From a virus: a stretch of 64,000 bases of DNA. The notes under the pieces were generated by a model. It had not been told where the DNA came from, did no database searches, and was given only the letters and a program-made list of their open reading frames with translations. Positions within the stretch are counted from its first letter, which is position 1, and each line of letters opens with the position of its first letter. The position numbers and the translations under genes are program-made. Shown here piece by piece: positions 1-64,000 of the stretch. The DNA is taken from positions 16,493 to 80,492 of IMG/VR virus record IMGVR_UViG_3300012209_000006. One strand, written 5' to 3'.

Positions 1-1
1 C

Positions 2-649
2 GCAGTTCTGTTCGGCGGCGTTTGGGGCGTACAGAACCTAATTGAGAAGCACGACGAAAAGAAAGCTCAGCAAGCCCACGAAGAGCTGGCCATCGTCGTT
101 GATCAAGTCAAACGGTTGGAAACGACTCAAGCGCAGCACGACGCAGAATCGGCCCAACGCGACGCCGCACGCGACGCTCTACTCCAAGTCTTGGTGGCCA
201 CCATTCAGAAGCGCGACGCAGCTCTCGATGACCAAATCAAAAAGAACGCCTCACTCACGGCACTCCAGGCCGCGGCCAGATTGACCGATCAATACAAAGC
301 AGCCCCGGGCGAAATTGTAGCCAGCGGTGACACCGTTGTTTCTAACCTCCCCATCTCTCGCAAATTCGTAAACACTTTTGATTCGCTAATTGCGTGCAAG
401 GCTGACCTCACAGATACCAAGACTCAAGTTGCCGTCGAACAAGCGCGCGTCACAGACCTTAAGGTTCAGGTTTCTGATCGCGACAATACCATCGCCGGTA
501 AAGATCTAGAACTAGTCAAGCAGAAAGAAGCAGACGCCACCGATAAGAAAATCGCTGTCGACAAGGAAAAGAAGAAGCACAAGTGGTATGCTGTCGGAGG
601 AATTGTCTTGGTAGAAACGATCAAGTTCTATTTCACCGGCAAACTCTAA
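2..649 (+). CDS. 5'-truncated coiled-coil membrane protein, possibly spanin-like
   Basis: Frame is open from base 2 (AVLFGGVWGVQNLIEKH...), upstream of the track's 116 start; hydrophobic stretches at both ends flank a long coiled-coil-like region. Confidence 0.55.
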   Translation, partial: AVLFGGVWGVQNLIEKHDEKKAQQAHEELAIVVDQVKRLETTQAQHDAESAQRDAARDALLQVLVATIQKRDAALDDQIKKNASLTALQAAARLTDQYKAAPGEIVASGDTVVSNLPISRKFVNTFDSLIACKADLTDTKTQVAVEQARVTDLKVQVSDRDNTIAGKDLELVKQKEADATDKKIAVDKEKKKHKWYAVGGIVLVETIKFYFTGKL

Positions 650-661
650 CTTGGAGAGAAA

Positions 662-2305
662 ATGTCACAAGACAAGATTACGCAGACGGTCGAAGTCTTT
701 GAGAAGCGTGGCGGCAATATTAGAGCCACTGCGGCAGAGCTAGGAGTTTCGCGCAGCACTGTTCGTCGGCGCCTGACTCCCCTCGGAAAGATGGAGAAAC
801 CTCTCGCTGGCGGAACTGTCGGCGGCACGCCTACCGTCGTAAGGGCGCTCCCGAAGAAGGGTCAAATCAAGCGTTACATTCTTACTTCTGCGCAGAATAA
901 CACGTACGTTCATGACGGAGTTCTGGCGAACCTCGAGGCTTTGGCGAAGCACTACTCGGCCGAGATCATCGTCGGAAGCTACACGTACAATCAAAACAAT
1001 TATGGCAAGTTGAGCGTGAAACGCGGAAAAGACAAAGACGCACAGAAGCAACTGTGGTACGATTCTAAGATCGAAAACTACATCAAGGACAATCGCATTC
1101 AATTGGCCGACGGCCTCGTGTGGTGTGGCGAGTACAACGCTCTCCCGACCAACGTTAATCCTCTGGCTGGTCTAGAGGCCTATACCGGCCGGAAGTCGTC
1201 GATCTTCCCCCACGCCAAGTTGGCAATGCGCAGTATCCCAACCATGCAAGGTGAAGGCGTCAAACTGAATTACACCACTGGTACAGTGACTCAGCGCAAC
1301 TACATTCAGAAACGTGAAGGTGTGATCGCAGAGTTTCATCACATTTACGGAGCCCTTCTGGTTGAAGTCAACTCCGACGGTAACTGGTGGGTTCGTCAAC
1401 TGAATCAAGACGAAGGTACCGGAACCCTGCAAGATCTCAACGTGTTGGTTAAGGCTGGTGAAGTAGTCTCCACCGTCGAGCGCGTCGAGGCTATTACTCA
1501 CGGCGACCTTCACGGCACTTTCGCAGACCCAGACGTGGTTAAGACGTCCTTGAATATGGTGGATGATTTACAGCCTAAGTATCAGTTCCTTCACGATGTA
1601 ATGGAAGGCGCGGCGGTAAATCCTCATCAGCGCAAGTATCAGACGGCGCACGAGAAGTTTCACACTTGGCTTCGAGGATACCACAAGCTGGACAACGAAT
1701 TGATCGACACCGCAAAGTTACTCGAAGCATACGATCGTCCGTTCGCCCAGACGGTAATCGTAGACGCCAATCATGACGACGTGTGGCTGAAACGGTGGCT
1801 CCGCGAGTATGACTACAGAAAAGATCCGCCGAACACCGAAGTCTTTTTGAAATTGCAGACGTATCTGTATAATCAGATTCGCAACGGAGTTACCGACGAG
1901 CAATCGCGGGCTCGCAAAGCTAACCCCAAGATGGTCCGCGATATCGGCGTACTTGAATACGCATTCCGAGAAGTGGCTGGCTACAAGGCCCCCGCAAAGT
2001 TTCTTCTAGCGGATGAGTCGTTCAAAACGTGCGATGGTAAAATCGAGAACGGCATGCACGGTCATTTCGGGCCCAACGGAAGGTTCGGCACTCCTGAGAA
2101 CCTTTCCAAGATGGCGCGCAAGGCCAACACAGCACATACGCATAGCACAGGCATTTGGAACGGGCTCTACGTTGCGGGCACCAGCAGCAAGCTTCGGTGG
2201 GATTACGCTAAAGGTCCAAGCGCTTGGAGCCACAGCCACGTTGTTACATACCCGAACGGGAAGAGATCGATCATCACAATCTACGCAGGAAAATGGAGAG
2301 CATAA
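662..2305 (+). CDS. N-terminal HTH plus calcineurin-like metallophosphoesterase
   Basis: HTH NIRATAAELGVSRSTVRRRL; metal motifs HGDLHG, HDV, ANHD, HGH, AHTHS; RBS GGAG before ATG. Confidence 0.75.
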   Translation: MSQDKITQTVEVFEKRGGNIRATAAELGVSRSTVRRRLTPLGKMEKPLAGGTVGGTPTVVRALPKKGQIKRYILTSAQNNTYVHDGVLANLEALAKHYSAEIIVGSYTYNQNNYGKLSVKRGKDKDAQKQLWYDSKIENYIKDNRIQLADGLVWCGEYNALPTNVNPLAGLEAYTGRKSSIFPHAKLAMRSIPTMQGEGVKLNYTTGTVTQRNYIQKREGVIAEFHHIYGALLVEVNSDGNWWVRQLNQDEGTGTLQDLNVLVKAGEVVSTVERVEAITHGDLHGTFADPDVVKTSLNMVDDLQPKYQFLHDVMEGAAVNPHQRKYQTAHEKFHTWLRGYHKLDNELIDTAKLLEAYDRPFAQTVIVDANHDDVWLKRWLREYDYRKDPPNTEVFLKLQTYLYNQIRNGVTDEQSRARKANPKMVRDIGVLEYAFREVAGYKAPAKFLLADESFKTCDGKIENGMHGHFGPNGRFGTPENLSKMARKANTAHTHSTGIWNGLYVAGTSSKLRWDYAKGPSAWSHSHVVTYPNGKRSIITIYAGKWRA

Positions 2306-2502
2306 TGACAAAACCAAAGAAACAAACGTTTGACGTCTATGTTCGTCGCAATCACTTTTTTACAGCGACAATCGAAGCGGCCACGTTAGATCAAGCTCTC
2401 GAAATCGCAAACAACATGACGGAGGACGATCTTTTGGACGCTCCGGGGGACACTCTTGAAAGCGTTTTTGATATCGAAGGCGCGCTTAAAAATAGTGATT
2501 GA
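2305..2502 (+). CDS. Hypothetical protein (65 aa)
   Basis: ATG overlaps the upstream TAA (TAATG); in frame with track ORF 2224..2502. Confidence 0.7.
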   Translation: MTKPKKQTFDVYVRRNHFFTATIEAATLDQALEIANNMTEDDLLDAPGDTLESVFDIEGALKNSD

Positions 2503-2527
2503 CATCCGCTAGAACTTGTAGTATAGT
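2499..2527 (+). promoter_or_regulatory. Sigma70-type promoter
   Basis: TTGACA(2499-2504)-17 bp-TATAGT(2522-2527), upstream of GGAG RBS and ATG 2551. Confidence 0.8.
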
Positions 2528-2550
2528 CTTTAGTAGGAGAGGACCGAACG

Positions 2551-2976
2551 ATGGCTGATTTCAATAGAGACCGCGTATTCGAAAGCGGCGCTGATCGCAG
2601 TTCGGACGCAGGCAAATCGCACCCTGATCGCGCTCTATCGCCTTTGGTGCTTGAGCGCTTCGCGAAATACATGCTTGATCACAACAGCACAGCGAACCCA
2701 CCCCGTCGTGAAGATCAGTGGCAGTTAGGATTCCCTCAAGATTCATTCATGGAATCCGGATGGCGCCACGTCCATGCGTGGTGGTCTTTGCACCGCGGCC
2801 TACCCGTTAAAAACGAAAAAGGCCAGCCGGTTACGGATATCCAAGAAGTTCTGTGTGCGGTGTTCTTCAACGTGCAAGGTTATTTGCACAATCTTTTGGT
2901 TGAAGAGTTTAAGACGGAAAACCCAGAGGCCTACAATCGAATGATGGGTGAACTGAAAAAGAGGGTTGCCAAGTGA
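2551..2976 (+). CDS. dATP/dGTP diphosphohydrolase domain protein (DUF5664-like)
   Basis: FESGADRSSDAGK...LERFAKYM...WQLGFP..SFMESGWRH...AVFFN matches the family pattern by eye. Confidence 0.7.
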   Translation: MADFNRDRVFESGADRSSDAGKSHPDRALSPLVLERFAKYMLDHNSTANPPRREDQWQLGFPQDSFMESGWRHVHAWWSLHRGLPVKNEKGQPVTDIQEVLCAVFFNVQGYLHNLLVEEFKTENPEAYNRMMGELKKRVAK

Positions 2977-3377
2977 GCGAGACCAACGACAAAGGTTTGA
3001 CGCCGCATGGTACGGGCCGATTCATTGCACCTTTGTACCAGGAGTATTTGAAGCGTCCGTACATTTCGCTCAACCGGCCGTTCTCCTATCACGACCTTCG
3101 GGATCTGATTACGCAGTGTGCCATATTCCTTATCCGCGATCGGTCCAAGACGATGTTGAATTACAACGAGGCTTTCGAGAAGTTTTCTGAGATGATCGCA
3201 GAGAGGAACGCTTTCGGAGAGAAGAAGTACGGCGAAGGCCTTAGGGCTGATAACGGTTACGAGGCAGCGCTGTTGGCTCTCGAAGAGCTAGCAGATGCTG
3301 GGATGTACTGCACGATGAAGATCGAAGAAAACGATTCAAAAGGAATGAAAGTAGATAATTACAGGAAACCAAAATGA
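2973..3377 (+). CDS. Small helical NTP-pyrophosphohydrolase-like (MazG-superfamily-like) protein
   Basis: C-terminal GEKKYGEGLRADNG...ALEELADAGMY resembles the EExxD helix; GTGA overlap start, alternative ATG at 3153. Confidence 0.45.
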   Translation: MSETNDKGLTPHGTGRFIAPLYQEYLKRPYISLNRPFSYHDLRDLITQCAIFLIRDRSKTMLNYNEAFEKFSEMIAERNAFGEKKYGEGLRADNGYEAALLALEELADAGMYCTMKIEENDSKGMKVDNYRKPK

Positions 3378-4168
3378 CTGATTCATGGAACACAGCGCAT
3401 CCAGAGAAGATGGCAGAAGCGACTAAGAGGTATAGGGTTGCCCATCCAGAAAAAATACGCGCAGCAAACAAGAAACGAAATAGGCGATTTCTTAGATACG
3501 GAATTACCTATGAAGAATTTGTTCGTATGCTTGATAGACAACACAGAAAGTGTATGTGTTGTTTGGAGGATATCAACGAAAAAACAGCTAATGTTGATCA
3601 TCGTCACGATGATTCCAAGTTTGTTCGTGGCCTCCTTTGCAGAAATTGTAACTGGGCTTTAGGCAACGTAAAAGATAACACCATGACGTTAAGAAGGCTT
3701 ATGGCTTATGTCGATTACGATCGCACAAAAACACATATTTATTTGGCCGGTTCTTTGAGGAACCCGCGCATTCCGGAGATCGGAAATTTGTTGCGCTCGG
3801 CGGGTTTCGATGTGATGGATGAATGGTGTACTCCGGGTGAGCTGGCGGATGACAATTGGCAGAAGTATGAGAAACTTCGCGGCAGGAGTTACGCCGAAGC
3901 CTTGCGAGGACGCGGCCCTCAAAATATTTTTTCTTTTGATCGTGCGTATCTTGATTTTTCTGACATAGTTATAGCAGCTGCTCCGTTTGGAAAATCCGCG
4001 ATGATCGAGTTAGGTTACGCCAAGGGTAGAGGTAAGAGAGTTTACATCTTTCTGGATGGCAATGAGCCGGAGCGATTCGAAGTTATGCCGAATTTCGTGG
4101 ATAAGCTTTTTTCTTCGGAAGAAGAAATGCTTAAAGAATTACAACTTTTAAAGGAGAACTATCAATGA
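3374..4168 (+). CDS. Endonuclease VII domain fused to nucleoside 2-deoxyribosyltransferase-like domain
   Basis: CMCC...VDHRHD..VRGLLCRNCN (EndoVII), then IYLAGS...DIV...GKSAMIELGYA (NDT-like); internal AAGAAGG plus ATG at 3701. Confidence 0.75.
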   Translation: MTDSWNTAHPEKMAEATKRYRVAHPEKIRAANKKRNRRFLRYGITYEEFVRMLDRQHRKCMCCLEDINEKTANVDHRHDDSKFVRGLLCRNCNWALGNVKDNTMTLRRLMAYVDYDRTKTHIYLAGSLRNPRIPEIGNLLRSAGFDVMDEWCTPGELADDNWQKYEKLRGRSYAEALRGRGPQNIFSFDRAYLDFSDIVIAAAPFGKSAMIELGYAKGRGKRVYIFLDGNEPERFEVMPNFVDKLFSSEEEMLKELQLLKENYQ

Positions 4169-4503
4169 TTCAAGACAAAGTTAGCCGTACCATTTCGTGT
4201 GACAACAAAGGCTGCGATAAGACCGTGACCTTTGCCCCCGACAATCAAGAAGAGATCGCAGCCCTCCCTGAGTGGCTTCGAACGTTTCGAAACGTGAACC
4301 TAGGAAACGGCGCCAAGTTTGGCTACTGCTCCGACGTTTGCGAAGTCGAAGGCGCGACCACTGGTCAGCATAACGTTCCGGAACCTCCCAAAGTCCTGGC
4401 AGCTAACGCTGGCGACGTTAAGAGGGCCGTTGTTGAAGCCAAGATCGCGGAAGCAATGAAGACGCAACCCGGTGATGGCGCAGGTAAAGTAACTCTGTCG
4501 TAA
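4165..4503 (+). CDS. Hypothetical Cys-containing (putative Zn-binding) protein
   Basis: CDNKGC and YCSDVC pairs; ATGA overlap with upstream stop. Confidence 0.7.
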   Translation: MIQDKVSRTISCDNKGCDKTVTFAPDNQEEIAALPEWLRTFRNVNLGNGAKFGYCSDVCEVEGATTGQHNVPEPPKVLAANAGDVKRAVVEAKIAEAMKTQPGDGAGKVTLS

Positions 4504-4513
4504 GAGAGGGACC

Positions 4514-4825
4514 ATGGATGTTTTTATTCACATTAGGGGATTCCTTCGCGTGCCGATCGGGGAAGCGACTTTCAAATCGCACAAGTTCTCTGTTCGGCAC
4601 GACGACTCCGAAAAAATCGCGGAGTTCATCAACGACGCGATGATGGAGATCGTTAACATGAAAGGTATGATCACCCCCAAAGATGAAAACAAATCGACCA
4701 AGGGAATCGAAGGCTTCAACAACATAAAGTTCTGGCATATAGATAACTTCGCTCATTTCGAGATCGAGACGAAGATTCTAACGGCTCAGATTCCCGACCC
4801 CAAGAGAGTGGAGCTACTGCAATGA
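4514..4825 (+). CDS. Hypothetical protein
   Basis: GAGGG RBS; ATGA coupling to the next gene. Confidence 0.7.
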   Translation: MDVFIHIRGFLRVPIGEATFKSHKFSVRHDDSEKIAEFINDAMMEIVNMKGMITPKDENKSTKGIEGFNNIKFWHIDNFAHFEIETKILTAQIPDPKRVELLQ

Positions 4826-5322
4826 TCGAACCATTTGTCATCACAGGCGAGATCGACGCCAAGATCGCCAATAACTTCTTCACGTTGGCCGGCGCGGGTC
4901 TCATCACGGATGTTGTGATAAGCTCCGTGGGCGGAGACATTGGCCTGACGTTCGGTATGTTCGACGTGATCCGAATGCTAAGCATCAACACGCATGTCGT
5001 GGGTATCGCGCAGTCTGCGGCCGCCGTATTGCTACAGGCGGGCAAGCTACGCACCATGACGGACGCCAGCCTACTCCAGTTCCACGCGCCGGAAGAGCAC
5101 GTCACTGACGCGCAGTTTCGGCTCTATACTCAGCTTGTCGAGATGGTCGCGCAGCGTACTGGTTTGCACATAACCGAAGCTCACGATCTGTTCGACAACA
5201 AGTTCATCACCGCCAACAAGGCCCAAGAGTTGGGCCTTATTGACGAGATTGCAACTCCGGCTCCTACGGACCCGAGAGATACTGACATCATAAGGTGGGT
5301 GAGAAATGGGCGAAGTAATTAG
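4822..5322 (+). CDS. clpP: ClpP-family serine protease subunit
   Basis: ISSVGGDI, GIAQSAAAVLL (catalytic Ser), LLQFH (His), FITANKAQELGLIDEI typical of ClpP. Confidence 0.8.
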   Translation: MIEPFVITGEIDAKIANNFFTLAGAGLITDVVISSVGGDIGLTFGMFDVIRMLSINTHVVGIAQSAAAVLLQAGKLRTMTDASLLQFHAPEEHVTDAQFRLYTQLVEMVAQRTGLHITEAHDLFDNKFITANKAQELGLIDEIATPAPTDPRDTDIIRWVRNGRSN

Positions 5323-5599
5323 CATGGACGCAAAGAAAGACAAGCTTAAGGACGCCGTCGCGGCGTTCACGTTCTCGCGCTTGCCGCGGGAGCAGCGCAT
5401 TGCTCAAATTATGTATGGAATTCTTTCTCACGAGACTACGGGGTTAGAGAATGATTCTATTCACGATAATGGAGCAATTGTTCTTAAAATCACCGACAGT
5501 GAAGGACTAATCGAACTGGCTTCTATGCTCGAGCCATATGCATTAAAAGATTTTGCAGTCCGTTACGGACACTTGGGAGACGGCGTTGCCAAGGCGTAA
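5306..5599 (+). CDS. Hypothetical protein
   Basis: 97-aa ORF in the operon, overlapping clpP end. Confidence 0.6.
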   Translation: MGEVISMDAKKDKLKDAVAAFTFSRLPREQRIAQIMYGILSHETTGLENDSIHDNGAIVLKITDSEGLIELASMLEPYALKDFAVRYGHLGDGVAKA

Positions 5600-5960
5600 A
5601 GTATCAGACAATCGCGCAGAGGAAGTAGAATATCGTCTGCTTTCTATGATTCAACGAAGAGAGGCATATGGCGGTCCGGAAATTCGGGTCCGCCTTACTG
5701 CGATTCTTTTGTTGGCAAAGCTGTGGAAAGTCGATATGGCGGGAATCGCCGTCGAGCATTGGCTCGATATGGCCGGAGTGACGGACAAGAACACTAGAAT
5801 GGCTATGTCTGGCGTTTTGGATTTCTCTGTCCTGAAAGAAGTAGGAACAGGTGTGCCTCCTGCGTTTGTTCCCAATCCCAAGGATCCTAAACTTGTTGAA
5901 GAAAAGCCCTTGACTTCTGCTCCGACCCGTAGTATCCTTGAAGAGTTTGGAGAAAAATGA
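5586..5960 (+). CDS. Hypothetical protein
   Basis: TTG at 5586 behind GGGAG, in frame with track ORF 5553..5960; start uncertain. Confidence 0.6.
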   Translation: MPRRKVSDNRAEEVEYRLLSMIQRREAYGGPEIRVRLTAILLLAKLWKVDMAGIAVEHWLDMAGVTDKNTRMAMSGVLDFSVLKEVGTGVPPAFVPNPKDPKLVEEKPLTSAPTRSILEEFGEK

Positions 5961-6337
5961 TGGCGATCAAATACATTCCAGCATTCGAAGACAAAATGAT
6001 TCCAGGTGACTGGCGTGTCGAGGCGATGAACGAACATACCGGCGAAGTTTACATAGCTATTTTTACCGGAGTCGAAGCTGAACGTCGAGCTGCCGAATAC
6101 GCTGCTTTCAAGATGGGTAAACTACCGGCGCCTAAGTCGGCAGTAGCGACGGCAGCCCCGGCCCCTGTGTTCGGCGCAACCCCAGAGTTCGTCATCAAAA
6201 CGGACAATGGTCACGAACTTCTGATTCGGCCAGACGGCCTAATATGGACTTACGACAAGAAACGTGAAAAGATTTCTGCTTGGCCCAAGGGGCCGATCGA
6301 ACTTCTAAGCACTAATAAAACGAAAGAAGGAAAATAA
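5957..6337 (+). CDS. Hypothetical protein
   Basis: ATGA overlap upstream and TAATG overlap downstream. Confidence 0.7.
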   Translation: MMAIKYIPAFEDKMIPGDWRVEAMNEHTGEVYIAIFTGVEAERRAAEYAAFKMGKLPAPKSAVATAAPAPVFGATPEFVIKTDNGHELLIRPDGLIWTYDKKREKISAWPKGPIELLSTNKTKEGK

Positions 6338-7044
6338 TGTTACTCGCATCATTCGACTTGGAAACAACAAGTTTGGATCTCAACCAAGCGCGCGTGATTG
6401 AGGTTGGTGCGCTTCTCTACACGACCACTTTCAAACGTGTCGTTATGGCGGAGAGTTTTCTAGTCGACAACGAAGAGCCGATTGGAAAAGAAAGCTCGGA
6501 CCTCACCAAAATCAACACGGCTATGGTAGGCAAGTTTGGTCTGACGCCGTCCGACGCTCTGTCCCGTTTGCAGAATTATTTTGACATGGCAGACACTGTG
6601 GTTGGTATGAATATACTTGATTACGATTTGCCGGTCTATAAAAACTGGTGTCTTCGTGAAACTCAAGAGCCCATCGAACGTCCCACGATCGATATCATGA
6701 CGGATCTTCCTGGGGTGGAATCTAAGAAGTTGGCGTACATGGCGGCAGACGCAGGTTTCCTGAACCCGTCCCCCCACGCTGCCCTAGCCGATGCATGGAC
6801 TGCGCTTCGTTTGATCGAGAGTCAGCCGGATTTTGCGAAAGTCGTCGAGCGGTCGAAGTCGCCCCGGGTTTATTTGAAAGCGCTGGTTACGTTCGACACG
6901 AACTATCTAGCCAAGGAGCGGAAGTTCAAATGGGATCCCGCCACTAAGACGTGGTATAAGGTCGTCAAAGAAATGGATGTTGACCAAGAAGCCAAAGAGT
7001 GCCAGTTCGATTTGAAGCGCATCCAACCAATCATTTCTCAATAA
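6337..7044 (+). CDS. DEDDh 3'-5' exonuclease (DnaQ/epsilon-like) with short C-terminal DUF5710-like domain
   Basis: FDLETT, GMNILDYD, HAALAD motifs; tail AKERKFKWDPATKTWY. Confidence 0.85.
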   Translation: MLLASFDLETTSLDLNQARVIEVGALLYTTTFKRVVMAESFLVDNEEPIGKESSDLTKINTAMVGKFGLTPSDALSRLQNYFDMADTVVGMNILDYDLPVYKNWCLRETQEPIERPTIDIMTDLPGVESKKLAYMAADAGFLNPSPHAALADAWTALRLIESQPDFAKVVERSKSPRVYLKALVTFDTNYLAKERKFKWDPATKTWYKVVKEMDVDQEAKECQFDLKRIQPIISQ

Positions 7045-7100
7045 GAGTTTTGGGCGCAAGCCTGAATGCATCTAAACCGAAAAACAAAGGAAATCAAAAA

Positions 7101-7682
7101 ATGGGAATCGTAGTCGATGATAAACCAGCAGGACCACCGAAGGTATATCCAGTCGCATCCGAGGGCGTCGCTCTAGTCGTTCTAGCCGACGTTGAAGATC
7201 TCGGAGTTCAGCAGAATCAGTTTTACGGAGCCAGGAGAGAAGTTCGTCTCACCTGGGTCGTAAACGAAAAGGATCCCGAAGGCAACTATTTCGTGATCTC
7301 GCGTAAATACACCGCGTCTCTCCACGAGAAGTCGAATCTTTTCGGAGACGTGAAAGACATGATTGGTCGCACGCCCCCGACGTCTCTTGACATCGAAACC
7401 TTGATCGGCACCGTCAATTCCGGCGTCATCAAACAAGTCGATGGCAAGGATAAGAATGAAGGCAAGAAATTTGCAAATATCAAGGCGTTCTTGGCTCCTC
7501 GCGCAGGCGAGATGTTCGCGATCCCCAAGGATTTCGTTCGTGGCAAGGACGGCGGCAAGTTCGGTCGCGCGCAGCAACAGCGCGGCAGCAGCACTCAAAC
7601 TCGTACGGCAGCTAACGTTCAGACCGCGGCAACGCGTCAGGCGCCGGCCCAAGAAGTGGCCGACGAAGATATTCCTTTTTAA
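7101..7682 (+). CDS. Putative phage single-stranded DNA-binding protein
   Basis: Beta-rich core, Gln/Ala low-complexity linker and acidic C-terminus DEDIPF; AAGGAA RBS before ATG 7101. Confidence 0.7.
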   Translation: MGIVVDDKPAGPPKVYPVASEGVALVVLADVEDLGVQQNQFYGARREVRLTWVVNEKDPEGNYFVISRKYTASLHEKSNLFGDVKDMIGRTPPTSLDIETLIGTVNSGVIKQVDGKDKNEGKKFANIKAFLAPRAGEMFAIPKDFVRGKDGGKFGRAQQQRGSSTQTRTAANVQTAATRQAPAQEVADEDIPF

Positions 7683-7694
7683 GGAATCGATGTT

Positions 7695-7800
7695 GTGCAG
7701 CCATTCTGCACTGATCTGGTGGTAGGGGAGATCGCGGCTAGCTCGTTACCGAGCACAGACGACCAATCGTGTCGCACTCCCCGATCCTGGTAGCACCAGC
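7695..7800 (+). ncRNA. Candidate structured RNA (three-way junction)
   Basis: GTGCAG/CTGCAC hairpin; nested CTGGTG/CACCAG, GGGGAG/CTCCCC, GCGGC/GTCGC closing hairpins GCTCG-TTAC-CGAGC and ACGA-CCAA-TCGT. Confidence 0.4.
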
Positions 7801-7829
7801 AAGAATGCCAAAAATCCAGGACCAATTTT

Positions 7830-8402
7830 ATGAGCCGATATAACAGAATCAAAGTCTGTAAGAAAAACATCCATAAGATGACGCCGGAAAATACCGGCAA
7901 GAAAGGGGTTTGTATAGCCTGCAAAAACGCATACAAACGCCAATGGAGATTAGATCACCCGGGATACGGGCTAGCTTATCAACGAGCACACAAATAGCAG
8001 ATAAACAAAAATCACAAAGAAAGACGGAAGCAAAACCCAGAAAAAGCAAAACAGTATTATCGGTTATTTACGTACAACTTATCCGAAGAAAGGTATCAAG
8101 AGTTTTTACGCGAGCAAAGCGGAGTTTGCGTTTGCGGATTTCCTTTCGATAGCGCGCAACATAGTCCATGCATTGATCACGATCATACGTGTTGTTCTGG
8201 AGATCGATCGTGTGGAAAATGCATACGTGGAATTTTAGGTAAGTCTTGTAACATAATTCTGGGACTCGCGCAGGACAACAATACAGGCGTTCTTTCTAGG
8301 CTATCTGAGTACACAAGGATATGGGGAAAAAACAATGAGTTTCAAAGATCTGGCACTCCCTCTGGCGATGCGAAATGTGCCGGTCGTAAGATTGCAACCT
8401 AA
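7830..8402 (+). pseudogene. Endonuclease VII homing endonuclease with in-frame TAG at 7995-7997
   Basis: Hand translation MSRYNRIKVC...CIAC...RAHK*QINK...CVCG...CIDHDHTCCSGDRSCGKCIRGILGKSCN...; not in the ORF track. Confidence 0.8.
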
Positions 8403-10425
8403 AAGCAAGGTAGCAATGGACAGGTCGTGGCAGACTATTTGTACGACCAACGTTGATACCATATTAGCCTGGGACTCGGAGACCCCGAATGCGGGATGCG
8501 CGAGTGTGGCTAAGGATTCCGGAGTTTGTTTCTTAGAGACCGATGAGCCGGGGGTGATTGAGCGTTACGAGAAAGAAACAGGTCACTCATTCAAGACGTT
8601 TACCGTTCAGTCGCGCAAAGATAGATATCACTTCTATCTAGGCCAGACAGACGACACCAGAAGAGTGGGATCCATTACTCAAGGCGAACTTAAGTTCGGA
8701 TCATTTCGTCAAAATAATGCCTATTGCGTTTCGCCTGGATCGGTTCACCCTATCACCGGCCTGCCATACACAATTCATGATTCTTCCCCAATCATACCGG
8801 CGCCTAAAGCTCTCATTGATTGGTTGGTTTCTCAAGTCTCCAAAACTCAGTCTGCAGCTGCGGCAACAGCGCTCGGTGGAGAACTTATTCCTCACGGCGC
8901 AATTCATGCAGCCCTAGTCAGCGAAGCTGGTCGTCTGCGCAAGTTTGGGCACGAAGTGTCTGTGATCGAAACAGCGTTAATCAGTTGGGCTCACGCTCAC
9001 TGCGCGCCCCCCATTGATATATCTAAAGTGCAACAAATCGCCAAATCCATGGCGAACTATAAGCAAGAAGATCCTCGCTTAGAAGATCTAGTCAAATCTT
9101 TCAAGAATGCAGACGTGGAATTGATTCCGACTGGGAGCGAAACCGTAGAGAAGGAAATCGTCAGCAACGAATTGGAATATCCGTACTGGGCTTGGAACGG
9201 CACACTGTACGAAGACTTCGCATCTCTGTGTGGCGAGAATAATAAAGTTCCGAAAGAGTATTTCATCGAATCCATCAAGACAGTCGTAGGAGCTATATGC
9301 GGCCATCGTATTACACCGTTCAAGGCGCAGAGTCAGGAAGCTCGATTCTATACAGTTATGATTGGACCCGGCGGATGCGGCAAATCATCTGCGACAAAAT
9401 GGTCCCGGGATCTCTTCATTGGCACCGGCTTGATGTACGAGCTTTCACAAACTGGTGCGTTCATGAACATTGGATGCGCGCAGGGCAATTTTGCTTCGTC
9501 CTCCGGCCTGATCAAGAACGGATTTTCGAAACACGACAGAATTCTGCAGGTCTACGACGAGGCAACAACGTTGATCGAGAAGTTTGGCATAACAGGCTCC
9601 GGCGACTCATTCTTGGACGCGATTAACCAGATCTTCGAATCCGGAACCATGCCTCAACTGACGACCAAGGAAAGCAAAGACGTCTTGACAAAGATGGTCC
9701 ACAATAGTATACTTGGTTGCACAACGAAAGAGAAGTGGGCCTCGGCTTTCGTGAAGACAAACTCAGAGAGCTCCGGGTTCTTTCAGCGCCTTAACATCAT
9801 CACCAATGACTCTGACGAGCGCGTGGCGAATTGGTTGGAGCCTGATTTGTCTGCATTGCGCGAACGGTTTGTGCGCAAGATTCAGCCGTTGGAGTTTCAG
9901 GAAGTGGTCGTAAACAAAACTCCCGAGGCCGTCGACATTCTCGAAAAGTGGTATGCCGAAAGGCGCGCGGAGTGGAAGGAATTGCCGACGGATATCACGG
10001 GTCGAATCCAAGTTATGATTCATCGCAATGCCTCGCATCTCGCGTGGCTTATGAGCGGCGCTGATGTATTGCCTAATGCAGAGAAGGCGTCTGAGCCTAT
10101 CGAAGTGCTCTGTGATGAAGATATCATGGAGCGTTCGATCGCGCTGGCAGAGTATGAGCTAGCGGCCCGTACGGCCCATCAGCCAGCTCCAGGGCGCAAC
10201 GATTACGCCGTCATGGAGAGTTTGATCAAGACCTCGGTGAAGCGCCGTGGGCTCCTGGAAAGATCTAAGCTATACCGTGAAGTTCGCGGGGACCATTTTG
10301 GAACTCAGATTTTCGATAAGTGTATTCAGAATCTTGTGCATGAAGGCATCCTTAAGATCGGCCAGCGTGAAGGAGAAATAAGGCGCGGCAGAAAGGCGCA
10401 AATCGTGATGTGGGTCAACGATTAA
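8335..10425 (+). CDS. Primase-polymerase/PriCT plus helicase-like (DUF3987-type) replication protein
   Basis: Prim-Pol motifs (FLETD, HFYL, YCVSPGSVHP), PriCT-like helices, Walker A GPGGCGKS, Walker B VYDE. Confidence 0.8.
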   Translation: MSFKDLALPLAMRNVPVVRLQPKSKVAMDRSWQTICTTNVDTILAWDSETPNAGCASVAKDSGVCFLETDEPGVIERYEKETGHSFKTFTVQSRKDRYHFYLGQTDDTRRVGSITQGELKFGSFRQNNAYCVSPGSVHPITGLPYTIHDSSPIIPAPKALIDWLVSQVSKTQSAAAATALGGELIPHGAIHAALVSEAGRLRKFGHEVSVIETALISWAHAHCAPPIDISKVQQIAKSMANYKQEDPRLEDLVKSFKNADVELIPTGSETVEKEIVSNELEYPYWAWNGTLYEDFASLCGENNKVPKEYFIESIKTVVGAICGHRITPFKAQSQEARFYTVMIGPGGCGKSSATKWSRDLFIGTGLMYELSQTGAFMNIGCAQGNFASSSGLIKNGFSKHDRILQVYDEATTLIEKFGITGSGDSFLDAINQIFESGTMPQLTTKESKDVLTKMVHNSILGCTTKEKWASAFVKTNSESSGFFQRLNIITNDSDERVANWLEPDLSALRERFVRKIQPLEFQEVVVNKTPEAVDILEKWYAERRAEWKELPTDITGRIQVMIHRNASHLAWLMSGADVLPNAEKASEPIEVLCDEDIMERSIALAEYELAARTAHQPAPGRNDYAVMESLIKTSVKRRGLLERSKLYREVRGDHFGTQIFDKCIQNLVHEGILKIGQREGEIRRGRKAQIVMWVND

Positions 10426-12584
10426 TGAGTCGCGAACTACATTTCGATTTTGAAACGCGCAGCCCCCTCGACTTGAGCGAGGTCGGGGTTCATCGATATT
10501 TCGAACACCCCCAAACGCAGATCTTGATGGCAGCCTATGCCTTCGGCGACGGCGAAGTAGACGTGTGGGAGTGTCACAAAGAATCGATACCGGCCCGGTT
10601 TGAGAAGGCTCTGCGCGACCCCAATACTAAGAAGGTGGCGTGGAACATCGGCTTCGAGCACACGGCTACGCATAAGAGATTAGGAATTTTTATTCCGTTC
10701 GAAGAGACGAAAGACCCGTCAGTCGGCGCGCGCCATCTATCCATTCCCGGCAAGCTGGCAAACGTGGGTCGCGCTCTGGACTTGCCCCTAGAAGTCTACA
10801 AGAACGAACCGCGCGGCGCTGTTCTGCGTAAGCTGTTCACTGAGCCGGTACCGGTAAAGAAGCGCAAACAAGCCGAAGACAAAAACGTTCTGTTCGACAT
10901 ATCGCCTATAGAGGAACAAGAAGTAGAGCGCGAGTACGTCTTTAACGATCACAAGTCCCACCCTAAAGAGTGGGAGGAGTTTGTTGAATACTGCCGGCAG
11001 GACGTAGTAGCCGAGCGCGCAGTGGAGAAGTGCACAGACATTTTCCCTTTGACTGAGAAAGAACAGAAGATGTGGTACCTCGATCAGAAGATCAACCTGA
11101 CCGGTATTGCGTCCAACAAAGACTTCGCTAAGAAGTGTTTCGATATGGCGAAGAAAAACAGAAATGAATACACCGACAAGATTCGCGCCATCACCGGTCT
11201 GGAGAACCCCAACTCTAACCAGCAGATGCTCGCGTGGGTAAGTAAACGCGGCTATCCCTACAACTCCTTGCGTAAGGAGCCAGTTCGCGCGGCCCTCACA
11301 GATGAACAAGTCAAGATGACGGACGACTGCCGTTCGGCTCTTGACATTCTCAAATACTCCAAGAAAACCTCTTACACGAAACTGGAAGCAATGATCAACG
11401 CTCGTAGCGCTGACGGCCGCCTGCGAGATCAATTCATGTTCCTGGGCTCGCCTCGCGCGGGCCGGTGGACGGGACGAGATGTGCAGCTGCAAAATATGGC
11501 GCGTCCGATCAAGGCGATCGAAAAGAAGGGTGCGCTTGAGAAGGCGATCGGTCTAATCTTCGCCAACGATTACGAAGGGTTGAAACAAGCTTTCCCGAAG
11601 GATCCCCTCATTGAAGTGCTGACGTCGTGCATTCGTTCTGCCCTAGTTGCGGAGCCCGGCAATCGGCTCGACGTTTGTGACTTGAACGCGATTGAAAATC
11701 GAGTCCTGGGATGGGTCTCTGGCGAGGAAGCCATTCTGGATGTGTTCCGCGACGGCAAGTGCCCGTACCTGGACTTCGCTTCGTTCTGGTTCAACATTCC
11801 GTATGCTGTGATTGAAGCCGCGTACAACAACGACGACCCCGACGCCAAGTTCAAACGACAGATTTCAAAGCCCGCGGTTTTGGGCTGCGGCTACCGGCAG
11901 GCTGGTGGTGATTGGGGAAAGAACAAGTACGGCGACCGCGTCAAGACCGGTCTATGGAAATACGCCGAAGATATGTTCTGCCCGATGTCGAAAGATCAGG
12001 CACATGAAGCCGTAGCTATCTTCCGCGGCCGATTCAAGAAAGTTGTTCAGTTCTGGTACGATTCAGAGCGCGCGGTTATGCGCTGCATAAAGACAGGCGC
12101 ACCAGAGTGGCTCGGGCCAACGAATCTTATTTGGTGTGATCGCCGTAAGAGGAAAAACGGGCAATACATTCTTCGCATTCATCTTCCGTCCGGTCGTTGC
12201 TTGCATTATCTGAACGTTCATACCGAAGACCGTGAGCTCTCTGGTCGCGACGGAACTACCTACATGAAAGAGACGATCATCTATGATGGCGTTGATCAGA
12301 CCACTAAGATGTGGGGTCCGATCACCACGCACGGCGGAAAGCTGACCGAGAACATCGTGCAGGCTATCGCTCGAGATCTTCTGGTCGAAGGGCTGCTTAG
12401 GGCCGACGAGATAGGTATGAGAGTAGTTGCTCACGTTCATGACGAAATTATTTGTGAACAAGAAGATTCAGAACTCGCGCTGGGTTTAGACGACCTAATG
12501 TGGTGCATGTCGGCGCCTGTAGATTGGGCTCCTGGACTTCCCCTTAAAGCAGGAGGATGGAGTGGAAAATATTACAAAAAGTAG
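10425..12584 (+). CDS. Family A DNA polymerase with 3'-5' exonuclease
   Basis: DFET exonuclease motif, GRW...QLQN, DLNAIE motif A, K...LGCGY motif B, HVHDE motif C; TAATG start at 10425. Confidence 0.93.
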   Translation: MSRELHFDFETRSPLDLSEVGVHRYFEHPQTQILMAAYAFGDGEVDVWECHKESIPARFEKALRDPNTKKVAWNIGFEHTATHKRLGIFIPFEETKDPSVGARHLSIPGKLANVGRALDLPLEVYKNEPRGAVLRKLFTEPVPVKKRKQAEDKNVLFDISPIEEQEVEREYVFNDHKSHPKEWEEFVEYCRQDVVAERAVEKCTDIFPLTEKEQKMWYLDQKINLTGIASNKDFAKKCFDMAKKNRNEYTDKIRAITGLENPNSNQQMLAWVSKRGYPYNSLRKEPVRAALTDEQVKMTDDCRSALDILKYSKKTSYTKLEAMINARSADGRLRDQFMFLGSPRAGRWTGRDVQLQNMARPIKAIEKKGALEKAIGLIFANDYEGLKQAFPKDPLIEVLTSCIRSALVAEPGNRLDVCDLNAIENRVLGWVSGEEAILDVFRDGKCPYLDFASFWFNIPYAVIEAAYNNDDPDAKFKRQISKPAVLGCGYRQAGGDWGKNKYGDRVKTGLWKYAEDMFCPMSKDQAHEAVAIFRGRFKKVVQFWYDSERAVMRCIKTGAPEWLGPTNLIWCDRRKRKNGQYILRIHLPSGRCLHYLNVHTEDRELSGRDGTTYMKETIIYDGVDQTTKMWGPITTHGGKLTENIVQAIARDLLVEGLLRADEIGMRVVAHVHDEIICEQEDSELALGLDDLMWCMSAPVDWAPGLPLKAGGWSGKYYKK

Positions 12585-12981
12585 CGCTGAAAAAGCGAAA
12601 TTGTGGAGGCAGGCAAACCCAGAAAAAGCTAGAGAAATTCATCGCAGACATGTAGAAAGAAATAGAGATAAAATTAACGCTAGAAACAGAGCCAGATACA
12701 CTACCGACGGCCGTTGGGAAAAACAGCTTAGAGATCGTTTTGATATGACGGCTGAGCAGTATTGGAATCTACACAACAAGCAAAATGGATTGTGTGCAAT
12801 CTGCGGTAAGCCTCAGTGCGTAGGAACCAAATTAGACGTCGATCACGACCACGTAACTGGAAAAGTCAGGGGTCTACTTTGTAGGCATTGTAACGCAGGA
12901 ATAGGGATGCTAAAAGATAGCGTAGGTTTATTACTGCAGGCTTTAAGATATTTGCTTGACAGCGGCTCTTCGTTGTGGTAA
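12562..12981 (+). CDS. Free-standing endonuclease VII homing endonuclease
   Basis: CAICGK...VDHDHVTGKVRGLLCRHCN; visibly AT-richer than neighbours. Confidence 0.9.
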   Translation: MENITKSSAEKAKLWRQANPEKAREIHRRHVERNRDKINARNRARYTTDGRWEKQLRDRFDMTAEQYWNLHNKQNGLCAICGKPQCVGTKLDVDHDHVTGKVRGLLCRHCNAGIGMLKDSVGLLLQALRYLLDSGSSLW

Positions 12982-13001
12982 AGTCTCAAGAGTGAGGAAA
13001 C

Positions 13002-14015
13002 ATGACAAAGCTTGATCCAGTAGTCGTAACCGGAGATTTGATCCTGCTCGACCCAGAGCAGCGCGTCCAGTTCTATATCCAGACGTGCGAGTCTATGGGT
13101 CTGAATCCTCTGACGCGTCCTCTCCAGTATTTCGAGCAAATCGATCGCAACGGAAAACGTAATCTGATCCTGTACGCGCTCCGCGGCGCCTCGACGCAGC
13201 TGAGCAAGAAACACAATCTCAGTTCTACGATCGCGAATCAGAACACCACGTTTTCGGGCGAAGTCGCGGTATTCGAAGCCACAGTCAAAGATCCGTCAGG
13301 GCGAACTGAATCCGCGATCGGTGTCGTATCCCTTAAAGGTTTGGTCGGCAAAGAATACGCAGACGCCATTATGGCAGCCCAGACGAAAGCAAAGCGTCGC
13401 GCAGTGCTGGACTTCGTTGGCTCCGGTCTTCTGGATGAAACGGAAGTAGAAGGCATGCGTGGAGCCGTAGTCGAAGTTATGGATGCGGCCCTTGTGGGAT
13501 ATGTGCCCATTCCATCGGCACCGACAGTTAGCAACGCGCCGGCTACGGAGGTTATTTCAGCGCCGAATATCGATCCAAAAATAATCGAAGCCGGAAACGC
13601 GCTCACCAATCGCGCGGTTGAACAGCTTCAAGAGATGTTGAAAATAGCGGATCAGGTTTCAGGTTCGGCCCCCACGACGTCAATTACTCCGAAGTGTTTG
13701 ACGATAGATTCTAAAATGGTCGGCGATTCATCACAGCCGATCGAACCTTTTGTGCTGGAAGCACCTCCCTCAAAAGCAGACATGGACAAGATTACCGCGC
13801 GCCTTAACGTGTATCGTAGAGACGTCTTGCAACGCGGCGGTATGCGGCCTTCGAAGGGCTTCGGTATTGCGGCGAAGTGGGAGAAGTTCATGAGGAAGAA
13901 GGCTCCCAACAAATCAGTCGAAGAGTATAATACATTGCTCACGCTCCTGGACGACACTCTCAAACAGGCGGGTGAAGGCGCTGTAGTGCACTTCATCGAA
14001 CAGGATATCACTTGA
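13002..14015 (+). CDS. Single-strand annealing/recombination protein (RecT/Beta-like)
   Basis: GDL..LDPEQRVQFY...GLNPLTRP...LYA...MAAQTKAKRRA pattern; neighbours UvrD and a RecB-type nuclease. Confidence 0.65.
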   Translation: MTKLDPVVVTGDLILLDPEQRVQFYIQTCESMGLNPLTRPLQYFEQIDRNGKRNLILYALRGASTQLSKKHNLSSTIANQNTTFSGEVAVFEATVKDPSGRTESAIGVVSLKGLVGKEYADAIMAAQTKAKRRAVLDFVGSGLLDETEVEGMRGAVVEVMDAALVGYVPIPSAPTVSNAPATEVISAPNIDPKIIEAGNALTNRAVEQLQEMLKIADQVSGSAPTTSITPKCLTIDSKMVGDSSQPIEPFVLEAPPSKADMDKITARLNVYRRDVLQRGGMRPSKGFGIAAKWEKFMRKKAPNKSVEEYNTLLTLLDDTLKQAGEGAVVHFIEQDIT

Positions 14016-15904
14016 GTTTCCCGCTCAACCCCGAACAGCTTGAGGCCGTAAACTTTCGCGAAGGCTATGCTGTGGTTCAGTCCGGCCCCGGCTCAGGGAA
14101 AACGCGCACGACAGTAGAGCGCGTCCATTCCATCCTCGAAGAGGGCTATCCGCCAGACAATATTCTGGCACTGACCTTCACGCGCGAGGCCGCGCTCGAG
14201 ATGGCCAAACGCGCAAAGCTTCCGGAGGACCAGAAAATATTTCGAACGTTCCACAGCTTCTGCCTCGAACTCGTGCACCGAGAGCGGGACAAGCTTCCGT
14301 TCCAGCTTCTGCACGCACCGCCGGAGCCGGGACAGCAGCGAAAGCTTATCGGTACGCTGTGTCGCGAGAACCGTTTGGACTTCAAGGGTTTGGTTAGCTA
14401 CATCTCGGCGATGAAGCGCAAAGGCTTGTCTACCGATGAAGCTATGGAAGAAGCTTTGGGCGCCAAGGGGCTTCATCTAGCGGTTGCGTACAAGAAGTAT
14501 GAACTCAAGTGCCGCGAAGAAGGCTGGCTGGATTTCGATTCGATGCTGGTAGAGAGCGTCAAGCTGCTGGAAAACAATCCAGAAGTTTTGTCGCGTTGGC
14601 AATACAAGTTCGTGCTTGTGGACGAAGCCCAGGACACAGACGACATTCAGTGGAAATTGGTTGAGCTACTTTCGAAGGAGAACAAAAATGTATTCGCTGT
14701 TGGAGACGAAGAACAACTAATCTACGCTTGGCGGGGGGCACAGCCCAACGGACTTTCTAAGTTTGGCGAGCGCTTTCCTGGAAGCAGAACCATCTTTCTT
14801 TTCCGCAATTACCGTTCTACTAGGCAGATCGTGGAGTTTTGCAAGAAGTTTGCGCCTAAGAAAAGCGAGCTCATTGATCGTATGGTATCCGAAGTCGGTG
14901 ATGGACCAGTTCCGGTTGTGCGCCTGTTTGGGTCCGACTCAGACGAAGCTTCAAAGATTCTTTCGTCCGTCGTGGAGCCCGAACGAACCGCAATTCTCAC
15001 GCGCACGAACCGTCAGCTCTCGCGCTTCGAGAATGCGTGCATTGATCGGGGAATTAAGTATAACCTGTTGGGGCGAAGTGGGTTTTGGGTTCAGCCAGAA
15101 GTAAAGTATCTTTTGGCATATGCCCAAGCTACAGAGTTTCCGTCCGACGCCGCGGTCAAGTCTATCATTCAATCTCCATACCGGGAGACGAAATATCTCA
15201 AGAAGAAAGACTTAATTTCTGCCCTGGACACTCACGCGAAGAGCGAGAAGGTTGTCACAGGTAAGTCTACGCCCTACATAAAGCTTATGACGGATCCGGC
15301 TATCTTGAGGCAGTTCACAGATCAGCAGTGTGACAACATCAAACGGGCGGCACAGTTCATTCGATCGTTCAGGCAGCCCGGCGTCACTCCTACGGCGGCG
15401 TTACAGAATACGCTTGACAGAGCAGACGTGAAGGTGTACTATGAAACTGAGGAGGAAAGCGACGGAGACAACGACGCTATAGAAAACATCAATGAGCTTA
15501 GTAAAATTGCAACAAGATACAAAACAGTTCCAGAGTTCCTCGACTTCGCGAGAAAAGCTATTGCTGCCTCCCGTAAATCTAAGCAACCACGACTCACATT
15601 GTCCACTGTGCATCGGTCAAAAGGGAGAGAGTTCGACTTCGTTTTTGTTACAGGCATTAATGAAGGTATGTTCCCTCATAAAAAAGGTGATATAAACGAA
15701 GAGAAACGAATTTTTTATGTCGCTTGTACGAGGGCGGCAAAACGATTAACCGTTTCTTGTTTTGGGAAACCTTCCTGTTTTTTGGAGACGCTTTTAAATG
15801 AGAAAGAAAACAAGATTTGCGAGATTGTATCGGGCGAGAAACAAAGCGAAGGGCCTGTGTGGGTGCGGTCGCAAGCCCTTCTTGGATTTGAAAACTTGTC
15901 CTAA
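14012..15904 (+). CDS. UvrD/Rep superfamily 1 helicase
   Basis: GPGSGKT, VDEAQD, VGDEEQLIYAWRG, NYRST, TVHRSKGREF, FYVACTRA. Confidence 0.93.
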   Translation: MSFPLNPEQLEAVNFREGYAVVQSGPGSGKTRTTVERVHSILEEGYPPDNILALTFTREAALEMAKRAKLPEDQKIFRTFHSFCLELVHRERDKLPFQLLHAPPEPGQQRKLIGTLCRENRLDFKGLVSYISAMKRKGLSTDEAMEEALGAKGLHLAVAYKKYELKCREEGWLDFDSMLVESVKLLENNPEVLSRWQYKFVLVDEAQDTDDIQWKLVELLSKENKNVFAVGDEEQLIYAWRGAQPNGLSKFGERFPGSRTIFLFRNYRSTRQIVEFCKKFAPKKSELIDRMVSEVGDGPVPVVRLFGSDSDEASKILSSVVEPERTAILTRTNRQLSRFENACIDRGIKYNLLGRSGFWVQPEVKYLLAYAQATEFPSDAAVKSIIQSPYRETKYLKKKDLISALDTHAKSEKVVTGKSTPYIKLMTDPAILRQFTDQQCDNIKRAAQFIRSFRQPGVTPTAALQNTLDRADVKVYYETEEESDGDNDAIENINELSKIATRYKTVPEFLDFARKAIAASRKSKQPRLTLSTVHRSKGREFDFVFVTGINEGMFPHKKGDINEEKRIFYVACTRAAKRLTVSCFGKPSCFLETLLNEKENKICEIVSGEKQSEGPVWVRSQALLGFENLS

Positions 15905-16307
15905 GTGCCTCGAATTTAATAAGGATCTCCGACGCAGATACAGAAAAGCCGGACTATGCTGGTGTAGTAGACCTATAGATATTCCCGGATTTAAACATTG
16001 CTCGGTGTGCAGGGCAGCTGTTAACGCTATTACGCGGCAGATGAAACTGGATGTCATAAAAGCTTATGGGGGTAAATGCAAATGTCCTGGAGGCTGTTCA
16101 GTTACGGAGATTGATTGGCTTACTATAGATCACATCGATGGCGGGGGCATTCGGCACAGGAAAGAGTTGAAAATGTTAGGACAAAGTTTCTATCGTTGGT
16201 TAAGAGATCATGGATTTCCTAAGAAAGAGTTTCGTTTGTTGTGTTATAATTGTAATATGTCTCGAGGACATTTAGGAAAATGCCCTCACGAAAGAGGTAT
16301 TCACTAA
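15798..16307 (+). CDS. HNH homing endonuclease
   Basis: Cys-rich N-terminus; CKCPGGC...TIDHIDGGG...LLCYNCN. Confidence 0.85.
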   Translation: MRKKTRFARLYRARNKAKGLCGCGRKPFLDLKTCPKCLEFNKDLRRRYRKAGLCWCSRPIDIPGFKHCSVCRAAVNAITRQMKLDVIKAYGGKCKCPGGCSVTEIDWLTIDHIDGGGIRHRKELKMLGQSFYRWLRDHGFPKKEFRLLCYNCNMSRGHLGKCPHERGIH

Positions 16308-17518
16308 TGGCCTTTCTTTATATAGACTCGTCTGGCGAAGAGCGTAACCGACACTCTTACAGTGCTGGTCTAGAGTTCGATCATTCCCCATTGAAATATT
16401 GGCTTCACCGCGTTATGGGTTGGCGCCAGAAGGATACCAACGCCGCGCTTCTGTTTGGTCGTGCCCTCGAAGACGCCATTCAGTTTTACCATGAGACGAA
16501 TCGTAGATCAGGTGAAGACGAGTTCATTCGCCTGTGGACGTTGGCGAAAGACAAGACTTTGGTTTACACGAAGAAGGAGGTGAGTTGGGAAAGTCTTCTT
16601 CGCGCGGGCCGGGAAATGATGCGCCTTTACGCGATACGGCAGCCATCTCTTCCGATTCCGATCGACACCATTTTTCAACGTGCGTTCGCCAAAGAGATCT
16701 TTCCAGGCAACGAGAAGTACGGCGGCATCGAGTTCTACGCCAAGTTAGATATGATTGCCTATGCGCCGCCAGATCATCCAATGCTCCCCAAGATGGAGTG
16801 GAAAGAATCCTACGGCTTGCTTCGGCCCGTGATCGTGGACATCAAAACGAGCGGCATCGATCTAGACGACACGTTCGGGATCGTCGGTCACGACCTGCAG
16901 CTGCGTACTTATGCTTGGGTGAAAGGCTCTTACGACGTCGCATTCCTGTGGTTTAAGAAGTGCGGGCACAAACTCAAGAAGGGCTGTAGCGTAACGCTGT
17001 TGGTTGATTCGGATCGATTCCTGGCCGGAGACGAGGCCGTGATTGCGTCCGTAGAAGGTGACAGTGCGTATCTCGTCGGCAACGACGATATGATTGAGGA
17101 AATGAGAAAGGCGCAGGGGTTCAGAGAAGGAACCAACTCTCTAGATACCACCAAGGCCGCCAAAGCCCGCGCCGCTGCGTGGCGTGAAGCCAACGCTGTG
17201 CTGGTGAAGGGTGAGAATATCACCCGGCAGCGGATGCAGTTCAGCGCTGCCCGCGTAGACCCTAAGAGCGCGGACGATGCAGGACAAATCGCGGCAGATC
17301 AGATCGTTCGTATCGTCAACGCCTGGGAAGCCAATCGGTGGACCAATACCTTCGGAGTGCGGTTCCCGCATGACGATCGTAAGGATCCTTATTTCAAAGC
17401 TTTTGTCTTGCGCGACAACGTATTTCGTGATAGTATGTTTGAGCAGAAAGCAGAAGAAGATTTGAACGATTATTTTGACGAGCCGGACGAGCTCAATGAG
17501 CCTGAGGAGGCTGAATAA
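16307..17518 (+). CDS. PD-(D/E)XK RecB/Cas4-like nuclease
   Basis: ALLFGRALEDA, KLDMI, IVDIKT, QLRTYA motifs; TAATG start. Confidence 0.8.
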   Translation: MAFLYIDSSGEERNRHSYSAGLEFDHSPLKYWLHRVMGWRQKDTNAALLFGRALEDAIQFYHETNRRSGEDEFIRLWTLAKDKTLVYTKKEVSWESLLRAGREMMRLYAIRQPSLPIPIDTIFQRAFAKEIFPGNEKYGGIEFYAKLDMIAYAPPDHPMLPKMEWKESYGLLRPVIVDIKTSGIDLDDTFGIVGHDLQLRTYAWVKGSYDVAFLWFKKCGHKLKKGCSVTLLVDSDRFLAGDEAVIASVEGDSAYLVGNDDMIEEMRKAQGFREGTNSLDTTKAAKARAAAWREANAVLVKGENITRQRMQFSAARVDPKSADDAGQIAADQIVRIVNAWEANRWTNTFGVRFPHDDRKDPYFKAFVLRDNVFRDSMFEQKAEEDLNDYFDEPDELNEPEEAE

Positions 17519-18081
17519 TGTTGGTTCGATGCAAGACTCAAGATTGCCCCCACGCAATAACTTTACCCGATGATCGGGCATCAAAAAGTTCTGTTTATGT
17601 TTGCTCGGAATGTTCTCGAATTGATTCCTCCGAGGATCTTCTTCATTTTCAGAATTATGCATTTGATCCGGAGCTAGGAACGCGCAAAACCCCTCGGCGA
17701 GGAGAAGTAGAAGCGCACAACGCCATAAACGGAAAAGGATCTCATTTTAGTCGGAAGAGCTCGGGTTTTTCTGTCATACAAGTAAAGAAAGAAAATAGAA
17801 CAACGCCAACACCCGAATGGGCCAAAACGAATGAAGGCATTCAAAAAATTTTATTAACAGCTTTTCCGAAACTTCATGTTAACGCTTTGCAACGAAAACG
17901 GGCCGGTAGATGGGCACAAATCATTCAATTGTATTTTCGCGAAGGTTTGGTTTTTTCGGTGGTTGCCGAGGAATTGTTAGAGAAACCAAGAGCAATAGAG
18001 ATGGTAATTCGTAGCATAATCTGGACATCAAAAGGTATGCGGGCTAACGGATCAGGGCCAAGAACCAGAATCGTGACGTAG
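17518..18081 (+). CDS. Putative transcription regulator (Zn-binding N-terminus, sigma region 4-like HTH)
   Basis: CKTQDC..VCSEC; C-terminal IIQLYFREGLVFSVVAEELLEKPRAIEMVI resembles a region 4 HTH. Confidence 0.45.
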   Translation: MLVRCKTQDCPHAITLPDDRASKSSVYVCSECSRIDSSEDLLHFQNYAFDPELGTRKTPRRGEVEAHNAINGKGSHFSRKSSGFSVIQVKKENRTTPTPEWAKTNEGIQKILLTAFPKLHVNALQRKRAGRWAQIIQLYFREGLVFSVVAEELLEKPRAIEMVIRSIIWTSKGMRANGSGPRTRIVT

Positions 18082-18102
18082 TTTTAAAGACATAATGGAG
18101 GG
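18072..18102 (+). repeat. 31-bp direct repeat copy 1, promoter-like
   Basis: CGTGACGTAGTTTTAAAGACATAATGGAGGG, identical at 20899-20929. Confidence 0.9.
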
Positions 18103-18183
18103 CAGGAATAGAGCCCTAAAGGAACCCACAAGCCGGCGTAGTTTAAGGTGCCGGGTTCCGCCCTCCAACGTTTTAAGGAAAAC

Positions 18184-18624
18184 ATGTCGAAAGTCTTAGT
18201 CCATACATGCTATTCCATAGAGGCAGGCGACCCGAAGCCGACGATATGTGCTTGTAGGAAGTTTGTTTCCAGCGCTGTATCAAAGAAGCTGTTGGCCGAG
18301 GGTTTGGCAGAGTACGTGCTTAAGTACGATCGCAAAGTACCTTACCACTCTGGAACCGAAGTTTGCTTGGTGAACAGAAAGAAATCGACGCCCAGAGCCG
18401 CCACAATCGAAAAGGCTCACATTCTGAGAGCATATGTTGCAGGCGATTTGGAAGAGCAAGAGCGAATAAATGAGTACGGTCGAATGGCCAAAGATTTGAG
18501 AAATGGGATTACCAAACTTTACGACGACGCAGAACACCGCGCGGCCGAGAAGAAGTACCGCGGTCGGGACTACTCGATAGTCGACGGCGGAGATATGTTA
18601 AGGCCCCTGGAGGCTAAGCAATGA
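18184..18624 (+). CDS. Hypothetical protein
   Basis: AAGGAA RBS before ATG 18184; ATGA coupling downstream. Confidence 0.7.
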   Translation: MSKVLVHTCYSIEAGDPKPTICACRKFVSSAVSKKLLAEGLAEYVLKYDRKVPYHSGTEVCLVNRKKSTPRAATIEKAHILRAYVAGDLEEQERINEYGRMAKDLRNGITKLYDDAEHRAAEKKYRGRDYSIVDGGDMLRPLEAKQ

Positions 18625-18956
18625 TCAAGATCAACGTATTGTCGCCGGCGCAGAAGGCCGTCGCGGCCGCGGTATTGAAGTTCCAAGAGGAATTCTATAA
18701 TCGATCTTTCTCTGGTCGCAACCCAGAGCTCGGCAAGATGATCAAGTGTGCGCAATGTGGACGGCGCCATAGGGATGCGGTCAAGCATGAGCTCATCAAG
18801 TATGCCGACAAGCCCGGGACACCAGAAGGCCAGAGCAACCCTATGGTCGCGGAGCCGAAGCATTTTCACGGCGTCGCCAACCCGTTCTGGCGTGCGAAGC
18901 CCGGAAAAAACATGTGGATTCCTGAGTTGAAAAAGTACGTCAATCTCACCCGATAG
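18621..18956 (+). CDS. Hypothetical protein with CxxC
   Basis: CAQCGRRH; translationally coupled. Confidence 0.7.
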   Translation: MIKINVLSPAQKAVAAAVLKFQEEFYNRSFSGRNPELGKMIKCAQCGRRHRDAVKHELIKYADKPGTPEGQSNPMVAEPKHFHGVANPFWRAKPGKNMWIPELKKYVNLTR

Positions 18957-18971
18957 GAAAGAGGAAACTCG

Positions 18972-20210
18972 ATGGGCCTGTTCAGCAAGACCAAACCTGT
19001 TACGAAGAGAATGGATGATACTCTCGTTTCGCCGGAAATTCAGAAGCTGGAGAATGAGCTTCTATCCCGCGTGATCGGGCAGGAAAGGGCGGTCAAACAG
19101 TTTGTTCGAATCCACGAGACCTATCTGTCTGGTCTTCGGCCCACAACCAAACCCATGCAGGTTCTTCTGTTCGTTGGGCCCACCGGCAGCGGTAAGACCC
19201 ACGTTGCAGAAGTCTTCGCTGAATTAATGAACGTTACGTTAATCAAAGTGGACTGCGGTGAGTTTCAACAATCCCACGAAGTCGCGAAACTTCTGGGCTC
19301 CCCTCCAGGATACGTAGGGGCTGAAACAAAACCCAAGATCAATAAGAGTGTGGTTGAAGCCAAGTGGGGCAAAGGCGGCCCAGAGTACACTATAATTCTT
19401 TTTGATGAGATTGAGAAGGCCGACCCAGATTTTCATCAGTTGCTTCTGGGCATTATGGATCGCGGAATTCTGACGACCGGAAAGAATGAGACCGTCGATC
19501 TGACAAAAACTATCGTGATCATGACGTCGAACCTCGGTTCGCGAGAAGTGAAGAAGCTTTTGAAAGATCACGGCGGCTACGGGTTCGGAACAGCGAGCGA
19601 GAAAGACGACACAATTCTGGATGAAGATATTTATCACGCATCGAAAGGTGCCGTGTCCAGGTTCTTTTCACCGGAGTTCTTCAACCGTATCGATCGCATG
19701 ATCGTGTTCAGAACTCTGAACGAAGAGTCTCTTCGAAAAGTTTTGGAATCGGAATTGAAGCTGGTTCAGGATCGCGTTCTGAAAGCCAACAAATTTGTTG
19801 GTGTGGAAGTATCCGATCGCGGAAAGACTTTCTTGGTCGAAGAAGGGACAAGCAAAGAGTTTGGTGCTCGCGAGCTCAAGCGTACCATTGAGCGATTCTT
19901 GGTCTCGAAAATAACGAGAGCCCTTGTAACAGGGCAAGTAAAGAACGGAGATATCGTTATGGCGGACAAAGAGCCCGGGTCCAACGAAATGGTTTTGGAC
20001 ATCATTAAAGCTGTTTTGGAGATTCCGAAACCGAAAACAGAGGCTTTTACAGTCAGGCAGCCTGCGCGAGTCACAGTGGAGCCAGAACATCCCGGGTCTC
20101 GTAGACCGTATGAAGGTGTAATCAATGCAGGATATTGCGCGCGATGCGGATGGCGTTGGTATGATAAACATCTGTGTTTCGATCTGCTAGATTCCGGCAA
20201 TATCCTGTGA
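18972..20210 (+). CDS. Single-domain Clp/Hsp100 AAA+ ATPase (ClpA/B/C D2-type)
   Basis: GPTGSGKT, GSPPGYVG pore loop, LFDEIEKA, IMTSNLG, YGF loop, FSPEFFNRID, GARELKR. Confidence 0.9.
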   Translation: MGLFSKTKPVTKRMDDTLVSPEIQKLENELLSRVIGQERAVKQFVRIHETYLSGLRPTTKPMQVLLFVGPTGSGKTHVAEVFAELMNVTLIKVDCGEFQQSHEVAKLLGSPPGYVGAETKPKINKSVVEAKWGKGGPEYTIILFDEIEKADPDFHQLLLGIMDRGILTTGKNETVDLTKTIVIMTSNLGSREVKKLLKDHGGYGFGTASEKDDTILDEDIYHASKGAVSRFFSPEFFNRIDRMIVFRTLNEESLRKVLESELKLVQDRVLKANKFVGVEVSDRGKTFLVEEGTSKEFGARELKRTIERFLVSKITRALVTGQVKNGDIVMADKEPGSNEMVLDIIKAVLEIPKPKTEAFTVRQPARVTVEPEHPGSRRPYEGVINAGYCARCGWRWYDKHLCFDLLDSGNIL

Positions 20211-20279
20211 TTAGAATGTTCGTATTGCTTGTGATTCTTCATGTTGGGTTTTGGGTTAGAGTTTATAGGAAGGTGATTT

Positions 20280-20819
20280 GTGGCAAATTTCGGAGACGTA
20301 GTAAACTGGGTTCTTCGTTTAGAAGACCGGACTCTGGCGGGAAAAACAGTTAACCTTGGTGACGGCGCCGGATGGACGCGCTTTGGTGTGACGTCGAAGA
20401 ACAACCCTCAATTGCCCCCAACATTTTGGTGGGAAGCCCTTGGGCAAGCGCGAATGGCCAACGATGCCGCGCTTGAGGTTGCCAAGCGGTTCTATCACGA
20501 AAAGTACTGGATGCCCCTACACGGCACTCAGATCGTCACAGACGAGTTGGCAGCTACTCTGATGTCTTTCGCCGTGAACGACGGCCTGAGCGGCGCTGTG
20601 AAGCTTCTACAAGGCATCCTAGGGCTCACAGTCGACGGTTCCCTTGGGCCAAAAACCCTATCTGAACTACTAGCCAATGACACGCCCGAGACGGCCGCAA
20701 AGCTTCGTGACGCCCAAGAAAGCTTTTACGAACTAGTCGTTGCGAGAGACCAGAGCAAGCAGAGGTTCTTGGATGGCTGGCGATCTAGGGCCCAAGTTGT
20801 CTATCCGGATTTGCCGTAA
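20280..20819 (+). CDS. Endolysin, glycoside hydrolase family 108 with peptidoglycan-binding domain
   Basis: LRLE...GDGAGWTRFGVT, YHEKYW, FAVNDG..AVKLLQ..LG..VDG.LGPKT, RFLDGWRSR. Confidence 0.85.
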   Translation: MANFGDVVNWVLRLEDRTLAGKTVNLGDGAGWTRFGVTSKNNPQLPPTFWWEALGQARMANDAALEVAKRFYHEKYWMPLHGTQIVTDELAATLMSFAVNDGLSGAVKLLQGILGLTVDGSLGPKTLSELLANDTPETAAKLRDAQESFYELVVARDQSKQRFLDGWRSRAQVVYPDLP

Positions 20820-20898
20820 GTAATATTATACGGTAAACCTCTTGTTTTTATTAGGTTAGGCTGTAGGATGTTACTTTTTGTTACATAAAATTTGCCCG

Positions 20899-20929
20899 CG
20901 TGACGTAGTTTTAAAGACATAATGGAGGG
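20899..20929 (+). repeat. 31-bp direct repeat copy 2, promoter-like
   Basis: Exact match to 18072-18102; intergenic, at the head of the packaging/structural block. Confidence 0.9.
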
Positions 20930-20932
20930 GAA

Positions 20933-21100
20933 GTGCGATACATCTATCGTTGTGCCCAATGTGATGGGTCTGTTTCTAAGCCGTCCGTGTCTTCTGATAA
21001 GGAAGGCAAGTCAACCCATGGTCTCCACGGGTGGAAATGCGCTACCCACGGCCCGACGAAAGTCAAACGCTCTCTCGTCAAAGACGAAGAAAAAACTTAA
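20933..21100 (+). CDS. Small Zn-ribbon-like protein (55 aa), not in track
   Basis: GTG start, MRYIYRCAQC...WKCATHG...; TAATG coupling to next gene. Confidence 0.65.
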   Translation: MRYIYRCAQCDGSVSKPSVSSDKEGKSTHGLHGWKCATHGPTKVKRSLVKDEEKT

Positions 21101-21642
21101 TGGATCGCGTTTGTAAAACGTGTGGCTTAGAAAAGCCTGAAGTAAGTTTAACAGCAAAGAAGCGGAGACTTTTGTGTTTTTCGTGTGAATATAAGAGCTC
21201 GGACAAAAAGAAAGCAAAAGCACGAAACAAAATCTGGAGAGACAATCAACCAGGAAGTTTTGATCTTCCAGGAAGATATGGAATAACACAGGACGACTAC
21301 TTGTATATGTTGGAAAAACAAGGAGGAGTTTGTGCTATTTGTGGTAAGAAAAATAAAGCGACTAGCCGAAGAAAAAGACTTCATGTAGATCATGATCATA
21401 AAATTGGCGGCGCGGGAATTCGTGGTTTGTTGTGTAACTTATGTAATGCATGGCTCGGGCGCATTGAAGACAACATCGAAGCCGTTTTGAGAGCTTTTGC
21501 TTACCTCAGGAGAATGCAATGCCCGTATATGAGTACCTTTGTGCATCTTGTGGAAAAAAGTTTGATAGAGTCAAATCTATCAAAATCTCTGATCGGCAGC
21601 GGGATTACGATATCTGCGCCTGCGGAAAAAGAGCTGAATTAA
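21100..21642 (+). CDS. Endonuclease VII homing endonuclease
   Basis: CKTC..CFSC, CAICG...HVDHDH...RGLLCNLCN; ATG overlaps upstream TAA. Confidence 0.88.
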   Translation: MDRVCKTCGLEKPEVSLTAKKRRLLCFSCEYKSSDKKKAKARNKIWRDNQPGSFDLPGRYGITQDDYLYMLEKQGGVCAICGKKNKATSRRKRLHVDHDHKIGGAGIRGLLCNLCNAWLGRIEDNIEAVLRAFAYLRRMQCPYMSTFVHLVEKSLIESNLSKSLIGSGITISAPAEKELN

Positions 21643-21722
21643 CGGTTTCCCAAACCGGAGCACCAATTCTTGTCGGAGCAGGTTTTCACTGCAACGATTT
21701 TGGCGCTCCAACAAAAGCGTAA
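21519..21722 (+). CDS. FmdB-family zinc-ribbon protein
   Basis: MPVYEYLCASCG...CACG...GAGFH..D; AGGAG RBS; overlaps EndoVII tail. Confidence 0.75.
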   Translation: MPVYEYLCASCGKKFDRVKSIKISDRQRDYDICACGKRAELTVSQTGAPILVGAGFHCNDFGAPTKA

Positions 21723-21743
21723 TCGCTGATGCAAACCTAATCG

Positions 21744-21780
21744 AAGGGCGGCTGTGCTAGCAGTCGCCCTTTTACTTTTG
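21744..21780 (+). terminator. Intrinsic terminator
   Basis: AAGGGCGGCTG/CAGTCGCCCTT stem followed by a T-rich tract. Confidence 0.75.
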
Positions 21781-21791
21781 GAGTACCCCTC

Positions 21792-22064
21792 ATGGGTTTC
21801 TTCTCATCAATCCACAAACGTTTTCTTGAATTGGTTTGCGCCGATGACGGTAAGTTAAGCTTGTCGCGCGTCAGTCCGTTGGCCTCACTTGTATCTGTTA
21901 TCGTGTGGGTCAGTTACGTAATTTACAAAAGCAATCCGCACACGCTTCCAGATCTGACCGGCCCGGCGATCTTCACAGGATCAGGCGCCGCACATTATGG
22001 TATAGGGAAATATTTCAGCGCCAAGAAAGACGACGTAGATCCTGATTCTAGCCCAAAGGTGTGA
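21792..22064 (+). CDS. Small membrane protein, holin candidate
   Basis: Hydrophobic segments, LSLSR motif, charged tail; near endolysin. Confidence 0.5.
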   Translation: MGFFSSIHKRFLELVCADDGKLSLSRVSPLASLVSVIVWVSYVIYKSNPHTLPDLTGPAIFTGSGAAHYGIGKYFSAKKDDVDPDSSPKV

Positions 22065-22065
22065 C

Positions 22066-22251
22066 ATGCCCTTCAAATCGCGCGCGCAGCAAGGGTATCT
22101 TCACGCCCATCCCGAAATTCTTGGTGAAGAAAAATTAGCTGAATTCGACGCATCGTCGAAGGGTAAGAAACTCCCGGCTCGAAAGAAAAAGAGCCCGAAG
22201 AAAGAATCAAAGCCAGAAGTTCCGGTCGTTAGAATGAGACACACGGCTTAG
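22066..22251 (+). CDS. Small basic hypothetical protein
   Basis: 61 aa, Lys-rich. Confidence 0.7.
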   Translation: MPFKSRAQQGYLHAHPEILGEEKLAEFDASSKGKKLPARKKKSPKKESKPEVPVVRMRHTA

Positions 22252-22270
22252 CCGCGTTGAGGACAAGACA

Positions 22271-22975
22271 ATGCCACAGCAAGAAGATCCGGTTAAGAAA
22301 GCTCTCGCGGAGAGCAAAAAGGTTTTAGAAGGCGCTGATAAATTTCAAAAGAGCGCCGGCGGCCCTATGCCCAAACCCCAGCCTAAACCGCAAGCCAAGG
22401 CTGTCGACGTGAAGCCTGCGAAGAAAGCTCCTTCCAGCGGCCTATTGGGCGAAGCCAGCGATGCCGCGAAAGGCATTGCGGAGAAAGCCAAGCAAGTCGA
22501 TGAATACAATAAAGCCAATCCTGATCAGCCTTTGAAGCCTTACAAAGAAGGCGGAAAAGTCAGCAAGGACGGCCCCGGCATGCTTCACAAAGACGAAGTT
22601 GTTCTGCCCGCCGACGAAAAGAAAGCTGTGAAAGTTTTGAAGAGCAAGGCCAAGAACGTGATGGCCTCGGCGATGGAAGACGAGAAGGACGAGAAAGAAA
22701 CTCCAGCCGAAGAGAAGAAAGAAGGAAAGGCCGGCGAAAAGAAAGAAGAGAAGAAGGCCGAGCACAAAGCCAAGAAATCGAAGGGCATCCACATCCGTCA
22801 CGGCGCATCCGGCGGCTTCATCGCGAAGCACGACGCAATGCCTAAGGAAGACGGAAGCATGGGAGACATGGAAGAACACGTTCTCCCGAACAGAGCCGCG
22901 GTCCACGCTCACATTGATGAGCACATGGGCGACGGCGAGGACCTCGCGGCCGCAGAAGGCGCGCCTCAGGAATAA
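22271..22975 (+). CDS. Charged low-complexity hypothetical protein
   Basis: GAGG RBS; contains EGGKV...HKDEVVLPA motif shared with 39652..39984. Confidence 0.7.
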   Translation: MPQQEDPVKKALAESKKVLEGADKFQKSAGGPMPKPQPKPQAKAVDVKPAKKAPSSGLLGEASDAAKGIAEKAKQVDEYNKANPDQPLKPYKEGGKVSKDGPGMLHKDEVVLPADEKKAVKVLKSKAKNVMASAMEDEKDEKETPAEEKKEGKAGEKKEEKKAEHKAKKSKGIHIRHGASGGFIAKHDAMPKEDGSMGDMEEHVLPNRAAVHAHIDEHMGDGEDLAAAEGAPQE

Positions 22976-23025
22976 ATCGAAGCACCAAGAACGGCTCGGA
23001 TTGAGCTCTTCGAAGGTCACGAGTC

Positions 23026-24984
23026 ATGCAAGAGCCTACGTGGAATCCAGACTATCTGCTTAAGGAAGCGACTTCCATCGCGCACGCGCGTGGTGAAGTT
23101 CTTACCGTAAAGCATTTCTGGAGAGTGGCGGACCGCGATCTTCCGGGCGAAGCTCCGAAGGAAATGATGGACCTTGTAGCGCGGGCCAAGAATTATGTAG
23201 CATTGGATTTGGCCTTCACGCGTTACGCAGTTGACAAGACGGACCCCGACGTGGCATCAGCTTTACGTCGCATTGAGATCCTAGGTCAGTGTCCGGACTC
23301 AACCAAGACCTTGGCGTTTCTGCAGTTCATGTGCAGAACGAACCTTCTGTTTCTTGGTCGAGAACTGTTCAACAAGGCTTTCACGTTTTACACGCACGCT
23401 CCTATATGTAACTTCTTCGTCCAGAAAGATCCGTCAAAGAAACTGGAAGATCAAGACGAAACAAAAGAGCGGCTGCTGCTGTATCCTCGCGGCAGTTTCA
23501 AGTCGACCATCGACGTAATTGATTGCGTTCAGTGGTTCATAAATTTGCCTAATATCAGAATTCTGATTTTAGCCGCAGAAACTGGGCTGGCCACTTCTTT
23601 CATCGGCGAACTGAAAAACTATTTCTTCGTTCCCAAAGAAGCGGCCCCCACGAATTTTCAGAAATTGTTTCCTGAGTGGACGATTTCGTCCCGCACAGAA
23701 GGCGCAGAAGACCAGTTCATCTGCCCCAAGCGCGCGACAGGCGACGAGAAAAAGAAAGACCCATCAGCTTGGTCGGCCTCAATTCTGTCGAACCTTCCCG
23801 GATGGCACTGCGATTTGATGAAGGGCGACGATGTCGTCAATGACAAGAACGCCGCGACACCAGCCCTAGTGGCAAAGGTGATTCGGAAGATTAACTTCGC
23901 CGAGTCCCTAGTAGACCCAGGCGGATTTAAAGACCTATTGGGAACTCCATACGCCGGCAATGACCTTTACGGTTTCACGGCGGAGAAAGCGGAGCATCCC
24001 GAGGATCTCAAGAAACTCGCGATACCGGCGCGCTGGCTCAGGCCAGAAGCGATCCACAAAGACGAACGCGATTGCACAGACGCGGATTGGGAACTTCTGT
24101 TTGAGTTCGACAAGACCGGCCGCAAGCGCCTAACAAATGATTTCTTAAACAAGAAAAAGCGGAAGGACATTGGCATCTACCTTTCGCAGTACATGTTGAA
24201 TTCGTCGGGAGCCAAGAAAGTAAAGTTTTCGCTGGAGCTTCTAGCGCAGCGAACGATTTCACTCGAGCAGCTTCCGCATCAACTCAGGTATTACATCTTC
24301 TGGGATTTCGCGTACGGCGCGGCCCAGGGCAATGATTACTCCGTCGGCGCCGTCATCGGCCTCGACAATGAGAATCGTGCGTACCTAGTTGAACTTTTCC
24401 GTGACCATTATCTTGACAGCGAGTTGGCGAGAGAGATCGTCTCTTCGTACCAGAAATATCAGCCTCGTATGGTTCTCATCGAGAACTCAAACGGAGCTCA
24501 GTTCCTGGAACAGACGATCCGTCGATATGCCGAAGAAGTGGGAATCTCTTATATTCCCCTGGACTTCTTCAAAGTCGATCGCTCACCAAACGCGAAGGCA
24601 TCCCGAGTTGGGGCCTTACAGCCACTCCTCCTGGGAGGGCAGCTGTTCTTCATGAACACGGTTTCATACTTGGACGATCTCTATAAAGAGTTCAAGGATT
24701 TCGGAACCGCGGTCCACGACGATATTCCAGACGCTATCAGCCATTTCACTCGTGTGCTCCCGTCGGGAACCACGGAACCTGGAGGTCCAGGCGGGAAAGA
24801 GCGCCAAGAGAAATTCAATCGCATGTTGATGGAAAAGGATTTCTACGACATGATCTTTCAGCAAGGCGACTACACACCGGTCGTTCCAGAGGCACCAATA
24901 GTTCCGGAATTCGGAACAGGTGAATCATCCGACAGCGATCTTTACGATCCCTACGGCATTCCAGGCTTCGGCCCAAAGAGATAA
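23026..24984 (+). CDS. terL: Terminase large subunit
   Basis: PRGSFKST Walker A, GDDVV Walker B, LLGTPY, WDFA nuclease, HDDIPDA. Confidence 0.88.
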   Translation: MQEPTWNPDYLLKEATSIAHARGEVLTVKHFWRVADRDLPGEAPKEMMDLVARAKNYVALDLAFTRYAVDKTDPDVASALRRIEILGQCPDSTKTLAFLQFMCRTNLLFLGRELFNKAFTFYTHAPICNFFVQKDPSKKLEDQDETKERLLLYPRGSFKSTIDVIDCVQWFINLPNIRILILAAETGLATSFIGELKNYFFVPKEAAPTNFQKLFPEWTISSRTEGAEDQFICPKRATGDEKKKDPSAWSASILSNLPGWHCDLMKGDDVVNDKNAATPALVAKVIRKINFAESLVDPGGFKDLLGTPYAGNDLYGFTAEKAEHPEDLKKLAIPARWLRPEAIHKDERDCTDADWELLFEFDKTGRKRLTNDFLNKKKRKDIGIYLSQYMLNSSGAKKVKFSLELLAQRTISLEQLPHQLRYYIFWDFAYGAAQGNDYSVGAVIGLDNENRAYLVELFRDHYLDSELAREIVSSYQKYQPRMVLIENSNGAQFLEQTIRRYAEEVGISYIPLDFFKVDRSPNAKASRVGALQPLLLGGQLFFMNTVSYLDDLYKEFKDFGTAVHDDIPDAISHFTRVLPSGTTEPGGPGGKERQEKFNRMLMEKDFYDMIFQQGDYTPVVPEAPIVPEFGTGESSDSDLYDPYGIPGFGPKR

Positions 24985-24987
24985 AAC

Positions 24988-27129
24988 ATGGCGTTGGTCC
25001 AAGAAATAGCCGGGACATCTACGACTGGCAACATCGCTTTCGCGGATGTCAAGAGCCCGTCAGAAGTCTCCGATGACGCTGCTCTGAAAATCGTTACCAG
25101 AGATGCGCAGTATACTCGTTCCTGGATCGAAAGCCGGTACTTCAATATTCGATGGATCGAGATTGACCTTCTGTATCAATCGCCCCCAACGCTACGCGTT
25201 TGGGAAGGCACTTCGATGCCGAAGGCGAACATCGCCAAGTTCACGGTGGCAACGCACGTTAACGCCATCAACTCAAAATTGATCGGCGGACTTTTCTACG
25301 AAGAGCCTCCATTCAATTTGGTTCAGAAGTCAAGCATCAGCGCGGACACCGCGCGCGCAGTCGAGGAAGTTCTTTCGTACCAACTCGATGAGATGGGTTT
25401 CAAACAGGAAGTCAAGTACGGATTCTTTTCGTGCCTCCTGAACGGGACTGGAATTTGGAAGTGGGGCTGGAAGGATTATCATAGGACTGAGTGGGATTTC
25501 CAACCGCTCGAAGATCCTCAGGAATTTCCTGTAGATAATCCAGAGAAGCCCGGCGCGACAGAATCGGTTCCTACGCAGGATTCCGACCTATTCAAGATGA
25601 GCAAGGTCGATACGCTGGTATCTCATCCATTTTTTGAAAACTGCGACATTCGTACGGTCCTAGTGGATCCCGGCTGCCGCGTTCCCGACATTCGCAAAGC
25701 CAAGTTTGTCATTCATGAATTCCCTGTAACCTTCCGCGATTTGATGCGCATGAAGGACGAAGTTTATTACGACGAGAAGAATAACCCGATCTACCGTTAC
25801 AATCTTCCAAGCGAAGACGAAATCAGATCGTGGTTTGAAACACCCGAAGCAACATCACAAAGTATGTCTATCGGTGGTCAGAACATGACCTCCGGTCAGA
25901 ACAACACTCAGTTCGTTCAACACGCGGCTCCGTTATTCGTTAAGACAACGGAAGATCCGCTAGATGAGCCTCTCATCATCCAAGAGCGTTGGGATAACGA
26001 TAAGGTCATGACGGTTCTCGCCGGCAAGCGCCTTATTCGAAACGAGCCCAACCCATTCGGTTGCATACCGTTCTATTCGGTCAACTGGTGGATGATTCAG
26101 GATTGCTTCTGGGGTCTCGGCCTCGGAACAGCCCTGGGCGGCGAACAACGCCTCCAGCAAGGTTTCATCAACGCCGTTGCAGATATCGGCACCTTGGCGG
26201 CCAACCAACCGATCGTTCGGTCGCGCGGCGCCAACATCAACACGCAGCAAGTTCGCGCACGTCTCGGCGGATTCATCGACGTAGACGGCGACGCCACGAA
26301 GGCGTTGCATCCCATGGACATTCCCAAGATTCAAGGGGAGTTGTTCCAAGTTGTTGCGGCTTCCGAAGCCAGAACAGAATCGACATCCGGCGCGAGCGAA
26401 ATGCTCACGATGGGTTCGTCCAAGCCTAGCGGCCGCGGATCCTCAATGGGTCGCACGGCGACAGGCGCTGGCAACTTGATGCAAGCAGCCGTCGATCGTA
26501 TCGGCGGATTGGTTGAAGATTTCAACCGGCAAGTTTTGCAGCCGTGGTTGTGGCAGATGTATGACCTCAACCGGATGTTCTTGCCCCCTTCAGTCTATCG
26601 TGCAATTCTGAACGATTCTTTGAGCGGAAGCTTGAAGGCAACGTTCCAAGAATTCATGAAGGCGAAAAAGGGAATCAAGACCTTCACAATTTTGGCAGGC
26701 AGCCATTTGGCGGCCCGTCAGCAGATGGCGCAGTCGATGCCACTCATCATGCAGTACTTCACGAATCCTGCTCTTGCAGGACAGATTGCAGACATCAACG
26801 GTGAATACATTTCCTACTCGGAATTGCTCCACATGTTGACAGACGTTAGCGGTTGGGGAAGCTCTGCATATTATTCGATCTTCAAAAAACTCACACCGGA
26901 AATGAAGGCACAACGTGCCGCACAAAATCCGGCGGCCGCGAAGATGGCGGCGCAGAAAGCAAACAACGATCAGAAATTCGATCAGAAGTCACAGTTGCAA
27001 TCGCAGCAGTGGACAGAGCGCGCGGCGGGAGATATCATCCGTCACTCTCTTGAGCAGGCGGGTTCATCCGAAGCAATACAAGGTACCCCAGGCGGTGCCG
27101 GCTTCGGAAGCGCCGAATTAGCAGGATAA
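24988..27129 (+). CDS. Portal protein
   Basis: 713 aa directly after terL; NPF..IPFY, WGLG, SGASEM features of P22/N4-type portals; Gln-rich tail. Confidence 0.8.
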   Translation: MALVQEIAGTSTTGNIAFADVKSPSEVSDDAALKIVTRDAQYTRSWIESRYFNIRWIEIDLLYQSPPTLRVWEGTSMPKANIAKFTVATHVNAINSKLIGGLFYEEPPFNLVQKSSISADTARAVEEVLSYQLDEMGFKQEVKYGFFSCLLNGTGIWKWGWKDYHRTEWDFQPLEDPQEFPVDNPEKPGATESVPTQDSDLFKMSKVDTLVSHPFFENCDIRTVLVDPGCRVPDIRKAKFVIHEFPVTFRDLMRMKDEVYYDEKNNPIYRYNLPSEDEIRSWFETPEATSQSMSIGGQNMTSGQNNTQFVQHAAPLFVKTTEDPLDEPLIIQERWDNDKVMTVLAGKRLIRNEPNPFGCIPFYSVNWWMIQDCFWGLGLGTALGGEQRLQQGFINAVADIGTLAANQPIVRSRGANINTQQVRARLGGFIDVDGDATKALHPMDIPKIQGELFQVVAASEARTESTSGASEMLTMGSSKPSGRGSSMGRTATGAGNLMQAAVDRIGGLVEDFNRQVLQPWLWQMYDLNRMFLPPSVYRAILNDSLSGSLKATFQEFMKAKKGIKTFTILAGSHLAARQQMAQSMPLIMQYFTNPALAGQIADINGEYISYSELLHMLTDVSGWGSSAYYSIFKKLTPEMKAQRAAQNPAAAKMAAQKANNDQKFDQKSQLQSQQWTERAAGDIIRHSLEQAGSSEAIQGTPGGAGFGSAELAG

Positions 27130-27139
27130 GGAAAAGAAA

Positions 27140-27436
27140 ATGCCCAATCAACTTGCAGGACCCAATTATCAAATTGTTGGCATTATGCCGGTGTCGCTTA
27201 AGAACTCACAGCCCGGGCTACTTCCGAACCCCGGCGATCGCATCAGGATTTATGAAATCATTTCTACCGCAGCGTCCTTCACGTTGACCGACGGTGCCGC
27301 GTCTAACCCTGTTACTCTTTTGGCTGCGACTGCTGTTGGCTCGTGGTCATTCAATCCACCTCTTGAAGTAGCGGATTTTCAAATGACCGCATTCGCCGTC
27401 GCCCCTGGCGCCGTCGTAGACATTTTTGCAAGGTAA
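27140..27436 (+). CDS. Small virion-type protein
   Basis: Beta-rich 98 aa within the head module. Confidence 0.6.
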   Translation: MPNQLAGPNYQIVGIMPVSLKNSQPGLLPNPGDRIRIYEIISTAASFTLTDGAASNPVTLLAATAVGSWSFNPPLEVADFQMTAFAVAPGAVVDIFAR

Positions 27437-27450
27437 TTACGGAGAAATAC

Positions 27451-28845
27451 ATGTCGCAACCAACATACGCATCAAGCACTGCCGAAGGTGGAAAGCTAGG
27501 AGCTCTCTTTTCTAGAGGATCTGGCGCCGGGAACTATTCTGTTGCTTCCCAGGCTAACTACACTATTCTTGATCCAGCGAATCTTAATGCGGGACAGAAC
27601 CTGTTCGTCCCTGCGGGCTTCTGTGCCATCGTTAGCGCCGGAGGATCCGTGGGCACTCTTACAGCCGCTGTTCAGGCGTCTGTCGGACTGTTTGTCGACG
27701 GCGTCCTGGTGGTCGAACAACAGATCACTGGACCAGGCACTTCGGTTGCCGCGACCTTAGCCAACTATTCTAACTTCGGGCTGAACTGGCTCATCAAGGG
27801 CGACAACAAGTATCACACTGTCACACTCGGCGCGCGCACCGCAAACGCCGCAGATGTGGTCTCCATCCTTAACGATGTGATCACACGCGCTCCGTACCTG
27901 ATGGTCGAGATCACCCAGAACAGCTTTTTAGGTGCCAGCACCTTCGCGTCTTCGATGTCTGAGGCGCAAGGCAAGCTCGGGGCCCAGATGGTTTTTGGCT
28001 CGGGTGCAGGCAATTACAGTTCTTCATCCAAGTCCTTCCAGCCGGTTGACGGCGGAGGCGGGCAGCTTACTGTAACGTCTTTGATCCCCAAGGGGTTCGT
28101 TCTTTTGATCGCTTCCGGCGGCGTTATCGGTTCTACGCATGCCGGTGATTCTGTGGCTGTTGGTCTCTTGGTCGACGGCGTCCTAAAGACCGAGCAGGAC
28201 ATTGTTCCACACGGAACATCTCAGCTGTCTCCTTTCGGCCTCAGCTACGCAGTGTTCGGCGACGATAAGATTCACTCCGTCTCTCTAGCGTATCACACGC
28301 AGGGAGCCTCGGCCACGAATGTCACGATTGGAAACAACTCGGCTACTCACGCTCCTTTCATTCTAGCCGAACTCACGCAGTCCAACCTTACTGGACAGAA
28401 TACAGACGCCAGTAGCTTGTCTGAAGGCGGAAAACTCGGTTGCACGTTCTTGTCCGGAGCAGGGACAGGAAATTACGTCACCAACAGCCAGTCGTACGTT
28501 AACGTTGATTCCAACTTGTTGTCTACGAACGTTATAGTTCCTGTTGGATACGTTCTATTAGTTTCCGCGAACGGCGTCGCCGGGACCGCTACTGCGGCCG
28601 CGGAAGTTAGCGTCGGCGTTTCTGTCGATGGAGTTCTTGCAGCTGAATCTATAAATGAAGGCGCAGCTGCTAATAATCTCGTCGGCTTTGACGTTCAATA
28701 CATGATCGTCGGAGACGGAAAATCTCACACTGTCGCTATGGTATTTAGAACAAATGCCGCGGCAGATAACGCTGTTATCGGCAACAACATTGCCACCAAT
28801 GTTCCATCTATGTTGCTGGAATTGACCCAATCAAATTTGAACTAA
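27451..28845 (+). CDS. Three-repeat beta-rich protein, probable head decoration
   Basis: Three roughly 150-aa repeats starting ASS..E.GKLG and ending P....E.TQ. Confidence 0.7.
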   Translation: MSQPTYASSTAEGGKLGALFSRGSGAGNYSVASQANYTILDPANLNAGQNLFVPAGFCAIVSAGGSVGTLTAAVQASVGLFVDGVLVVEQQITGPGTSVAATLANYSNFGLNWLIKGDNKYHTVTLGARTANAADVVSILNDVITRAPYLMVEITQNSFLGASTFASSMSEAQGKLGAQMVFGSGAGNYSSSSKSFQPVDGGGGQLTVTSLIPKGFVLLIASGGVIGSTHAGDSVAVGLLVDGVLKTEQDIVPHGTSQLSPFGLSYAVFGDDKIHSVSLAYHTQGASATNVTIGNNSATHAPFILAELTQSNLTGQNTDASSLSEGGKLGCTFLSGAGTGNYVTNSQSYVNVDSNLLSTNVIVPVGYVLLVSANGVAGTATAAAEVSVGVSVDGVLAAESINEGAAANNLVGFDVQYMIVGDGKSHTVAMVFRTNAAADNAVIGNNIATNVPSMLLELTQSNLN

Positions 28846-28881
28846 CTCTTAGTGAAGCAGTGAACTCTTTGGAGGAATCCT

Positions 28882-29268
28882 ATGAGCGTATTAGAAGAAT
28901 TCGAAACCGGGCCGGTGGAAGGGCTTAAGCCCATCGCCTTGCGCGATCCTAGATTTCTGGAGCTCACGCCCCAGGATAAGGTTACGCTGGCCCAGTTTAA
29001 TAATTCGCCCGCTCATCAGGTGATGCTTAAATTGATGGCAGGAGAAGTCGAGAAAGCCGAAACGGATCATTTCAAGAAGTGGCAAGACGAGGCGCTCTTT
29101 GAGCGTAGCGGGCTTTTCGCGGTCGCTATGAGAGTTTTCTTGGAAAGACTGCAGGCAGAGATTCAACGCCAAGTCGAAGAATTTGCCGGCGAAGTTGATT
29201 TCATCAAGAAGCAGAAAGAAGTCTTGGAAACCTCTCCAGAAGAGCAGATCCTTCAAGAGTTCAAATAA
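28882..29268 (+). CDS. Hypothetical head-module protein
   Basis: GGAGG RBS; helical; between portal and scaffold. Confidence 0.7.
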   Translation: MSVLEEFETGPVEGLKPIALRDPRFLELTPQDKVTLAQFNNSPAHQVMLKLMAGEVEKAETDHFKKWQDEALFERSGLFAVAMRVFLERLQAEIQRQVEEFAGEVDFIKKQKEVLETSPEEQILQEFK

Positions 29269-29277
29269 GGAGACAAT

Positions 29278-29445
29278 ATGACATTCGTAATCGCAATTTT
29301 TGTTTCGCTCGTTTTAGGTTTCGGGCTCGGCCGCATAAAAGATGCCGCCAAGCTAGCTACAGTTAAAGCCGAAGTATCCAAGGCTGAGAACGCCGTGTCT
29401 GCCGAAGTCAAGGCTGTCGTGGCAGCTATCAAAGCCAAGCTGTAA
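29278..29445 (+). CDS. Small membrane-anchored protein (55 aa), not in track
   Basis: AGGAG RBS; MTFVIAIFVSLVLGFGLG followed by Ala/Lys helix. Confidence 0.7.
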   Translation: MTFVIAIFVSLVLGFGLGRIKDAAKLATVKAEVSKAENAVSAEVKAVVAAIKAKL

Positions 29446-29450
29446 AAGTC

Positions 29451-29572
29451 GGGTGGCTCCCTCAAACCGAAAGGTGTCGTCAAGGCGTACCTTGAGCATC
29501 GTATTACAGGGGGCGAAAGACTAAATAAATTCCTCGGCTTGATCACCGAGGCTTAGACTTGAGGGAGAGCCC
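29451..29572 (+). ncRNA. Candidate multi-stem structured RNA
   Basis: Outer CTCCCTCAA/TTGAGGGAG stem enclosing ACC-GAAA-GGT, TCAAGG/CCTTGA and CCTCGG/CCGAGG hairpins. Confidence 0.45.
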
Positions 29573-29811
29573 ATACTCTCCCCAGGTCGTTCTTATGGGA
29601 GAATCAAAATTGTTCTGGCGCGCTGGATAACACGGGCCACGGTCTAGACCGAAAAGACAACGGATTAAAGCATCAGTATTTAAACGTGGTTCCGTGTTGC
29701 GGTAGATGCAACAGAATTAAAGGCGCCTATTTTACGTATGAGCAAATGATGTTGCTTGCTCCTCCGCTTCGAAAAATTCAACAATCTATTACGCCTCGGA
29801 TTGAGGCCTAA
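29563..29811 (+). pseudogene. HNH endonuclease remnant without start codon
   Basis: Frame reads ...GHGLDRKDNGLKHQYLNVVPCCGRCNRIKG...*; stop at 29560-29562 and no start upstream of the motif. Confidence 0.75.
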
Positions 29812-29821
29812 AGGTGGAATC

Positions 29822-31129
29822 ATGATTAACATTCAAGATCTAATTATTTCAGGAAAAGTACCTAGCAGCACCACAGCAGCAGACAACCGCTCGGGATACC
29901 CGAATGGTTGGCCGATTTTCGCGGACATTACGGAGCAGGTTAAGTACGACTGGAACAACCTTCCCTCCGATCGAGTTCGCATGTTGAAGAATGAAGCGAC
30001 GTACAGGACAGCCCTAGAGGCTTTCTTGCTTGGACCAGCGCCCGTTGTATCCGTGGCCCCAGGCCCCGAGGTCACGTTGGCCCCTTCCGTCGAGGAAGAG
30101 CTCAACGCTGAGCCTCCGGTTCCTACGTCTGCGGAAGTCGTAGCAGATGCCGTCGTCGAGGAAGCAGTCGTGGTTCCGACGGAAGAGAACGAAGGGACAA
30201 TTATTGATTATCCTTTCGGTTCGATCACCAAAGTTAAAGGCGGATGGGAAGCGCGCGTCGACAACAAAGATGGCTCCGGCGTCCAGGTTTTCAAAGGCAA
30301 GACGAAAGATGAATTGATCGGCAAGTTGCTGCAGTCAGCAGCACATGCCTCGGCGAAGATCCGCCAGCAGGAAACAGAACGGCAGCGTCTGATCGCAGAC
30401 GAGCCGGCCGATATGGCTGTCGAGCGGAAGCGTTTGGCTCCCCGAAAGCTGACGGCAGATGAGCAGTTTGAGTTCGCCGAAGCGATCACTTCCGGCGATC
30501 CAACCAGAATTACCAAGGCGATGGCCAAGCGAGACGAGATCGTTCTCGGCGGCTCCGTCGAGGAAGTCATCGGTCAAGTCAACCAGACTCGCGATGAACT
30601 AGAATTTGAATCGTACAAAGCAATCGCCAAAACGTTCATCAAGCAGAACCCTCAAGTTGTTTTCTCCAAGGAATTCGGAGACAAACTCGACGAGGTCATC
30701 GCCGAGAATAATTGGGCGTATACCGTACGCAATCTGAACAAAGCCCTCGTGATTCTGAAAGAGAAGAACGAGGTTGAATTAAAAGTTTCGACACCGGAAG
30801 TTGAGGCGGAATTACCCGTTCCGACTTCTGTCGCAGTTCCAGCAGTGGCCGCACCGGCTGTAAAGCCGGTTGCAGCGCCTGCTCCAAAGCCAGTGCCGCC
30901 TCAGCCTACCAAAAAGCAGATTGAGGAAAGGTTACGGCCCGGGTCCGCATCCACAGGGATATCGCCACGTCAAGCCAGTGTCCGGCAAGGCGCGGCGCCC
31001 TCTCCAGCAGTGGGGCTGACCGCCGAGGAATACAATAGAATGTCTGTAAGCGAGACGCGTCGTAAGTACAAAACCGACTTGGGATTCAAGACGGCCGTCG
31101 ACAAGCTGATTGCAGAAGGCAAGATCTAA
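29822..31129 (+). CDS. Capsid scaffolding protein
   Basis: Acidic/Pro-Ala-rich, coiled-coil centre, basic helical C-terminus, immediately upstream of capsid; start taken at ATG 29822 behind AAGGTGG. Confidence 0.7.
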   Translation: MINIQDLIISGKVPSSTTAADNRSGYPNGWPIFADITEQVKYDWNNLPSDRVRMLKNEATYRTALEAFLLGPAPVVSVAPGPEVTLAPSVEEELNAEPPVPTSAEVVADAVVEEAVVVPTEENEGTIIDYPFGSITKVKGGWEARVDNKDGSGVQVFKGKTKDELIGKLLQSAAHASAKIRQQETERQRLIADEPADMAVERKRLAPRKLTADEQFEFAEAITSGDPTRITKAMAKRDEIVLGGSVEEVIGQVNQTRDELEFESYKAIAKTFIKQNPQVVFSKEFGDKLDEVIAENNWAYTVRNLNKALVILKEKNEVELKVSTPEVEAELPVPTSVAVPAVAAPAVKPVAAPAPKPVPPQPTKKQIEERLRPGSASTGISPRQASVRQGAAPSPAVGLTAEEYNRMSVSETRRKYKTDLGFKTAVDKLIAEGKI

Positions 31130-31168
31130 CGTAGACCGCGCAGTTTTTCACCAGGAAGTTAAACCTCC

Positions 31169-31731
31169 ATGTCTCTTGGATTTCCTGCTTCAAACGTCAC
31201 CGGCAATTTGCCGCAGTCGACGGTCAAGTTCTATGACAAGCAATTCGTCGAGAACTTGAAGGCTGAGACGCCTTTCGTGCGTTGCGCGGAACGGCGTGAT
31301 CTGCCTCTAAACAGCGGTAACCAGCTCGTGTTGTTCGAATACAACACGTTCGGTGCCAACACTTCACAAGCGACGGAAGGGACCCCGGGCGCAGGCATCA
31401 TCGCCTCGCTCGTTTCCAACACGTCCACGATCGGTGAGTACGCTGACTACGCTTCGTTCTCGAGTCTTGCTTTGGCAACCGCCATCGATGACACTCTTGC
31501 CAACGTCGCGAAGGAATTGTCTTACCGACTGGGCCAGTCTCTTTCGAACCTCGTTCGCTACAGCGTTGACGGCGCGTCCGCCATCGACTCGAACGTTCTC
31601 GTGCAGTTGGCAGCGGCTTCGAGCTCCAGCTTCACCTCCTTGTCCATCGGCACTATCCGCGCCGCGATTCAGTCTCTCGCCGGCCGTTCCGTGAAGCCTT
31701 TCATGGAAGCGAAAAAGCGGTTTGCCGGGAT
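31169..31731 (+). CDS. Major capsid protein, exon 1
   Basis: Follows scaffold; FYDKQFVENLK..LP..SG...IGEYADY resembles N4-gp56-like capsids; ends FAG-I at predicted 5' splice site. Confidence 0.85.
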
Positions 31732-31774
31732 TAACAATTACGCTATCGCGGCGTAACGGTCCCGGATCAACAAT

Positions 31775-31804
31775 TTGACTATATCCGTTAACCTCTGCTA
31801 TAAT
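31775..31804 (+). promoter_or_regulatory. Sigma70-type promoter inside intron 1
   Basis: TTGACT-18 bp-TATAAT, then GGAGG and ATG 31831. Confidence 0.7.
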
Positions 31805-31830
31805 GGCAGACGAGACGGAGGGAAGAACCA

Positions 31831-32349
31831 ATGAAAGTTTCTAATTGGCCGTATCTGGCCGGATTGATTGACGGCGAAGGTTGCCTTTCAATTTCTAAGC
31901 AAGTGAACAACTATCATAACAAAGGTCGTAATGATTACATTCAATACGGCTTTCGTTTAAGTATAACGAACACTAGTTTAGAGTTGATGAAATATTTGAT
32001 TGAACATTTTGGCGGCGTCTACTACACAAAGAGAACCAACAGTGATAACTGGTGGAAAACTTCGTATGAGTGGAGGCCGAAAGGTAAGAACAACAACGAA
32101 CGAGTTTTGTTGGCTGTTATTCCTTACATGGTAGTAAAACGAGAGCAAGCTAAACTGGCTTTGCTTTATGTTAGACTTCCGGAACAAGATCCTGATAGCA
32201 GAGAAAAGCTATTTAATCAAATGCGACTCCTCAATCGAAAAGGTTCACCCCCAACGACTAATACGTCAAACGTTTCTACTGAAACGAAGATAGAGTCTGA
32301 TCTCACGAGCGATCGTGAGTGTGCCCCTGTAGTGATACAGGACGCCTAA
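31831..32349 (+). CDS. Single-motif LAGLIDADG homing endonuclease
   Basis: WPYLAGLIDGEGC; AT-rich; 3' end overlaps the ribozyme core. Confidence 0.92.
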   Translation: MKVSNWPYLAGLIDGEGCLSISKQVNNYHNKGRNDYIQYGFRLSITNTSLELMKYLIEHFGGVYYTKRTNSDNWWKTSYEWRPKGKNNNERVLLAVIPYMVVKREQAKLALLYVRLPEQDPDSREKLFNQMRLLNRKGSPPTTNTSNVSTETKIESDLTSDRECAPVVIQDA

Positions 32350-32358
32350 ACACAAATA

Positions 32359-32744
32359 CGTACACCCCTTCGCATGGGGCGACGCGATTAACGACACCTC
32401 TAACAACAGCCCGATCGATGTGCTCAAGCACACCTCTGAAGGCCTGATGCGAATGGAAGAGCTGCCTTCTGCCGACCTCACGGAAGTTTTCGAACTCCCG
32501 GGAACCGGCGTTGATTTCTTCCAGACGAATCTCGTCACCCAGACGTCGAACTATAAGACGACTGGCGCGACGGCTCTCCGTACCTACATCTTCGGTCGCG
32601 ATGGCGTCATTGCTATCAACCTCGCGGGCCGCGGAGACACAGCGTACGGCGACGGGAATTACCGCGGAATCAAATGCAACGTAGTCCAGAACGCGCCAAT
32701 TAGCGTTTCGGATCCCGAAGGTTTGATCCCAGGATGGACCTCCT
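32359..32744 (+). CDS. Major capsid protein, exon 2
   Basis: Reads VHPFAWGDAINDTSNNSPIDVLKH...IPGWTS in the exon 1 frame. Confidence 0.85.
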
Positions 32745-32977
32745 TGAAAAAAGCGGCTTGACCGCTTTATGGGGTGCCTCGACGAAAGTCGAATAGCACT
32801 AATCTTCTCTGATTGACTTGAACCCTGAAACGGGAACAAGGGGCAAGCGAAAGCAGCCTGAGAGACTAAGTGAGAAGACGGCCTTAGGGCCGAAGCGATA
32901 GTCCGATCTCATGTAAATAGAAAGCATGAGACGAGAACAGAAATGATTCTCGCAGACGAAAGTCTGGTAACAGTATG
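32745..32977 (+). mobile_element. Group I intron 2 in capsid gene, ORF-less, 233 nt
   Basis: 5' exon ends in U, intron ends in G; IGS CUUUAU-GGGG pairs exon 3 AUAAAG and exon 2 UCCU; R GAGACUA, S AUAGUCC; P2, P8, P9 hairpins. Confidence 0.92.
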
Positions 32978-33060
32978 ATAAAGTCCATTTCACGGTCACC
33001 CTTCCTCCTGATCCCACACAGCGCGTCCGCCTCATCGACGCTCTGTCCGGCATCAGCTAA
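32978..33060 (+). CDS. Major capsid protein, exon 3
   Basis: Splicing gives WTS-Y-KVHFTVTLPPDPTQRVRLIDALSGIS*; exons total 1032 nt, 343 aa. Confidence 0.88.
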
Positions 33061-33084
33061 ACCTTCGCTCGAGGGAATCGAGCA

Positions 33085-33113
33085 TTGACTTCCGAGAATC
33101 AGCGGAGTATAAT
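33085..33113 (+). promoter_or_regulatory. Sigma70-type promoter for downstream HNH gene
   Basis: TTGACT-17 bp-TATAAT. Confidence 0.8.
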
Positions 33114-33180
33114 ACTGATTAAGGGTTGTGGGGCGCGCCTCGAACGCGCCTCACTATCCGAACTCATTCGAGGTGAGTTA

Positions 33181-33798
33181 ATGATTGCACATCCTGAAAA
33201 TATACGACTAGACGTATTAAGGCTGTTGAAAGATGGCAGAGGGTCAAAAGAAATTTCAACGCGCCTAGGTCTATCAGTTGGAGCCATAGAAGATTGGGCA
33301 GCAGCGTGGCGAAAAACTGGCGAGTTGAAAGCGTTTAAACGACCAGGATCTGAATTTACGGCCGAAGCAAAACGGCTATCTAATGGATATTATAAAAGTA
33401 TTCGCAAACGCTATTTGGGCATGAAGTGGTTGGATTACATAGAAAAAAGGCATTTCGGATTTGCTAGCCCAGTAGAAGCAATACATTTTTATTTGGACGA
33501 ACAAGGATCCCCTAGAGCGTGCGCCTATTGTGGGCGCCTTCCAATGAAAGATAAAGTGTGGGGTCTAGATCGTCTGGATTCCTCGATAGGCCACGTGCCT
33601 GGGAATTTGGTTCCGTGTTGTGGAAATCATCCAGAGAACCGGTTCATGTCTTGTCAAGTTAGCAAATCAAAATTCTCTTTATACGGATGGCTAGAAACAA
33701 ACATTTCCAGATCATTAGGCCGCCCCGCTACAATCGATGAAACTCAAGCGCGTGTTAATCAAGTCGAAGCGCTGGCTCAAAAGTTTATTCGAGGGTGA
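33181..33798 (+). CDS. Free-standing HTH plus HNH endonuclease
   Basis: HTH SKEISTRLGLSVGAIEDW; CAYCG...GLDRLDSSIGHVPGNLVPCC; GAGGTG RBS before ATG 33181. Confidence 0.8.
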   Translation: MIAHPENIRLDVLRLLKDGRGSKEISTRLGLSVGAIEDWAAAWRKTGELKAFKRPGSEFTAEAKRLSNGYYKSIRKRYLGMKWLDYIEKRHFGFASPVEAIHFYLDEQGSPRACAYCGRLPMKDKVWGLDRLDSSIGHVPGNLVPCCGNHPENRFMSCQVSKSKFSLYGWLETNISRSLGRPATIDETQARVNQVEALAQKFIRG

Positions 33799-33855
33799 TT
33801 ATCTGCCATCGTAAACCACTTCGATTCCAAACAAGTTTAGCAGTATAGGAAATAA

Positions 33856-36582
33856 ATGAGCAACCCCTTCACAGGACCGATTCCTCCTATCGCGCTCCCG
33901 GAAAACGTGCATAAAGTCTGGTTGTTTACTCAGAACGCGGACGGCACAATGTCTCCCGGAACTTCTGGCGGCGGTGGGGGAGGCAACGTAAATATAACCG
34001 GAATAAACGGTTCGGCGCCTGCGTTATCGAACCCTCTTGCTGTAGAGTTATCTGACGGATCCAACGCGTTCGGTACTGTTATTAATCCCCTGAGCGTCAA
34101 CGTTCTTTCTGGTGGCGGTTCTAATCCATCAGTAGGAACCACAGGAGCGGCTGCGCCAACGTCTGCTACCGAGATGGGTATCATTGTTGCCGGTCTTTTG
34201 CAGGCCGTATCAGCTGCGAATCCCCTGCCTATTTCTGCGGCTAGCCTTCCTCTTCCTGCGTTGGCTGCAACCTCGACCAAGCAATCGGACGGAAGCCAGA
34301 AAACACAAGTAGTAGATGGTGCAGGAAACGTAATCGGAAGCACTGGTAACGCCCTAGACGTAAATATCAAGACGGGCATTTCCAACCCTTTGCCCGTATC
34401 GGCTACGCAAACCACTTCTCCTTGGGTTGTAGCAGGCAACAGAACAAACAACAACGCGGCTCCCGACGGCGGGAATGCGGGGGTTCTTCCCTCTGTAGCC
34501 AACGCTGCTCCTCCAGCATACACAGAAGGCAATCTTGTTTTACAGTCTGCGGATTTGCAAGGCAGCACGCGCGTTACGCCCTCAGGTTTTCCTCAAATTG
34601 TTCAGAAGACTTCTAACACGTCTACTGGTTCCGTCGCCAGTTTGGCGAAAGCTTTTGCCAGCAATGTTTCTCGTAACTCTACTATTATCGTTGTTTGTGG
34701 TGTAGGAAACGGAACCACACCAACGGTCACCGACTCGGCCGGCAACACATACACGAATGACATCGTTAAGGCCAACGGCGCCGCGTTTAACATGGCAATA
34801 TTCCACGCTATTAGCGCCACGGCCGGAGCAAATACCGTAACTGTAAATAACGGCGGAACAGCTGCATCTATTGCGATGGAGATTTATGAAGTCGCCGGGC
34901 TGCTGACGTTAACCAACGTAGTTTTAGATGGCACGAACGGAAACACAGCAACAAGCGCCACGCCATCTACGAACTCGGCATCCGGCGCGTTAAATACAAC
35001 CTTTCAGCAGACTCCTTATTGTTACGCCTTTGGCGGAATCGGCGTAGGAACCGCCGCGCAAACAATTACTATCACTGCCGGAACACAAGGCTTCGTAAAC
35101 GATTCTGGACAATTGAATCCAACTACTCCTGCTGGATTATTCAGCTTCGCGGCTGCCTCGGCTTTTTGCGCCATACCGCAACCGGTGACATTGGCTGGAA
35201 CGATTACATCAGAGCCTTGGTCGGCTGTCGTAGCTCTTTATAGGCCCGTGACAATGCCAGTCCAAGGCAATGTTCGGATGATGGTCAAATCTGGAACATC
35301 CAGTAGTGTGGTAGATTTTCCTGTAGCTGGTGTAGGAAACGCTACAGACACGCTGAACGTTTCCTTGGTTGCTAGCAATTCTTCCTCCACCGGAGAAAAC
35401 GTAAATATCAGAGCGCAATCGCCGGGCGGTGCAGGAGGAAACGCTATACCTTCTTTTGCTATGGTTGCGGCAACCGGACCCGTAAGCCCAACAGGCACCA
35501 CTAGCTCCGCTGTGATACGCACGCCTAATGTATGGCGTGGTTCTCAGTTTATCGCGGCGGGTCAGAATAATATTTGGGTTCCTCCGGCAACTAAGAAAGT
35601 TCGTTTGATGAATTATCAAATTGAAGTCGGGGAAGATGCTACTTTATCTGGTGGTCCGTTACCGATCAATTTGTCTTTTTGCGAGAAACTTGGAACTTCA
35701 ACAGGTGCGACCTTGGCCTACCCTGGCTTCGGTTATACGCATCGCCTAGTTATTCCTGCCGCAGTATTGGCGACGTCTTATGACGGCTACATTTCTAACT
35801 GGATTAACCTTGGCAATGGTCAGTTATTGACGACCGCGGGTGCCGCTCTCCAGATGGGAATCATGGTTCCGCAGACAACTGGCGCAGTTAATCCTACGTG
35901 GACGATCGCCTCAAATCAATGGGAAGCTGCAACCGTCGGCTTTAAGACGAACGGCAATACTGGTAATTTCAAATTAATTCAGCAAACAAACGCTGTTGCG
36001 TCTGCGGCTTCAGTTGCTCTACCTGCTGTGCAATCTATTTCCGGTAACGCGATCTACGTAATTATCCGCATCACACGCGCGGTTGGTGGCGGCACACCGA
36101 CTGTTGTAGTGACGGATACGGCCGGGAACACATACACCAACTCCGCGTTTACGACCAACGCCACCGACAACGCCAACGGAAGTATAATTTTGATCGCTTC
36201 TTCTACAAACATCGTCGGCAACGCGGCCAACATAGTTACGGTAACGACTTCGGTGAACGCAGCTACTCAGCTTGAAGCCATCTATCTTGAGTACGCCGGC
36301 ATGGGTTCTGTCGGAGTTGATGCCGCTTTGGTTGGTGTAACCGGAAATAGCACGTCGCCTGCGTCAGGTAACTATACACCCGCAACTGCTGGAGACTTAA
36401 TCTTTAGTTTCTTCGGAACTTCGGCTTCCATAGCTTCTCAGCCAACTGTTGGCTCTAACTTTAATATTCGCGGATCCCTGTTCAACGCAACGCAAGGATG
36501 CCTTGCCGTAGCCGATAACTTCGGAAACGGATCTTTAACTACCGGCCTCGTGAACGTTGTGGTAGCTGGAACGGAGGAATAG
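33856..36582 (+). CDS. Large beta-rich virion protein (fibre or decoration)
   Basis: 908 aa Ser/Thr/Gly/Ala/Asn-rich; two copies of a V.VTD.AGNTYT module. Confidence 0.7.
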   Translation: MSNPFTGPIPPIALPENVHKVWLFTQNADGTMSPGTSGGGGGGNVNITGINGSAPALSNPLAVELSDGSNAFGTVINPLSVNVLSGGGSNPSVGTTGAAAPTSATEMGIIVAGLLQAVSAANPLPISAASLPLPALAATSTKQSDGSQKTQVVDGAGNVIGSTGNALDVNIKTGISNPLPVSATQTTSPWVVAGNRTNNNAAPDGGNAGVLPSVANAAPPAYTEGNLVLQSADLQGSTRVTPSGFPQIVQKTSNTSTGSVASLAKAFASNVSRNSTIIVVCGVGNGTTPTVTDSAGNTYTNDIVKANGAAFNMAIFHAISATAGANTVTVNNGGTAASIAMEIYEVAGLLTLTNVVLDGTNGNTATSATPSTNSASGALNTTFQQTPYCYAFGGIGVGTAAQTITITAGTQGFVNDSGQLNPTTPAGLFSFAAASAFCAIPQPVTLAGTITSEPWSAVVALYRPVTMPVQGNVRMMVKSGTSSSVVDFPVAGVGNATDTLNVSLVASNSSSTGENVNIRAQSPGGAGGNAIPSFAMVAATGPVSPTGTTSSAVIRTPNVWRGSQFIAAGQNNIWVPPATKKVRLMNYQIEVGEDATLSGGPLPINLSFCEKLGTSTGATLAYPGFGYTHRLVIPAAVLATSYDGYISNWINLGNGQLLTTAGAALQMGIMVPQTTGAVNPTWTIASNQWEAATVGFKTNGNTGNFKLIQQTNAVASAASVALPAVQSISGNAIYVIIRITRAVGGGTPTVVVTDTAGNTYTNSAFTTNATDNANGSIILIASSTNIVGNAANIVTVTTSVNAATQLEAIYLEYAGMGSVGVDAALVGVTGNSTSPASGNYTPATAGDLIFSFFGTSASIASQPTVGSNFNIRGSLFNATQGCLAVADNFGNGSLTTGLVNVVVAGTEE

Positions 36583-36849
36583 ATGAGTCATGTTTACGTG
36601 GTTTCAAGCGCAACCTATATTCCCGGAGTACCGGGACCCGACCCTCTGGTAACTATTGTAGGAACTGTCGACGGCATTGATGTCATAGTTCAAGTATGGC
36701 TGAGCAGCCTTCAGCAAGCCAAACAACTTGGAGGTCTTACCGCGGTTAAGAATTTAGTAGCGCCGATAATGCTGGCTCAATCAATTGTAAATTCGCCGCC
36801 TACACCGACGGCGCCAGTTGAACTACCAACGGGAACATTCACACAATAA
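36583..36849 (+). CDS. Hypothetical protein
   Basis: Starts directly after upstream stop. Confidence 0.65.
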   Translation: MSHVYVVSSATYIPGVPGPDPLVTIVGTVDGIDVIVQVWLSSLQQAKQLGGLTAVKNLVAPIMLAQSIVNSPPTPTAPVELPTGTFTQ

Positions 36850-36862
36850 GGAAGGAATACCT

Positions 36863-37687
36863 ATGAGCACATACAAAAGCTCTTCGGCACCCGCTTTGTG
36901 CGGAACGTGCAATAAGACAGTTTGTAAGCATTTGTTTCCAGAAAGATTTACAAGTCAAGAAGTCGAGGAAGAGATTATTCCAGAAGTGGTAGAAGAAGAT
37001 TTTATCCTCGAAGAAGAACGCGTAGACGAGCCGGCTCCGTATATCCCTGGAATCAGAGACGCTGTTGCTGTAGCTCCTCAACCTAAAGGTCCTTCTATTG
37101 TTTACGGCCCCAAAGGCGACAAAGGAAATACTGGTGCTCCTGGTCCACGTGGTTTAGTGGGTCCTACAGGTCCCCGCGGCGAACGCGGAGAGCGTGGTCA
37201 ACAAGGTGAACCCGGTCTTTCTAATATCCCAGGCCCTCAAGGTCCGACAGGTTTTACCGGCCCCAAAGGCGAGAAGGGGGAGAAAGGAGATACAGGGCCC
37301 AAAGGTGAGACTGGTTCGACCGGTCCCCATGGGTTACAAGGTCTTTCAGGGCGAGACGGTTTCAACGGCGAAAAAGGCGATCCTGGCCCCAAAGGCGAGA
37401 AAGGCGATCGTGGAGAACAAGGTCTTAGAGGTTTTCAAGGCGACCCAGGAAGAGATGGTCGCAACGGCGTAGACGGCAAAGACGGAAAGACGGGAGCTCC
37501 CGGACGCGACGGCATAAACGGTCGAGACGGAGAACGAGGCTCGACTGGTCCGCAAGGTGAGATAGGGCCTCAAGGCCCTACAGGAGTCAGGGGGCCGGCG
37601 GGCCCGATCGACGCCGCTATCGACGCGGCTGTCAAGGCTTCAATCACAGCAGTGCTTCAAGTATTGAAAGAAAAAGGAATTGTTTAG
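36863..37687 (+). CDS. Collagen-like (Gly-X-Y) protein
   Basis: About 12 plus 42 Gly-X-Y triplets counted by hand; N-terminal CGTC...CKH; helical C-terminus. Confidence 0.88.
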   Translation: MSTYKSSSAPALCGTCNKTVCKHLFPERFTSQEVEEEIIPEVVEEDFILEEERVDEPAPYIPGIRDAVAVAPQPKGPSIVYGPKGDKGNTGAPGPRGLVGPTGPRGERGERGQQGEPGLSNIPGPQGPTGFTGPKGEKGEKGDTGPKGETGSTGPHGLQGLSGRDGFNGEKGDPGPKGEKGDRGEQGLRGFQGDPGRDGRNGVDGKDGKTGAPGRDGINGRDGERGSTGPQGEIGPQGPTGVRGPAGPIDAAIDAAVKASITAVLQVLKEKGIV

Positions 37688-37771
37688 AAGTAAACACCGA
37701 ACAGAGGATCCCGCAAGGGAACGGTGCAGCGTACGGTAATGCTCTGGACTGAGCCGTTCGCGGAGAGCAAC

Positions 37772-38521
37772 ATGAAATTTCTTCGCGCATTATTGCTGAC
37801 ATCTCTTTTCGTTTTAGGGGTGCAACCCTCCGTAGCAGCAAACAAAAAGCATCAAAAAGCAGAGACCGCGACTTTCTTATTATATGGACGTTCGGCATCC
37901 GCCAACAGAGATCATGTTCCTATTTGCACGGCTTTTGTTTATAAGAAAGTTTCCGATGGTTACAATTTGCTGACTGCCGGGCACTGCTTCGTGAATACGG
38001 GAGCGCCGGCAGACGTTCAATACTTCGTAGTGCCTGGGCAAGTGGTAGACGGCTCGTACAAAGGCGAAGACGTTGAGGTTTTAGGCGCGGTGGATGATGG
38101 CAAAATGGACGTTGCTGAACTTCATCTGAAAACTAATAAAAAGTATTCCGTACTTGAGCTGGACAACAAACTTCCTAAGATTGATGATAAAGTTTTCTTC
38201 GTCGGATATCCTGCCGTAGTCTCCCAGGTAGTTATGACCGGTCGAGTTGAAAGCGAAGTACTTCGAAGCAACGGTCCTCGCAATGATTGTGGTATTTGCG
38301 AAGGTCGAATCCTGGTACAAATAGGCGGGGCGGGTGGGGCCAGCGGTTCTCCCGTTATCAGCGAGAAGACAGGAAAAGTAGTTGGCATTCTAGAGGGTCA
38401 CGCTTTCGAAAACGGTGTTTTAATTGTCCCGGCGTCCGACGTTCATGTATATTTGTTACGAGCCACTTTACCGAAATACGTACCAGTAAAAAACGAATCA
38501 GGCGAGGGGGATCAGCCATGA
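37772..38521 (+). CDS. Secreted trypsin-like serine protease
   Basis: Signal peptide MKFLRALLLTSLFVLGVQPSVAA; triad LTAGHC, DVA, GASGSPV. Confidence 0.85.
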   Translation: MKFLRALLLTSLFVLGVQPSVAANKKHQKAETATFLLYGRSASANRDHVPICTAFVYKKVSDGYNLLTAGHCFVNTGAPADVQYFVVPGQVVDGSYKGEDVEVLGAVDDGKMDVAELHLKTNKKYSVLELDNKLPKIDDKVFFVGYPAVVSQVVMTGRVESEVLRSNGPRNDCGICEGRILVQIGGAGGASGSPVISEKTGKVVGILEGHAFENGVLIVPASDVHVYLLRATLPKYVPVKNESGEGDQP

Positions 38522-38613
38522 TAATGCTGCTTCAATTAGGCTTGTATTTAGTAGTTGGATTTTTGTTTGGACTGGGATTCCACGTCTCAGGTAGATTGAT
38601 CAATCGTAAGTAA
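38518..38613 (+). CDS. Small membrane protein (31 aa)
   Basis: GAGGGGG RBS, ATGA overlap, one hydrophobic helix. Confidence 0.6.
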   Translation: MIMLLQLGLYLVVGFLFGLGFHVSGRLINRK

Positions 38614-38635
38614 AGCTTCCCCAGGAGGGAATCTC

Positions 38636-39370
38636 ATGGCTGATATCGGCAAAGCAAATATCGTTCGCAAAGCTCTTCCGACCAACGTACCTGACCACGT
38701 CAAGCGCAGGCTGATGGGAACATCGGCTGATTCGCGCGCGCCGTGGGAGACATGGCGGCAGGCTGATCCTCTAGCCAACTGCTCTCCGGAGCTCAAGCAA
38801 GAGATCGCTGAATACTCCCAGAAGCATCACGGGAAAACTTCCTCGTCCAATATCGAGGAACTCTGTCGGCAGAAAGAAATGTCGAAAGAGATGGTGAAGG
38901 AATACAAGTTTTACAATCAGGATGAACTGACGCGCGACGACGCAACGAGAAAGGGTCGCACTCTTCATTGCCTGGAGTTTTTGAAACAGCTGGAGACCAT
39001 TCGGCCGGCGTATCTGTCGGCGAACATCCAGAAAGGTCTGACCGGTCTGGCTGTCTATCACCCAAAAGATGTTGTGGGCGAAGACGGCGTGGCTCGGCGC
39101 GTTGACTGGCATTACGTTTGCGGCGTCCAAGTCGGATACATGTACGAATACTCCGTGCTCTATGTCGACGACAAAGGCCTGCCCCTGAACGAGAAGTGGC
39201 GCGGGTGGAGAACCGTTCTTCTCAGGTTGATTCAATTAGGTCATGTAACGGAAGAGCAAGCCCTCAGGGTTTTCGGTGAGCCGACCCCCGCGGGAGCCAA
39301 GCGGTATTTGGAGCAACTCTACTTCTGGCGCAATCGCAACCGCGATGCTGGAGACAAAAAGGACGAGTAA
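38636..39370 (+). CDS. Hypothetical phage protein
   Basis: 244 aa, GGAGG RBS. Confidence 0.75.
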   Translation: MADIGKANIVRKALPTNVPDHVKRRLMGTSADSRAPWETWRQADPLANCSPELKQEIAEYSQKHHGKTSSSNIEELCRQKEMSKEMVKEYKFYNQDELTRDDATRKGRTLHCLEFLKQLETIRPAYLSANIQKGLTGLAVYHPKDVVGEDGVARRVDWHYVCGVQVGYMYEYSVLYVDDKGLPLNEKWRGWRTVLLRLIQLGHVTEEQALRVFGEPTPAGAKRYLEQLYFWRNRNRDAGDKKDE

Positions 39371-39372
39371 TC

Positions 39373-39645
39373 GTGGCTAAACTCACTACAAACAGCGGCA
39401 CAGTCAACTATCCGGCCAGCCATCAGTTGGGGATGAAAGTTCCCAAGGGCGGCGCAAGCTGTGCGTCTTGTAAATTCGTGAGTCAGGATTTGCTTAAGTG
39501 TGCGAACAGGCAGTTCGTCGTTTGGAACGGATCAAAATTCCTTCCGCAGAAAGCCGACGAATATTGTTGTGACCTGTACAAGATTAAACCAGCGGCGAAA
39601 GCCTCCGGCCCTATGTCCGCAGTATTGGCAGAACGCAAAGGATAA
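39373..39645 (+). CDS. Cys-rich hypothetical protein
   Basis: CASCKF...C...YCC pattern. Confidence 0.65.
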   Translation: MAKLTTNSGTVNYPASHQLGMKVPKGGASCASCKFVSQDLLKCANRQFVVWNGSKFLPQKADEYCCDLYKIKPAAKASGPMSAVLAERKG

Positions 39646-39651
39646 ATTTGT

Positions 39652-39984
39652 ATGTCATTTAAATCTGTTCAAAAGAAGATCGCAAGCCAAGGCCACAGCA
39701 TGGAAAGTGCTGGAGCCATTCTGGCTAGCGCATCCCGCCACGCCAGCGCTGCCGCCAAACGCGCCAACCCCAAACTGAAAAGGGTGAAGGGCAAGATGCA
39801 TGAAGGCGGATTGATCGAAGAGTCCGGCACTTACGAGATGGAAAAAGGCGAAGTAGTTGTTCCGGCCAAGGGACATGCCTACGAGCACCAGAACGTCGAA
39901 GCAATGCCCAACGGGCCCGAGGCACCATGTGCCGGACACTGGGAGATCGATGGCGGCTCCGTTAAGTTTGTCAAGAGCGAATAA
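39652..39984 (+). CDS. Hypothetical protein with basic N-terminus
   Basis: HEGGLI...EKGEVVVPA motif shared with 22271..22975. Confidence 0.7.
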   Translation: MSFKSVQKKIASQGHSMESAGAILASASRHASAAAKRANPKLKRVKGKMHEGGLIEESGTYEMEKGEVVVPAKGHAYEHQNVEAMPNGPEAPCAGHWEIDGGSVKFVKSE

Positions 39985-40094
39985 TGTACACACGATTTCA
40001 AGAATGGTTGGAACGTCATCCTGCGATAGCTAACGTGCTTGGGTTTCCCCTTCTGATTTTGGGATTGATCTTAGATTCGATCAGGAACAAATAA
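39984..40094 (+). CDS. Small membrane protein (36 aa), not in track
   Basis: TAATG start; MYTRFQEWLERHPAIANVLGFPLLILGLILDSIRNK. Confidence 0.6.
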   Translation: MYTRFQEWLERHPAIANVLGFPLLILGLILDSIRNK

Positions 40095-40100
40095 AGGAGA

Positions 40101-40460
40101 ATGCCGATGTTTGATCCACGAACTCTTCCCGGTGGAGATTTTTATTTCAACTTGGCATGCATGCTATGGTATGCAGCTATGGCGATCGATTGCGTTATAA
40201 CTCGATGGGCACTCTGGTATTACGGCGGCCAAGAAAGAAATAAGATCATGCGGTGGTTCACCGACAAAAATCATATATTCAGAACATTTCTTGATGGCGC
40301 CGTTCTTAGGCCGGCGATCATGTTTAGTTTCTTGTCCATATGTCAATGGGGCGGATTTGTGGATAAGGCTCATTCTTATCTGCCTTTCGTGTTGGCAGCA
40401 GCTACTTCTTATTTTCCCATAAAGAATTACTTGGCTATTCGAAAAGCCAGAAAGAAATAA
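40101..40460 (+). CDS. Multi-pass membrane protein
   Basis: AAGGAG RBS; three hydrophobic segments; D..IT...L..GG.E.N pattern. Confidence 0.7.
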   Translation: MPMFDPRTLPGGDFYFNLACMLWYAAMAIDCVITRWALWYYGGQERNKIMRWFTDKNHIFRTFLDGAVLRPAIMFSFLSICQWGGFVDKAHSYLPFVLAAATSYFPIKNYLAIRKARKK

Positions 40461-40464
40461 AATT

Positions 40465-40540
40465 TGGAGCGTGGTCCAATCGGTAGGACGCCTCACTGTT
40501 AATGAGGACGGTGAAGGTTCGAGTCCTTCCGCTCCAGCCA
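40465..40540 (+). tRNA. trnN: tRNA-Asn(GTT)
   Basis: 76 nt; acceptor TGGAGCG/CGCTCCA plus GCCA; anticodon arm CCTCA-CTGTTAA-TGAGG; T loop GGTTCGAGTCC. Confidence 0.95.
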
Positions 40541-40562
40541 AAATTTGGAGGATCGTTCAACA

Positions 40563-40658
40563 ATGTCAACGTTTAAGAAAGTCGCAAAAATCCTGATTAC
40601 GATTCTCGTAGTGGCCGGAGTGATCGCCACAGTCATCGCAAAACTATCAGGTCAATAA
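40563..40658 (+). CDS. Small membrane protein (31 aa), not in track
   Basis: MSTFKKVAKILITILVVAGVIATVIAKLSGQ; GGAGG upstream. Confidence 0.55.
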   Translation: MSTFKKVAKILITILVVAGVIATVIAKLSGQ

Positions 40659-40743
40659 AGTTCGCTTGCAGTCGCGCCGCTGTCCTACTTAACGGGGGCT
40701 TTCGGGACAAACGGATGGACCGCAGGGGTAAGCTCCCACAAAT

Positions 40744-40825
40744 TTTGATATACAAAAGTATATCAAAGACGCCGAACGATATGTCTTTACATATCGACGC
40801 AACGTCACCAGCACGTACGCGTGCT
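40744..40825. repeat. Three consecutive perfect inverted repeats
   Basis: TTTGATATAC/GTATATCAAA, CGATATGT/ACATATCG, AGCACG-TACG-CGTGCT. Confidence 0.8.
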
Positions 40826-40838
40826 AAGGAGAAACACA

Positions 40839-41492
40839 ATGAGCAGCAAAGTTATTGATCCCAATAAGAAAGTAGAAGCGGAATCGAATGATGGCGGACT
40901 CTCCGAGATCCCCGAAACGAAATCCGTCGAAGAGCTCGTTCCTGCAAAGGCGCGGCTCAAATCGCAGGCCGAGATCGACACAGAAATGACCTTGATCCGT
41001 CTGGAGACCGAGAAGCTTCGGCTCGAGAAGGAAAAGCTCGAACTCGAAAAATTGCGCAATGATGTCCTTGAGATCCGGCAGCAGCAAGAACAAGCCAGGG
41101 TTTCTCGAGATACCGTACAGGAATCTCTCGACTTCGCGCGTGAGAAGCGAATCTCTGATGAAACGCTCTGCACGCACATGAAGGGTGGCGACTCCGGTTC
41201 AATGATGAACGGTGGTCCTGCCCAGGGCAACGACGCGTCGAACTACGCCATGTTCCAACACACGCTGACCACGGGAGTCACCTTCCGTTTGTGTTCGCGC
41301 TGCGGAAAAACGTGGTTCCCCAAGGATCCAGATTACCGTTGGGCGATGTCTCGTCCGACTAGAAACAGCCCGAGCTCAGGCAGTCCGTCGCCTGGGCTGG
41401 TTAAGAATCCTAAATTCGTCCGTGTGGTGTCGGAAGTTCCTCATCGCGCGCGGCCAGTTCAGGAATACAACTACGAACAAGGGCAAGAGTAA
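40839..41492 (+). CDS. Coiled-coil plus Cys/His hypothetical protein
   Basis: AAGGAG RBS; heptad region, then CTH and CSRC motifs. Confidence 0.7.
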   Translation: MSSKVIDPNKKVEAESNDGGLSEIPETKSVEELVPAKARLKSQAEIDTEMTLIRLETEKLRLEKEKLELEKLRNDVLEIRQQQEQARVSRDTVQESLDFAREKRISDETLCTHMKGGDSGSMMNGGPAQGNDASNYAMFQHTLTTGVTFRLCSRCGKTWFPKDPDYRWAMSRPTRNSPSSGSPSPGLVKNPKFVRVVSEVPHRARPVQEYNYEQGQE

Positions 41493-41502
41493 TTGCTTTA
41501 AA

Positions 41503-41531
41503 TTTGGGGAGGCCTTGTAAACCTCCCCAAA
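41503..41531 (+). terminator. Terminator-like hairpin
   Basis: Perfect 10-bp stem TTTGGGGAGG/CCTCCCCAAA; weak T tract. Confidence 0.55.
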
Positions 41532-41558
41532 TAATTTCAGTAATCTTAGGAAATAACG

Positions 41559-42617
41559 ATGGGAAATTCCACGACAAAATTGCAAGCGATCGTCGATTTT
41601 ACGAGAACGTATCCGGATCTTTCCCCGGTTCTTTCTTCCGGAGGTTTCAGTTTGGAGCCGGCGTTAACAATCGCTAATGACGTCATGATCGCGATGCTTT
41701 CCCGGCCATTCAATTGGAAGTGGAATCGCACCCGCGTCCCTGTTTTCTACACGAATTCCTGGCAGCAAGACTACGCGTCGCTGACAGTCAATAATCTTTC
41801 CTGGCTCGAGTACGCCATCCTTATCGACATCAATTCGACCTCTGAGCCCAAAGACAAGTATCCTCTCGAAACAAACCGTGATCTGCCCGAAGCCTCCGTT
41901 CAATACGGCCGGCCGGGACAAGTCTGCTGGCTGCCCAACGATCAGCTTATCTATGGCACTTGGGGCGGTTTGAACACTGGCGAGGGCTCTCAGCTCAACC
42001 CAGGTCCTGGAAGCGTCTACGGAGCTCTCCTGGGCGTTGTAGCCCAACCTAAGAACCCGTTACTACAGGTTCAGGATCCCAACGGGAATTTATGGGTTCT
42101 GTCAAATGCCCTGACTACCGGAGCAGTTCTAGGCAACACGCAGCCTGTGTGGCCCACCAACCCTGTATTCCCAACACCCACGAATCCCAATCAAGTCGCG
42201 ACTACGGTCACAGACGGCACCGGCATCTGGACCGCCGTCAACCCCAAAGGACAAGGCCTGCGCCTCAATCCTATCCCCTCACAGCAAGGAAAAGTTTGGC
42301 AAGCCCGCGTGTTCGGGCAGATGCGCGCCCCGATGTTCACTTCTTTGAGCCAAACGATCGAACCGATTCCTGACGACTATGCCGCGTATTTCCGCCGCGG
42401 GTTCGTCGCCTATTCTTACATGCACTCGAAGGACAAACAGATCCGCGCGAAGTTCCAAGATCAGCAAGCTCTCTGGGTCGCGTCTTTGCAGAACGCAATT
42501 CAGTCCGGCGATCGCGAGCGCGACAATACCGGACTTTATCCAACCGATGCTATTATGCCGGCGCCCGGCAGCACGTACTTGGGCCCCGCAAATCCGTTTT
42601 ACCCAGGCGGCTACTGA
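41559..42617 (+). CDS. Head-tail adaptor-like virion protein
   Basis: AN..M..ML..PFNWKWN...QQDY N-terminus, similar to that of 43300..44238; position before tail genes. Confidence 0.55.
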   Translation: MGNSTTKLQAIVDFTRTYPDLSPVLSSGGFSLEPALTIANDVMIAMLSRPFNWKWNRTRVPVFYTNSWQQDYASLTVNNLSWLEYAILIDINSTSEPKDKYPLETNRDLPEASVQYGRPGQVCWLPNDQLIYGTWGGLNTGEGSQLNPGPGSVYGALLGVVAQPKNPLLQVQDPNGNLWVLSNALTTGAVLGNTQPVWPTNPVFPTPTNPNQVATTVTDGTGIWTAVNPKGQGLRLNPIPSQQGKVWQARVFGQMRAPMFTSLSQTIEPIPDDYAAYFRRGFVAYSYMHSKDKQIRAKFQDQQALWVASLQNAIQSGDRERDNTGLYPTDAIMPAPGSTYLGPANPFYPGGY

Positions 42618-42672
42618 TGTATAATGCCGGATGGGAAAATAGATTCCTAAAAACGGTTGCGTGGGGATAACA

Positions 42673-43290
42673 ATGCGTCGTCCACTTATTTATCTTGTCC
42701 GACATGGCTCCACAACTGATTCACACCTCAAAATCTTTCGAGGCCAGCGCGACTCCGCGTTGGATAAGAAGGGTTTCATCGACGCACATAACCTTCGAGA
42801 GTTTTTCGAGAAAAGAGAATGGCATCGAATTTTCTGCTCTGTCATGACCCGTGCCATTCAAACTGCTACGATCATCTGCGATGATCAGGCTGATTACCAG
42901 CCCGAGACCGTGGAAGGTCTCGAGCCTTGGAACATTGGAGCACTTACCGGTCTTCCCAAGAACGAAGAGAACATAAAGAAAATAGAATACTTCGATGAGC
43001 ATATAACTGAAGCTCCCGAAGGCGGCGAATCGATCGAGCAGTTTCAAGAACGAATCTGGCCGTTGTTGGCAGAATTCATAGAGTTGGGCTGGAAGCAAGG
43101 AATTCCTTGCATCGTTATCGCCCACTCTTCGATCATTCACTCCTTGAATCACCTTCTAGAAGGCAGAGACCACGACGAGATGGCTGTTAAGCCCGGCGGT
43201 GTCATAGAAGTTTATATGGAAGACGGCGAGATAAAACATAGGCCAATATTCAAGGCCGGACTCGACGATTCGTCCTTCCAGAAATCATAA
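42673..43290 (+). CDS. Histidine phosphatase (phosphoglycerate mutase-like)
   Basis: LVRHG, RAIQTA, PEGGES, IAHS motifs; TATAAT at 42620-42625. Confidence 0.88.
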   Translation: MRRPLIYLVRHGSTTDSHLKIFRGQRDSALDKKGFIDAHNLREFFEKREWHRIFCSVMTRAIQTATIICDDQADYQPETVEGLEPWNIGALTGLPKNEENIKKIEYFDEHITEAPEGGESIEQFQERIWPLLAEFIELGWKQGIPCIVIAHSSIIHSLNHLLEGRDHDEMAVKPGGVIEVYMEDGEIKHRPIFKAGLDDSSFQKS

Positions 43291-43299
43291 GGACATATC

Positions 43300-44238
43300 A
43301 TGGCGGCAACTAAAACTTTGCAAAATTCTATCGATTGGATGCGCCCATTCTTAAATTGGGCTAACCTAACTATCGGTACGAATAACGAGCCGGCTTTCAC
43401 GAGCGCGAATCAAGCGCTGCAGACTATCGTAGGCCCCCCATTCGTGTGGCCTTGGAACCGTAACACTGCTTCATTCCTTACCACCGTTGGCAAGCAAGAT
43501 TATAACGCGGCAATATCCGACTTCGGCTATTTGGAAACAGCCACGATCGAGCTCTGCGGAACCATCACAAGCGTCGTAACGAGCGGCACTGCGGCAGTCT
43601 ATCACGCCATCAATGGATTCAGCAGCCTTCGCAACGGAGGAGTCGGCGAGGAAGTTGTCGTCACCGGTTGCACCACCTCAGCCCTCAACGGCACGTTCAT
43701 ACTCACCGCGGTATCTTCCACAACGTTCACGGTTGCGTCTACTGTCTCGGCCGGTACTGAATCGGAATCTGGAGCTCTAGCAGTTGCTGGGCCTTCCGTT
43801 CAGCTGGAATTGAAGTGGGGATCGCTGTCAGAAGATCGCGCCAAGGATCGCCCGACATACATCGCGACACAGGAGTCTGACGAGAGCGGAACATCTTTCG
43901 TGTTTCGTTTGATGCCCGTCCCTGAACAGAACTATCGCGTCAACCTTACGTATCAGGTTGCGCCTACGCCTTTTGCGCACGTCTCAGACACCTGGGGAAT
44001 TCCTGATCAATTGCAGTACATCTACAATTACTTTTTCGCGTTCTTCATGTTCGATTACTTCGATGATCCTAGAGCGCGCGCGTATCGTCAGCTGGCTGTA
44101 GCGGCTCTCCTTGCCCGTCAGTCCGGCCTGAACGCCACTGATCGCAACCTGTTCCTCGGGAACTGGCTGCCGATCATGAGAGAAGAAACAGATAGTCAAG
44201 CCGGCGAAAATCAAGCGATTCAGGGGCGCGGAATCTAA
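43300..44238 (+). CDS. Head-tail adaptor/tail tubular-like protein with inserted beta domain
   Basis: PPFVWPWNR...GKQDY; TAATG coupling to next gene. Confidence 0.55.
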   Translation: MAATKTLQNSIDWMRPFLNWANLTIGTNNEPAFTSANQALQTIVGPPFVWPWNRNTASFLTTVGKQDYNAAISDFGYLETATIELCGTITSVVTSGTAAVYHAINGFSSLRNGGVGEEVVVTGCTTSALNGTFILTAVSSTTFTVASTVSAGTESESGALAVAGPSVQLELKWGSLSEDRAKDRPTYIATQESDESGTSFVFRLMPVPEQNYRVNLTYQVAPTPFAHVSDTWGIPDQLQYIYNYFFAFFMFDYFDDPRARAYRQLAVAALLARQSGLNATDRNLFLGNWLPIMREETDSQAGENQAIQGRGI

Positions 44239-47200
44239 TGAGTCAGAACCTAATTCAAGCACAAGGTGGGGGCCCGCAAAAACCTACTCGCTTCGTTAGC
44301 CTGTTCACGTCTAGGTTCCTCACTGGACTTTATACGAACCGGTCACTGCTGCGCGGCCCTCTCCAAACCTTGTATTCGGACTTCTATCATCTTGGCGCCA
44401 CAGATGCGCTGGCCGATGGATTGAACTCTGAGCTATCGATCAGGCAGACAATGATCCGCCGACCGGGTAATCCGAAATTTTCCACGCAACAGACGGCCGC
44501 GGCAGTCGATTTCTTCTACGCTTTCCACAAGTCCGACGGCACCATCTCTGTTATCGCGGATAGCGCTACAGATGTCGAAGTCGTTACGCCTACCACAATT
44601 ACATCCATCTTCACTAAGTCGACTGGTGCGGGCCAAGGATATCTTCAAGGCATAAACAAAACTCTCTACATCGCTGATGGTCTCGATCTCGTCAAGTATA
44701 TTCCTGGTACGACCAATCCCGACACAGGCAAGTCTATTTGGAATCTCGGCGGCGCTGCCCCCACAACTGCGCCCACGCTATCAGTCACGCTCACAGGTTC
44801 TGCTGGTACGCAATGGGCCGCTAACACCGTTTTCACAACGATGGGTTTGATCTACGATAGCGGCACTGATACGATGCAGCAGCTATACACCGTCAATGCC
44901 GACGGCACGAACCCATCCTCTCAATTCGGCACGTCCGGAAACGGGCAGCCTGTATGGGCACAAAACTATCTTGGCGTGACGGTCGACGGTACAGTTCATT
45001 GGACTAATTACGGCGAAATTCTTCTCTGGCAACCTAGCCATACCTACGCTGGCGGCGATCCTATTTTCGATCCAGGCACCGGCTGCGTATTCATCGCGTC
45101 ACACAACTACAACGTCCAGTCTGGTTCCGTGTATCCTAGCTTCACGTCCACGCTTGGTATATCCGGAGCGCGCGTCACTGAATCCACCGGAGCCCGCTGG
45201 GAAAATATCGGGAAAGTTGAAGACTGGACAAATACGAATCCCACTTGCATACGTCTATGGCAGACAAGCAAGACCTATTTGCACTATGATCCTCCCATCA
45301 ACGGTTCCGGAGGCGGAGATCCTACAAACATAAACTGCGCCACCGTAGAGCCAAACGGAAATCTTCCTTCCACTCCAGATAGTCCTGTATTTTTGCAAGC
45401 AGCAACAACGGCCGGCACTACCGCCTCGACGGCTACGGCTCCGTCTTGGGGTACTACAGTCGGCGCTCTAACTCAAGATGGTCAACTTGGCTACGTGAGT
45501 TTGGGTAAAGGAACGTGGGTCGCCAATACAGCGTACGCGGGATGGACTCCTGGTGGGCTGTTCTCAGCGGTTAAGGACGCGAATGGAAACTTCCAAGTCG
45601 CTATCGTAACTGGTACCAGCGGCGCTCTCGTCCCAGGAACATCTGACGTTCTTACGGCGGCCGGTAATGCTTCTGGCGGACACACCACATACACTGGAAC
45701 ATTCCCCATCGCGTTCACTGTGGGAGCTCCCGTCACAATCGCCGGCTTCTCGACCAGCGCGAATAACGGAAAATTCCAAGTCGTATCCTGCAACGCGACC
45801 ACTCTCGTAACTACTAACTCCGCCGGAGTCGCAGAGACCCACGCCGGAACTGCGGTTTACAATCCGTGGGGTACTTCCTACGGCGCGCAGATCATTGAAG
45901 GAACTGTTACCTGGACTTGCGTCGGCGCGGCGTCTCCTAGCTGGTCGGCCGCCACTAAATGGTATCTGCCTGCGATCGGATTCGTTCCTCCTTCTGCGTC
46001 TCAACAATTTGGCGGCGCGGCAGTCATAGATTCGAACGGTGTCAATCAGTTTGTAATCTCTTCCGGCAAAAGCGGAGGCAGCGCACCGACGTGGCAAGCG
46101 ATTGGCTCCAACACCACAGACAATGGCATTACATGGTACGCCGTATCTTCGTTCACTGCTGCAGGATTCTCCTGGACGTCTGGACACGGATGGTGTTACG
46201 CGTTCAAAGCGCGCACAACGACGGACGTGAGCGTTACGGACGCCCCTCCGCTGCAGATTCCCGGCACCAACTCTCCCAACGTGCTTGGGCCCTTAGGGAC
46301 TCCAACGGGCTGCGGTGATGGCTCAGTATCAACCGCATCGCCCGTCGCGCAGATCACAGGAGCGAATACTGGCGCTCAGGTTTTGATTTCTGGCCTCGGC
46401 TCTTCTGATCCTCAGTATGACACGATTATGGTTTTCAGATCTGCCGATGGTTTCGGTGCGAGCGGTCCTTACTTGTTCCTTACGGAACTTGCTATGCCTC
46501 CGCGGCTAGCCAACGGTCAGCCGGGAACTTGGAGCATCATCGACTTCATGCCGGATGACGCGACCAATCTTCTACCAGGATTGGACACCGGAACTACGGC
46601 TCCGATCAATCATGTGAACGATCCTCCTCCGGGACAATTCGGCTCTACGAATTTCGTTCCTTCTGCTGCGGATCCAACAGTCGCGCTGGCGGACTCGGCT
46701 CTCAAAGGAATCGTTTATCACCAAGGGCGCATGTGGGGTTTCATCGGAAACAACGTGTTTGCTTCCGGCGGTCCGGATACAGATCCAGGCAACGGCTTCA
46801 CTGCATGGCCTCCTGCGCAAGCCTTCCCGTTCAGCAGTAATGTTACGCGTTTGATTCCTACGGCGACGGCTCTGCTTGTATTCTTGACCACGGACACTTA
46901 TTTGATTGGCGGCGGCCCCGCAATAACCGATTATTACTCACAGCTTCTCGCCCCAGGCGTTGGCCTCCTGTCGTGGAACGCCGTCACGATGGTGCTCGGT
47001 CTCCCGTATTTGTTTTCATCAGACCGTCAATTTATCAGTATCGATCCTAGCGGTGGCTTCACGCGCATCGGGCATCCTATTGGGGACAAGCTTAGTCAAT
47101 TCAGTCCATTGACTGCATACGTAACGTATCATAGCTTCGGCGACCAAGAACATGCGCTTTTCATTTCAGACGGTTCGACTCAATGGTATCGTTGCGACCC

Positions 47201-47795
47201 CTACCCGACTCCGGACAGTCAATTAACTGGACCGATATGGAGTCCGAAAGCTACGATCAGCGGCGGATTCAAAGCCATCAATTCGATCGAGACTTCTCCA
47301 GGCACAAGACAGCTTCTTATTGGGCCCACGTCTGCGGGATTCATCCTAGCGCGCGATTCGACTTTCACGACGTTCGTGGATAACACGAGTCCGTACGAAT
47401 CAAACTTCGTGATGGGTAATATCGTCCTGGCGCATTCGGGCCAGATGGCTGAATGCAACTTCATTCAGGCTGACTTCTCGCAAGTCGGAACACAACCTAT
47501 AGTTTCGGTTCTATTCGACGAACTGGGAGCAACTAACGGCGCGGCATTCGAAACTATCTCCAACACTTTTGTGTCTGATCCTCCGAAGCTGTTCGGGCCA
47601 ACGGCAGTGCCAAAAACGTTGTGGATGAACAGATACTATTTTGGATCAACCACCCCGGCAAATGGAGGCGACCAAACGCCCGTTGCTGCATGGTGTAAAT
47701 CGATGCAGATCAAAATAGATTTTGGAGCAGCGGATACCGTGCAGAACGAACTACTGGCGTTCACCATAAACGGGGCTCTTTATCAGGAGAAATAG
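44238..47795 (+). CDS. Large tail nozzle/stabilisation-type protein with internal Trp/Gly repeats
   Basis: 1185 aa; beta-propeller-like termini; about five W..(T)Y..G...D..G...P.W...G..T.DG..W repeats. Confidence 0.6.
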   Translation: MSQNLIQAQGGGPQKPTRFVSLFTSRFLTGLYTNRSLLRGPLQTLYSDFYHLGATDALADGLNSELSIRQTMIRRPGNPKFSTQQTAAAVDFFYAFHKSDGTISVIADSATDVEVVTPTTITSIFTKSTGAGQGYLQGINKTLYIADGLDLVKYIPGTTNPDTGKSIWNLGGAAPTTAPTLSVTLTGSAGTQWAANTVFTTMGLIYDSGTDTMQQLYTVNADGTNPSSQFGTSGNGQPVWAQNYLGVTVDGTVHWTNYGEILLWQPSHTYAGGDPIFDPGTGCVFIASHNYNVQSGSVYPSFTSTLGISGARVTESTGARWENIGKVEDWTNTNPTCIRLWQTSKTYLHYDPPINGSGGGDPTNINCATVEPNGNLPSTPDSPVFLQAATTAGTTASTATAPSWGTTVGALTQDGQLGYVSLGKGTWVANTAYAGWTPGGLFSAVKDANGNFQVAIVTGTSGALVPGTSDVLTAAGNASGGHTTYTGTFPIAFTVGAPVTIAGFSTSANNGKFQVVSCNATTLVTTNSAGVAETHAGTAVYNPWGTSYGAQIIEGTVTWTCVGAASPSWSAATKWYLPAIGFVPPSASQQFGGAAVIDSNGVNQFVISSGKSGGSAPTWQAIGSNTTDNGITWYAVSSFTAAGFSWTSGHGWCYAFKARTTTDVSVTDAPPLQIPGTNSPNVLGPLGTPTGCGDGSVSTASPVAQITGANTGAQVLISGLGSSDPQYDTIMVFRSADGFGASGPYLFLTELAMPPRLANGQPGTWSIIDFMPDDATNLLPGLDTGTTAPINHVNDPPPGQFGSTNFVPSAADPTVALADSALKGIVYHQGRMWGFIGNNVFASGGPDTDPGNGFTAWPPAQAFPFSSNVTRLIPTATALLVFLTTDTYLIGGGPAITDYYSQLLAPGVGLLSWNAVTMVLGLPYLFSSDRQFISIDPSGGFTRIGHPIGDKLSQFSPLTAYVTYHSFGDQEHALFISDGSTQWYRCDPYPTPDSQLTGPIWSPKATISGGFKAINSIETSPGTRQLLIGPTSAGFILARDSTFTTFVDNTSPYESNFVMGNIVLAHSGQMAECNFIQADFSQVGTQPIVSVLFDELGATNGAAFETISNTFVSDPPKLFGPTAVPKTLWMNRYYFGSTTPANGGDQTPVAAWCKSMQIKIDFGAADTVQNELLAFTINGALYQEK

Positions 47796-49567
47796 TGGCC
47801 ACTCTTAAAGAAACCCTACAGAAACCTAGCAACATTGGGGATTTGATTAACACTCTTATGTCCCAACCTGCTCCGGCCGTGGTGCCTCGCGAGCAGCCCG
47901 GTCTTGCTACGGGATCTTTGGGCCCAGCGCCTGCCGTCTTCACGACAGATTACGATCGTGTACGTCAGTGGATGCGCCCCGGAACTTCTCAGAACCGATT
48001 TCCGCCGCTCCCTACGAAAGCGAATCCTCAACTGAACGCTGCGGCTTCGTCCGTAACAAAGAACGTGATCACGCAAACTGTTACGCCGCCCGCGATCGAC
48101 GATGATGATATCATAGTCAATCCGCAAACAGGGGTAAACTACACCGTTCAGCAAAGCGACTACAACAAACTGATTTCGATAGCTAATGCTGCGGGCGGAA
48201 CTATTTTTCTTCCACCCGTCACGGGCTCGGTTGGAGTTTCTGTGAACAATAAAAGCGGCACATCACCGTTTTTATTTAATTCCGGTAACACTACGTTTGA
48301 CATGACCGGTTTGACAGGCACTAGCACGGCTACTGTAACAGTGACTGGAAAAGACATAAATGCAGGAGATTTTCTTTTCCTCTTTATTCGCAATCACGGA
48401 AGTCCATCTCCTAGTGGCGTATCCGGCGTCTCGATGACGGACACAATTAATGGCCCGTGGTCAGTAATAGCGAACGTAACTCTTAATGACGTTGGAGTAT
48501 CTAACGATCGGATCAGTTTATTTGGTATTCAAGTTGCCTCCACTATCTCTGTAGGCACAACATTTAGCGTGACCACAGCCGCCACATACGTAGGAGTAGG
48601 GCAAAATCCAGGCGAAAATATCCTGTGGAATATGACAGGATTAAAAAACCTAAGCCAAAAAGTCGCGGCGTCAGGCCTAGTTACAGGAGGCAAATTTTCT
48701 AGCGGAGGGCTCACCTCGTCAAGTGCATCTACTTTTATAAGCTGCGCGGAAAACGATAACGGCGCCTTAAGTACAGGTATACCAGAAGGATCGTGGACAA
48801 ACATTCTGACTAGTTCGAACATAGTCGGAGTAAACTTCAGATCTGCTATTTTAGGTAATATAAACGATATTTATGACAATAGTTCCTCTGGTAATTTTTA
48901 TGGCGATTTATTGACTACTTTTATTGAGCTTGCGCCAACGGATATTGCTAAACTATCCGGAGATTTTTTCTGCTACATTCAGAATACCGGTCTGGGAAGC
49001 TACGCCGTCAAATCTTCCATCAATCTAGATGGATCCTCGTCGTCCATAACTTTGACGACAGGCCAAGGGGCGCTGTTCGTCTACAGCCCCGAACTTAATG
49101 GTTGGTTCACTGAGCGCGGAATGAGCGGAGGCGCAGTCGATGTAGATTTTTATCAAACGGTTCAACAAGCCGGGGTCAATAAAACCCAAGAAAATAAACT
49201 AAATTTCTTGGGCCCTATAACAGCTACAGACAACGCTGGAAATGGATCGACAGACATAGCAGTGCCAGATGTCGTTGGTGATTCTGGATCGGGCGGCGTT
49301 CATGGATTGGTTCCTGCCCCCGCTGCAGGAGACACTGCAGCAAATAAATTCTTAAAGGCTAGCGGTAGTTTCGCTACGCCACCTATAATGGTGGGTGATT
49401 CTGGGTCTGGCGGAACAGCGGGATACGTTCCCGCCGCTCCTGCCGGATCAAATGCAGCGGGAGATTTTCTATCTGCTGGCGGAAGTTTTGTGAATCCGGG
49501 AACCAACCCGGCATCGTTTAACACAGGTCTCGCATACGCGATAGCGGCAGGCTACGCACTAGGATAA
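47795..49567 (+). CDS. Tail fibre/receptor-binding-like protein
   Basis: Ser/Gly/Thr-rich; duplicated VGDSGSGG..G.VPAP.AG motif; AT-richer central module. Confidence 0.6.
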   Translation: MATLKETLQKPSNIGDLINTLMSQPAPAVVPREQPGLATGSLGPAPAVFTTDYDRVRQWMRPGTSQNRFPPLPTKANPQLNAAASSVTKNVITQTVTPPAIDDDDIIVNPQTGVNYTVQQSDYNKLISIANAAGGTIFLPPVTGSVGVSVNNKSGTSPFLFNSGNTTFDMTGLTGTSTATVTVTGKDINAGDFLFLFIRNHGSPSPSGVSGVSMTDTINGPWSVIANVTLNDVGVSNDRISLFGIQVASTISVGTTFSVTTAATYVGVGQNPGENILWNMTGLKNLSQKVAASGLVTGGKFSSGGLTSSSASTFISCAENDNGALSTGIPEGSWTNILTSSNIVGVNFRSAILGNINDIYDNSSSGNFYGDLLTTFIELAPTDIAKLSGDFFCYIQNTGLGSYAVKSSINLDGSSSSITLTTGQGALFVYSPELNGWFTERGMSGGAVDVDFYQTVQQAGVNKTQENKLNFLGPITATDNAGNGSTDIAVPDVVGDSGSGGVHGLVPAPAAGDTAANKFLKASGSFATPPIMVGDSGSGGTAGYVPAAPAGSNAAGDFLSAGGSFVNPGTNPASFNTGLAYAIAAGYALG

Positions 49568-49570
49568 AAC

Positions 49571-49996
49571 ATGGCAAACAACTCACCTATTTTCTCGAAG
49601 GCCGGAGACGTCAGTTCTAACAATGGAACTGGGATGGCCCCCACTCTCACTACTGGTTCAAACACGTATGATGGAACAAACGGAAACGCTGCGCTTGTTT
49701 ATACCTCGGGTGCGGGCGGTTTCATTCAACGCCTTCGATTCAAAGCTATCGGCACGAACGTTGCGACAGTCGCTCGTATTTTTCTAAACAACGGCAGCTC
49801 GGCTGGAACAGCGACTAACAATAGCTTTTATGGAGAAATTTCTTTGCCTGCTACAACAGCTTCTGCGGTAGCCGCGACCATCGAAGAAGATTACATTATG
49901 AATATCGCTATACCAACCGGCTTCAGAATTTACGCATTGCTAGCTACGACTGTGGCCGCCGGGTGGGTTGTTACGCCGGTCGCAGGCCAGTACTAA
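49571..49996 (+). CDS. Small virion protein
   Basis: Beta-rich, in tail module. Confidence 0.65.
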   Translation: MANNSPIFSKAGDVSSNNGTGMAPTLTTGSNTYDGTNGNAALVYTSGAGGFIQRLRFKAIGTNVATVARIFLNNGSSAGTATNNSFYGEISLPATTASAVAATIEEDYIMNIAIPTGFRIYALLATTVAAGWVVTPVAGQY

Positions 49997-50019
49997 AAAT
50001 TTTGAAAAGGAGATATAAA

Positions 50020-50139
50020 ATGAGGACAAAAACTCTTGGTGGCTTTGCGTATGGCGCTCCGCCGCGCGGTGGATTAACTGCTGCTGATCAAGCTTGGTTT
50101 GTTACTGGCGAATTATCTTTTAGCGTTGAGGAGGATTAA
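50020..50139 (+). CDS. Small hypothetical protein (39 aa), not in track
   Basis: AAGGAG RBS; TAATG coupling to 50139. Confidence 0.5.
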   Translation: MRTKTLGGFAYGAPPRGGLTAADQAWFVTGELSFSVEED

Positions 50140-51110
50140 TGTTAGATTTTTTCAATCTCCCAAACAATGAGAGAGCGCCAAACACGGACATTCAAATGTT
50201 CACTGGCGCTGGAACAAACTCAGGTTCTAGTCCTAATCTTGTTGATGTACATGAGTGGAAAAAGCCTCGCGGAATTACGATGATGCACATAGTGTGTATC
50301 GGTGCAGGCGGCGGCGGCGGTGGTGGTGTAACTGGCGCGGTAGGTGTTAGTAAAGCAGGCGGTGGCGGCGGTGGGAGTGGGGCGTTATCGACTCTTTTGA
50401 TTCCTGCTGTTTATCTCCCCGATAAACTTTATGTGTTACCAGGAAACGGCGGCAAGGGCGGCGCGGCGGGTGTGAATGGAACAACAGGCTCAACGTCTCT
50501 TGTGATGCTTTTTCCTGAGTCTAACTTTATCGACGACAATATTCTCATTAACTCCAGCAACTCTGGAACAGCTACAGCTAACGGTGGGTCCGCTGGAGCA
50601 ACAACGACAGGCGGGGCTGGCGGTACGGGAATGGTCGCGTCGACTTCTTCGCATGCGCGTTGGTCGCAACTCGGTTTATACAACTCTTTTACCGGCTCCA
50701 ACGGTACCAGTGGCGGAAACTCTGGCGTTGGAGGCACAAATTTTGCATACGTATCAGGTAATGCATTTGTGATGCCAGGAACCGGAGGCGGCGGTTCTAC
50801 CTCTGGCGCCCCAACAACGAGTGGCGGAATAGTAACCTTCTCAAGCCAGATTCAAGGTCCGGTTGCAGAAGCTAAGTCGGCAGCGGCGGGCCCCGGCGCA
50901 ATTAGTGGAAGCGGCGGCTATGTGTTGAAAGCACCAAGTTTGCCATTTTTTGTGTATGGTGGTCTCGGCGCCGGCGGCGCGGACGCTGCGGTTGGTGCTA
51001 TGGGCGGAAACGGAGTTTATGGCTCTGGCGGCGGAGGCGGAGGCAGCGGTACTACAGGTGGGCCCGGCGGCGACGGTGGAGCAGGAATCGTTATTATAAC
51101 ATGCTGGTAA
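50139..51110 (+). CDS. Glycine-rich tail fibre-like protein
   Basis: CIGAGGGGGGG...GAGIVIITCW glycine-rich domain. Confidence 0.75.
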   Translation: MLDFFNLPNNERAPNTDIQMFTGAGTNSGSSPNLVDVHEWKKPRGITMMHIVCIGAGGGGGGGVTGAVGVSKAGGGGGGSGALSTLLIPAVYLPDKLYVLPGNGGKGGAAGVNGTTGSTSLVMLFPESNFIDDNILINSSNSGTATANGGSAGATTTGGAGGTGMVASTSSHARWSQLGLYNSFTGSNGTSGGNSGVGGTNFAYVSGNAFVMPGTGGGGSTSGAPTTSGGIVTFSSQIQGPVAEAKSAAAGPGAISGSGGYVLKAPSLPFFVYGGLGAGGADAAVGAMGGNGVYGSGGGGGGSGTTGGPGGDGGAGIVIITCW

Positions 51111-51123
51111 AGGAAAAATAGCA

Positions 51124-51483
51124 ATGGCACCGACAGAGAAGTTACTACGTGAGATCATCGCCGGTCAGGCGGTTCTCGTAACAGAAGTCAAGACACTCAA
51201 CGTGAGATTGTTCGGGGGCGACGGCCAAAAAGGCGTTGTCCCTATCTTATTCGAGAAAAACGAAAAACTCGATCAAGACATACAAGACACTAAAGACAAA
51301 ATCACCGTCGAGATAGGTAAATTGCACGAAGCAGAGATCAAACCAGTTCAGATCAAAGTTGCTGATCTGGAAAACAAATCTTCTAACTTGGCGTGGAAGC
51401 TTGGCAGTGTATCTGCAGTCGGCGGATCCATTCTAGGCGCGGCTATAGCGGCGGCTGCGAAGAGATTGTTCGGAGTGCACTAA
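51124..51483 (+). CDS. Coiled-coil protein with C-terminal membrane helix, holin-like candidate
   Basis: Hydrophobic C-terminus LAWKLGSVSAVGGSILGAAIAAAA. Confidence 0.55.
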   Translation: MAPTEKLLREIIAGQAVLVTEVKTLNVRLFGGDGQKGVVPILFEKNEKLDQDIQDTKDKITVEIGKLHEAEIKPVQIKVADLENKSSNLAWKLGSVSAVGGSILGAAIAAAAKRLFGVH

Positions 51484-51902
51484 TGAATGTCACAATCCGT
51501 GAAGCCAACGAATCAGATTTGCCTCGCCTATCCAAATGGATCGCCGAAGATTCTTGCCCTCAGCATCACGGCGTGGATCCACGGTGGTGGATTACAAATA
51601 GTTTTTCAGAAGAGAAGCCGATGGGTACTCGCAGCCTAGCCGTCGAAACTCCCGGCGGAGTCGTCTTCTACTTGAAGCTCGAGAATGTTATGCGTTGCTA
51701 CATCCAGTTCCCTCCGGATGTTGAGCGCGACAAAGAAGTCACCGCTCTGGCTCTAAAGCGGGCGTTCCTAGAAATTTCAGCCGGAGCTAAACACCTCGGC
51801 TATCACGAGATGATCTTTGACTCTCAGTCACAAGGCCTCGTGAATCTGTTCACAAAGTTTGGATTTAAAGAAGCACAGGACAACTTTCTGGTGAGGTTAT
51901 AG
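51483..51902 (+). CDS. GNAT-fold-like protein
   Basis: IREANESDL start and LVNLFTKFGF end typical of GNAT fold; precedes ejection genes. Confidence 0.5.
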   Translation: MNVTIREANESDLPRLSKWIAEDSCPQHHGVDPRWWITNSFSEEKPMGTRSLAVETPGGVVFYLKLENVMRCYIQFPPDVERDKEVTALALKRAFLEISAGAKHLGYHEMIFDSQSQGLVNLFTKFGFKEAQDNFLVRL

Positions 51903-51904
51903 AA

Positions 51905-52906
51905 ATGAACGACACTTTCAAATACGTAGGCAAGTCCTACAAGAACTGCGACCCGAGCGGTGCGCAGCAAGCCGCCCTCAAGGCCTCACAGACCATGGAG
52001 AGCACGTTGGCTAGTTCTTACAAAACGGTCTTCGGCATCGGGTCTAAGCTGTACAGCTCATTGAAGAGCGGGTACGACAAGATCATCAACACTACGCACG
52101 GGATGACTTCCGAGGAATTGGCTGCCCGCCGTTCCGAAGTCTCCAACCGCGCGGCTGCGTCGGAGAAATCCGTACAGCGTTCGATCGGACAGCGAGCCGC
52201 TATGACTGGCGCCGTCCCTGGCGTCGAGTCTGGCATCGTTCAGTCCGAGCGCGCCCAAGCTGCGACGGAGATTCAATCTAAAGCCGCTCAACAGCAGGCT
52301 GATATCACGGGCGAAGATTACGCTACAGGCCGCAAGGAGCGCGACATTGCTATGGGGGCCGAGGCAAAGCTTCCCGGCGAAGTGTTCTCTCCGTCTACAG
52401 AAATTGCTGGCGCTGATATCGCCGCGCAAAAGAACGTGGAAGAGCAAGCCAATGCTAATGAGCAAGCCTCGTCCTCGTGGATGGGTATGGTCGGTGGTCT
52501 GGCTAGTGCAGGTATTGGTTTGGCTGGCGACCTCTGCGTTGACCTAGGTACTTTGATTCTCATGGGAGATAATACCGAAAAGCGCGCAGATGAAATTAAG
52601 ATCGGCGATAAGGTTTGGGGATTCGATGGACCCGAAGCAGTCAAAAGTCTCATCGTTTCTACGCAGCCTCGAGTCAAAGTTATTCTCGACAACGACTACG
52701 AAGTTGTGGTCAGTTCTTCACACACTTTCCTTTCACCTATAGGTGGATACATTGAGGCTGCCGCTTCTCTCAATAGATATCTACGCACCGACGATGCTTG
52801 GAATAAGGTGGTAAAGATTGAAGTTATGGGGCCGGGCGAAGTCGTCATGATCAAGCTGACAGGCTTGCACGGATACATTAGTAACGGAATTTGGTCGCTG
52901 GAGTAA
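51905..52906 (+). CDS. Putative ejection protein with C-terminal Hint domain
   Basis: Helical Ala/Gln-rich region, glycine zipper, then C(52535)VDLGTLILM...EIKIGDKV...SSSHTF...HGYISNGIWSLE. Confidence 0.8.
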   Translation: MNDTFKYVGKSYKNCDPSGAQQAALKASQTMESTLASSYKTVFGIGSKLYSSLKSGYDKIINTTHGMTSEELAARRSEVSNRAAASEKSVQRSIGQRAAMTGAVPGVESGIVQSERAQAATEIQSKAAQQQADITGEDYATGRKERDIAMGAEAKLPGEVFSPSTEIAGADIAAQKNVEEQANANEQASSSWMGMVGGLASAGIGLAGDLCVDLGTLILMGDNTEKRADEIKIGDKVWGFDGPEAVKSLIVSTQPRVKVILDNDYEVVVSSSHTFLSPIGGYIEAAASLNRYLRTDDAWNKVVKIEVMGPGEVVMIKLTGLHGYISNGIWSLE

Positions 52907-52917
52907 AGGAGAAGGTT

Positions 52918-53331
52918 ATGGCTAACATTAAGCGAATTGAAGCCCTCGCCGATGGGATTGCTTTTCTTAATAAGATGTATGATCCGACATCGGATAGTTT
53001 CCAACTTAGGAATCCCGGTCTGTCACGAGCTTACTCGTACAGACATCTGGGAGAAGTTGACAACAAGGGACGCCGCATTTTCACTTCGTTGATCGGTGGG
53101 TACAGATTTTTAATCCAAGATCTCGAGTGGAAATGTTCAGGCAACACCAGAGCGAAAGGTTACAACGGGAAACTAAGCTCATCGAACACGCTGAGCGATC
53201 TTCTCAAGTCTTTCAATCTGGATCGCATTGAAGATGGAAATGTTTTCATGCTAATAGATTTTTTGAACAAAGCATTACCTGGGGTCGAAATCAACGCCCA
53301 GACTCAACTCAGTTTCTTCCTGGAGAATTAA
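52918..53331 (+). CDS. Hypothetical protein, possibly lysozyme-like
   Basis: RNPG motif and helical pattern reminiscent of virion muramidases; AAGGAG RBS. Confidence 0.4.
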   Translation: MANIKRIEALADGIAFLNKMYDPTSDSFQLRNPGLSRAYSYRHLGEVDNKGRRIFTSLIGGYRFLIQDLEWKCSGNTRAKGYNGKLSSSNTLSDLLKSFNLDRIEDGNVFMLIDFLNKALPGVEINAQTQLSFFLEN

Positions 53332-53332
53332 G

Positions 53333-55285
53333 ATGGCCGAAGACACAAAACCTATAGTTCCCATTCAAACGGGAAACAATCCGGGAGACGCTCCCGACAT
53401 AAACGCGCCATCCACTACGGCGAACGTTCCGCCTAGCGCGCCTGGGGCTCCGGCGACTCCGTCCCAGCCTGCCGCACCCGCTGCGCCAGATAAGCCTGGA
53501 TTCTTCAGCAACGTCGAGCAAGGGTCCAAGCATGTTCTCGGCGATATTTTCCAGACGCTTGCTGGCGGAAAGAAGAAGGAATGGGTTCAAACAGATAAGG
53601 GTCCGGTCGCCCAATACCGCGACTTGAAACCCGGCGAGATGGCTCGCGGAATTCTTGCTGCGGCTCTAACAGGTCTCGCATCCGGCTATGATCCCGCCAA
53701 CCGCGGGCGTGGACCGGCTATGTCTGCGGCATTCTCCGCCGGCTTTAAAGGCGAAGAGGAAGCTAAGAATGAGAAGGCTGGTAAGGAAGAAAAAGAAGCT
53801 CAGCAACAATTTCAGAACGAGGGCGTCGCGCAAGAACGAATGCTAGCCCTGCACAGGGACGCACGCGATCAGCAACGTTCGCTAGAACAATCTTCCGAAC
53901 ACGTAAAAATCATGCAGGAAACCGATCAGCGAATCGCCAGAAACGAAGTAGACTCGCAGCACACCGCGTTTGAGTGGGACGCCAAACAAGAAGCTCACAT
54001 GCAAGATTTGAAGAATTTGGGCGCGACTCCTATCATGGTGAACGGCAAACCTCTCGAGTTCACCAATCATAACGATGCTGTGGCTTGGGCTAATGCGCAT
54101 CCCGATCAGGCGGTGCGTCCAGGAAATTTCGATACCACATATGAACAAGATCCTACAACCGGACGATGGTCCGTATGGCAGAAACCTAAGGACAGAAACC
54201 GCCCGCAGTGGATGGGTGTTGCCGTCGACAGCGAAGGCAATCCCGTTCGCGACAAAGACGGAAAGATGACGATCGACAAAGCCCGCCCATTCTACGGAAT
54301 GGATGGCAGACCTGCAATTCCGGCCGAGCGTATGACTCCTCAAGAGTTCTATGATCGTAATGAGAAGACCATCGATATGCGGTCCAAGCGTCTACTCAAC
54401 GAAGCCAAGGCGGAAGAGTTGTCGCAGATGCGATTGGACAGAAAAGAAAAACTCGAGAAAGATCAGAGCATGAAAATTGCCCGTCAGCATTTGGATTCGA
54501 CAAATGGCGACATGAACGCCACAGACAAGAATGGTAATCTTGTTCTAACAGAATCGGACAGAGACGTGCTTATGCACGAACTCAGAAATGACCATTCGTA
54601 CTACGGCGCCATCATGGATAGCGGAATAAAAGAACTGCAAAACATGACGACCGATGATCCCAACCGCGCCAAGATTCAAAGCTTGGTTGACAACGCCCGT
54701 AGCATGCTCGGGCAAGAGATGTATCGCCAAGCTATGTTCGAGCAAACACCTAACAACGTGGAAGTTATTGCGCAGCGCGTCAGCAAGAAACTCATGGATC
54801 CTAAGACCGGTAAAGTCGACATGGACGCCGTCAAGAAAGAGCTCGGGCCAGACATTCCGAAACCCCTTGTGGATAAGGTTCTTGACAGAATCAAGGAAGG
54901 CAACAAGGTTCAAGCCGTTCAACAGACTCCAGATGCATTGGCGCAGAAGGGACTTAAGTTGGCCAACATATCTTTCAGCGGCCCGACTCTTCTGGCTATG
55001 CAAAATGCTGGATTGTCTTTGGACGATATCGGAAACAAAATCAGACCAGAAATCAACGCTCTAAAAACTACTCAAGAGCGCGCTGAATACATCAACAAAT
55101 TGAATGTCCCACAACCGGTCAAAGATGAACTTCTTAAATCGTCTGCCTCGACCGAGAAGACAGTAGTTAACAAAACGCCGGTGATGAGTCCGCAGGGGCA
55201 AATCTTTTACGCAACCGACGAACAACTAACGCAGGCACTCGCGGCCGGCGGTGTAATCGTACCAGAGCCAACCGCGAAAAAGTAA
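53333..55285 (+). CDS. Internal virion (ejection) protein
   Basis: Pro/Ala N-terminus, hydrophobic glycine-rich segment, long charged helices. Confidence 0.6.
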   Translation: MAEDTKPIVPIQTGNNPGDAPDINAPSTTANVPPSAPGAPATPSQPAAPAAPDKPGFFSNVEQGSKHVLGDIFQTLAGGKKKEWVQTDKGPVAQYRDLKPGEMARGILAAALTGLASGYDPANRGRGPAMSAAFSAGFKGEEEAKNEKAGKEEKEAQQQFQNEGVAQERMLALHRDARDQQRSLEQSSEHVKIMQETDQRIARNEVDSQHTAFEWDAKQEAHMQDLKNLGATPIMVNGKPLEFTNHNDAVAWANAHPDQAVRPGNFDTTYEQDPTTGRWSVWQKPKDRNRPQWMGVAVDSEGNPVRDKDGKMTIDKARPFYGMDGRPAIPAERMTPQEFYDRNEKTIDMRSKRLLNEAKAEELSQMRLDRKEKLEKDQSMKIARQHLDSTNGDMNATDKNGNLVLTESDRDVLMHELRNDHSYYGAIMDSGIKELQNMTTDDPNRAKIQSLVDNARSMLGQEMYRQAMFEQTPNNVEVIAQRVSKKLMDPKTGKVDMDAVKKELGPDIPKPLVDKVLDRIKEGNKVQAVQQTPDALAQKGLKLANISFSGPTLLAMQNAGLSLDDIGNKIRPEINALKTTQERAEYINKLNVPQPVKDELLKSSASTEKTVVNKTPVMSPQGQIFYATDEQLTQALAAGGVIVPEPTAKK

Positions 55286-55296
55286 AAGGATAGATC

Positions 55297-58200
55297 ATGC
55301 CAGACTTCAATTGGAGTCAACTCGAACGAGCCGATACGCCTGCTGGAGCCCCTCCAGCCACCGAGCCGGCATCCGGTCAACCGTCTAGCAGCGGTTTTGA
55401 TTGGAGCAAACTCGAGTCAGCACCGGGTGCGCCTGCAGGCGGCGCATCCGCGGCCGGTACGCCCCAGTCAGATATCTGGAGCGAGCTATCTAAAACCGCG
55501 GAAGCAGAGAAGCCAGCGTCTGTCGCCAATCCGGTTCCGAGTACGGACATCTGGAATAAGATGGAGCCGATTGATGATCCAAGAAACGTAACCGATCGCT
55601 ACGCTCAGACTGCGGACACCCGCGGTCTCAGCGCAGACGAACGCGCGTACGGAAATTCAGATCCCGAGAAGATGGAGGATGAGCCGTGGTACAGCAAGGC
55701 GTGGGAGTGGATGAACTCTCCGCTTTACGATCTACATAAGTGGGGGACTCGTGAAGGTGCCGGTCAATTCGAACGTGGAGTTGAATCAGGTCTAGAGGAT
55801 ATCGGGTCAGGTTTTCTTACCCCGCTGCAGTTGGGTTTGACGTTAGCCACGTTCGGCGGTGGCGCGGTAGAAGGTGCAGGTCTAAGCGTTTTGCGTAGCA
55901 TCGGCGTTAACGAAGTCGCAGCGCCGATCGTAGCGCGCGCAGCCAAGGGCTTGATGACCGCTGGATTCTCTATAGACATGTTGCACGGCTTGATGACTCA
56001 GTCTCCAGAATTCCTGGACGCACTCAAGGATGGAGACATCGAGACAGCAACCCGCTTGGGAACAAACATGCTGGCTACCGGCGTAATGTTGCGTGAAGGT
56101 TTGAAACACGGCATTGAAGACGGGAAGGCTGTCAAGGAGTATATCAACAAGAAGAACGGCACGGTCACAGATCATTTGAAACTTTCAGCTGAACTGGCTG
56201 GCAAGTATGACGAAGCCAAGAGCATGGGCAACGATTCTGCCCGCACCAAGATGGAAGCCATAGCGACTCAGCTGAAAGAAGCTGGCGTCGATAACAAGAC
56301 GACGGAAGCTGGCATCCGCCACTACATGACCCAGGACGGAGAAGTCAGCCGAATCCAGAAGATGATCGGGATAGCGGAAGGAACTATCCGGCCCCGCGAA
56401 TACACAGCCGAAGAGAGCGCGCAGATTGAGAAGGGCGCCGAACTTCGCAAGTGGGCCAGCGAAAGCGGACCCGTTGTATTGAACTCTGACGGCTCACCGC
56501 GCACGTTGTATCTAACTGACAGCGCGGAAGGCACGCACCAACTCGGGCAGACGTTGTCGTACGCCGGAGATCCTGCGGACGCGCACTACGTCCAGATGAA
56601 GAAACCCTACACGTTCGACAGCGAGGAAGCCATGAAGGCTTTTGTCAAACGCGTCGGAGACAGTGCAGGTCTTACGGACCCTAAGGAAGCCCAGGTCGCT
56701 GCAGTTCACGAATTGGAAAGCAAAGGCAACGACGGCATCGTATACAAGGGTGATGACGGAACCGCCAAGGTTATCACGTTCCACGACGAACAGTATCGTC
56801 CCGTAGAAGAATTCAAGAAGGCCGCAGATGCCGCGTGGAACCGCGAGCACGTTTATGCCGCGGTTGATTCGCAGTTCGCAGATCAGATCCGCAACGCCGG
56901 CCTCAAGAGCCCGCGCCGGAAAGAGATGCGTTACTACGCCACGGCGGACGAAGCCCTTAAGAACGCAGTGCTGCCCGAGAGCGGAAACGCGAAGGACGTG
57001 AAAGTCTATTCGGTGCCGCGCGCAGAAGTTGAGCAAGGCATCCGCGAAGACCTGACGCAGAAAGCCGGACCCACAGAAGCGGGCCCGCGCGAATTGGTCA
57101 AAGATACCGTCCCTGACAGCGACCTAGTCACCAGCCGCACGCACATGCCCGGACACGAGCTCGAGATTAACGAAGAAGGGAAGCTGACCGGTCGTTCTAC
57201 CCCGCTGCGCCCTGTAGGTGCCGAGGATATGCCGGGTGATAATTCTCGCTTCGTCAACTCCTACACACCGGAAGAGAAACAGGAACTGATCAACGGCATG
57301 AAGGCCGCCCTGAGTCTAACGGACAATCAGAAAGCTGTAGCAAAAACGCTGCGCCAGTTGTACGACCAATCGTTCCAGAAGGCGTGGGAGCACGGCCTAA
57401 TCCGCCAGTGGGTTGAGTCCTACCATCCGCAAGCTTGGGCTAGCGAAGACAGCAGCATGTGGAATACTTTGTTCGGCAAGAATACTGAGAAAGTTACCAG
57501 CGGCACGATGAACGAATTGCGTAACGACACCAATGCCGGGCACTTTGATACCAACGTTAACCAAGCTAAACACCGCGCATTCCAAACAGAATTCCAGGGC
57601 ATCATGGCCGGTGAGAAGTTCAAGTCCGATGACTTGTCCATGCACGCGTTCAATCACGTGCGCGCCATCGAAAGCGCCATCGCAGGTCGAGAGTTCGTCG
57701 ACGGACTGCGCGCCAGATCCCTCAAAGCCACCGATGGCAGACCCGCCGCGGTATTGGCTGGCACGACTCGAGTGATGGGTGGAGATACCGGCAACCCCGC
57801 GATCGCGATCAGCCCACGATCGATTAAAGCTATCCACATTTCCCCTGAGAAAATCCAAGCGATGCGCGAAGGAATCAACCCGCGCACAAACATGACAGAT
57901 TTGGAGGAAGGTCTCCAGAACGGGACAATCGAAAGACTGCCTTGGACAATCGACGTCGAAGGTCCGGACGGCCCCCGTAAGGAGAACGCCTACGCGTATT
58001 CTACAGAAGGCTATGTCTCGATCGATCATCCGTCGATGCGTGGGTGGGGCTACTCCGGTCACGATACCGCGGGAGCGCCTGCTATCATGCACGGCAACAT
58101 TATGGTTCATCCTGACTTCGCGACAGAAGTCCGCCGCGTTGTAGGCGCCGAGAAGTCTGTTGTCCGCGAGAGCAAGATCCTAAGCGGTATCAACGTTGCG

Positions 58201-59571
58201 GCCGGCGAAGCTAAGGGCCTGCTGCTATCCATCTCGCCTTTCCACATCGTGCAGGAAGGTCTGCGCGCTGCGATGGTCGGCATCAACCCACTGCGCTTCG
58301 ATCACATCGATATCAACTCGAATCCGGATCTCCAGATCGGCGTGAAGAATGGTCTCGTGCGAAAGGACTACCGCGCCAAGGACAAGTTCTCAACAGGCTA
58401 TGCCAGCCACTCCAAACTGATCAGCGCCATACCCGGGCTGAACAGAATGCAGGGCGCAATGCAAGATTTCCTGTTTGATAAATACATACCCGGCCTAAAG
58501 GATCGCGCCTATCTAAAAATGTACGAAGAGATGCGGGCTCAACATCCTCAACTGTCTGCGGACGAAGCTTCGTCCAGAACCGCGGATATGACCAACGATA
58601 TTTTCGGCGGACAGAACTGGCGCAAGCTAGGCGTCTCGACGTCGCAGCAAGACTTCGCACGTATGGCTGCGCTGGCTCCCGATTGGTTGTTATCAGAAGT
58701 CCGCATGCTTGGTCGCGCCGCTGGTCTCATGGACAAAGAGTCCGGAGCCATGTCACGCAAGATGATGGCGAAGCAGGTCGCCGGATTGTGGATAGCCGCT
58801 CGCGTTCTTAATATGTTATCTACCGGACAGATGCACAACGAAGCTCCGTTCGGAGTCGCCAGCAAGAACGACAAAGGCGAAGAGAAGGTCTACTCGATTC
58901 GTACTCTTCCTACTGACTTGATGCATGTCATCAGCGACCCGTCACAGTTCATCGCCAACCGCGTCAACCCTCTTACCGTTCGTCCTTCCGTCGAGTTTCT
59001 TACGGGACGCGACGCCATGGGGCGCAAGGCTACGTGGGATACACAGGCTAGTGACTTGGTTCGTAACGTCGTACCGATCGCCGGACAGAATCTAATCCGC
59101 GGCGGTGAGATGAGCGGAATCGATCAGATAACGAAGGCCGCCGGCGCCACAATCTACAAATACAGAACGAGGGCCGAAAAGCTGGCGCAGGAATACGCTT
59201 CGGATCGCATGCCATCAGGGCCTGTGAATCCAGAGAACCTCGCCAAGCACCAAGAAGATATCCGCCTAGAGGACGCCCTTCGTAAGGGCACGATCGCACG
59301 CGGGGATTTGCTGCAGAAGGTTTCCAAGCGGCGCGCGGATGAGATTATTCGCCGCGCACCTATGTCTCCGCTGCAGGCGCGATTCGATCGACTGCCGTTG
59401 TCCGAGTCCGTCAACGTTTGGGATTCGTCTACGCCGTCCGAGAAAGATCAGCTGAAAACTTTGCTGTGGAAGAAACGCCAGGAGTTCATCAAGCAGCACT
59501 CTGTCAGAGAACGTGAGTCAGACCCTACGTGGCGCAAGCTGCAAAGTATCTACGCTGATATCAGGAGATAA
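55297..59571 (+). CDS. Large internal virion/polyvalent-type protein
   Basis: 1424 aa, last and largest of the ejection cluster; four N-terminal W-S/N-x-L/M repeats; possible degenerate ART-like domains. Confidence 0.65.
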   Translation: MPDFNWSQLERADTPAGAPPATEPASGQPSSSGFDWSKLESAPGAPAGGASAAGTPQSDIWSELSKTAEAEKPASVANPVPSTDIWNKMEPIDDPRNVTDRYAQTADTRGLSADERAYGNSDPEKMEDEPWYSKAWEWMNSPLYDLHKWGTREGAGQFERGVESGLEDIGSGFLTPLQLGLTLATFGGGAVEGAGLSVLRSIGVNEVAAPIVARAAKGLMTAGFSIDMLHGLMTQSPEFLDALKDGDIETATRLGTNMLATGVMLREGLKHGIEDGKAVKEYINKKNGTVTDHLKLSAELAGKYDEAKSMGNDSARTKMEAIATQLKEAGVDNKTTEAGIRHYMTQDGEVSRIQKMIGIAEGTIRPREYTAEESAQIEKGAELRKWASESGPVVLNSDGSPRTLYLTDSAEGTHQLGQTLSYAGDPADAHYVQMKKPYTFDSEEAMKAFVKRVGDSAGLTDPKEAQVAAVHELESKGNDGIVYKGDDGTAKVITFHDEQYRPVEEFKKAADAAWNREHVYAAVDSQFADQIRNAGLKSPRRKEMRYYATADEALKNAVLPESGNAKDVKVYSVPRAEVEQGIREDLTQKAGPTEAGPRELVKDTVPDSDLVTSRTHMPGHELEINEEGKLTGRSTPLRPVGAEDMPGDNSRFVNSYTPEEKQELINGMKAALSLTDNQKAVAKTLRQLYDQSFQKAWEHGLIRQWVESYHPQAWASEDSSMWNTLFGKNTEKVTSGTMNELRNDTNAGHFDTNVNQAKHRAFQTEFQGIMAGEKFKSDDLSMHAFNHVRAIESAIAGREFVDGLRARSLKATDGRPAAVLAGTTRVMGGDTGNPAIAISPRSIKAIHISPEKIQAMREGINPRTNMTDLEEGLQNGTIERLPWTIDVEGPDGPRKENAYAYSTEGYVSIDHPSMRGWGYSGHDTAGAPAIMHGNIMVHPDFATEVRRVVGAEKSVVRESKILSGINVAAGEAKGLLLSISPFHIVQEGLRAAMVGINPLRFDHIDINSNPDLQIGVKNGLVRKDYRAKDKFSTGYASHSKLISAIPGLNRMQGAMQDFLFDKYIPGLKDRAYLKMYEEMRAQHPQLSADEASSRTADMTNDIFGGQNWRKLGVSTSQQDFARMAALAPDWLLSEVRMLGRAAGLMDKESGAMSRKMMAKQVAGLWIAARVLNMLSTGQMHNEAPFGVASKNDKGEEKVYSIRTLPTDLMHVISDPSQFIANRVNPLTVRPSVEFLTGRDAMGRKATWDTQASDLVRNVVPIAGQNLIRGGEMSGIDQITKAAGATIYKYRTRAEKLAQEYASDRMPSGPVNPENLAKHQEDIRLEDALRKGTIARGDLLQKVSKRRADEIIRRAPMSPLQARFDRLPLSESVNVWDSSTPSEKDQLKTLLWKKRQEFIKQHSVRERESDPTWRKLQSIYADIRR

Positions 59572-59573
59572 CA

Positions 59574-59807
59574 ATGGAGCTGAGACACTGTAGTCGATGC
59601 AATAAATTAGTAGACGAGGACGGAAGTGACGAGCCTCGCGGAATGACTGCGGGCTATTACTACGTTCGTTTTTCGTGGAGTGAATTTGCAAATCCCGGAG
59701 AAGTATTTATTTGCGATGAATGCATGTGGAAAGATCCGAGATACATAGCACTATACGGAGTGCAAACATGGATACCATGCGTTGCCCCATCTGTAAAGCC
59801 GCAATAG
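59574..59807 (+). CDS. Small Zn-binding hypothetical protein
   Basis: CSRC and CDEC pairs. Confidence 0.6.
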   Translation: MELRHCSRCNKLVDEDGSDEPRGMTAGYYYVRFSWSEFANPGEVFICDECMWKDPRYIALYGVQTWIPCVAPSVKPQ

Positions 59808-59914
59808 ATCGACAGAAGCATGAAGACAGGTTTGTATGCTCGTGCGGTTGGAAGTCCAACCAGCCGGGCGATAAGATCCCGCCACGACAGACGTCGGGCG
59901 CGAAGGAGTTTTAA
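59768..59914 (+). CDS. Small Zn-ribbon protein
   Basis: CPIC...CSCGW; GGAG RBS. Confidence 0.55.
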   Translation: MDTMRCPICKAAIDRQKHEDRFVCSCGWKSNQPGDKIPPRQTSGAKEF

Positions 59915-59915
59915 A

Positions 59916-60329
59916 ATGGTTCCTAGTGATTATGTTGTTTCTCAATTAGCGAATATTATGTGGAATGAATCCCACGAGGACTTGCTATTGGGTATGACTC
60001 TGTGCGGGCTCGTGGTTCGAAACCGCCAGCTTGCCGGATGGGAAGACGGGCAATGGCTGCGTCTGATTCAGAAGCACGACACATACCGTTTCGATAATGC
60101 GGAGCCGCGGGTGATGAAGTTGGGGGACCCCCACCACGATCAGATGTTCCGCCGCTGCTTGGCTACGGCTGAGAACATTTATGCTGGACGCGAGCGGGAT
60201 ATTACGGAAGGGGCTTTGTGGTACGGACGCCTGAATGAATGCTCAGAACAATTCAAAGAAAAGATCGTACGGCAGATGGCGAACCACCCAATGATAGCCA
60301 CCATCGGCCGCAACGCCTGCTTCAAATAA
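59916..60329 (+). CDS. SleB-like cell wall hydrolase
   Basis: WNES...GM..CGLVVRNR, TEGALWY, TIGRNACF resemble Hydrolase_2; AAGGAG RBS. Confidence 0.6.
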   Translation: MVPSDYVVSQLANIMWNESHEDLLLGMTLCGLVVRNRQLAGWEDGQWLRLIQKHDTYRFDNAEPRVMKLGDPHHDQMFRRCLATAENIYAGRERDITEGALWYGRLNECSEQFKEKIVRQMANHPMIATIGRNACFK

Positions 60330-60405
60330 TTCTTCAATAATTCAAATTTCTCACGTCGAACGCAGTAACGCAGACTTCAAATTTTTCGTATGCCATAAAA
60401 TCTCC

Positions 60406-60633
60406 TCACTTAGCTACTATTCTCATAACCCACATTTGGCCCAACGAATAGCCGCGACGTTTCTCTCGCGTTTTTTGCCGGCGAATTGCGTTCTTGGCCG
60501 CTTGGTAGGTTTTAAACAAAGACGGCCCTGTATTACTGCTGGCAAAGAAGAGCGCCCATATTTTCAAGTCGGCTTTGTTGGCCGCTGTCTGCATGGGCCG
60601 TCCATTTTGTAAAACCATGTAATGAATGGTCAT
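60406..60633 (-). CDS. Hypothetical protein
   Basis: AAGGAG RBS on minus strand; 75 aa. Confidence 0.6.
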   Translation of the reverse strand: MTIHYMVLQNGRPMQTAANKADLKIWALFFASSNTGPSLFKTYQAAKNAIRRQKTREKRRGYSLGQMWVMRIVAK

Positions 60634-60665
60634 GATATTAAAGTTCTCCTTGAGCTTTTTGTCTA

Positions 60666-60848
60666 CTATTTTCCATAAAATCTCCTCACTCTGATTTCCA
60701 GTCTATCGCAATCCACCTGCAGTTGTCTACGTCTGTATCGCGCCAGCATGGGGCCTAACAGCCCCTCGGCGTCCTGCCTGTTGTATGCGTCTACGCGCGC
60801 CTGCAGTGCCGCGATATCTTCCCGAAGCTCCTGTTCGATCGTCGTCAT
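60666..60848 (-). CDS. Hypothetical protein
   Basis: ATGA coupling with the upstream minus-strand gene. Confidence 0.55.
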   Translation of the reverse strand: MTTIEQELREDIAALQARVDAYNRQDAEGLLGPMLARYRRRQLQVDCDRLEIRVRRFYGK

Positions 60849-61225
60849 TTGTATTTATCCTGCAGAGCCGTAGCTTGTTCTTTTGCCCGCTCTTCGCCGT
60901 CGGGGCCGAAATACGATATAACGGAGCCGGTAGGCGTCACTACATCCCACCAACCTGGGAAGTGCTTGTCCTGTCCCACCACGACGTTTCCGTACCACTG
61001 CACTGGCGGCCTGAGGGATTCTAGCTTCCTCAGCCTTATCTTGTGGCTCATATCTTCCGGCCGCTTCTGGACATGTTTGAACGCGTCAATCAAGTTGTTT
61101 AGAGAACTGAGAGGCGCCGTCAGCGCGGGCTTCTCCGGCTTCGGTTGCTCCGTAGTTTTAGGCTCCGCGTGGAGCTCCTTCCAGCGCTTCTGTATTTCCT
61201 CGATCTTTTCTTCCAACGTTTTCAT
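60845..61225 (-). CDS. Hypothetical protein
   Basis: Start at 61225 overlaps ASCH stop (ATGA). Confidence 0.65.
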   Translation of the reverse strand: MKTLEEKIEEIQKRWKELHAEPKTTEQPKPEKPALTAPLSSLNNLIDAFKHVQKRPEDMSHKIRLRKLESLRPPVQWYGNVVVGQDKHFPGWWDVVTPTGSVISYFGPDGEERAKEQATALQDKYK

Positions 61226-61650
61226 AGAGTTTCCGTCGTAGTGCCAGCCTTGTTCCAAGCCAAACCTTTGTGAGACTTCTTGTCATCCCAATCCCAAAAA
61301 CCTTGATGACCTTTCGCTAGGAGGGGAATCTGAAACTTGATAATGTTGGACAAGGGGTAGCCATACCGGCCCGGCGTAAAATCTCCGTATTCGTCCACGA
61401 AATATTCTTTGCCCTCTTTGTTGCGCTCGAAATGAATCAAGCCTTGTTTTGTAGCCACACCGAGAACTGCGCCTGTAGGAATGGTGTCAGGATTGTACCC
61501 GAAGCGAATACACGCCTCGCGATCTACCTTAAGCCCGGCATGAATTGCCACAAGCCCGTCGAAGTACCAAGGCATAGGCCGAGTCTCTATGATCTTTCGA
61601 CCATCAACGATCAGCGATGCCCAGGGTTGCCACAGTGTCAATGCTTTCAT
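61222..61650 (-). CDS. ASCH domain protein
   Basis: MKALTLWQPWASLI..G.K.IETR...IHAG...KGHQGFW. Confidence 0.88.
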   Translation of the reverse strand: MKALTLWQPWASLIVDGRKIIETRPMPWYFDGLVAIHAGLKVDREACIRFGYNPDTIPTGAVLGVATKQGLIHFERNKEGKEYFVDEYGDFTPGRYGYPLSNIIKFQIPLLAKGHQGFWDWDDKKSHKGLAWNKAGTTTETL

Positions 61651-61663
61651 TTTGCTCCTTGCC

Positions 61664-61870
61664 TTATCTCCAAGTAGGGTGTAATCTTTTCGTCACACAA
61701 CTTGCCTTCCGAGTCATAGAACTTCCCTTCAATCGCTTGTCGTCTTCTAACAACAGTTTGTTTATCTCGCTGAGAAGAATGTACTCATTTAATCCACTAC
61801 CAGCCAGATAAAACTCACTGTGAGAAGAATTGTTAATTGCTCGTCTCAATTGAGATAAAGTTAGCTTCAT
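61664..61870 (-). CDS. Hypothetical protein
   Basis: ATGA coupling, GGAG RBS. Confidence 0.6.
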   Translation of the reverse strand: MKLTLSQLRRAINNSSHSEFYLAGSGLNEYILLSEINKLLLEDDKRLKGSSMTRKASCVTKRLHPTWR

Positions 61871-62337
61871 GCTATTTCTCCATTCACCAATTTCTTGAGC
61901 TCTTCTTCCGCAGTCGCCTTACCTGCAGACGCCATCGTAAGCTTGGCCTCTTCACGAAGTAGATCGGACTTGATCCTCTCCACGATCGCTACATACTTAG
62001 CGTATTCCATAGTCGCCTTGGCGTAGGCGGCGGCTGCACGCATAACCTTGGATGCACGAGAATCATCCGTCGGTAGAGCGTCGAAACACACTTCGTGAAA
62101 TTGCGGCGTCGGATTACTGGTCGAAGTAGGAAAGGTAATGCCAGAAATGGTTGCTACCGGCGTCCACTTCTCGATGTCTTCTGTATCGACAGGCTCGGGA
62201 GTGCTCAGCCCTTCGATGTTTGGCGGAGCCACTATCCGATCTTTGGCCTTGTCGGGGTCCGACACAATTCTCTTCGGCTTGGCGAACTGGCAGGCCAAGC
62301 AGTCTGTTACACCGTGTGCTTCACATTTGTCTCTCAT
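61867..62337 (-). CDS. Hypothetical protein with C-terminal coiled coil
   Basis: CEAH..TDCLAC N-terminus; ATGA coupling. Confidence 0.65.
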   Translation of the reverse strand: MRDKCEAHGVTDCLACQFAKPKRIVSDPDKAKDRIVAPPNIEGLSTPEPVDTEDIEKWTPVATISGITFPTSTSNPTPQFHEVCFDALPTDDSRASKVMRAAAAYAKATMEYAKYVAIVERIKSDLLREEAKLTMASAGKATAEEELKKLVNGEIA

Positions 62338-63527
62338 TTGCTATCCTTTTCCAAGAACGTGTTTGATACTAGCTTAAGCTGGACCCGGCCGATGCTTCGG
62401 TCCGTTCTCTCTGGCACTGCCTTGATCACTACGCCTTCTCGAATGTGCTTGGCTCCCGCGACATTAGATCGCCCTTCTACAAGATTTTTAATCGTATCAA
62501 AATCAAACCCGCCATCGCAGACCAGCGGCACCGAGTGGTCTAGGAGAACGTTGTAGTCGTTGGAGTCATACGAAGTAAACATAGGATCATCTACTTCGAC
62601 CCACTTACCGTCCGGAGTGCGGACGTCGAACAAGAAGAATCTTACCACATCTTTGGTCCCATAGTCAAATCCTTTTTGCGTAGGCACGATCTCGCCGTAC
62701 AGAGTGTAGCCTGGGTACATACGGCACCAGGGTTCGATCCATGTGTTGTCTTTCAGGGCCCGGCGCCACGCGCAGGTAGAGGCCTCGGCCTTCCATAGGT
62801 TGCGGGAGCCGGCAAACATCTTGTCCTTGCCGAAGAAGCCGCCCTTGCGGAAAGTGTATCGAGCGTTGGAGCCATGAATCTTTTCGGTGACCCGCACGCG
62901 CTCGCCTGGGACGAAAGCGTTCATGTACTTTTTCAAGTTGTCCACGTCGTAGGTCGGCACGCCTTCGGGACCGCGGGACTCGCGACGCTCACCGCTGAGC
63001 CAACCTTTTATGAAGGAGATCCATCCGCGGAACGAGCGAGGCAGACCCTTCCTGCCGTTCCCTCCGGTCGCCAGCGTGTAGGCTTCGCCGGGCTCGGGCG
63101 GATTATAGTGCTCGATACCTAGGATCTCAGAGACATCGTCACCCACCGTGACTTCATCATATTTGTTTTTTCTTACGTCGAGGACGGTCGCGTAGGACTT
63201 GGTTACTTGATCTCCGTCAGGCAGAGGCATGAGAACACCTTCGCTCCATTCGCCGCGAAGCTTCTTGGCTGTGATGCGACGCTTCCTTGCCGGAGTGCCG
63301 CCTTCAAATGTGGCGTTGCCCCACAGGAAAGCAAACTCAGGCCGGTCTGGTACCACGGAGTCGGGCGGCACGTAGTATGCCAGATCTCCAACCTTGAACT
63401 GTCCCTTGCCTACGACAGCTTGGAAGCCTTCGATGGGAATGATCTCGAGTTTGTCCGCGTTGCCGTGAGGCAACACCTGCTCGATTCGGATTACATCTAC
63501 ACGATGATGCGCTGGTTTATCGTTCAC
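62334..63527 (-). CDS. RNA ligase, DRB0094-type, with N-terminal OB/tRNA-binding domain
   Basis: HGNADKLE...KLRGEWSEG; ligase motifs TEKIHGSN, YGEI, FDV, EGVVIK, LK; GTG start overlaps upstream TAG. Confidence 0.88.
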   Translation of the reverse strand: MNDKPAHHRVDVIRIEQVLPHGNADKLEIIPIEGFQAVVGKGQFKVGDLAYYVPPDSVVPDRPEFAFLWGNATFEGGTPARKRRITAKKLRGEWSEGVLMPLPDGDQVTKSYATVLDVRKNKYDEVTVGDDVSEILGIEHYNPPEPGEAYTLATGGNGRKGLPRSFRGWISFIKGWLSGERRESRGPEGVPTYDVDNLKKYMNAFVPGERVRVTEKIHGSNARYTFRKGGFFGKDKMFAGSRNLWKAEASTCAWRRALKDNTWIEPWCRMYPGYTLYGEIVPTQKGFDYGTKDVVRFFLFDVRTPDGKWVEVDDPMFTSYDSNDYNVLLDHSVPLVCDGGFDFDTIKNLVEGRSNVAGAKHIREGVVIKAVPERTDRSIGRVQLKLVSNTFLEKDSK

Positions 63528-63742
63528 TATTTTCTCCCGCATTCTTTTTCGCACCGCATGGCACACATGTTCTCTTCGCTGCACTGCCGCGAGCAAATCT
63601 GTTTGTGACAGTGACAGATCTTGCAATCTGGAAGCTGCGATTGCTGTGGTTCCTTTTTGCCAGCCACAATAAATAGAGCTCCAATTATAACTAATATCAC
63701 AAAAAACGTTGCTACTTTGCCGGACTCTTTCTCGCTGTTCAT
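63527..63742 (-). CDS. Small membrane-anchored Cys-rich protein
   Basis: TM FFVILVIIGALFIVAG, then eight Cys; AAGGAG RBS. Confidence 0.65.
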   Translation of the reverse strand: MNSEKESGKVATFFVILVIIGALFIVAGKKEPQQSQLPDCKICHCHKQICSRQCSEENMCAMRCEKECGRK

Positions 63743-63999
63743 TCGCTCTCCTTTGGAACTTCGAACCCGAGACCGGCGCGCGTAGCCCACTGCCTGCGGA
63801 GTGCCACGTTTTCGGCCATCTTCGAATAGCGATCGGTGATGGCGGCGCCTGTGTGCCCTACCCAATACCTGAGAATGTCTTCCGGCACTCCGACCTCGCG
63901 AAGCTGCGTGATGCGGAATCGTCTAAAGGAATGGAACCCATGAATCCCTAGGGGGCCTAAGCTATCAGTCCTGACTCGGCTCTCCCAGAGTGGCTTGCC
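63739..63999 (-). CDS. int: Tyrosine recombinase/integrase, C-terminal part (5'-truncated), not in track
   Basis: Open from window edge: ...GFHSFRRFRITQLREVGVPEDILRYWVGHTGAAITDRYSK...* with HxxR, GH and catalytic Tyr. Confidence 0.88.
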   Translation of the reverse strand, partial: GKPLWESRVRTDSLGPLGIHGFHSFRRFRITQLREVGVPEDILRYWVGHTGAAITDRYSKMAENVALRRQWATRAGLGFEVPKESE

Positions 64000-64000
64000 T

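Follow-up and report, generated by a model that had tools for sequence, protein, structure and literature searches.

The window analysed here, a stretch of 64,000 nucleotides from a 93-kb soil phage, encodes two Clp-related proteins, a core-only ClpP-fold serine peptidase (P0001) and a single-ring Clp/Hsp100 unfoldase (P0002). In our favoured reading, to which we give about an even chance, the two are separate tools, the unfoldase working on a ClpP that is probably the host's and the peptidase working alone. An obligate phage-owned pair is possible but is not favoured. What this study observed directly is the family membership, motifs and fold of both proteins, together with their synteny and gene distribution; the functional roles are argued from these below.

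The ClpP-like peptidase

P0001 (4822..5322, + strand) is a protein of 166 amino acids whose reading frame is intact and preceded by a Shine-Dalgarno-like sequence. The initial annotation had placed a ClpP-family protein here and this was confirmed, as the Pfam CLP_protease profile matches it with 47.5 bits (E 2.5e-12, profile positions 48-180 of 182) against a curated cut-off of 20.2 bits. The AF2 model has a pLDDT of 93 and is predicted by Foldseek to resemble ClpPs with a TM of 0.78, and in the VIA comparison it superimposed on solved ClpPs with Z 20-21 and an rmsd of ~1.9 A over 145-147 residues at 22-27% identity. Going by this model, the protein is an alpha/beta core of the ClpP fold (Pfam PF00574, MEROPS S14). 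The family is small and discrete, with 17 clusters at 50% identity having E <= 1e-30 and then a gap.

The candidate catalytic residues are Ser65 (nt 5014-5016), His88 (nt 5083-5085) and Asp125 (nt 5194-5196), all on the + strand. The serine nucleophile, lying in a G-x-A-x-S motif, and the histidine align at the same positions as in bacterial ClpP; Ser65 is invariant in the family, and His88, kept in P0001, gives way to M, V or I in one subclade. The catalytic Asp of ClpP aligns with Asn126, which Asp125 adjoins. Among 60 family members Asp125 is invariant and position 126 is N, G or D, and hence the loss of the aspartate is probably an alignment artefact. The earlier suspicion that this Asp had become Asn is therefore doubtful, since the aligned Asn126 is present but probably reflects a slip of one residue, and the proposal of a modulatory subunit rests upon this probable slip.

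Structure comparison has shown that residue 1 of the model aligns with ClpP residue 24-26, so that the N-terminus is about 24-25 residues shorter than in canonical ClpPs and both the axial gate loop and helix A are lacking; no upstream start codon was found in the open frame. The handle region, with its helix at residues 96-113, is shorter by about 11 residues. The docking-pocket residues of E. coli ClpP in the ADEP- and IGF-ClpP structures, Y60, Y62, F82, I90, M92, F112 and L114, align by sequence with D30, V32, M52, H58, V60, T78 (or R77) and T80 (or M79) of P0001. These aligned residues are largely polar, and the hydrophobic H site for IGF/LGF loops appears not to be retained. In ClpP the N-terminal loops and helix A contribute to the docking surface, and communication with the ATPase depends on them (PMC9035409); an Asp-Arg pair links the two ClpP rings (PMC9035409). 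The positions aligned to this pair are not conserved in P0001. With no gate or helix A, a reduced handle and few of the hydrophobic pocket residues, the peptidase probably works without an AAA+ partner.

Thus P0001 is like bacterial ClpP (S. aureus 4emm and 3qwd, E. coli 3mt6 and the ClpXP complex 6wrf) in its core fold and in the places of Ser and His, whereas it differs in having no equivalent of residues 1-25, in the reduced handle, in the ring-linking and pocket positions, and in a third catalytic residue that is shifted or replaced.

The Clp ATPase

P0002 (18972..20210, + strand) is a D2-type AAA+ unfoldase of 412 amino acids, with an intact reading frame and a Shine-Dalgarno-like sequence. 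It matches the Pfam families AAA_2 (E 1e-35) and ClpB_D2-small (E 7e-15), its best solved relatives are the D2 rings of ClpB and ClpC (E 1e-55 to 1e-52), and its AF2 model has a pLDDT of 81. The motor motifs of a D2 ring are complete, with Walker A GPTGSGKT at residues 69-76 (19176..19199, +), the pore-1 loop GYVG at residues 113-116 (19308..19319, +), Walker B ILFDEIEKA at residues 142-150 (19395..19421, +) and the sensors, followed by the D2-small domain. In an alignment of 23 phage ATPases, G113 and Y114 do not vary. The earlier assignment of a Clp ATPase with a GYVG pore loop is hence borne out. No match to Clp_N or D1 was found and the D2 module begins after some 20 residues, so the architecture is not that of class I. 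Assignment as a ClpB/Hsp104 disaggregase was also considered and rejected on account of the single ring and the xGF loop, across which ClpB is gapped.

The ClpP-docking-type loop GGYGFGT (19572..19592, +) carries YGF at residues 203-205, after sensor-1 and 16 residues past TSN. In the HMMER alignments this tripeptide falls on VGF in ClpC of B. subtilis and on AGF in that of S. aureus, in agreement with the docking-loop position originally proposed. Across 23 phage D2-type ATPases of this and other lineages, G204 never varies and F205 is conserved at 90% or more. Residues 202-209 form the sole segment within the AAA+ module predicted with low confidence by AF2, and conservation within such a disordered loop suggests that it is in use. 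Near the C-terminus a CxxC...HxC (CCHC) motif is found (20136..20177, +), which is present in 42 of the 46 listed phage-clade proteins compared with none of 74 cellular-type homologues; the tail has low pLDDT in the AF2 model and may be a zinc knuckle for choosing substrates or partners.

The nearest non-phage relatives, one-ring ATPases of 382-388 amino acids, are 44-48% identical across some 80% of the protein; they carry the labels Terriglobia, Blastocatellia or Acidobacteriota and come from contigs of up to 811 kb. The nearest cultured phage, Tunturiibacter phage Tunturi_3, infects an acidobacterium. Acidobacteriota are the probable host phylum, and the phage lineage most likely acquired P0002 from the one-ring Clp ATPase family of this phylum. 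The architecture and the position of the GG-x-GF loop are common to P0002 and the Acidobacteriota proteins (P0242, P0251, P0283). Whereas these have LGF, IGF or MGF (32, 21 and 19 of the non-phage relatives, respectively) and no CCHC motif, the phage-clade set has mostly YGF or MGF together with the tail, the tripeptide being YGF in 26, MGF in 12 and another in 8 of the 46 listed orthologues. In comparison to the D2 of ClpC, ClpA and ClpE (B. subtilis ClpC 3j3t; S. aureus ClpC 6em8 and 9gi1), P0002 has the same AAA_2 and D2-small domains, GYVG, sensors and a docking-type tripeptide loop in the same position, whereas it is reduced to one ring without N-domain, D1 or M-domain, its tripeptide starts with Tyr and the CCHC tail is added.

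Gene neighbourhood and distribution

The peptidase gene lies within the replication module, 18-26 kb upstream of the terminase, portal and capsid genes, as the initial annotation had noted for portal and capsid. Its string of genes is headed by a candidate sigma-70-type promoter (2499..2527, +), a consensus match at 11 of 12 positions. A Cys-rich protein of 112 amino acids is encoded two genes upstream of the peptidase (4165..4503, +) and was found by tblastn with 44-60% identity in 9 related loci; it gave no Pfam or PHROG family. The gene directly upstream (4514..4825, +; 103 amino acids) has a stop codon overlapping the peptidase start in ATGA, which suggests translational coupling.

The ATPase gene is 13.6 kb away from the peptidase gene and has different promoter-like elements ahead of it. 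Two copies of an exact 31-nt repeat flank its surroundings, the first (18072..18102, +) upstream of a block comprising genes for 158-aa and 111-aa proteins, the ATPase and an endolysin-like protein, and the second (20899..20929, +) past this block and before the packaging genes. The endolysin-like gene (20280..20819, +; phrog_315, E 1e-27) is directly downstream of P0002; an endolysin or peptidoglycan-binding gene likewise adjoins the ATPase in L089 and is separated from it by one small gene in the P0111 contig.

The P0001-type peptidase was present in the replication module of all ten syntenic loci examined, and the ATPase in six of them (the window, G001, G002, G006, L089 and the P0111 contig). 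In the syntenic 20-kb stretches of L090, L102, L103 and L104 no ATPase was found in its slot, defined as lying between a PD-(D/E)XK nuclease and the terminase or endolysin. The co-occurrence proposed earlier as a check has thus given a divided answer, with both genes in six of ten loci and the peptidase alone in four. The placement of the two genes is conserved in three or more diverged lineages, namely the window group, L089 (peptidase 47% identical) and the P0111 contig. Where the peptidase sequence of an ATPase-bearing locus was examined (window, G001/G002 and L089), Ser, His and Asp are kept. Of the four loci without the ATPase, L104 retains the catalytic His of the peptidase and the other three have lost it, which hints weakly that the two genes are functionally linked.

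Beyond these loci, xGF-loop ATPases are common among phages without any ClpP gene. No ClpP-family gene was found in the phage genomes G020 (LGF), G034 (IGF) and G044 (IGF), whose completeness is estimated at 95-100%; in other phages, G010 and G035 among them, a canonical ClpP is encoded next to a loop-bearing ATPase.

Possible roles of the two proteins

As the two genes have separate patterns of inheritance among related phages, the motor more likely uses host ClpP, and the frequency of xGF ATPases in ClpP-less phages makes host ClpP the default partner. In the favoured mechanism P0002 would be an active single-ring unfoldase of the ClpC-D2 type, which has kept the flexible x-G-F loop and gained the phage-only CCHC tail. 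It would bind to a ClpP barrel, most likely that of the host, and deliver to it the proteins that the tail picks out. P0001 would be transcribed together with the early and replication genes and would act as an ungated peptidase, independent of any ATPase, on unfolded or on specific host or phage proteins.

A phage-owned Clp protease, in which P0002 hexamers dock through YGF on P0001 rings by a rewired and more polar interface, is rather unlikely in our judgement. It is consistent with the shared positions of the two genes in diverged lineages, with the triad being kept in the ATPase-bearing loci examined and the His being gone from most of the ATPase-less ones, with the phage-specific loop Tyr, and with the neighbouring canonical ClpP and ATPase genes of G010 and G035. 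However, only the peptidase is universal in the clade, L104 has the His but no ATPase in its slot, and the genes in the window stand far apart behind separate promoter-like elements. Moreover, P0001 lacks the N-terminal loops and helix A used for docking and communication in ClpP (PMC9035409), and its pocket positions appear mostly polar. The dedicated pair suggested by the initial annotation is not supported, and the independent distribution of the two genes, which it had named as a refutation, is partly observed.

There is a small probability that P0002 acts with no peptidase at all, unfolding or remodelling proteins on its own, perhaps in the disassembly of a host complex or in lysis timing. 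Its best solved match is a ClpB D2 ring, its place just upstream of an endolysin or peptidoglycan-binding gene is conserved, and it belongs to a discrete block between the repeat copies. Against this, ClpB-type sequences have no xGF loop and a ClpB-like phage group is deleted at that site, whereas the Gly and Phe of the loop are invariant and nearly so across the aligned phage lineages.

Smaller still is the probability that P0001 targets the host Clp system, either by co-assembly with host ClpP or as a decoy titrating host Clp ATPases. The ClpP core fold is retained (Z 21), and conservation of the His-less subclade means that a non-catalytic role is viable. The non-conserved pocket and the missing helix A would nevertheless make it a poor decoy, and the short handle and the non-conserved Asp-Arg pair argue against mixed tetradecamers.

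Tunturi_3 is the closest cultured phage, with capsid exon 1 65% identical, the portal 34% identical and tail genes also common to both, and no CLP_protease or AAA_2 match was found in it. A head or virion maturation protease encoded apart from the head genes is highly improbable for P0001. Pointing that way are the PHROG 'head maturation protease' families that match it weakly and in part (E 1e-10 to 1e-5), its best cultured-phage matches to ClpP-like head proteases of Streptococcus phages (~30% identity) and the failure to find an S78 protease in the phage genome; these are outweighed by its location in the replication module of every relative, by a capsid lineage that manages without the ClpP family in Tunturi_3, and by a separate scaffold-like gene. 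The initial annotation had likewise argued against a prohead protease, and the fixed position across the clade and the Tunturi_3 comparison have strengthened this view. The separate scaffold that it proposed (29756-31129) is plausible from position and composition and has no family match.

A broader proposal, that this soil-phage clade, probably one of Acidobacteriota phages, combines a gate-less, ATPase-independent ClpP core with a host-derived unfoldase redirecting a ClpP barrel to phage-chosen targets, is unlikely. If true, P0001 would be a natural equivalent of a ClpP opened by ADEP, acting early in infection, and the His-less subclade would be one in which it has turned into a pseudo-protease. 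Further, the YGF loop and the zinc-knuckle tail would redirect the host barrel or, by way of a rewired polar pocket, the phage core.

Comparison with other phage Clp genes

Phages encoding Clp genes are already known. The jumbo phages Agrobacterium phage Atu_ph07 and Klebsiella phage RaK2 encode Clp ATPases and ClpP-like peptidases, sets known from annotation only and none of them characterised (PMC6102473). These comprise a full-length cell-type ClpP and several ATPases, and ClpP in related records covers Pfam positions 2-181 with E 1e-50 to 1e-78, whereas here a 93-kb phage has a core-only peptidase. The ClpP-like head proteases of siphoviruses (Streptococcus phage 315.1) have ~29-33% identity to P0001 over the ClpP core; their genes adjoin the portal and capsid genes, whereas P0001 is encoded among the replication genes, and a gene of this type can be missing from its capsid lineage. 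In the ATPase, Tyr as the first docking-loop residue is atypical, the cellular relatives having LGF, IGF or MGF, and it could mean that the loop has been re-tuned to fit the more polar pocket of the phage peptidase.

Structural features of the two Clp proteins

The ClpP-like peptidase P0001 (166 aa, 4822-5322, + strand) and the Clp ATPase P0002 (412 aa, 18972-20210, + strand) were both found to be encoded by intact open reading frames with Shine-Dalgarno-like sequences. The features read from the two genes in the initial annotation were upheld. P0001 lies above the Pfam CLP_protease threshold, while P0002 matches AAA_2 and ClpB_D2-small and has YGF at the position of the ClpC docking tripeptide, together with Walker A, GYVG, Walker B, sensor-1 and sensor-2. 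Among solved structures, P0002 matches the ClpB and ClpC D2 rings best (E 1e-55 to 1e-52), and ClpC was found on top when residues 165-262 were searched alone. Its YGF (residues 203-205) falls on VGF in the ClpC of B. subtilis and on AGF in that of S. aureus, whereas gaps were needed at this loop in the comparison with ClpB. Residues 202-209 are the sole low-confidence segment within the AAA+ module of the AlphaFold2 model, as would be expected of a flexible docking loop.

The regulatory elements of ClpP are the N-terminal loops, the handle and the H sites (PMC9035409). The AlphaFold2 model of P0001, built on a 60-sequence alignment, has a pLDDT of 93 and superposes on solved ClpPs with Z 21 and an rmsd of about 1.9 Å over 145-147 residues. 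Residue 1 of this model was aligned with ClpP residue 24-26, which leaves P0001 without the axial loops and without helix A, and the open frame holds no upstream start codon. Relative to the cell-type ClpPs of jumbo phages, the handle region lacks about 11 residues. P0001 is a ClpP core only. At the positions of the hydrophobic docking pocket, which we take to be Y60, Y62, F82, I90, M92, F112 and L114 in E. coli ClpP numbering (ADEP- and IGF-bound structures), the sequence alignment places D30, V32, M52, H58, V60, T78 (or R77) and T80 (or M79) of P0001.

It had been suggested from the sequence that the catalytic Asp of P0001 may be Asn. Ser65 and Asp125 are invariant in 60 homologues while position 126 is variable (N, G or D); the replacement was therefore set aside, and a one-residue alignment slip in a loop is the most likely source of that reading. 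In a distinct subclade of the peptidases, M, V or I stands in the place of His88 but the invariant Ser and Asp are retained, and the insert following the His position in this subclade (L088, L090, L102 and L103) is 10-16 residues longer.

Distribution of the peptidase and the ATPase

When 1.84 billion representative proteins were searched with a profile, the P0001 family proved to be discrete, with 17 clusters at E <= 1e-30 and then a fall to generic ClpP-like scores. The family amounts to about 70 clusters at 90% identity, named only by automatic 'ClpP' labels. Five clade members were obtained from IMG/VR by an alignment-based search with P0001, and none by an exact-peptide search with P0001 alone. 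The peptidase gene occupies the same slot in every readable contig. Upstream, a Cys-rich protein of about 112 aa and a protein of about 103 aa are conserved, and downstream are small genes followed by RNase_T exonuclease, primase, polymerase, helicase and nuclease. The Cys-rich protein (4165-4503 in the window, two genes upstream of the peptidase, C-x4-C ... C-x3-C) gave no family match; it is 44-60% identical across the whole clade, and in distant members its conservation exceeds that of the peptidase.

The ATPase was found in its own slot, ahead of an endolysin/peptidoglycan-binding gene, in the window, in the related loci G001, G002, G006 and L089 (whose peptidase is 47% identical to P0001) and in the P0111 contig. 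It was missing from the slot in L090, L102, L103 and L104, where the stretch from nuclease to endolysin/terminase has small unrelated genes only and tblastn was negative; this absence refers to a syntenic stretch of about 20 kb per contig and not to whole genomes. Neither gene was found nearby in the phages reached through the helicase anchors P0116 and P0181, which have a different organisation and so do not bear on this distribution. With the peptidase in all slots and the ATPase in some, the former is a clade-wide core gene and the latter an accessory one. The initial proposal of a phage-owned pair is weakened by this independent distribution within the syntenic stretches, an outcome that the initial annotation itself had listed as refuting; however, loss of the ATPase tends to accompany loss of the His, since all three His-less members with a visible slot (L090, L102 and L103) are without it. 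L104 has kept the His and is also without the ATPase.

An exact 31-nt direct repeat (18072-18102 and 20899-20929), containing CATAAT and then GGAGG, flanks a 2.8-kb block in the window that comprises a 158-aa gene, a 111-aa gene, the Clp ATPase and the endolysin-like gene. A phage promoter is one possibility; another is the scar of a recombination event by which the block was gained or lost.

Phage and cellular relatives of the ATPase

Relatives of the ATPase were found at 72 IMG/VR loci, 23 of which were aligned. Among these 23 ATPases the tripeptide has an invariant Gly and a Phe that is at least 90% conserved. The loop is missing only from a ClpB-like group (TTNIGQ..F). A ClpP-family gene was found in 8 of 39 searchable viral records. 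It was absent from G020, G034 and G044, three near-complete genomes whose ATPase loops read LGF or IGF, and present in three genomes with the loop-less type of ATPase. Loop-bearing ATPases were seen both alongside a ClpP gene and in its absence, and no correlation between the loop and a phage-encoded ClpP was found across the 39 records. As loop-bearing ATPases are commonly without a phage ClpP, the host enzyme would be the only available partner for those. In one jumbo-phage Clp ATPase (L054, IMG/VR 3300045988_163848, about 10001-10600) the Walker A motif is interrupted by an insert ending in NGILSHN followed by T, which looks like the C-terminal end of a P-loop intein.

The closest non-phage relatives of P0002 are one-ring ATPases of 382-388 aa with 44-48% identity, labelled Terriglobia, Blastocatellia or Acidobacteriota, which lie on contigs of up to 811 kb and have GG-[ILM]-GF at the loop position. 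Among the 46 proteins listed as phage-clade orthologues, and taken as such, the tripeptide is YGF in 26 and MGF in 12. A CxxC...HxC tail was found in 42 of these 46, compared to none of 74 cellular homologues.

Possible roles of the two proteins

The most economical account is that P0002 would be a captured host-type one-ring unfoldase docking on ClpP, most likely on the host barrel, with its choice of targets supplied by the new tail, whereas the core-only P0001 would have an early function independent of the ATPase. A distinctly less probable but still serious alternative is that P0001 and P0002 form a dedicated pair whose interface has been rewired and made more polar, with Tyr in the loop and D, H and T in the pocket.

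Docking of P0002 on host ClpP would provide a compact viral means of reprogramming host proteolysis and would tie an unstudied acidobacterial family of one-ring Clp ATPases to ClpP. If P0002 instead docks on the core-only P0001, their contact would represent a new way of coupling an ATPase to ClpP. Sets of Clp genes are known at annotation level from phage Atu_ph07 (PMC6102473) and RaK2-like phages. Literature searches yielded only annotation-level mentions of phage ClpPs and Clp ATPases and no functional work on them; phage-encoded Clp parts are widely annotated, and none is known to have been characterised. P0002, a one-ring motor of ClpC type and 412 aa whose gene seems to have been captured from a host and given a new tail for targeting, offers a tractable test case, and the 166-aa P0001, as a natural 'minimal ClpP', a test of the core without gate, helix A and full handle.

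Genome organisation and neighbouring genes

The source record is of 92,832 bp with direct terminal repeats and is estimated to be 100% complete, the window being its bases 16493-80492. Genes lie on the + strand almost throughout. A near-consensus sigma-70-type promoter (2499) precedes small nucleotide-metabolism-like genes, after which comes the P0001 gene and then the replication genes (6337-17518: RNase_T-type exonuclease, primase-polymerase, family A DNA polymerase, UvrD-type helicase and PD-(D/E)XK nuclease). The P0002 gene stands in a short block with the endolysin-like gene, followed by terminase (23026), portal (24988), a scaffold-like gene, an intron-split capsid gene from 31169 and tail genes.

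Cultured phages gave no Megablast match to window 4000-21000. The nearest cultured phage, Tunturiibacter phage Tunturi_3 (PP885686.1), infects a soil acidobacterium and has terminase, portal (34% identical), capsid and several tail genes in common with the window phage. Capsid exon 1 (31169-31756) is 65% identical to PP885686.1 6463-7029, the capsid gene of Tunturi_3 being uninterrupted. The replication modules are unrelated, and it appears that structural modules pass between phages as whole units. The acidobacterial relatives of the ATPase agree with the host of Tunturi_3, and the host of the window phage is probably an acidobacterium.

A role of P0001 as prohead protease, already doubted in the initial annotation, is rejected, since the head module of Tunturi_3 (terminase, portal, small gene, 343-aa gene, capsid) has no protease, its complete genome matching neither CLP_protease nor AAA_2. 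No S78 protease was found in the genome of the window phage. A trypsin-like serine peptidase (37724-38521; Pfam Trypsin_2, E 2.5e-12), which follows a collagen-like fibre gene in the region of virion and tail genes, is a matter apart from this question.

Between portal and scaffold-like gene, a 464-aa protein (27451-28845) appears by eye to consist of one Gly/Ser/Ala-rich unit of about 155 aa repeated in tandem, three times in all; it gave no family match and has no counterpart in Tunturi_3. The gene at 662-2305 encodes a T5 A1-like 'DNA transfer protein' (PHROG 1745, E 2e-158) with an N-terminal HTH, a likeness to the T5 pre-early A1 gene in a genome with terminal repeats. At least five Endonuclease VII/HNH-type genes are present (3374-4168, 12562-12981, 21031-21642, 31831-32349 and 33085-33798), the first being a fusion with a nucleoside deoxyribosyltransferase-like domain.

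Follow-up and report, generated by a model that had tools for sequence, protein, structure and literature searches.

Does the first of two introns interrupting a soil phage's major capsid gene end in a base other than guanosine? The terminal guanosine of group I introns is treated as universal and mechanistically required, and the apparent exception considered here occurs in compact, mobile introns of phages. A preliminary description of the locus had inferred that an essential phage gene may rely on a non-canonical 3' splice site. Comparative evidence supports this inference; direct proof from RNA is lacking. Very probably, intron 1 is a mobile, LAGLIDADG-bearing group I intron that is inserted in the isoleucine codon of the FAG-I-VHPF stretch and ends in A. 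Splicing at the A-C boundary and its efficiency are inferred.

Major capsid gene of the phage

The analysed DNA, hereafter the window, is a stretch of 64,000 nucleotides from IMG/VR record IMGVR_UViG_3300012209_000006, and all features described below are on its plus strand. The phage genome is complete, with a length of 92.8 kb, terminal repeats, and an estimated completeness of 100%; it originates from soil and is related to Tunturiibacter phage Tunturi_3. The genome contains a single copy of the major capsid gene, which is interrupted by two group I introns. Exon 1 (31169-31731) is an open reading frame from ATG 31169 with the 3' end ...GCC GGG AU, in which AU forms the first two bases of an Ile codon. 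Read-through of this frame into the intron encounters a stop codon at 31757. Exon 2 (32359-32744) extends from C GUA CAC CCC to ACC UCC U in the frame of GTA 32360, and exon 3 (32978-33060) from AU AAA GUC to AGC UAA.

The capsid protein matches the PHROG family phrog_1357, major head protein, with an E-value of 9.4e-14, and 428 homologues of it were found. Exons 1 and 2 are 65% and 68% identical, respectively, to gp6 of Tunturi_3, which is annotated as a major head protein and is encoded downstream of the portal gene. The identity of exon 2 to IMG/VR relatives is 92-99%. Judged by homology, the single copy of the gene, and its position in the structural module, the product qualifies as an HK97-type phage major capsid (head) protein; its fold was not predicted. 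The capsid gene must work, because the genome is complete and has only one such gene, and because all three exons and the endonuclease reading frame within intron 1 are intact.

In two further studies, Logan contigs that span positions 31606-31937 and 32168-32424 (X3) and 32241-32391 (X5) show 0 differences from the window. The intron tail ...AAACA(C/A)AAAUA recurs in more than 15 other contigs from many metagenomes. An assembly error at the splice sites of intron 1 is excluded at the contig level, including one restoring a G-ending intron, which the preliminary description had named as a refutation. The phage was present in none of the RNA runs, and four soil metatranscriptomes contain only an 86%-identical relative (X12, X14). 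The joined form GG-TAT-CGT of this relative could be a spliced transcript or an intron-less allele, and the two are not separable.

Structure of intron 1

Intron 1 (31732-32358) is 627 nt long, starts with U, and has the 3' end ...AAACACAAAUA; its boundaries were derived from intron-less alleles. The GC content of the intron is 41.8%, compared to 57% in the exons. Stem P1 (31725-31765) is formed by the strand CCGGGAU(U) at 31725-31732 and the guide (G)GUCCCGG at 31758-31765. It contains two wobble pairs, U31731·G31759 at the 5' splice site and U31732·G31758, and encloses an internal extension hairpin (31738-31744 with 31750-31756). P1 is present in the minimum-energy fold, where the 5' part has a z-score of -4.1, and the same layout with an exon-matched guide is found in L031, L047, L035, L033, L036, L055, and L076. 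The P10 guide ACG (31756-31758) is contiguous with the wobble base G31759 and complementary to the exon 2 start CGU (32359-32361). The complete guide ACG-G-UCCCGG is complementary, with no gaps, to the exon ends CCGGGAU·CGU once these are joined, providing 10 bp (seven of P1 and three of P10) including the U·G wobble.

The core contains the helices P3 to P9. The 5' strand of P3, UUUGAC (31774-31779), pairs with GUCAAA (32265-32270), and compensatory changes produce CUUGAC/GUCAAG in L031, L047, L033, and L036 and UUAGGC/GCCUAA in L042. P4 (31784-31789 with 31814-31819) encloses P5 (31794-31800 with 31804-31810), and both belong to the minimum-energy fold; the P4 sequence UCCGU/ACGGA of the window is replaced by UCGGU/ACCGA in relatives. 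The 5' strand of P6, GAACC (31825-31829), pairs with GGUUC (32242-32246), and UUCCC/GGGAA occupies the equivalent positions in L031 and L003. P7 (32254-32298) consists of pairs A32254-U32298, G32256-C32297, A32257-U32296, C32258-G32295, and U32259-A32294 with C32255 bulged, and its R (AACGACUA) and S (AGAGUCU) elements match the consensus of Rfam family RF00028. G32256-C32297 with the bulged C32255 is assumed to be the guanosine-binding pair by analogy to P7 of Tetrahymena and Azoarcus. P7, including this pair, is invariant in seven aligned relatives, A-ending and G-ending alike. P7 encloses the 3' strand of P3 and P8 (32271-32276 with 32281-32286), the latter a hairpin retained in relatives despite differing sequences.

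The segment J7/9 contains AU at 32300-32301, the proposed P9.0 partner of A32356-U32357, which are the two bases directly preceding the last base of the intron. This AU is invariant in six of the seven aligned relatives and does not covary; that it pairs as P9.0 is an inference from how this element is arranged in known introns. P9 (32304-32308 with 32313-32317, GCGA loop) and P9.1 (32326-32331 with 32336-32341, GUGA loop) are both present in the fold. All five pairs of P9 vary yet stay paired, with one exception in L044, and two to four standard pair types occur at five of the six pairs of P9.1. In the energy fold, a further helix, UGUG/CACA (32320-32323 with 32351-32354), forms the closing stem of the 3' domain; it was dropped because of eight non-pairs over its four pairs in relatives. 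As indicated by the compensatory changes in P3, P4, P6, P8, P9, and P9.1, the ribozyme is under selection. Intron 1 has the sequence features expected of a group I intron, namely P1 with a U·G pair, the P3-P9 core, and the G-C pair in P7, but lacks the terminal guanosine; its guanosine-dependent self-splicing is presumed from the chemistry of this class of intron.

The loop of P6 holds an open reading frame (31831-32349) for a LAGLIDADG homing endonuclease of 172 amino acids. The protein scores 36.8 bits against Pfam PF00961 (LAGLIDADG_1; cut-off 23.1), contains the motif LAGLIDGEG, and matches phrog_5046 with an E-value of 3e-23. The last approximately 100 nt of the frame double as P6', P7, P3', P8, P9, and P9.1, and its stop codon is 9 nt upstream of the 3' splice site. 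Homologous frames are present in the introns of L003, L031, and L047; a search for related IMG/VR loci with the endonuclease protein as a query gave no matches. The related introns of L003 and L004 are in contigs that stop inside P7, and are therefore absent from the comparison of 3' ends. In L005, a LAGLIDADG-type frame directly follows a similar break, and the contig ends before the 3' boundary.

Position of the splice sites of intron 1

The capsid proteins of relatives define what the joined exons should encode. Tunturi_3 reads FCGVIHPF, where the window requires FAGIVHPF, and the stretch FxG[IV][IV]HPF contains indels in none of 78 full-length homologues. The comparison at the DNA level employed 25 intron-less alleles, 24 from IMG/VR relatives and one from Tunturi_3. 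They read GGG-ATC-GTN; a single codon separates G from V/I, and its wobble base is C in 22 of the 25, in both ATC and GTC backgrounds. The closest intron-less alleles (L010, L011, L017, and L020) read GCCGGGATCGTTCACCCC. Joining AT to C yields GCCGGGATCGTTCACCCC in L031, and the same sequence but for one silent base in the window. A GTA codon after the junction occurs in none of the 25 alleles; the spliced word would span the junction of GCCGGGAT and CGTACACCCC. Because homologues have no indels in this stretch and intron-less alleles read AT^C, the insert is T31732 to A32358, placed between AT and C. The boundary of intron 1 is established by this comparison of DNA, and the last base of the intron is A (32358), not G. 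Ligation of the exons at A32358 and C32359 is inferred, without support from RNA.

Placing a guanosine at the end of the intron is costly for the protein. Every frame-keeping combination of a 5' U with a terminal G gains or loses at least two capsid residues. If G32360 were the terminal G, the frame would shift with either U, resulting in a stop after approximately 10 codons (U31731) or approximately 29 codons (U31732).

Intron 2 (32745-32977) provides a control of the approach. It is 233 nt long without an open reading frame, its 5' splice site follows U32744, and it ends in ...UAUG. The P1 of 4 bp and P10 of 7 bp include a U·G wobble, and intron-less alleles read TCN TAY AAR at this site. 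The test applied to intron 1 returns the terminal G32977 for intron 2. It likewise returns a terminal G for L074, a relative of intron 1, and for many phage introns whose tail is ...AAAUG, all of which are called as normal, G-ending introns.

These results agree with what the preliminary description had proposed from the window alone: the pairing of CCGGGAU with 31759-31765 in P1, the need for exon 2 to give xVHPF, the frameshift and stop within about 30 codons caused by G32360, the P10 pairing of CGU with ACG adjoining the wobble pair, the similar P10 geometry of intron 2, and the canonical G-C guanosine site in P7. The alignment with intron-less homologues that it had recommended places the boundary at AT^C.

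A-ending introns at five capsid sites

The pairing potential around the splice sites does not by itself select A32358, since the P1/P10 score in the window is a tie between U31731/A32358 and U31732/C32359. In the alternative, the 5' cut would be shifted by one base to follow U31732, with the wobble at G31758, and C32359 would become the last intron base. Exons joined as GGG AUU GUA (GGGAUUGUA) would leave the capsid protein identical, and the helix would be equally long (8 bp of P1 and 2 bp of P10, 10 bp in total) in the window, L031, L047, and L035. A was chosen over C because of the wobble base of the intron-less alleles, which is C rather than T in 22 of 25, and because of the pattern in the related introns, not because of the helix score.

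Relatives that end in A occur at five capsid sites, with the guide matched to the local exons at each. Site A has GU^C AUA with guide UAUG-G-CUCCUGC (L047, L035, and L077), and site B has CAU^CCU with guide AAAGG-G-UGGAUA (L033). The corresponding sequences are GAGU^GG with guide AUUCU-G-CUCGCC at site C (L036 and L080), GCU^CAA with guide UUUG-G-GCCUUU at site D (L055 and L057), and GGU^AUC with guide GGAUGAU-G-CCGUAA at site F (L075 and L076). P10 covaries as UAUG/CAUA, AAAGG/CCUUU, AUUCU/GGAAU, UUUG/CAAA, and GGAUGAU/AUCAUCC. The loci that share the terminal A are L031, L047, L035 (with 10 identical loci), L077/78, L033, L036/L080, L055/L073, L057/L079, and L075/76. The 5' splice site of L042 could not be resolved by manual inspection. 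L044 shares the core and has G at the position aligned with the last base, but was rejected since no pair of splice sites satisfies frame, wobble, and P10 together, which is a point against the A-ending interpretation.

The last base of the introns of this clade is A, because a one-base slide to a terminal C creates an in-frame UAA stop at site D and breaks the helix at site C. The equivalent slide replaces the Pro of HPF at site B. At site C, the use of the adjacent G would leave U×U mismatched where the RNA is cut, and there is no nearby G at site F. On these comparisons, no other splice reading is possible at two or three of the five sites. The tails of the clade all end in AAAUA, even though the exon base that follows can be C, G, or A, and an intron ending in C32359 would still be without a terminal guanosine. 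An end at C32359 is therefore regarded as unlikely. The preference of the preliminary description for A32358 over C32359 is borne out by the intron-less alleles, the covariation at the same site and four others, and the constraints at sites C and D. The comparison extends beyond the earlier proposal in that, as far as can be judged from related sequences, the terminal A is a property of a whole mobile clade and not a single case.

It is also conceivable, but very improbable, that intron 1 is not spliced productively, because the phage is defective, the gene is dying, the consensus is in error, or splicing depends on help and A is a recent disabling mutation. RNA evidence is absent. In model introns, mutation of the last base from G to A severely impairs the second step of splicing, which would fit this possibility. 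However, the A is common to the more than 15 contigs and to diverged copies at five sites, in which exons, endonuclease frames, and helices are intact with compensatory changes. The genome is complete with a sole capsid gene, and the DNA was reproduced in two independent studies.

Canonical splicing at one of the upstream guanosines, G32340, G32341, or G32344, is still harder to sustain. It would preserve both the 5' U and the terminal G and is in frame and free of stops in the window, L031, L047, and L035, adding five to six residues, (T)PKHKY, before VHPF and placing the endonuclease stop in exon 2. A stretch of 15 nt is, however, open in one frame by chance with a likelihood of approximately 80%, and neither the 78 homologues nor the 25 close relatives contain an indel. 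P10 would be lost, leaving the guide unpaired with an exon 2 start of CCUAAA or ACGCCU, and G32340 and G32341 are paired within the strongly covarying P9.1. The equivalents at sites B and D produce stops, frameshifts, or only deletions. Use of G32341 or G32344, named in the preliminary description as an outcome that would refute the A-ending intron, thus adds residues where homologues have no indel and fails for related introns at other sites.

Ending the intron at G32360 after a 5' cut behind A31730 would employ a guanosine and keep the frame as FAG-I-HPF, but can be dismissed almost entirely, as it requires cutting after a base other than U, one position inward of the P1 wobble, and a one-residue deletion absent from all 78 homologues, and G32360 is not conserved, with the same-site introns of L047, L035, and L077 having A there (CAUACACCC) and no G within 9 nt.

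Proposed mechanism of splicing

The following steps for an intron ending in A32358 are an inference based on the chemistry that is standard for group I introns. Free guanosine would bind to G32256-C32297 in P7 and attack after U31731, held by the wobble with G31759. P10 would then form between CGU 32359-32361 and ACG 31756-31758, and P9.0 between AU 32356-32357 and AU 32300-32301. The two pairings would place the bond between A32358 and C32359 into the active site, where it would be attacked by the 3'-OH of U31731, joining the exons as GGG AUC GUA (junction GGGAUCGUA). The position of the last base would be set by P9.0 and P10, and not by guanosine recognition. The terminal A is inherited: intron 1 belongs to a clade whose tail is AAACA(C/A)AAAUA and which has come to occupy at least five sites in capsid genes, with the guide re-tuned at each.

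A normal G-C pair in P7 is expected to bind A poorly, based on mutants of the last base and of G264-C311 in the Tetrahymena intron. Given this pair, the splicing of intron 1 may be inefficient or may need the help of a protein. A maturase role is conceivable for the LAGLIDADG protein.

It is a tentative possibility, somewhat short of an even chance, that a mobile clade of phage introns gave up the terminal guanosine, keeping the pocket for the first step and selecting the 3' splice site purely by P9.0 and P10, while homing continues and the last base flips between A and G. L074, a member of the clade, ends in AAAUAUG, with a P10 of 7 bp and the G two bases beyond the position of the A in the clade. 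The terminal guanosine might have been lost under selection against hydrolysis at the 3' splice site, circularisation, or reversal of splicing in an essential late gene. If the clade did give up the terminal guanosine in this way, guanosine recognition would be dispensable for the second splicing step in a natural ribozyme of a bacterial virus. The phage introns have a core of approximately 230 nt and a normal pocket, occupy several positions within an essential gene, and can be compared directly with sister introns that end in G. The roles of last-base recognition and of P9.0 with P10 in the choice of the 3' splice site become testable with small RNAs.

Comparison with known group I introns

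Engineered Tetrahymena ribozymes are also group I introns able to use A-like nucleosides at the last position. The change of G264-C311 to A-U is reported to alter nucleoside specificity, in work attributed to Michel in 1989 and to Been and Perrotta in 1991. The engineered ribozyme needs its P7 pair changed to A-U, and this mechanism does not explain the phage introns, because their P7 pair remains G-C.

Group I introns of phages that are of the T4 td/nrdB type (IA2), together with the IMG/VR introns L054, L056, L061, L064, L066, L069, and L072 share with the window the core elements ...AACGACUA... and ...GAUAUAGUCUGAUCU..., the J7/9 sequence GAUCU, and the tail AAACA(C/A)AAAU followed by the last base, and some have an endonuclease frame in a peripheral loop. 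They differ in that they end in G and have additional P7.1/P7.2 hairpins after P7, whereas the clade of the window ends in A and has neither P2 nor P7.1/P7.2.

The only precedent for an A-ending group I intron found in a literature search is the mitochondrial intron ND5-717 of sea anemones and corals, for which RNA-seq and RT-PCR show precise ligation in vivo (PMC8146996, PMC6545197). The terminal guanosine is thus near-universal but not absolute, because ND5-717 ends in A (PMC8146996). Like intron 1, ND5-717 is a natural intron with A as the last base in an essential protein gene. In contrast, it resides in an organelle, is obligatory, is passed on strictly by vertical inheritance, has no endonuclease, and contains a giant P8 insert that holds other genes, whereas the introns of the phage clade are compact, reside in a bacterial virus, and are mobile, with a LAGLIDADG gene and at least five sites.

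The major capsid genes of two other tailed phages, mycobacteriophage LittleE and lactococcal phage Tuc2009, are also interrupted by endonuclease-bearing group I introns (PMC3706429), and splicing in LittleE is documented there by RT-PCR and by sequencing of the protein through the exon junction. The hosts of these phages differ from that of the phage studied here. A term search of PMC3706429 revealed nothing out of the ordinary at the 3' ends of the LittleE and Tuc2009 introns.

Detection of the introns and annotation

At the Rfam gathering threshold, no intron is reported in the window, and an E-value search identifies only intron 1 and misses intron 2. Intron 1 scores 25.6 bits against RF00028 (E-value 6.5e-4), and does not reach the gathering score of 50, which is a point against the interpretation. 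The open reading frame in P6 interrupts the 5' half of this alignment. A second match resembling the S element, at 21564, is a chance occurrence in ordinary coding sequence. Software that requires a terminal G would misplace the splice sites of introns such as intron 1, and report frameshifted capsid genes in soil phages.

Structure of the split capsid gene

The phage genome (92,832 bp, direct terminal repeats, 100% estimated completeness in IMG/VR) is most closely related, among named phages, to Tunturiibacter phage Tunturi_3 (PP885686), a podovirus infecting an Arctic soil acidobacterium; the Tunturi phage paper makes no mention of introns (PMC11924767). The annotated major head protein of Tunturi_3 (gp6, 344 aa, encoded without introns) matches the window in three separate pieces: residues 1–187 at 31169–31729, the following 128 residues at 32360–32743, and the final 26 residues at 32980–33057. 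Exon 1 matches the major head protein family phrog_1357 of PHROG (E 9.4e-14), and the genome contains one copy of the capsid gene. The first gap, intron 1, has a GC content of 41.8%, compared with 57% in the exons, and contains a 172-aa LAGLIDADG open reading frame (31831–32349; Pfam PF00961 at 36.8 bits, above the 23.1 cut-off). The second gap, intron 2, has no open reading frame. Group I introns in phage capsid genes, the arrangement seen here, are already known from LittleE and Tuc2009 (PMC3706429).

Intron 1 probably ends in an adenosine

The sequence CCGGGAUU (31725–31732) pairs with GGUCCCGG (31758–31765) to form P1, which encloses a 7-bp extension hairpin and is the minimum-energy fold for the 5′ region (z −4.1). 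Both U31731·G31759 and U31732·G31758 are wobble pairs, and P1 agrees with the preliminary description. The frame of exon 1, if read through, meets a stop at 31757, and the frame of exon 2 is that of GTA 32360.

Searching 1.8 billion representative proteins with HMMER identified 428 capsid homologues. None of the 78 full-length homologues aligned together with Tunturi_3 contains a gap within the motif xFxG[IV][IV]HPFxxGD, so the mature protein has to read FAG-I-VHPF, with a single residue formed at the junction. Every frame-open combination of a 5′ U and a 3′ G adds or removes at least two residues, and the use of G32360 as the last intron base causes the frameshift described previously, with either U31731 or U31732. 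No canonical U...G pair can produce a normal capsid protein, which bears out the earlier claim that intron 1 lacks the terminal G.

Comparison with intron-less alleles had been proposed as a check. Scanning IMG/VR with exon 2 identified 26 related loci, 24 of them intron-less at the intron 1 site, giving 25 intron-less junctions with Tunturi_3. The third base of the junction codon is C in 22 of the 25, G in two, and T in one, and the closest alleles read GCC GGG ATC GTT CAC CCC. Joining AT (31730–31731) to C32359 recreates this sequence except for one silent base (GTA versus GTT), and the insert is therefore T31732...A32358. The guide sequence ACG-G-UCCCGG (31756–31765) is complementary, without a gap, to the joined exons CCGGGAU·CGU, with 7 bp in P1 and 3 bp in P10. 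The intron-less alleles and the guide thus agree with the A-ending option, previously favored because of the P10 pairing of CGU with ACG.

A one-base shift, with the 5′ site at U31732 and C32359 as the last base, scores equally at this site (P1 of 8 bp, P10 of 2 bp) because the first intron U wobbles with the G that pairs with exon base C32359. Related introns at other sites do not all accommodate such a shift (see below). An assembly error at the splice sites is contradicted by Logan contigs assembled from the soil metagenomes of two other studies, which span both sites with zero differences (31606–31937 and 32168–32424 in one metagenome, 32241–32391 in the other). The 3′ end ...CACAAAUA^CGUU (^, splice junction) recurs unchanged in a diverged copy of intron 1 located at this site (L031/L048, IMGVR_UViG_3300044470_000101).

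It is likely that the last base of intron 1 is A32358 and that the phage depends on this base; the original observation is confirmed, and its interpretation is supported by the capsid alignment, the intron-less alleles, the guide, and the intron clade. Splicing between A32358 and C32359 is inferred from DNA comparison, without cDNA or in vitro splicing data. The window phage was not found in any RNA run. In two soil metatranscriptome assemblies (X12 and X14; aligned to 31210–33060), a ~990-nt contig comes from a capsid gene with 86% identity and runs uninterrupted across both intron positions. Its intron 1 junction, GG-TAT-CGT, fits AT^C, but spliced RNA cannot be distinguished from an intron-less relative. 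X14 also contains a 151-nt contig that resembles a portion of intron 2 (32806–32850). Relatives of the window phage appear to be transcribed in soil.

Related introns at five capsid sites

Searches of IMG/VR and JGI metagenomes with the core motifs and 3′ tail identified an intron family with the tail ...AAACA(C/A)AAAUA, in which every guide is the contiguous complement of the member's own ligated exons. At site A (xU^C, G-I/V-[IV]HPF), which is that of intron 1, the L031 guide ACG-G-UUCCGG pairs with CCGGGAU·CGU, as the window's guide does, and UAUG-G-CUCCUGC of L047, L035, and ten identical loci pairs with GCAGGGGU·CAUA; L077 and L078 also belong to this site (guides not included). At site B (CAU^CCU, H^PF; L033), AAAGG-G-UGGAUA pairs with UAUCCAU·CCUUU, and shifting the junction exchanges the Pro of HPF for another residue. 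At site C (GAGU^GG, GE-W; L036, L080), AUUCU-G-CUCGCC pairs with GGCGAGU·GGAAU. Taking the G that follows the A as the last base there would leave the cleavage site with a U×U mismatch, break an otherwise continuous 12-bp helix, and introduce Leu where homologues carry an aromatic residue. At site D (GCU^CAA, KA^QTPF; L055/L073, L057/L079), UUUG-G-GCCUUU pairs with AAAGGCU·CAAA; the one-base shift to a final C results in an in-frame UAA, and the only available U...G combinations delete four to five conserved residues. At site F (GGU^AUC, G^IIHPF; L075, L076), GGAUGAU-G-CCGUAA pairs with UUACGGU·AUCAUCC; there is no G nearby, and a one-base shift leaves both the mRNA and the terminal A unchanged. 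Judged from these sequences, a single reading fits every member: the 5′ site has a U, and the intron terminates in an A that lies at a constant distance past P9.1.

The same procedure returns canonical answers where such exist. For intron 2 it places the 5′ site after U32744 and the last base at G32977, with a P10 of 7 bp; intron-less alleles at this site read TCN-TAY-AAR. Clade member L074 (JABEBX010000661.1), which occupies another capsid site, has the 3′ end ...AAAUAUG^GUUCAUG, together with a U·G wobble and a P10 of 7 bp. Its tail, ending at oriented position 7799, shares ...CCUAAACACAAAUA and has two additional bases, UG, the G of which is the last base. Within the clade, the last base thus seems to have changed between A and G. 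Many IMG/VR phage introns have the same J7/9 sequence and the tail ...AAACA(C/A)AAAUG.

Ribozyme core and proposed splicing mechanism

Intron 1 has a group I architecture from which the hallmark terminal G is absent. Its Rfam score is 25.6 bits (E 6.5e-4), under the gathering score. The core lacks P2 and P7.1/P7.2, and the LAGLIDADG reading frame occupies the P6 loop and extends across the core's 3′ half. P3 is UUUGAC/GUCAAA in the window and CUUGAC/GUCAAG or UUAGGC/GCCUAA in relatives, P4 is UCCGU/ACGGA versus UCGGU/ACCGA, and P6 is GAACC/GGUUC versus UUCCC/GGGAA. The P8 hairpin is retained with differing sequences. All five pairs of P9 vary with pairing retained, with one exception, and five of the six pairs of P9.1 occur as two to four pair types. 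P7 is invariant: the guanosine-binding pair G32256-C32297, recognized previously as canonical, and the bulged C32255 are the same in A-ending and G-ending members, with no compensating change in the guanosine pocket. The P9.0 pairing of AU 32356–57 with AU 32300–01 is only inferred, because both segments are invariant.

In the proposed mechanism, free guanosine in the P7 pocket would attack after U31731, and P10 and P9.0 would align the bond between A32358 and C32359 for attack by the exon 3′-OH. Work on Tetrahymena showed that A is unable to form the guanosine base triple with the G-C pair, so positioning must come from the flanking pairings; protein help is possible. The lack of a terminal G may be advantageous in an essential late gene, although this is not shown.

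A natural terminal A is known from the ND5-717 intron of hexacoral mitochondria, which is precisely ligated in vivo (PMC8146996, PMC6545197). No phage or bacterial group I intron ending in A was found in the literature searched.

Other introns and neighboring genes

In this phage group, introns cluster in the capsid gene, which is a hot spot for them (window 31169–33060; L010–L029, L035, L055, L057, L074). Gaps in tblastn alignments indicate about ten intron positions, near residues 32, 55, 91, 112, 187, 188, 190, 271, 296, and 317, and some genomes have three to five introns in a single capsid gene. The ~1005-nt site D introns of L055 and L057 contain ~430 nt between P3′ and J8/7, in the P8 loop, encoding the LAGLIDADG-type motif FAGMFDGEGS; the endonuclease loop therefore differs from that of intron 1 (P6). 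In a more distant capsid homologue (P0045; L005:580–1040), similarity is lost after ...YWGG, a codon short of site A, and a LAGLIDADG-type reading frame follows. The contig, which ends before any 3′ intron end, probably holds another intron near site A.

Closely related IA2-type introns with hairpins after P7 occupy the same site of another gene in L060 (5087–5158) and L066 (8595–8672), where exon 2 reads ...IFRHRYVYATFTRGFSKSFMAVLALMIEAILYPGSK. They end in AAACACAAAUA^C and AAACACAAAUG^C, respectively, a second case that looks unrelated. The difference could reflect either an independent G-to-A change or a single-contig error. A short relative without a reading frame (L044:227–376, minus strand) has G at the aligned last position. 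No splice-site pair in it jointly meets the reading frame, wobble, and P10; intron decay, or an indel in the capsid, could explain this.

Just 3′ of the capsid gene, adjoining intron 2, a free-standing nuclease (33085–33798) combines an N-terminal helix-turn-helix (Pfam HTH_28, E 1.4e-5) with an endonuclease VII/HNH-like C-terminal region (phrog_1035, E 1e-7). A tRNA gene at 40465–40537 (Rfam, 68.8 bits; anticodon loop CU-GUU-AA) is probably tRNA-Asn, which Tunturi_3 also encodes (PMC11924767).

Follow-up and report, generated by a model that had tools for sequence, protein, structure and literature searches.

Group I introns of the phage T4 td/nrdB/nrdD type reside in nucleotide-metabolism genes and encode GIY-YIG or HNH endonucleases. 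The locus described here shares with them a ribozyme core, an endonuclease ORF placed in a peripheral stem, expression signals belonging to that ORF, early stops in the intron, and polymorphism in presence or absence between close relatives; it differs in that the host gene encodes a capsid protein and the endonuclease is a single-motif LAGLIDADG protein. Phage genes with several introns are also on record. For example, orf142 of Staphylococcus phage Twort contains three group I introns whose splicing is experimental (Landthaler and Shub 1999, as cited in PMC6669764), and Jug (jumbo gut) phages have about 18 group I introns per genome, with splicing backed by metatranscriptome reads (PMC12880540). 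In crAss-like phages of the Delta and Zeta groups, it is the capsid gene that is interrupted by several group I introns, with up to four per MCP gene (Yutin et al. 2021, PMC7886860); one Zeta-group capsid gene exists in five fragments, and some of the introns encode LAGLIDADG-type endonucleases (PMC7886860). An earlier sequence-only reading of the DNA discussed below had listed nucleotide-metabolism, polymerase, terminase and lysin genes as the best-documented hosts of phage introns, a list that is incomplete since capsid introns are documented in crAss-like phages. Capsid-gene group I introns are, in short, already known, and are found here in a different, little-studied phage lineage.

The window analyzed is a 64,000-nt stretch (positions 16,493 to 80,492) of IMG/VR record IMGVR_UViG_3300012209_000006, a metagenome-derived soil phage genome of 92,832 bp (~93 kb) with direct terminal repeats and a completeness rating of 100%. 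The phage is placed in a clade of Tunturi-3-like soil podophages, a relative of which was isolated on Acidobacteriota. Its genes run from terminase to portal to the capsid region, every large ORF lies on the + strand, as do all features described below, and the portal gene is uninterrupted. Comparative sequence analysis makes it very probable that the late capsid transcript of this phage is interrupted by two mobile group I introns from separate families, here called A (intron 1) and B (intron 2), and that removal of both yields the mRNA of a 343-aa capsid protein.

Set beside the crAss-like phages, the locus has the same broad N4-gp56/HK97 capsid type and several group I introns, some of them with LAGLIDADG-type endonucleases (PMC7886860). 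The crAss-like examples, however, belong to gut Bacteroidetes phages, and their introns were recognized mainly by protein domains (PMC7886860), whereas here the hosts are Tunturi-3-like soil podophages, and the RNA folds, the exact junctions and two intron families have been worked out. Twort orf142, as far as the citing account conveys it, is alike in that several introns of the self-splicing type share a single phage gene, with exon skipping between introns a possibility; it differs in its host gene and in that splicing was demonstrated, while here splicing is predicted from sequence. In Jug phages, essential genes have likewise taken up many short group I introns and homing endonucleases, but the introns are spread over many genes (terL, nrdD, DNA polymerase), whereas the families described here concentrate on the capsid gene, with family B also present in the portal gene of relatives (PMC12880540 for Jug). 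Our searches elsewhere found no similar scale of site-hopping within one gene, no comparable family missed by Rfam, and no recurrent sub-lineage of introns ending in A.

In the list of ORFs, the region from 31169 to 33060 is represented by fragments only (195, 172 and 113 aa), as the sequence-only reading had observed, and the three exons that it had joined by hand were confirmed to the base. Exon 1 (31169..31731; 563 nt) encodes aa 1-187 plus 2 nt of codon 188, exon 2 (32359..32744; 386 nt) encodes aa 188-316, and exon 3 (32978..33060; 83 nt) encodes aa 317-343 plus the stop, so that 563+386+83 = 1032 nt give 343 aa plus stop. The 343-aa, uninterrupted major head protein of Tunturiibacter phage Tunturi_3 aligns by tblastn with the window in three segments (31175-31729, 32360-32743 and 32978-33057). 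These cover aa 1-187, 188-316 and 318-343 of the Tunturi_3 protein at 62%, 67% and 58% identity, respectively. A large protein collection holds uninterrupted 343-aa homologues of up to 98% identity, and the joined protein matches one of these, P0001, at 336 of 343 positions (98%). Both junctions, FAGI/VHPF and GWTS/YKVHF, read as in the uninterrupted 343-aa homologues; the second is the WTSYKVHF restoration foreseen in the earlier reading, and the protein sequence of exon 3 is the same as in close homologues.

The insertion points are exact. When aligned at the DNA level with intronless alleles from four loci (L003-L006; 92-97% protein identity), the window differs by insertions of 627 nt at 31732-32358 and 233 nt at 32745-32977, and no sliding of either is possible. 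The upstream reading frame is closed early in both, within 8 codons in intron 1 (the exon 1 frame ends at a TAA at 31754) and within 5 codons in intron 2. The insertions also differ in composition, with GC fractions of 0.42 (intron 1) and 0.48 (intron 2), as compared to 0.57 for the exons. By leave-one-out profiles, from which the window's own copies were excluded, intron 2 is recovered at E 3.8e-40, and intron 1 in two halves, with E values of 2.9e-18 and 1.7e-30, so that the family membership of both insertions is far beyond chance. Neither family has a second copy in the 92.8-kb genome by nhmmer.

Identification of the joined product as a capsid protein comes from both profiles and structure. 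Exon 1 matches PHROG 1357 (major head protein) at E 9e-14, and a full-length homologue matches TIGR04387, the NCBIfam N4-gp56 model, at E 4e-12. The latter match, at 45.9 bits, is confined to the N-terminal half and lies below the curated cut-off of 60; profile comparison thus places the protein among capsid families, as related to N4-gp56 but not an equivalog of it. In searches by sequence, solved structures yielded nothing, or a weak capsid match only. An AlphaFold model of the 98%-identical uninterrupted homologue, built on an alignment of 57 diverse homologues from a library-wide profile search, reached a pLDDT of 87.8 and a pTM of 0.82 (with 20 close homologues, pLDDT was only 32). Its top Foldseek matches are the capsids of phages N4 (the best, E 2e-12), A4, Moo19 and GP4, at E of about 1e-12 and a probability of 1.00, and the list continues with many further HK97-fold capsids. 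The sequence-only reading had staked its case beforehand on the joined protein being a full-length HK97-fold capsid, and the predicted model and its Foldseek matches bear this out, supporting a full-length protein of the N4-gp56 type.

Intron 2 (32745..32977) is 233 nt long, has no ORF, and displays a group I fold, with U.G as the pair at the 5′ splice site and G as the last base. Its P1 (UCCU/GGGG) is 4 bp long with two G.U pairs, including U32744.G, and its P10 with exon 3 is 7 bp long and contiguous with P1; this 4+7 arrangement was the best among four registers in a script count. Directly 5′ of the guide GGGG lies CUUUAU, which pairs with the six bases that open exon 3 (AUAAAG), so that both exons are aligned by the guide sequence. 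The remainder of the fold, drawn by hand, consists of a P1 extension hairpin, P2 with a GAAA loop, P3, P4-J4/5-P5 with A-rich joints, P6 with a GAAA loop, P7 (G[A]GACUA/UAGUCC, with a G-C pair adjoining the bulged A), P8, J8/7 (AAGCGA), P9, P9.1, and P9.2 with a GAAA loop, the intron ending in AGUAUG. Description of intron 2 as textbook in its internal guide sequence, U.G splice site and terminal G was accordingly apt, and the anatomy is canonical.

Support for this fold comes from relatives. The P4-P5 motif was sought in viral contigs and located in 23, from which 15 family B introns with clean borders were aligned. RNAalifold recovered P3, P4, P5, P6, P8, P9 and P9.1, with compensatory changes at 30 of 38 pairs. 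For the full structure of 58 pairs, including the P3/P7 pseudoknot, 89% of positions were paired and 45 of the 58 pairs showed double changes across the 15 introns; none of 500 shuffles reached the observed level, and slid controls gave 34-41% pairing. By helix, pairing amounted to 98% for P3, 96% for P4, 94% for P6, 100% for P7, and 96% each for P8 and P9, and the guanosine-binding G-C pair of P7 (columns 165/209) was invariant in all 15 introns. In contrast, the Rfam group I model RF00028 did not match intron 2 at E<=10 (321-nt query), nor did it match the homologue in L008. Because covariation supports the fold, this miss is read as a limit of the single Rfam model, and we conclude that intron 2 belongs to a family of group I introns that the model overlooks.

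Intron 1 (31732..32358; 627 nt) begins with UAACAA and ends in CACAAAUA, its last base being A. The internal guide sequence (31756..31765) reads ACG followed by GUCCCGG and pairs with the end of exon 1 (P1) and the start of exon 2 (P10). P1 (CCGGGAU/GUCCCGG) is 7 bp long and contains U31731.G31759, P10 (CGU/ACG) is 3 bp long, and the two are contiguous across the ligated junction with a shift of 0. The same P1/P10 architecture, with compensatory changes, is observed in the introns of L129 and L130, which occupy the same site. The first 99 nt of the intron provide P1, P3 (UUUGAC), P4 (UCCGU/ACGGA), P5 and the 5′ strand of P6, and P2 is absent. The 3′ half of the core (32244..32358; ~115 nt), placed by the Rfam P7-P9 alignment, family alignments and P9.0 covariation, contains the second strand of P6, P7 (GACU/AGUC, with the G-C binding pair), the second strand of P3 (GUCAAA), P8, J8/7 (AAGAUAG) and the second strand of P7, and closes with P9 (GCGA loop), P9.1 (GUGA loop), P9.0 and the terminal A.

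Between the two halves lies an ORF for a predicted LAGLIDADG homing endonuclease (31831..32349; 172 aa), looped out of P6, with a tail that shares its sequence with the 3′ ribozyme core. As a result of this interruption of P6, RF00028 gives intron 1 a score of only 25.6 bits (threshold 50), with the 5′ half misaligned into the ORF. An ORF-less homologue of 229 nt from another capsid gene (L051:3307-3535) scores 62.5 bits at E 3.6e-14, above the same threshold. The search with group I models suggested by the earlier reading thus succeeds for this homologue and falls short for intron 1 itself, as it does for intron 2. In a scan of the whole window at Rfam gathering thresholds, the single match was a tRNA.

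Family A was assembled by scanning metagenomes for a P7-P3′-J8/7 pattern, which produced 50 contigs; 19 introns were used for covariation. P3, P4, P6, P8, P9 and P9.1 stay paired in these with many compensatory changes, as exemplified by P4 (CCGUC/GACGG versus CGGUG/UACCG). A strict family A pattern found the contig of L051 alone, and a 17-mer search returned mostly chance matches. Apparent large-subunit rRNA introns were also among the matches to the family A pattern. By descent and fold, intron 1 appears to be of group I lineage, though an atypical member. The earlier proposal of two group I introns in one capsid gene is supported: both have group I anatomy, both belong to families backed by covariation, and the L051 homologue passes the Rfam threshold.

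The predicted endonuclease matches PF00961 (LAGLIDADG_1) at 36.8 bits, as compared to a Pfam cut-off of 23.1, and carries the motif LAGLIDGEG at residues 9-17 of its 172 aa. It is a member of the LAGLIDADG family and is presumably active. Homologues of 28-53% identity occur inside the capsid-gene introns of many related contigs, and most ORF-bearing introns encode them; a pattern search of viral contigs revealed no close relative of the protein. Ahead of the ORF, within intron 1, is a sigma-70-like promoter sequence (31775..31804; TTGACT-18-TATAAT) that matches the consensus at 11 of 12 positions and was recognized as a pattern only. Its -35 hexamer overlaps the intron 1 P3 strand, and its -10 hexamer is located in loop L5.

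In one respect intron 1 departs from the textbook form, and the sequence-only reading of this gene does not mention it. The last base is A32358 rather than the omega G, which is absent as a final base, and exon 2 follows with CGUACA. Since the guide and the ligated exons form one 10-bp helix (7 of P1 and 3 of P10), the 3′ splice site should lie directly after A32358. P9.0, in which the two bases before the last pair with J7/9, covaries in 22 of 26 introns (AA/UU, AU/AU, GA/UC), and it does so alike in G-ending and A-ending introns, with P7 the same in both groups. The registers of P10 and P9.0 indicate that A32358 sits where sister introns have G. Introns at the same site in L129/L143, L130/L133/L141/L155 and L145 also end in A; in L129 and L130, there is no G within reach of the 3′ end and the capsid exons are intact, and these two introns differ by compensatory P1/P10 changes (e.g., CAUUC/GAAUG versus CAUAC/GUAUG), with the A retained in both. 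Altogether, family A includes nine distinct introns that end in A (intron 1 and eight related ones), at five capsid sites. Recurrence, the same-site introns and P9.0 covariation mark the terminal A as heritable in a sub-lineage and not an assembly error.

Other boundaries for intron 1 were considered and rejected. An end at G32344 inserts PKHKY into a conserved motif, an insertion absent from every homologue. An end at G32360 combined with 5′ splicing after A31733 does away with the U.G pair and breaks the continuity of P1 and P10 (6 positions paired instead of 10), and such boundaries are impossible for the same-site introns of L129 and L130, which lack a nearby G. An end at G32360 with the U31731 splice site leads to a frame shift.

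In model ribozymes, as studied in Tetrahymena, exon ligation is prevented or greatly slowed when the terminal G is changed to A. The title of Raghavan et al. 2007 points to a natural precedent, one of the 23S rRNA group I introns of Coxiella burnetii, which "lacks the canonical Omega G" and is called self-splicing (reference list of PMC3428280). Direct searches of the literature for terminal adenosine in group I introns found nothing; the Coxiella precedent is taken from a title. That case, an rRNA intron, reportedly concerns one instance in one genome, whereas the present one concerns a protein-coding late phage gene and nine A-ending introns at five sites. From their intact exons and maintained pairings, we argue that the A-ending introns probably splice, and intron 1 itself would complete exon ligation despite its last base. 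There is perhaps an even chance that family A holds a mobile sub-lineage that splices with a 3′ A despite a canonical G-binding pair, within a capsid gene that serves as a homing ground for two families at ~20 sites. If so, the terminal G would be dispensable in vivo for this class of ribozyme, and P10 and P9.0 would determine where the 3′ splice site lies. The recurrent A-ending introns provide a direct test of the importance of the terminal G.

According to the proposed mechanism, the guide of intron 2 would pair with the end of exon 2 (U.G at 32744) and with the start of exon 3, its last base being the usual G. Intron 1 would employ the same core architecture, with the endonuclease gene looped out of P6 and preceded by a promoter-like site and a ribosome-binding site of its own. 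The endonuclease would cut intronless capsid alleles of co-infecting relatives, into which intron 1 would then be copied (homing), while intron 2 may be mobile passively or through the enzyme of a neighbour. Splicing of both introns in vivo would join the 563, 386 and 83 nt into the mRNA of the 343-aa N4-gp56-type HK97-fold capsid protein.

Points against this reading are the terminal A of intron 1 despite the G-C pair in P7, the weak or absent RF00028 matches, and the short P1 of intron 2 with its two G.U pairs. The first of these bears on an improbable alternative in which intron 1 is crippled, with the first step done but ligation poor or misplaced, for instance after G32360 with a shift of frame. 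The outcome would be a capsid pseudogene, little protein, or dependence on a helper, which could be a co-infecting phage or the LAGLIDADG protein in a maturase role. The end at A32358, the G two bases downstream (the use of which would break the frame), and a P7 G-binding pair unchanged from that of G-ending relatives all agree with such a defect. It accounts poorly, however, for nine A-ending introns at five sites in which P1, P10 and P9.0 are intact and covarying, or for the diverged introns of L129 and L130, which have kept the A, intact exons and compensatory P1/P10 changes with no G nearby; the Coxiella intron, as titled in PMC3428280, also puts self-splicing without a terminal G on record.

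It is far less likely that there is no RNA splicing at all, and that the insertions are endonuclease or selfish DNA between capsid fragments that are translated separately and assemble, as with split genes in some T4-like phages. Exons 1 and 2 do share a frame, and gene callers report many fragment-length "proteins" of this capsid family, but exon 3 would give a piece of just 27 aa, a convincing start or ribosome-binding site is missing from exon 2, intron 2 is without any ORF, and both insertions have conserved, covarying cores with guides matched to their own junctions. Least probable of all, to the point of being negligible, is an assembly artefact or chimera. The record is a metagenomic virus genome, but other samples contain independent contigs with homologous introns at the window's two sites, site 563 (L129, L130, L133, L141, L143, L145 and L155) and site 949 (L090 and L097), and the genome has its direct terminal repeats and full completeness rating. 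None of these rivals fits the comparative data as well as splicing of two mobile group I introns.

Related Tunturi-3-like soil phages carry such introns as well, and relatives are represented in the Stordalen Mire and Kilpisjarvi datasets. A junction-finding script applied to all fetched loci identified 41 distinct introns of families A and B at 22 positions, or ~20 sites after hand correction of registers, counts that stem from pattern-seeded searches and are not unbiased frequencies. The number per capsid gene is four in L090 and two or three in others. Most of family A falls within the first two thirds of the gene, and most of family B in the last third. Among the closest 80 capsid loci in viral contigs, three bear introns (L008 at nt 887, L051 at nt 812 and L011 at nt 172), all at sites that differ from the window's two. 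Near-identical capsid alleles vary in intron content, with none in L003 and one, at another site, in L008; such presence/absence differences are expected of mobile elements.

Downstream of the split gene and outside it is a free-standing gene for an HTH + HNH/EndoVII-like endonuclease (33181..33798; Pfam HTH_28, PHROG 1035), preceded by a promoter-like site at 33085-33113 in a promoter scan. Homologues lie directly downstream of capsid genes both with and without introns, and the closest relatives have no intact HNH gene. Collaborative homing of intron 2 with this gene was considered, and co-occurrence does not support it: homologues also follow capsid genes that lack intron 2 (L069, L071, L079, L080, L116 and L158). 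With HNH homologues present both with and without intron 2 nearby, a link between the two is therefore unproven.

These observations have consequences for annotation. The most abundant virion protein would depend on two ribozymes in this phage and on up to four in relatives, and RF00028 misses one of the two intron families. Since gene callers break the capsid gene into fragments, classification and annotation based on the capsid will fail for this abundant soil phage group if the introns are not modelled. The ~20 insertion sites in a single gene make it a natural system for the study of target-site change by retuning of the guide. Protein libraries contain many fragment-length capsid-family "proteins" with ends that fall at intron sites. 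Two intron-bearing contigs, QGNH01000767.1 and QGNH01001870.1, are vOTUs that cluster with Tunturi 3 in the Tunturi paper, where introns are not mentioned.

Databases contain many "proteins" from this capsid family that are fragments ending at intron sites, at about residues 57, 92, 188 and 190. Among the protein library matches, such fragments include P0143, P0151, P0156, P0161, P0179 and P0192, as well as others. Since the fragment ends coincide with intron sites in so many entries, they show that intron-split capsid genes have been mis-annotated at scale. A related capsid gene on contig L090 (4642–7915) possesses four introns and spans 3.3 kb. Two are ORF-less members of family B (236 and 189 nt), one of the two group I intron families in capsid genes of Tunturi-3-like soil phages, and the other two are large and encode LAGLIDADG ORFs.

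Family B introns also split the portal gene of related phages (L087:4883–5105, L089:3699–3922 and L088:1902–2089, with duplicates in L094, L096, L099, L100 and L102). Their insertion point corresponds to approximately residue 80 of the window's portal protein (..VYENT|YVLEP..), the gene for which (24988–27129) is not interrupted by an intron.

The core pattern of family A, to which the first capsid intron belongs, also matched introns in five other contigs (L123, L124, L138, L148 and L154). Because the sequence following these introns resembles large-subunit rRNA (..GAACUGUCUAAAAGUAGCGAAAU..), the matches suggest that family A of capsid genes may be related to an rRNA intron class. In the family A alignment, the -35-like TTGACT of the window's promoter-like site (31775–31804) falls on the conserved P3/J3-4 segment, and TATAAT often occurs in loop L5. 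Given this placement, the putative promoter of the intron's endonuclease appears to be an integral part of the ribozyme core.

Directly 3′ of the capsid gene lies a free-standing HTH + HNH/EndoVII-like endonuclease gene with its promoter-like site (33085–33798), the latter being an 11/12 match to a sigma-70-like pattern at 33085–33113. Homologues (50–60% identity) are found at this position in relatives both with and without introns in the capsid gene; in the closest relatives, the gene is reduced to remnants or is absent. A second HNH endonuclease, a start-less remnant (29563–29811; ..LDRKDN..VVPCCGRCNRIKG..), is flanked by a 128-aa ORF on one side and, on the other, by the 457-aa ORF upstream of the capsid gene.
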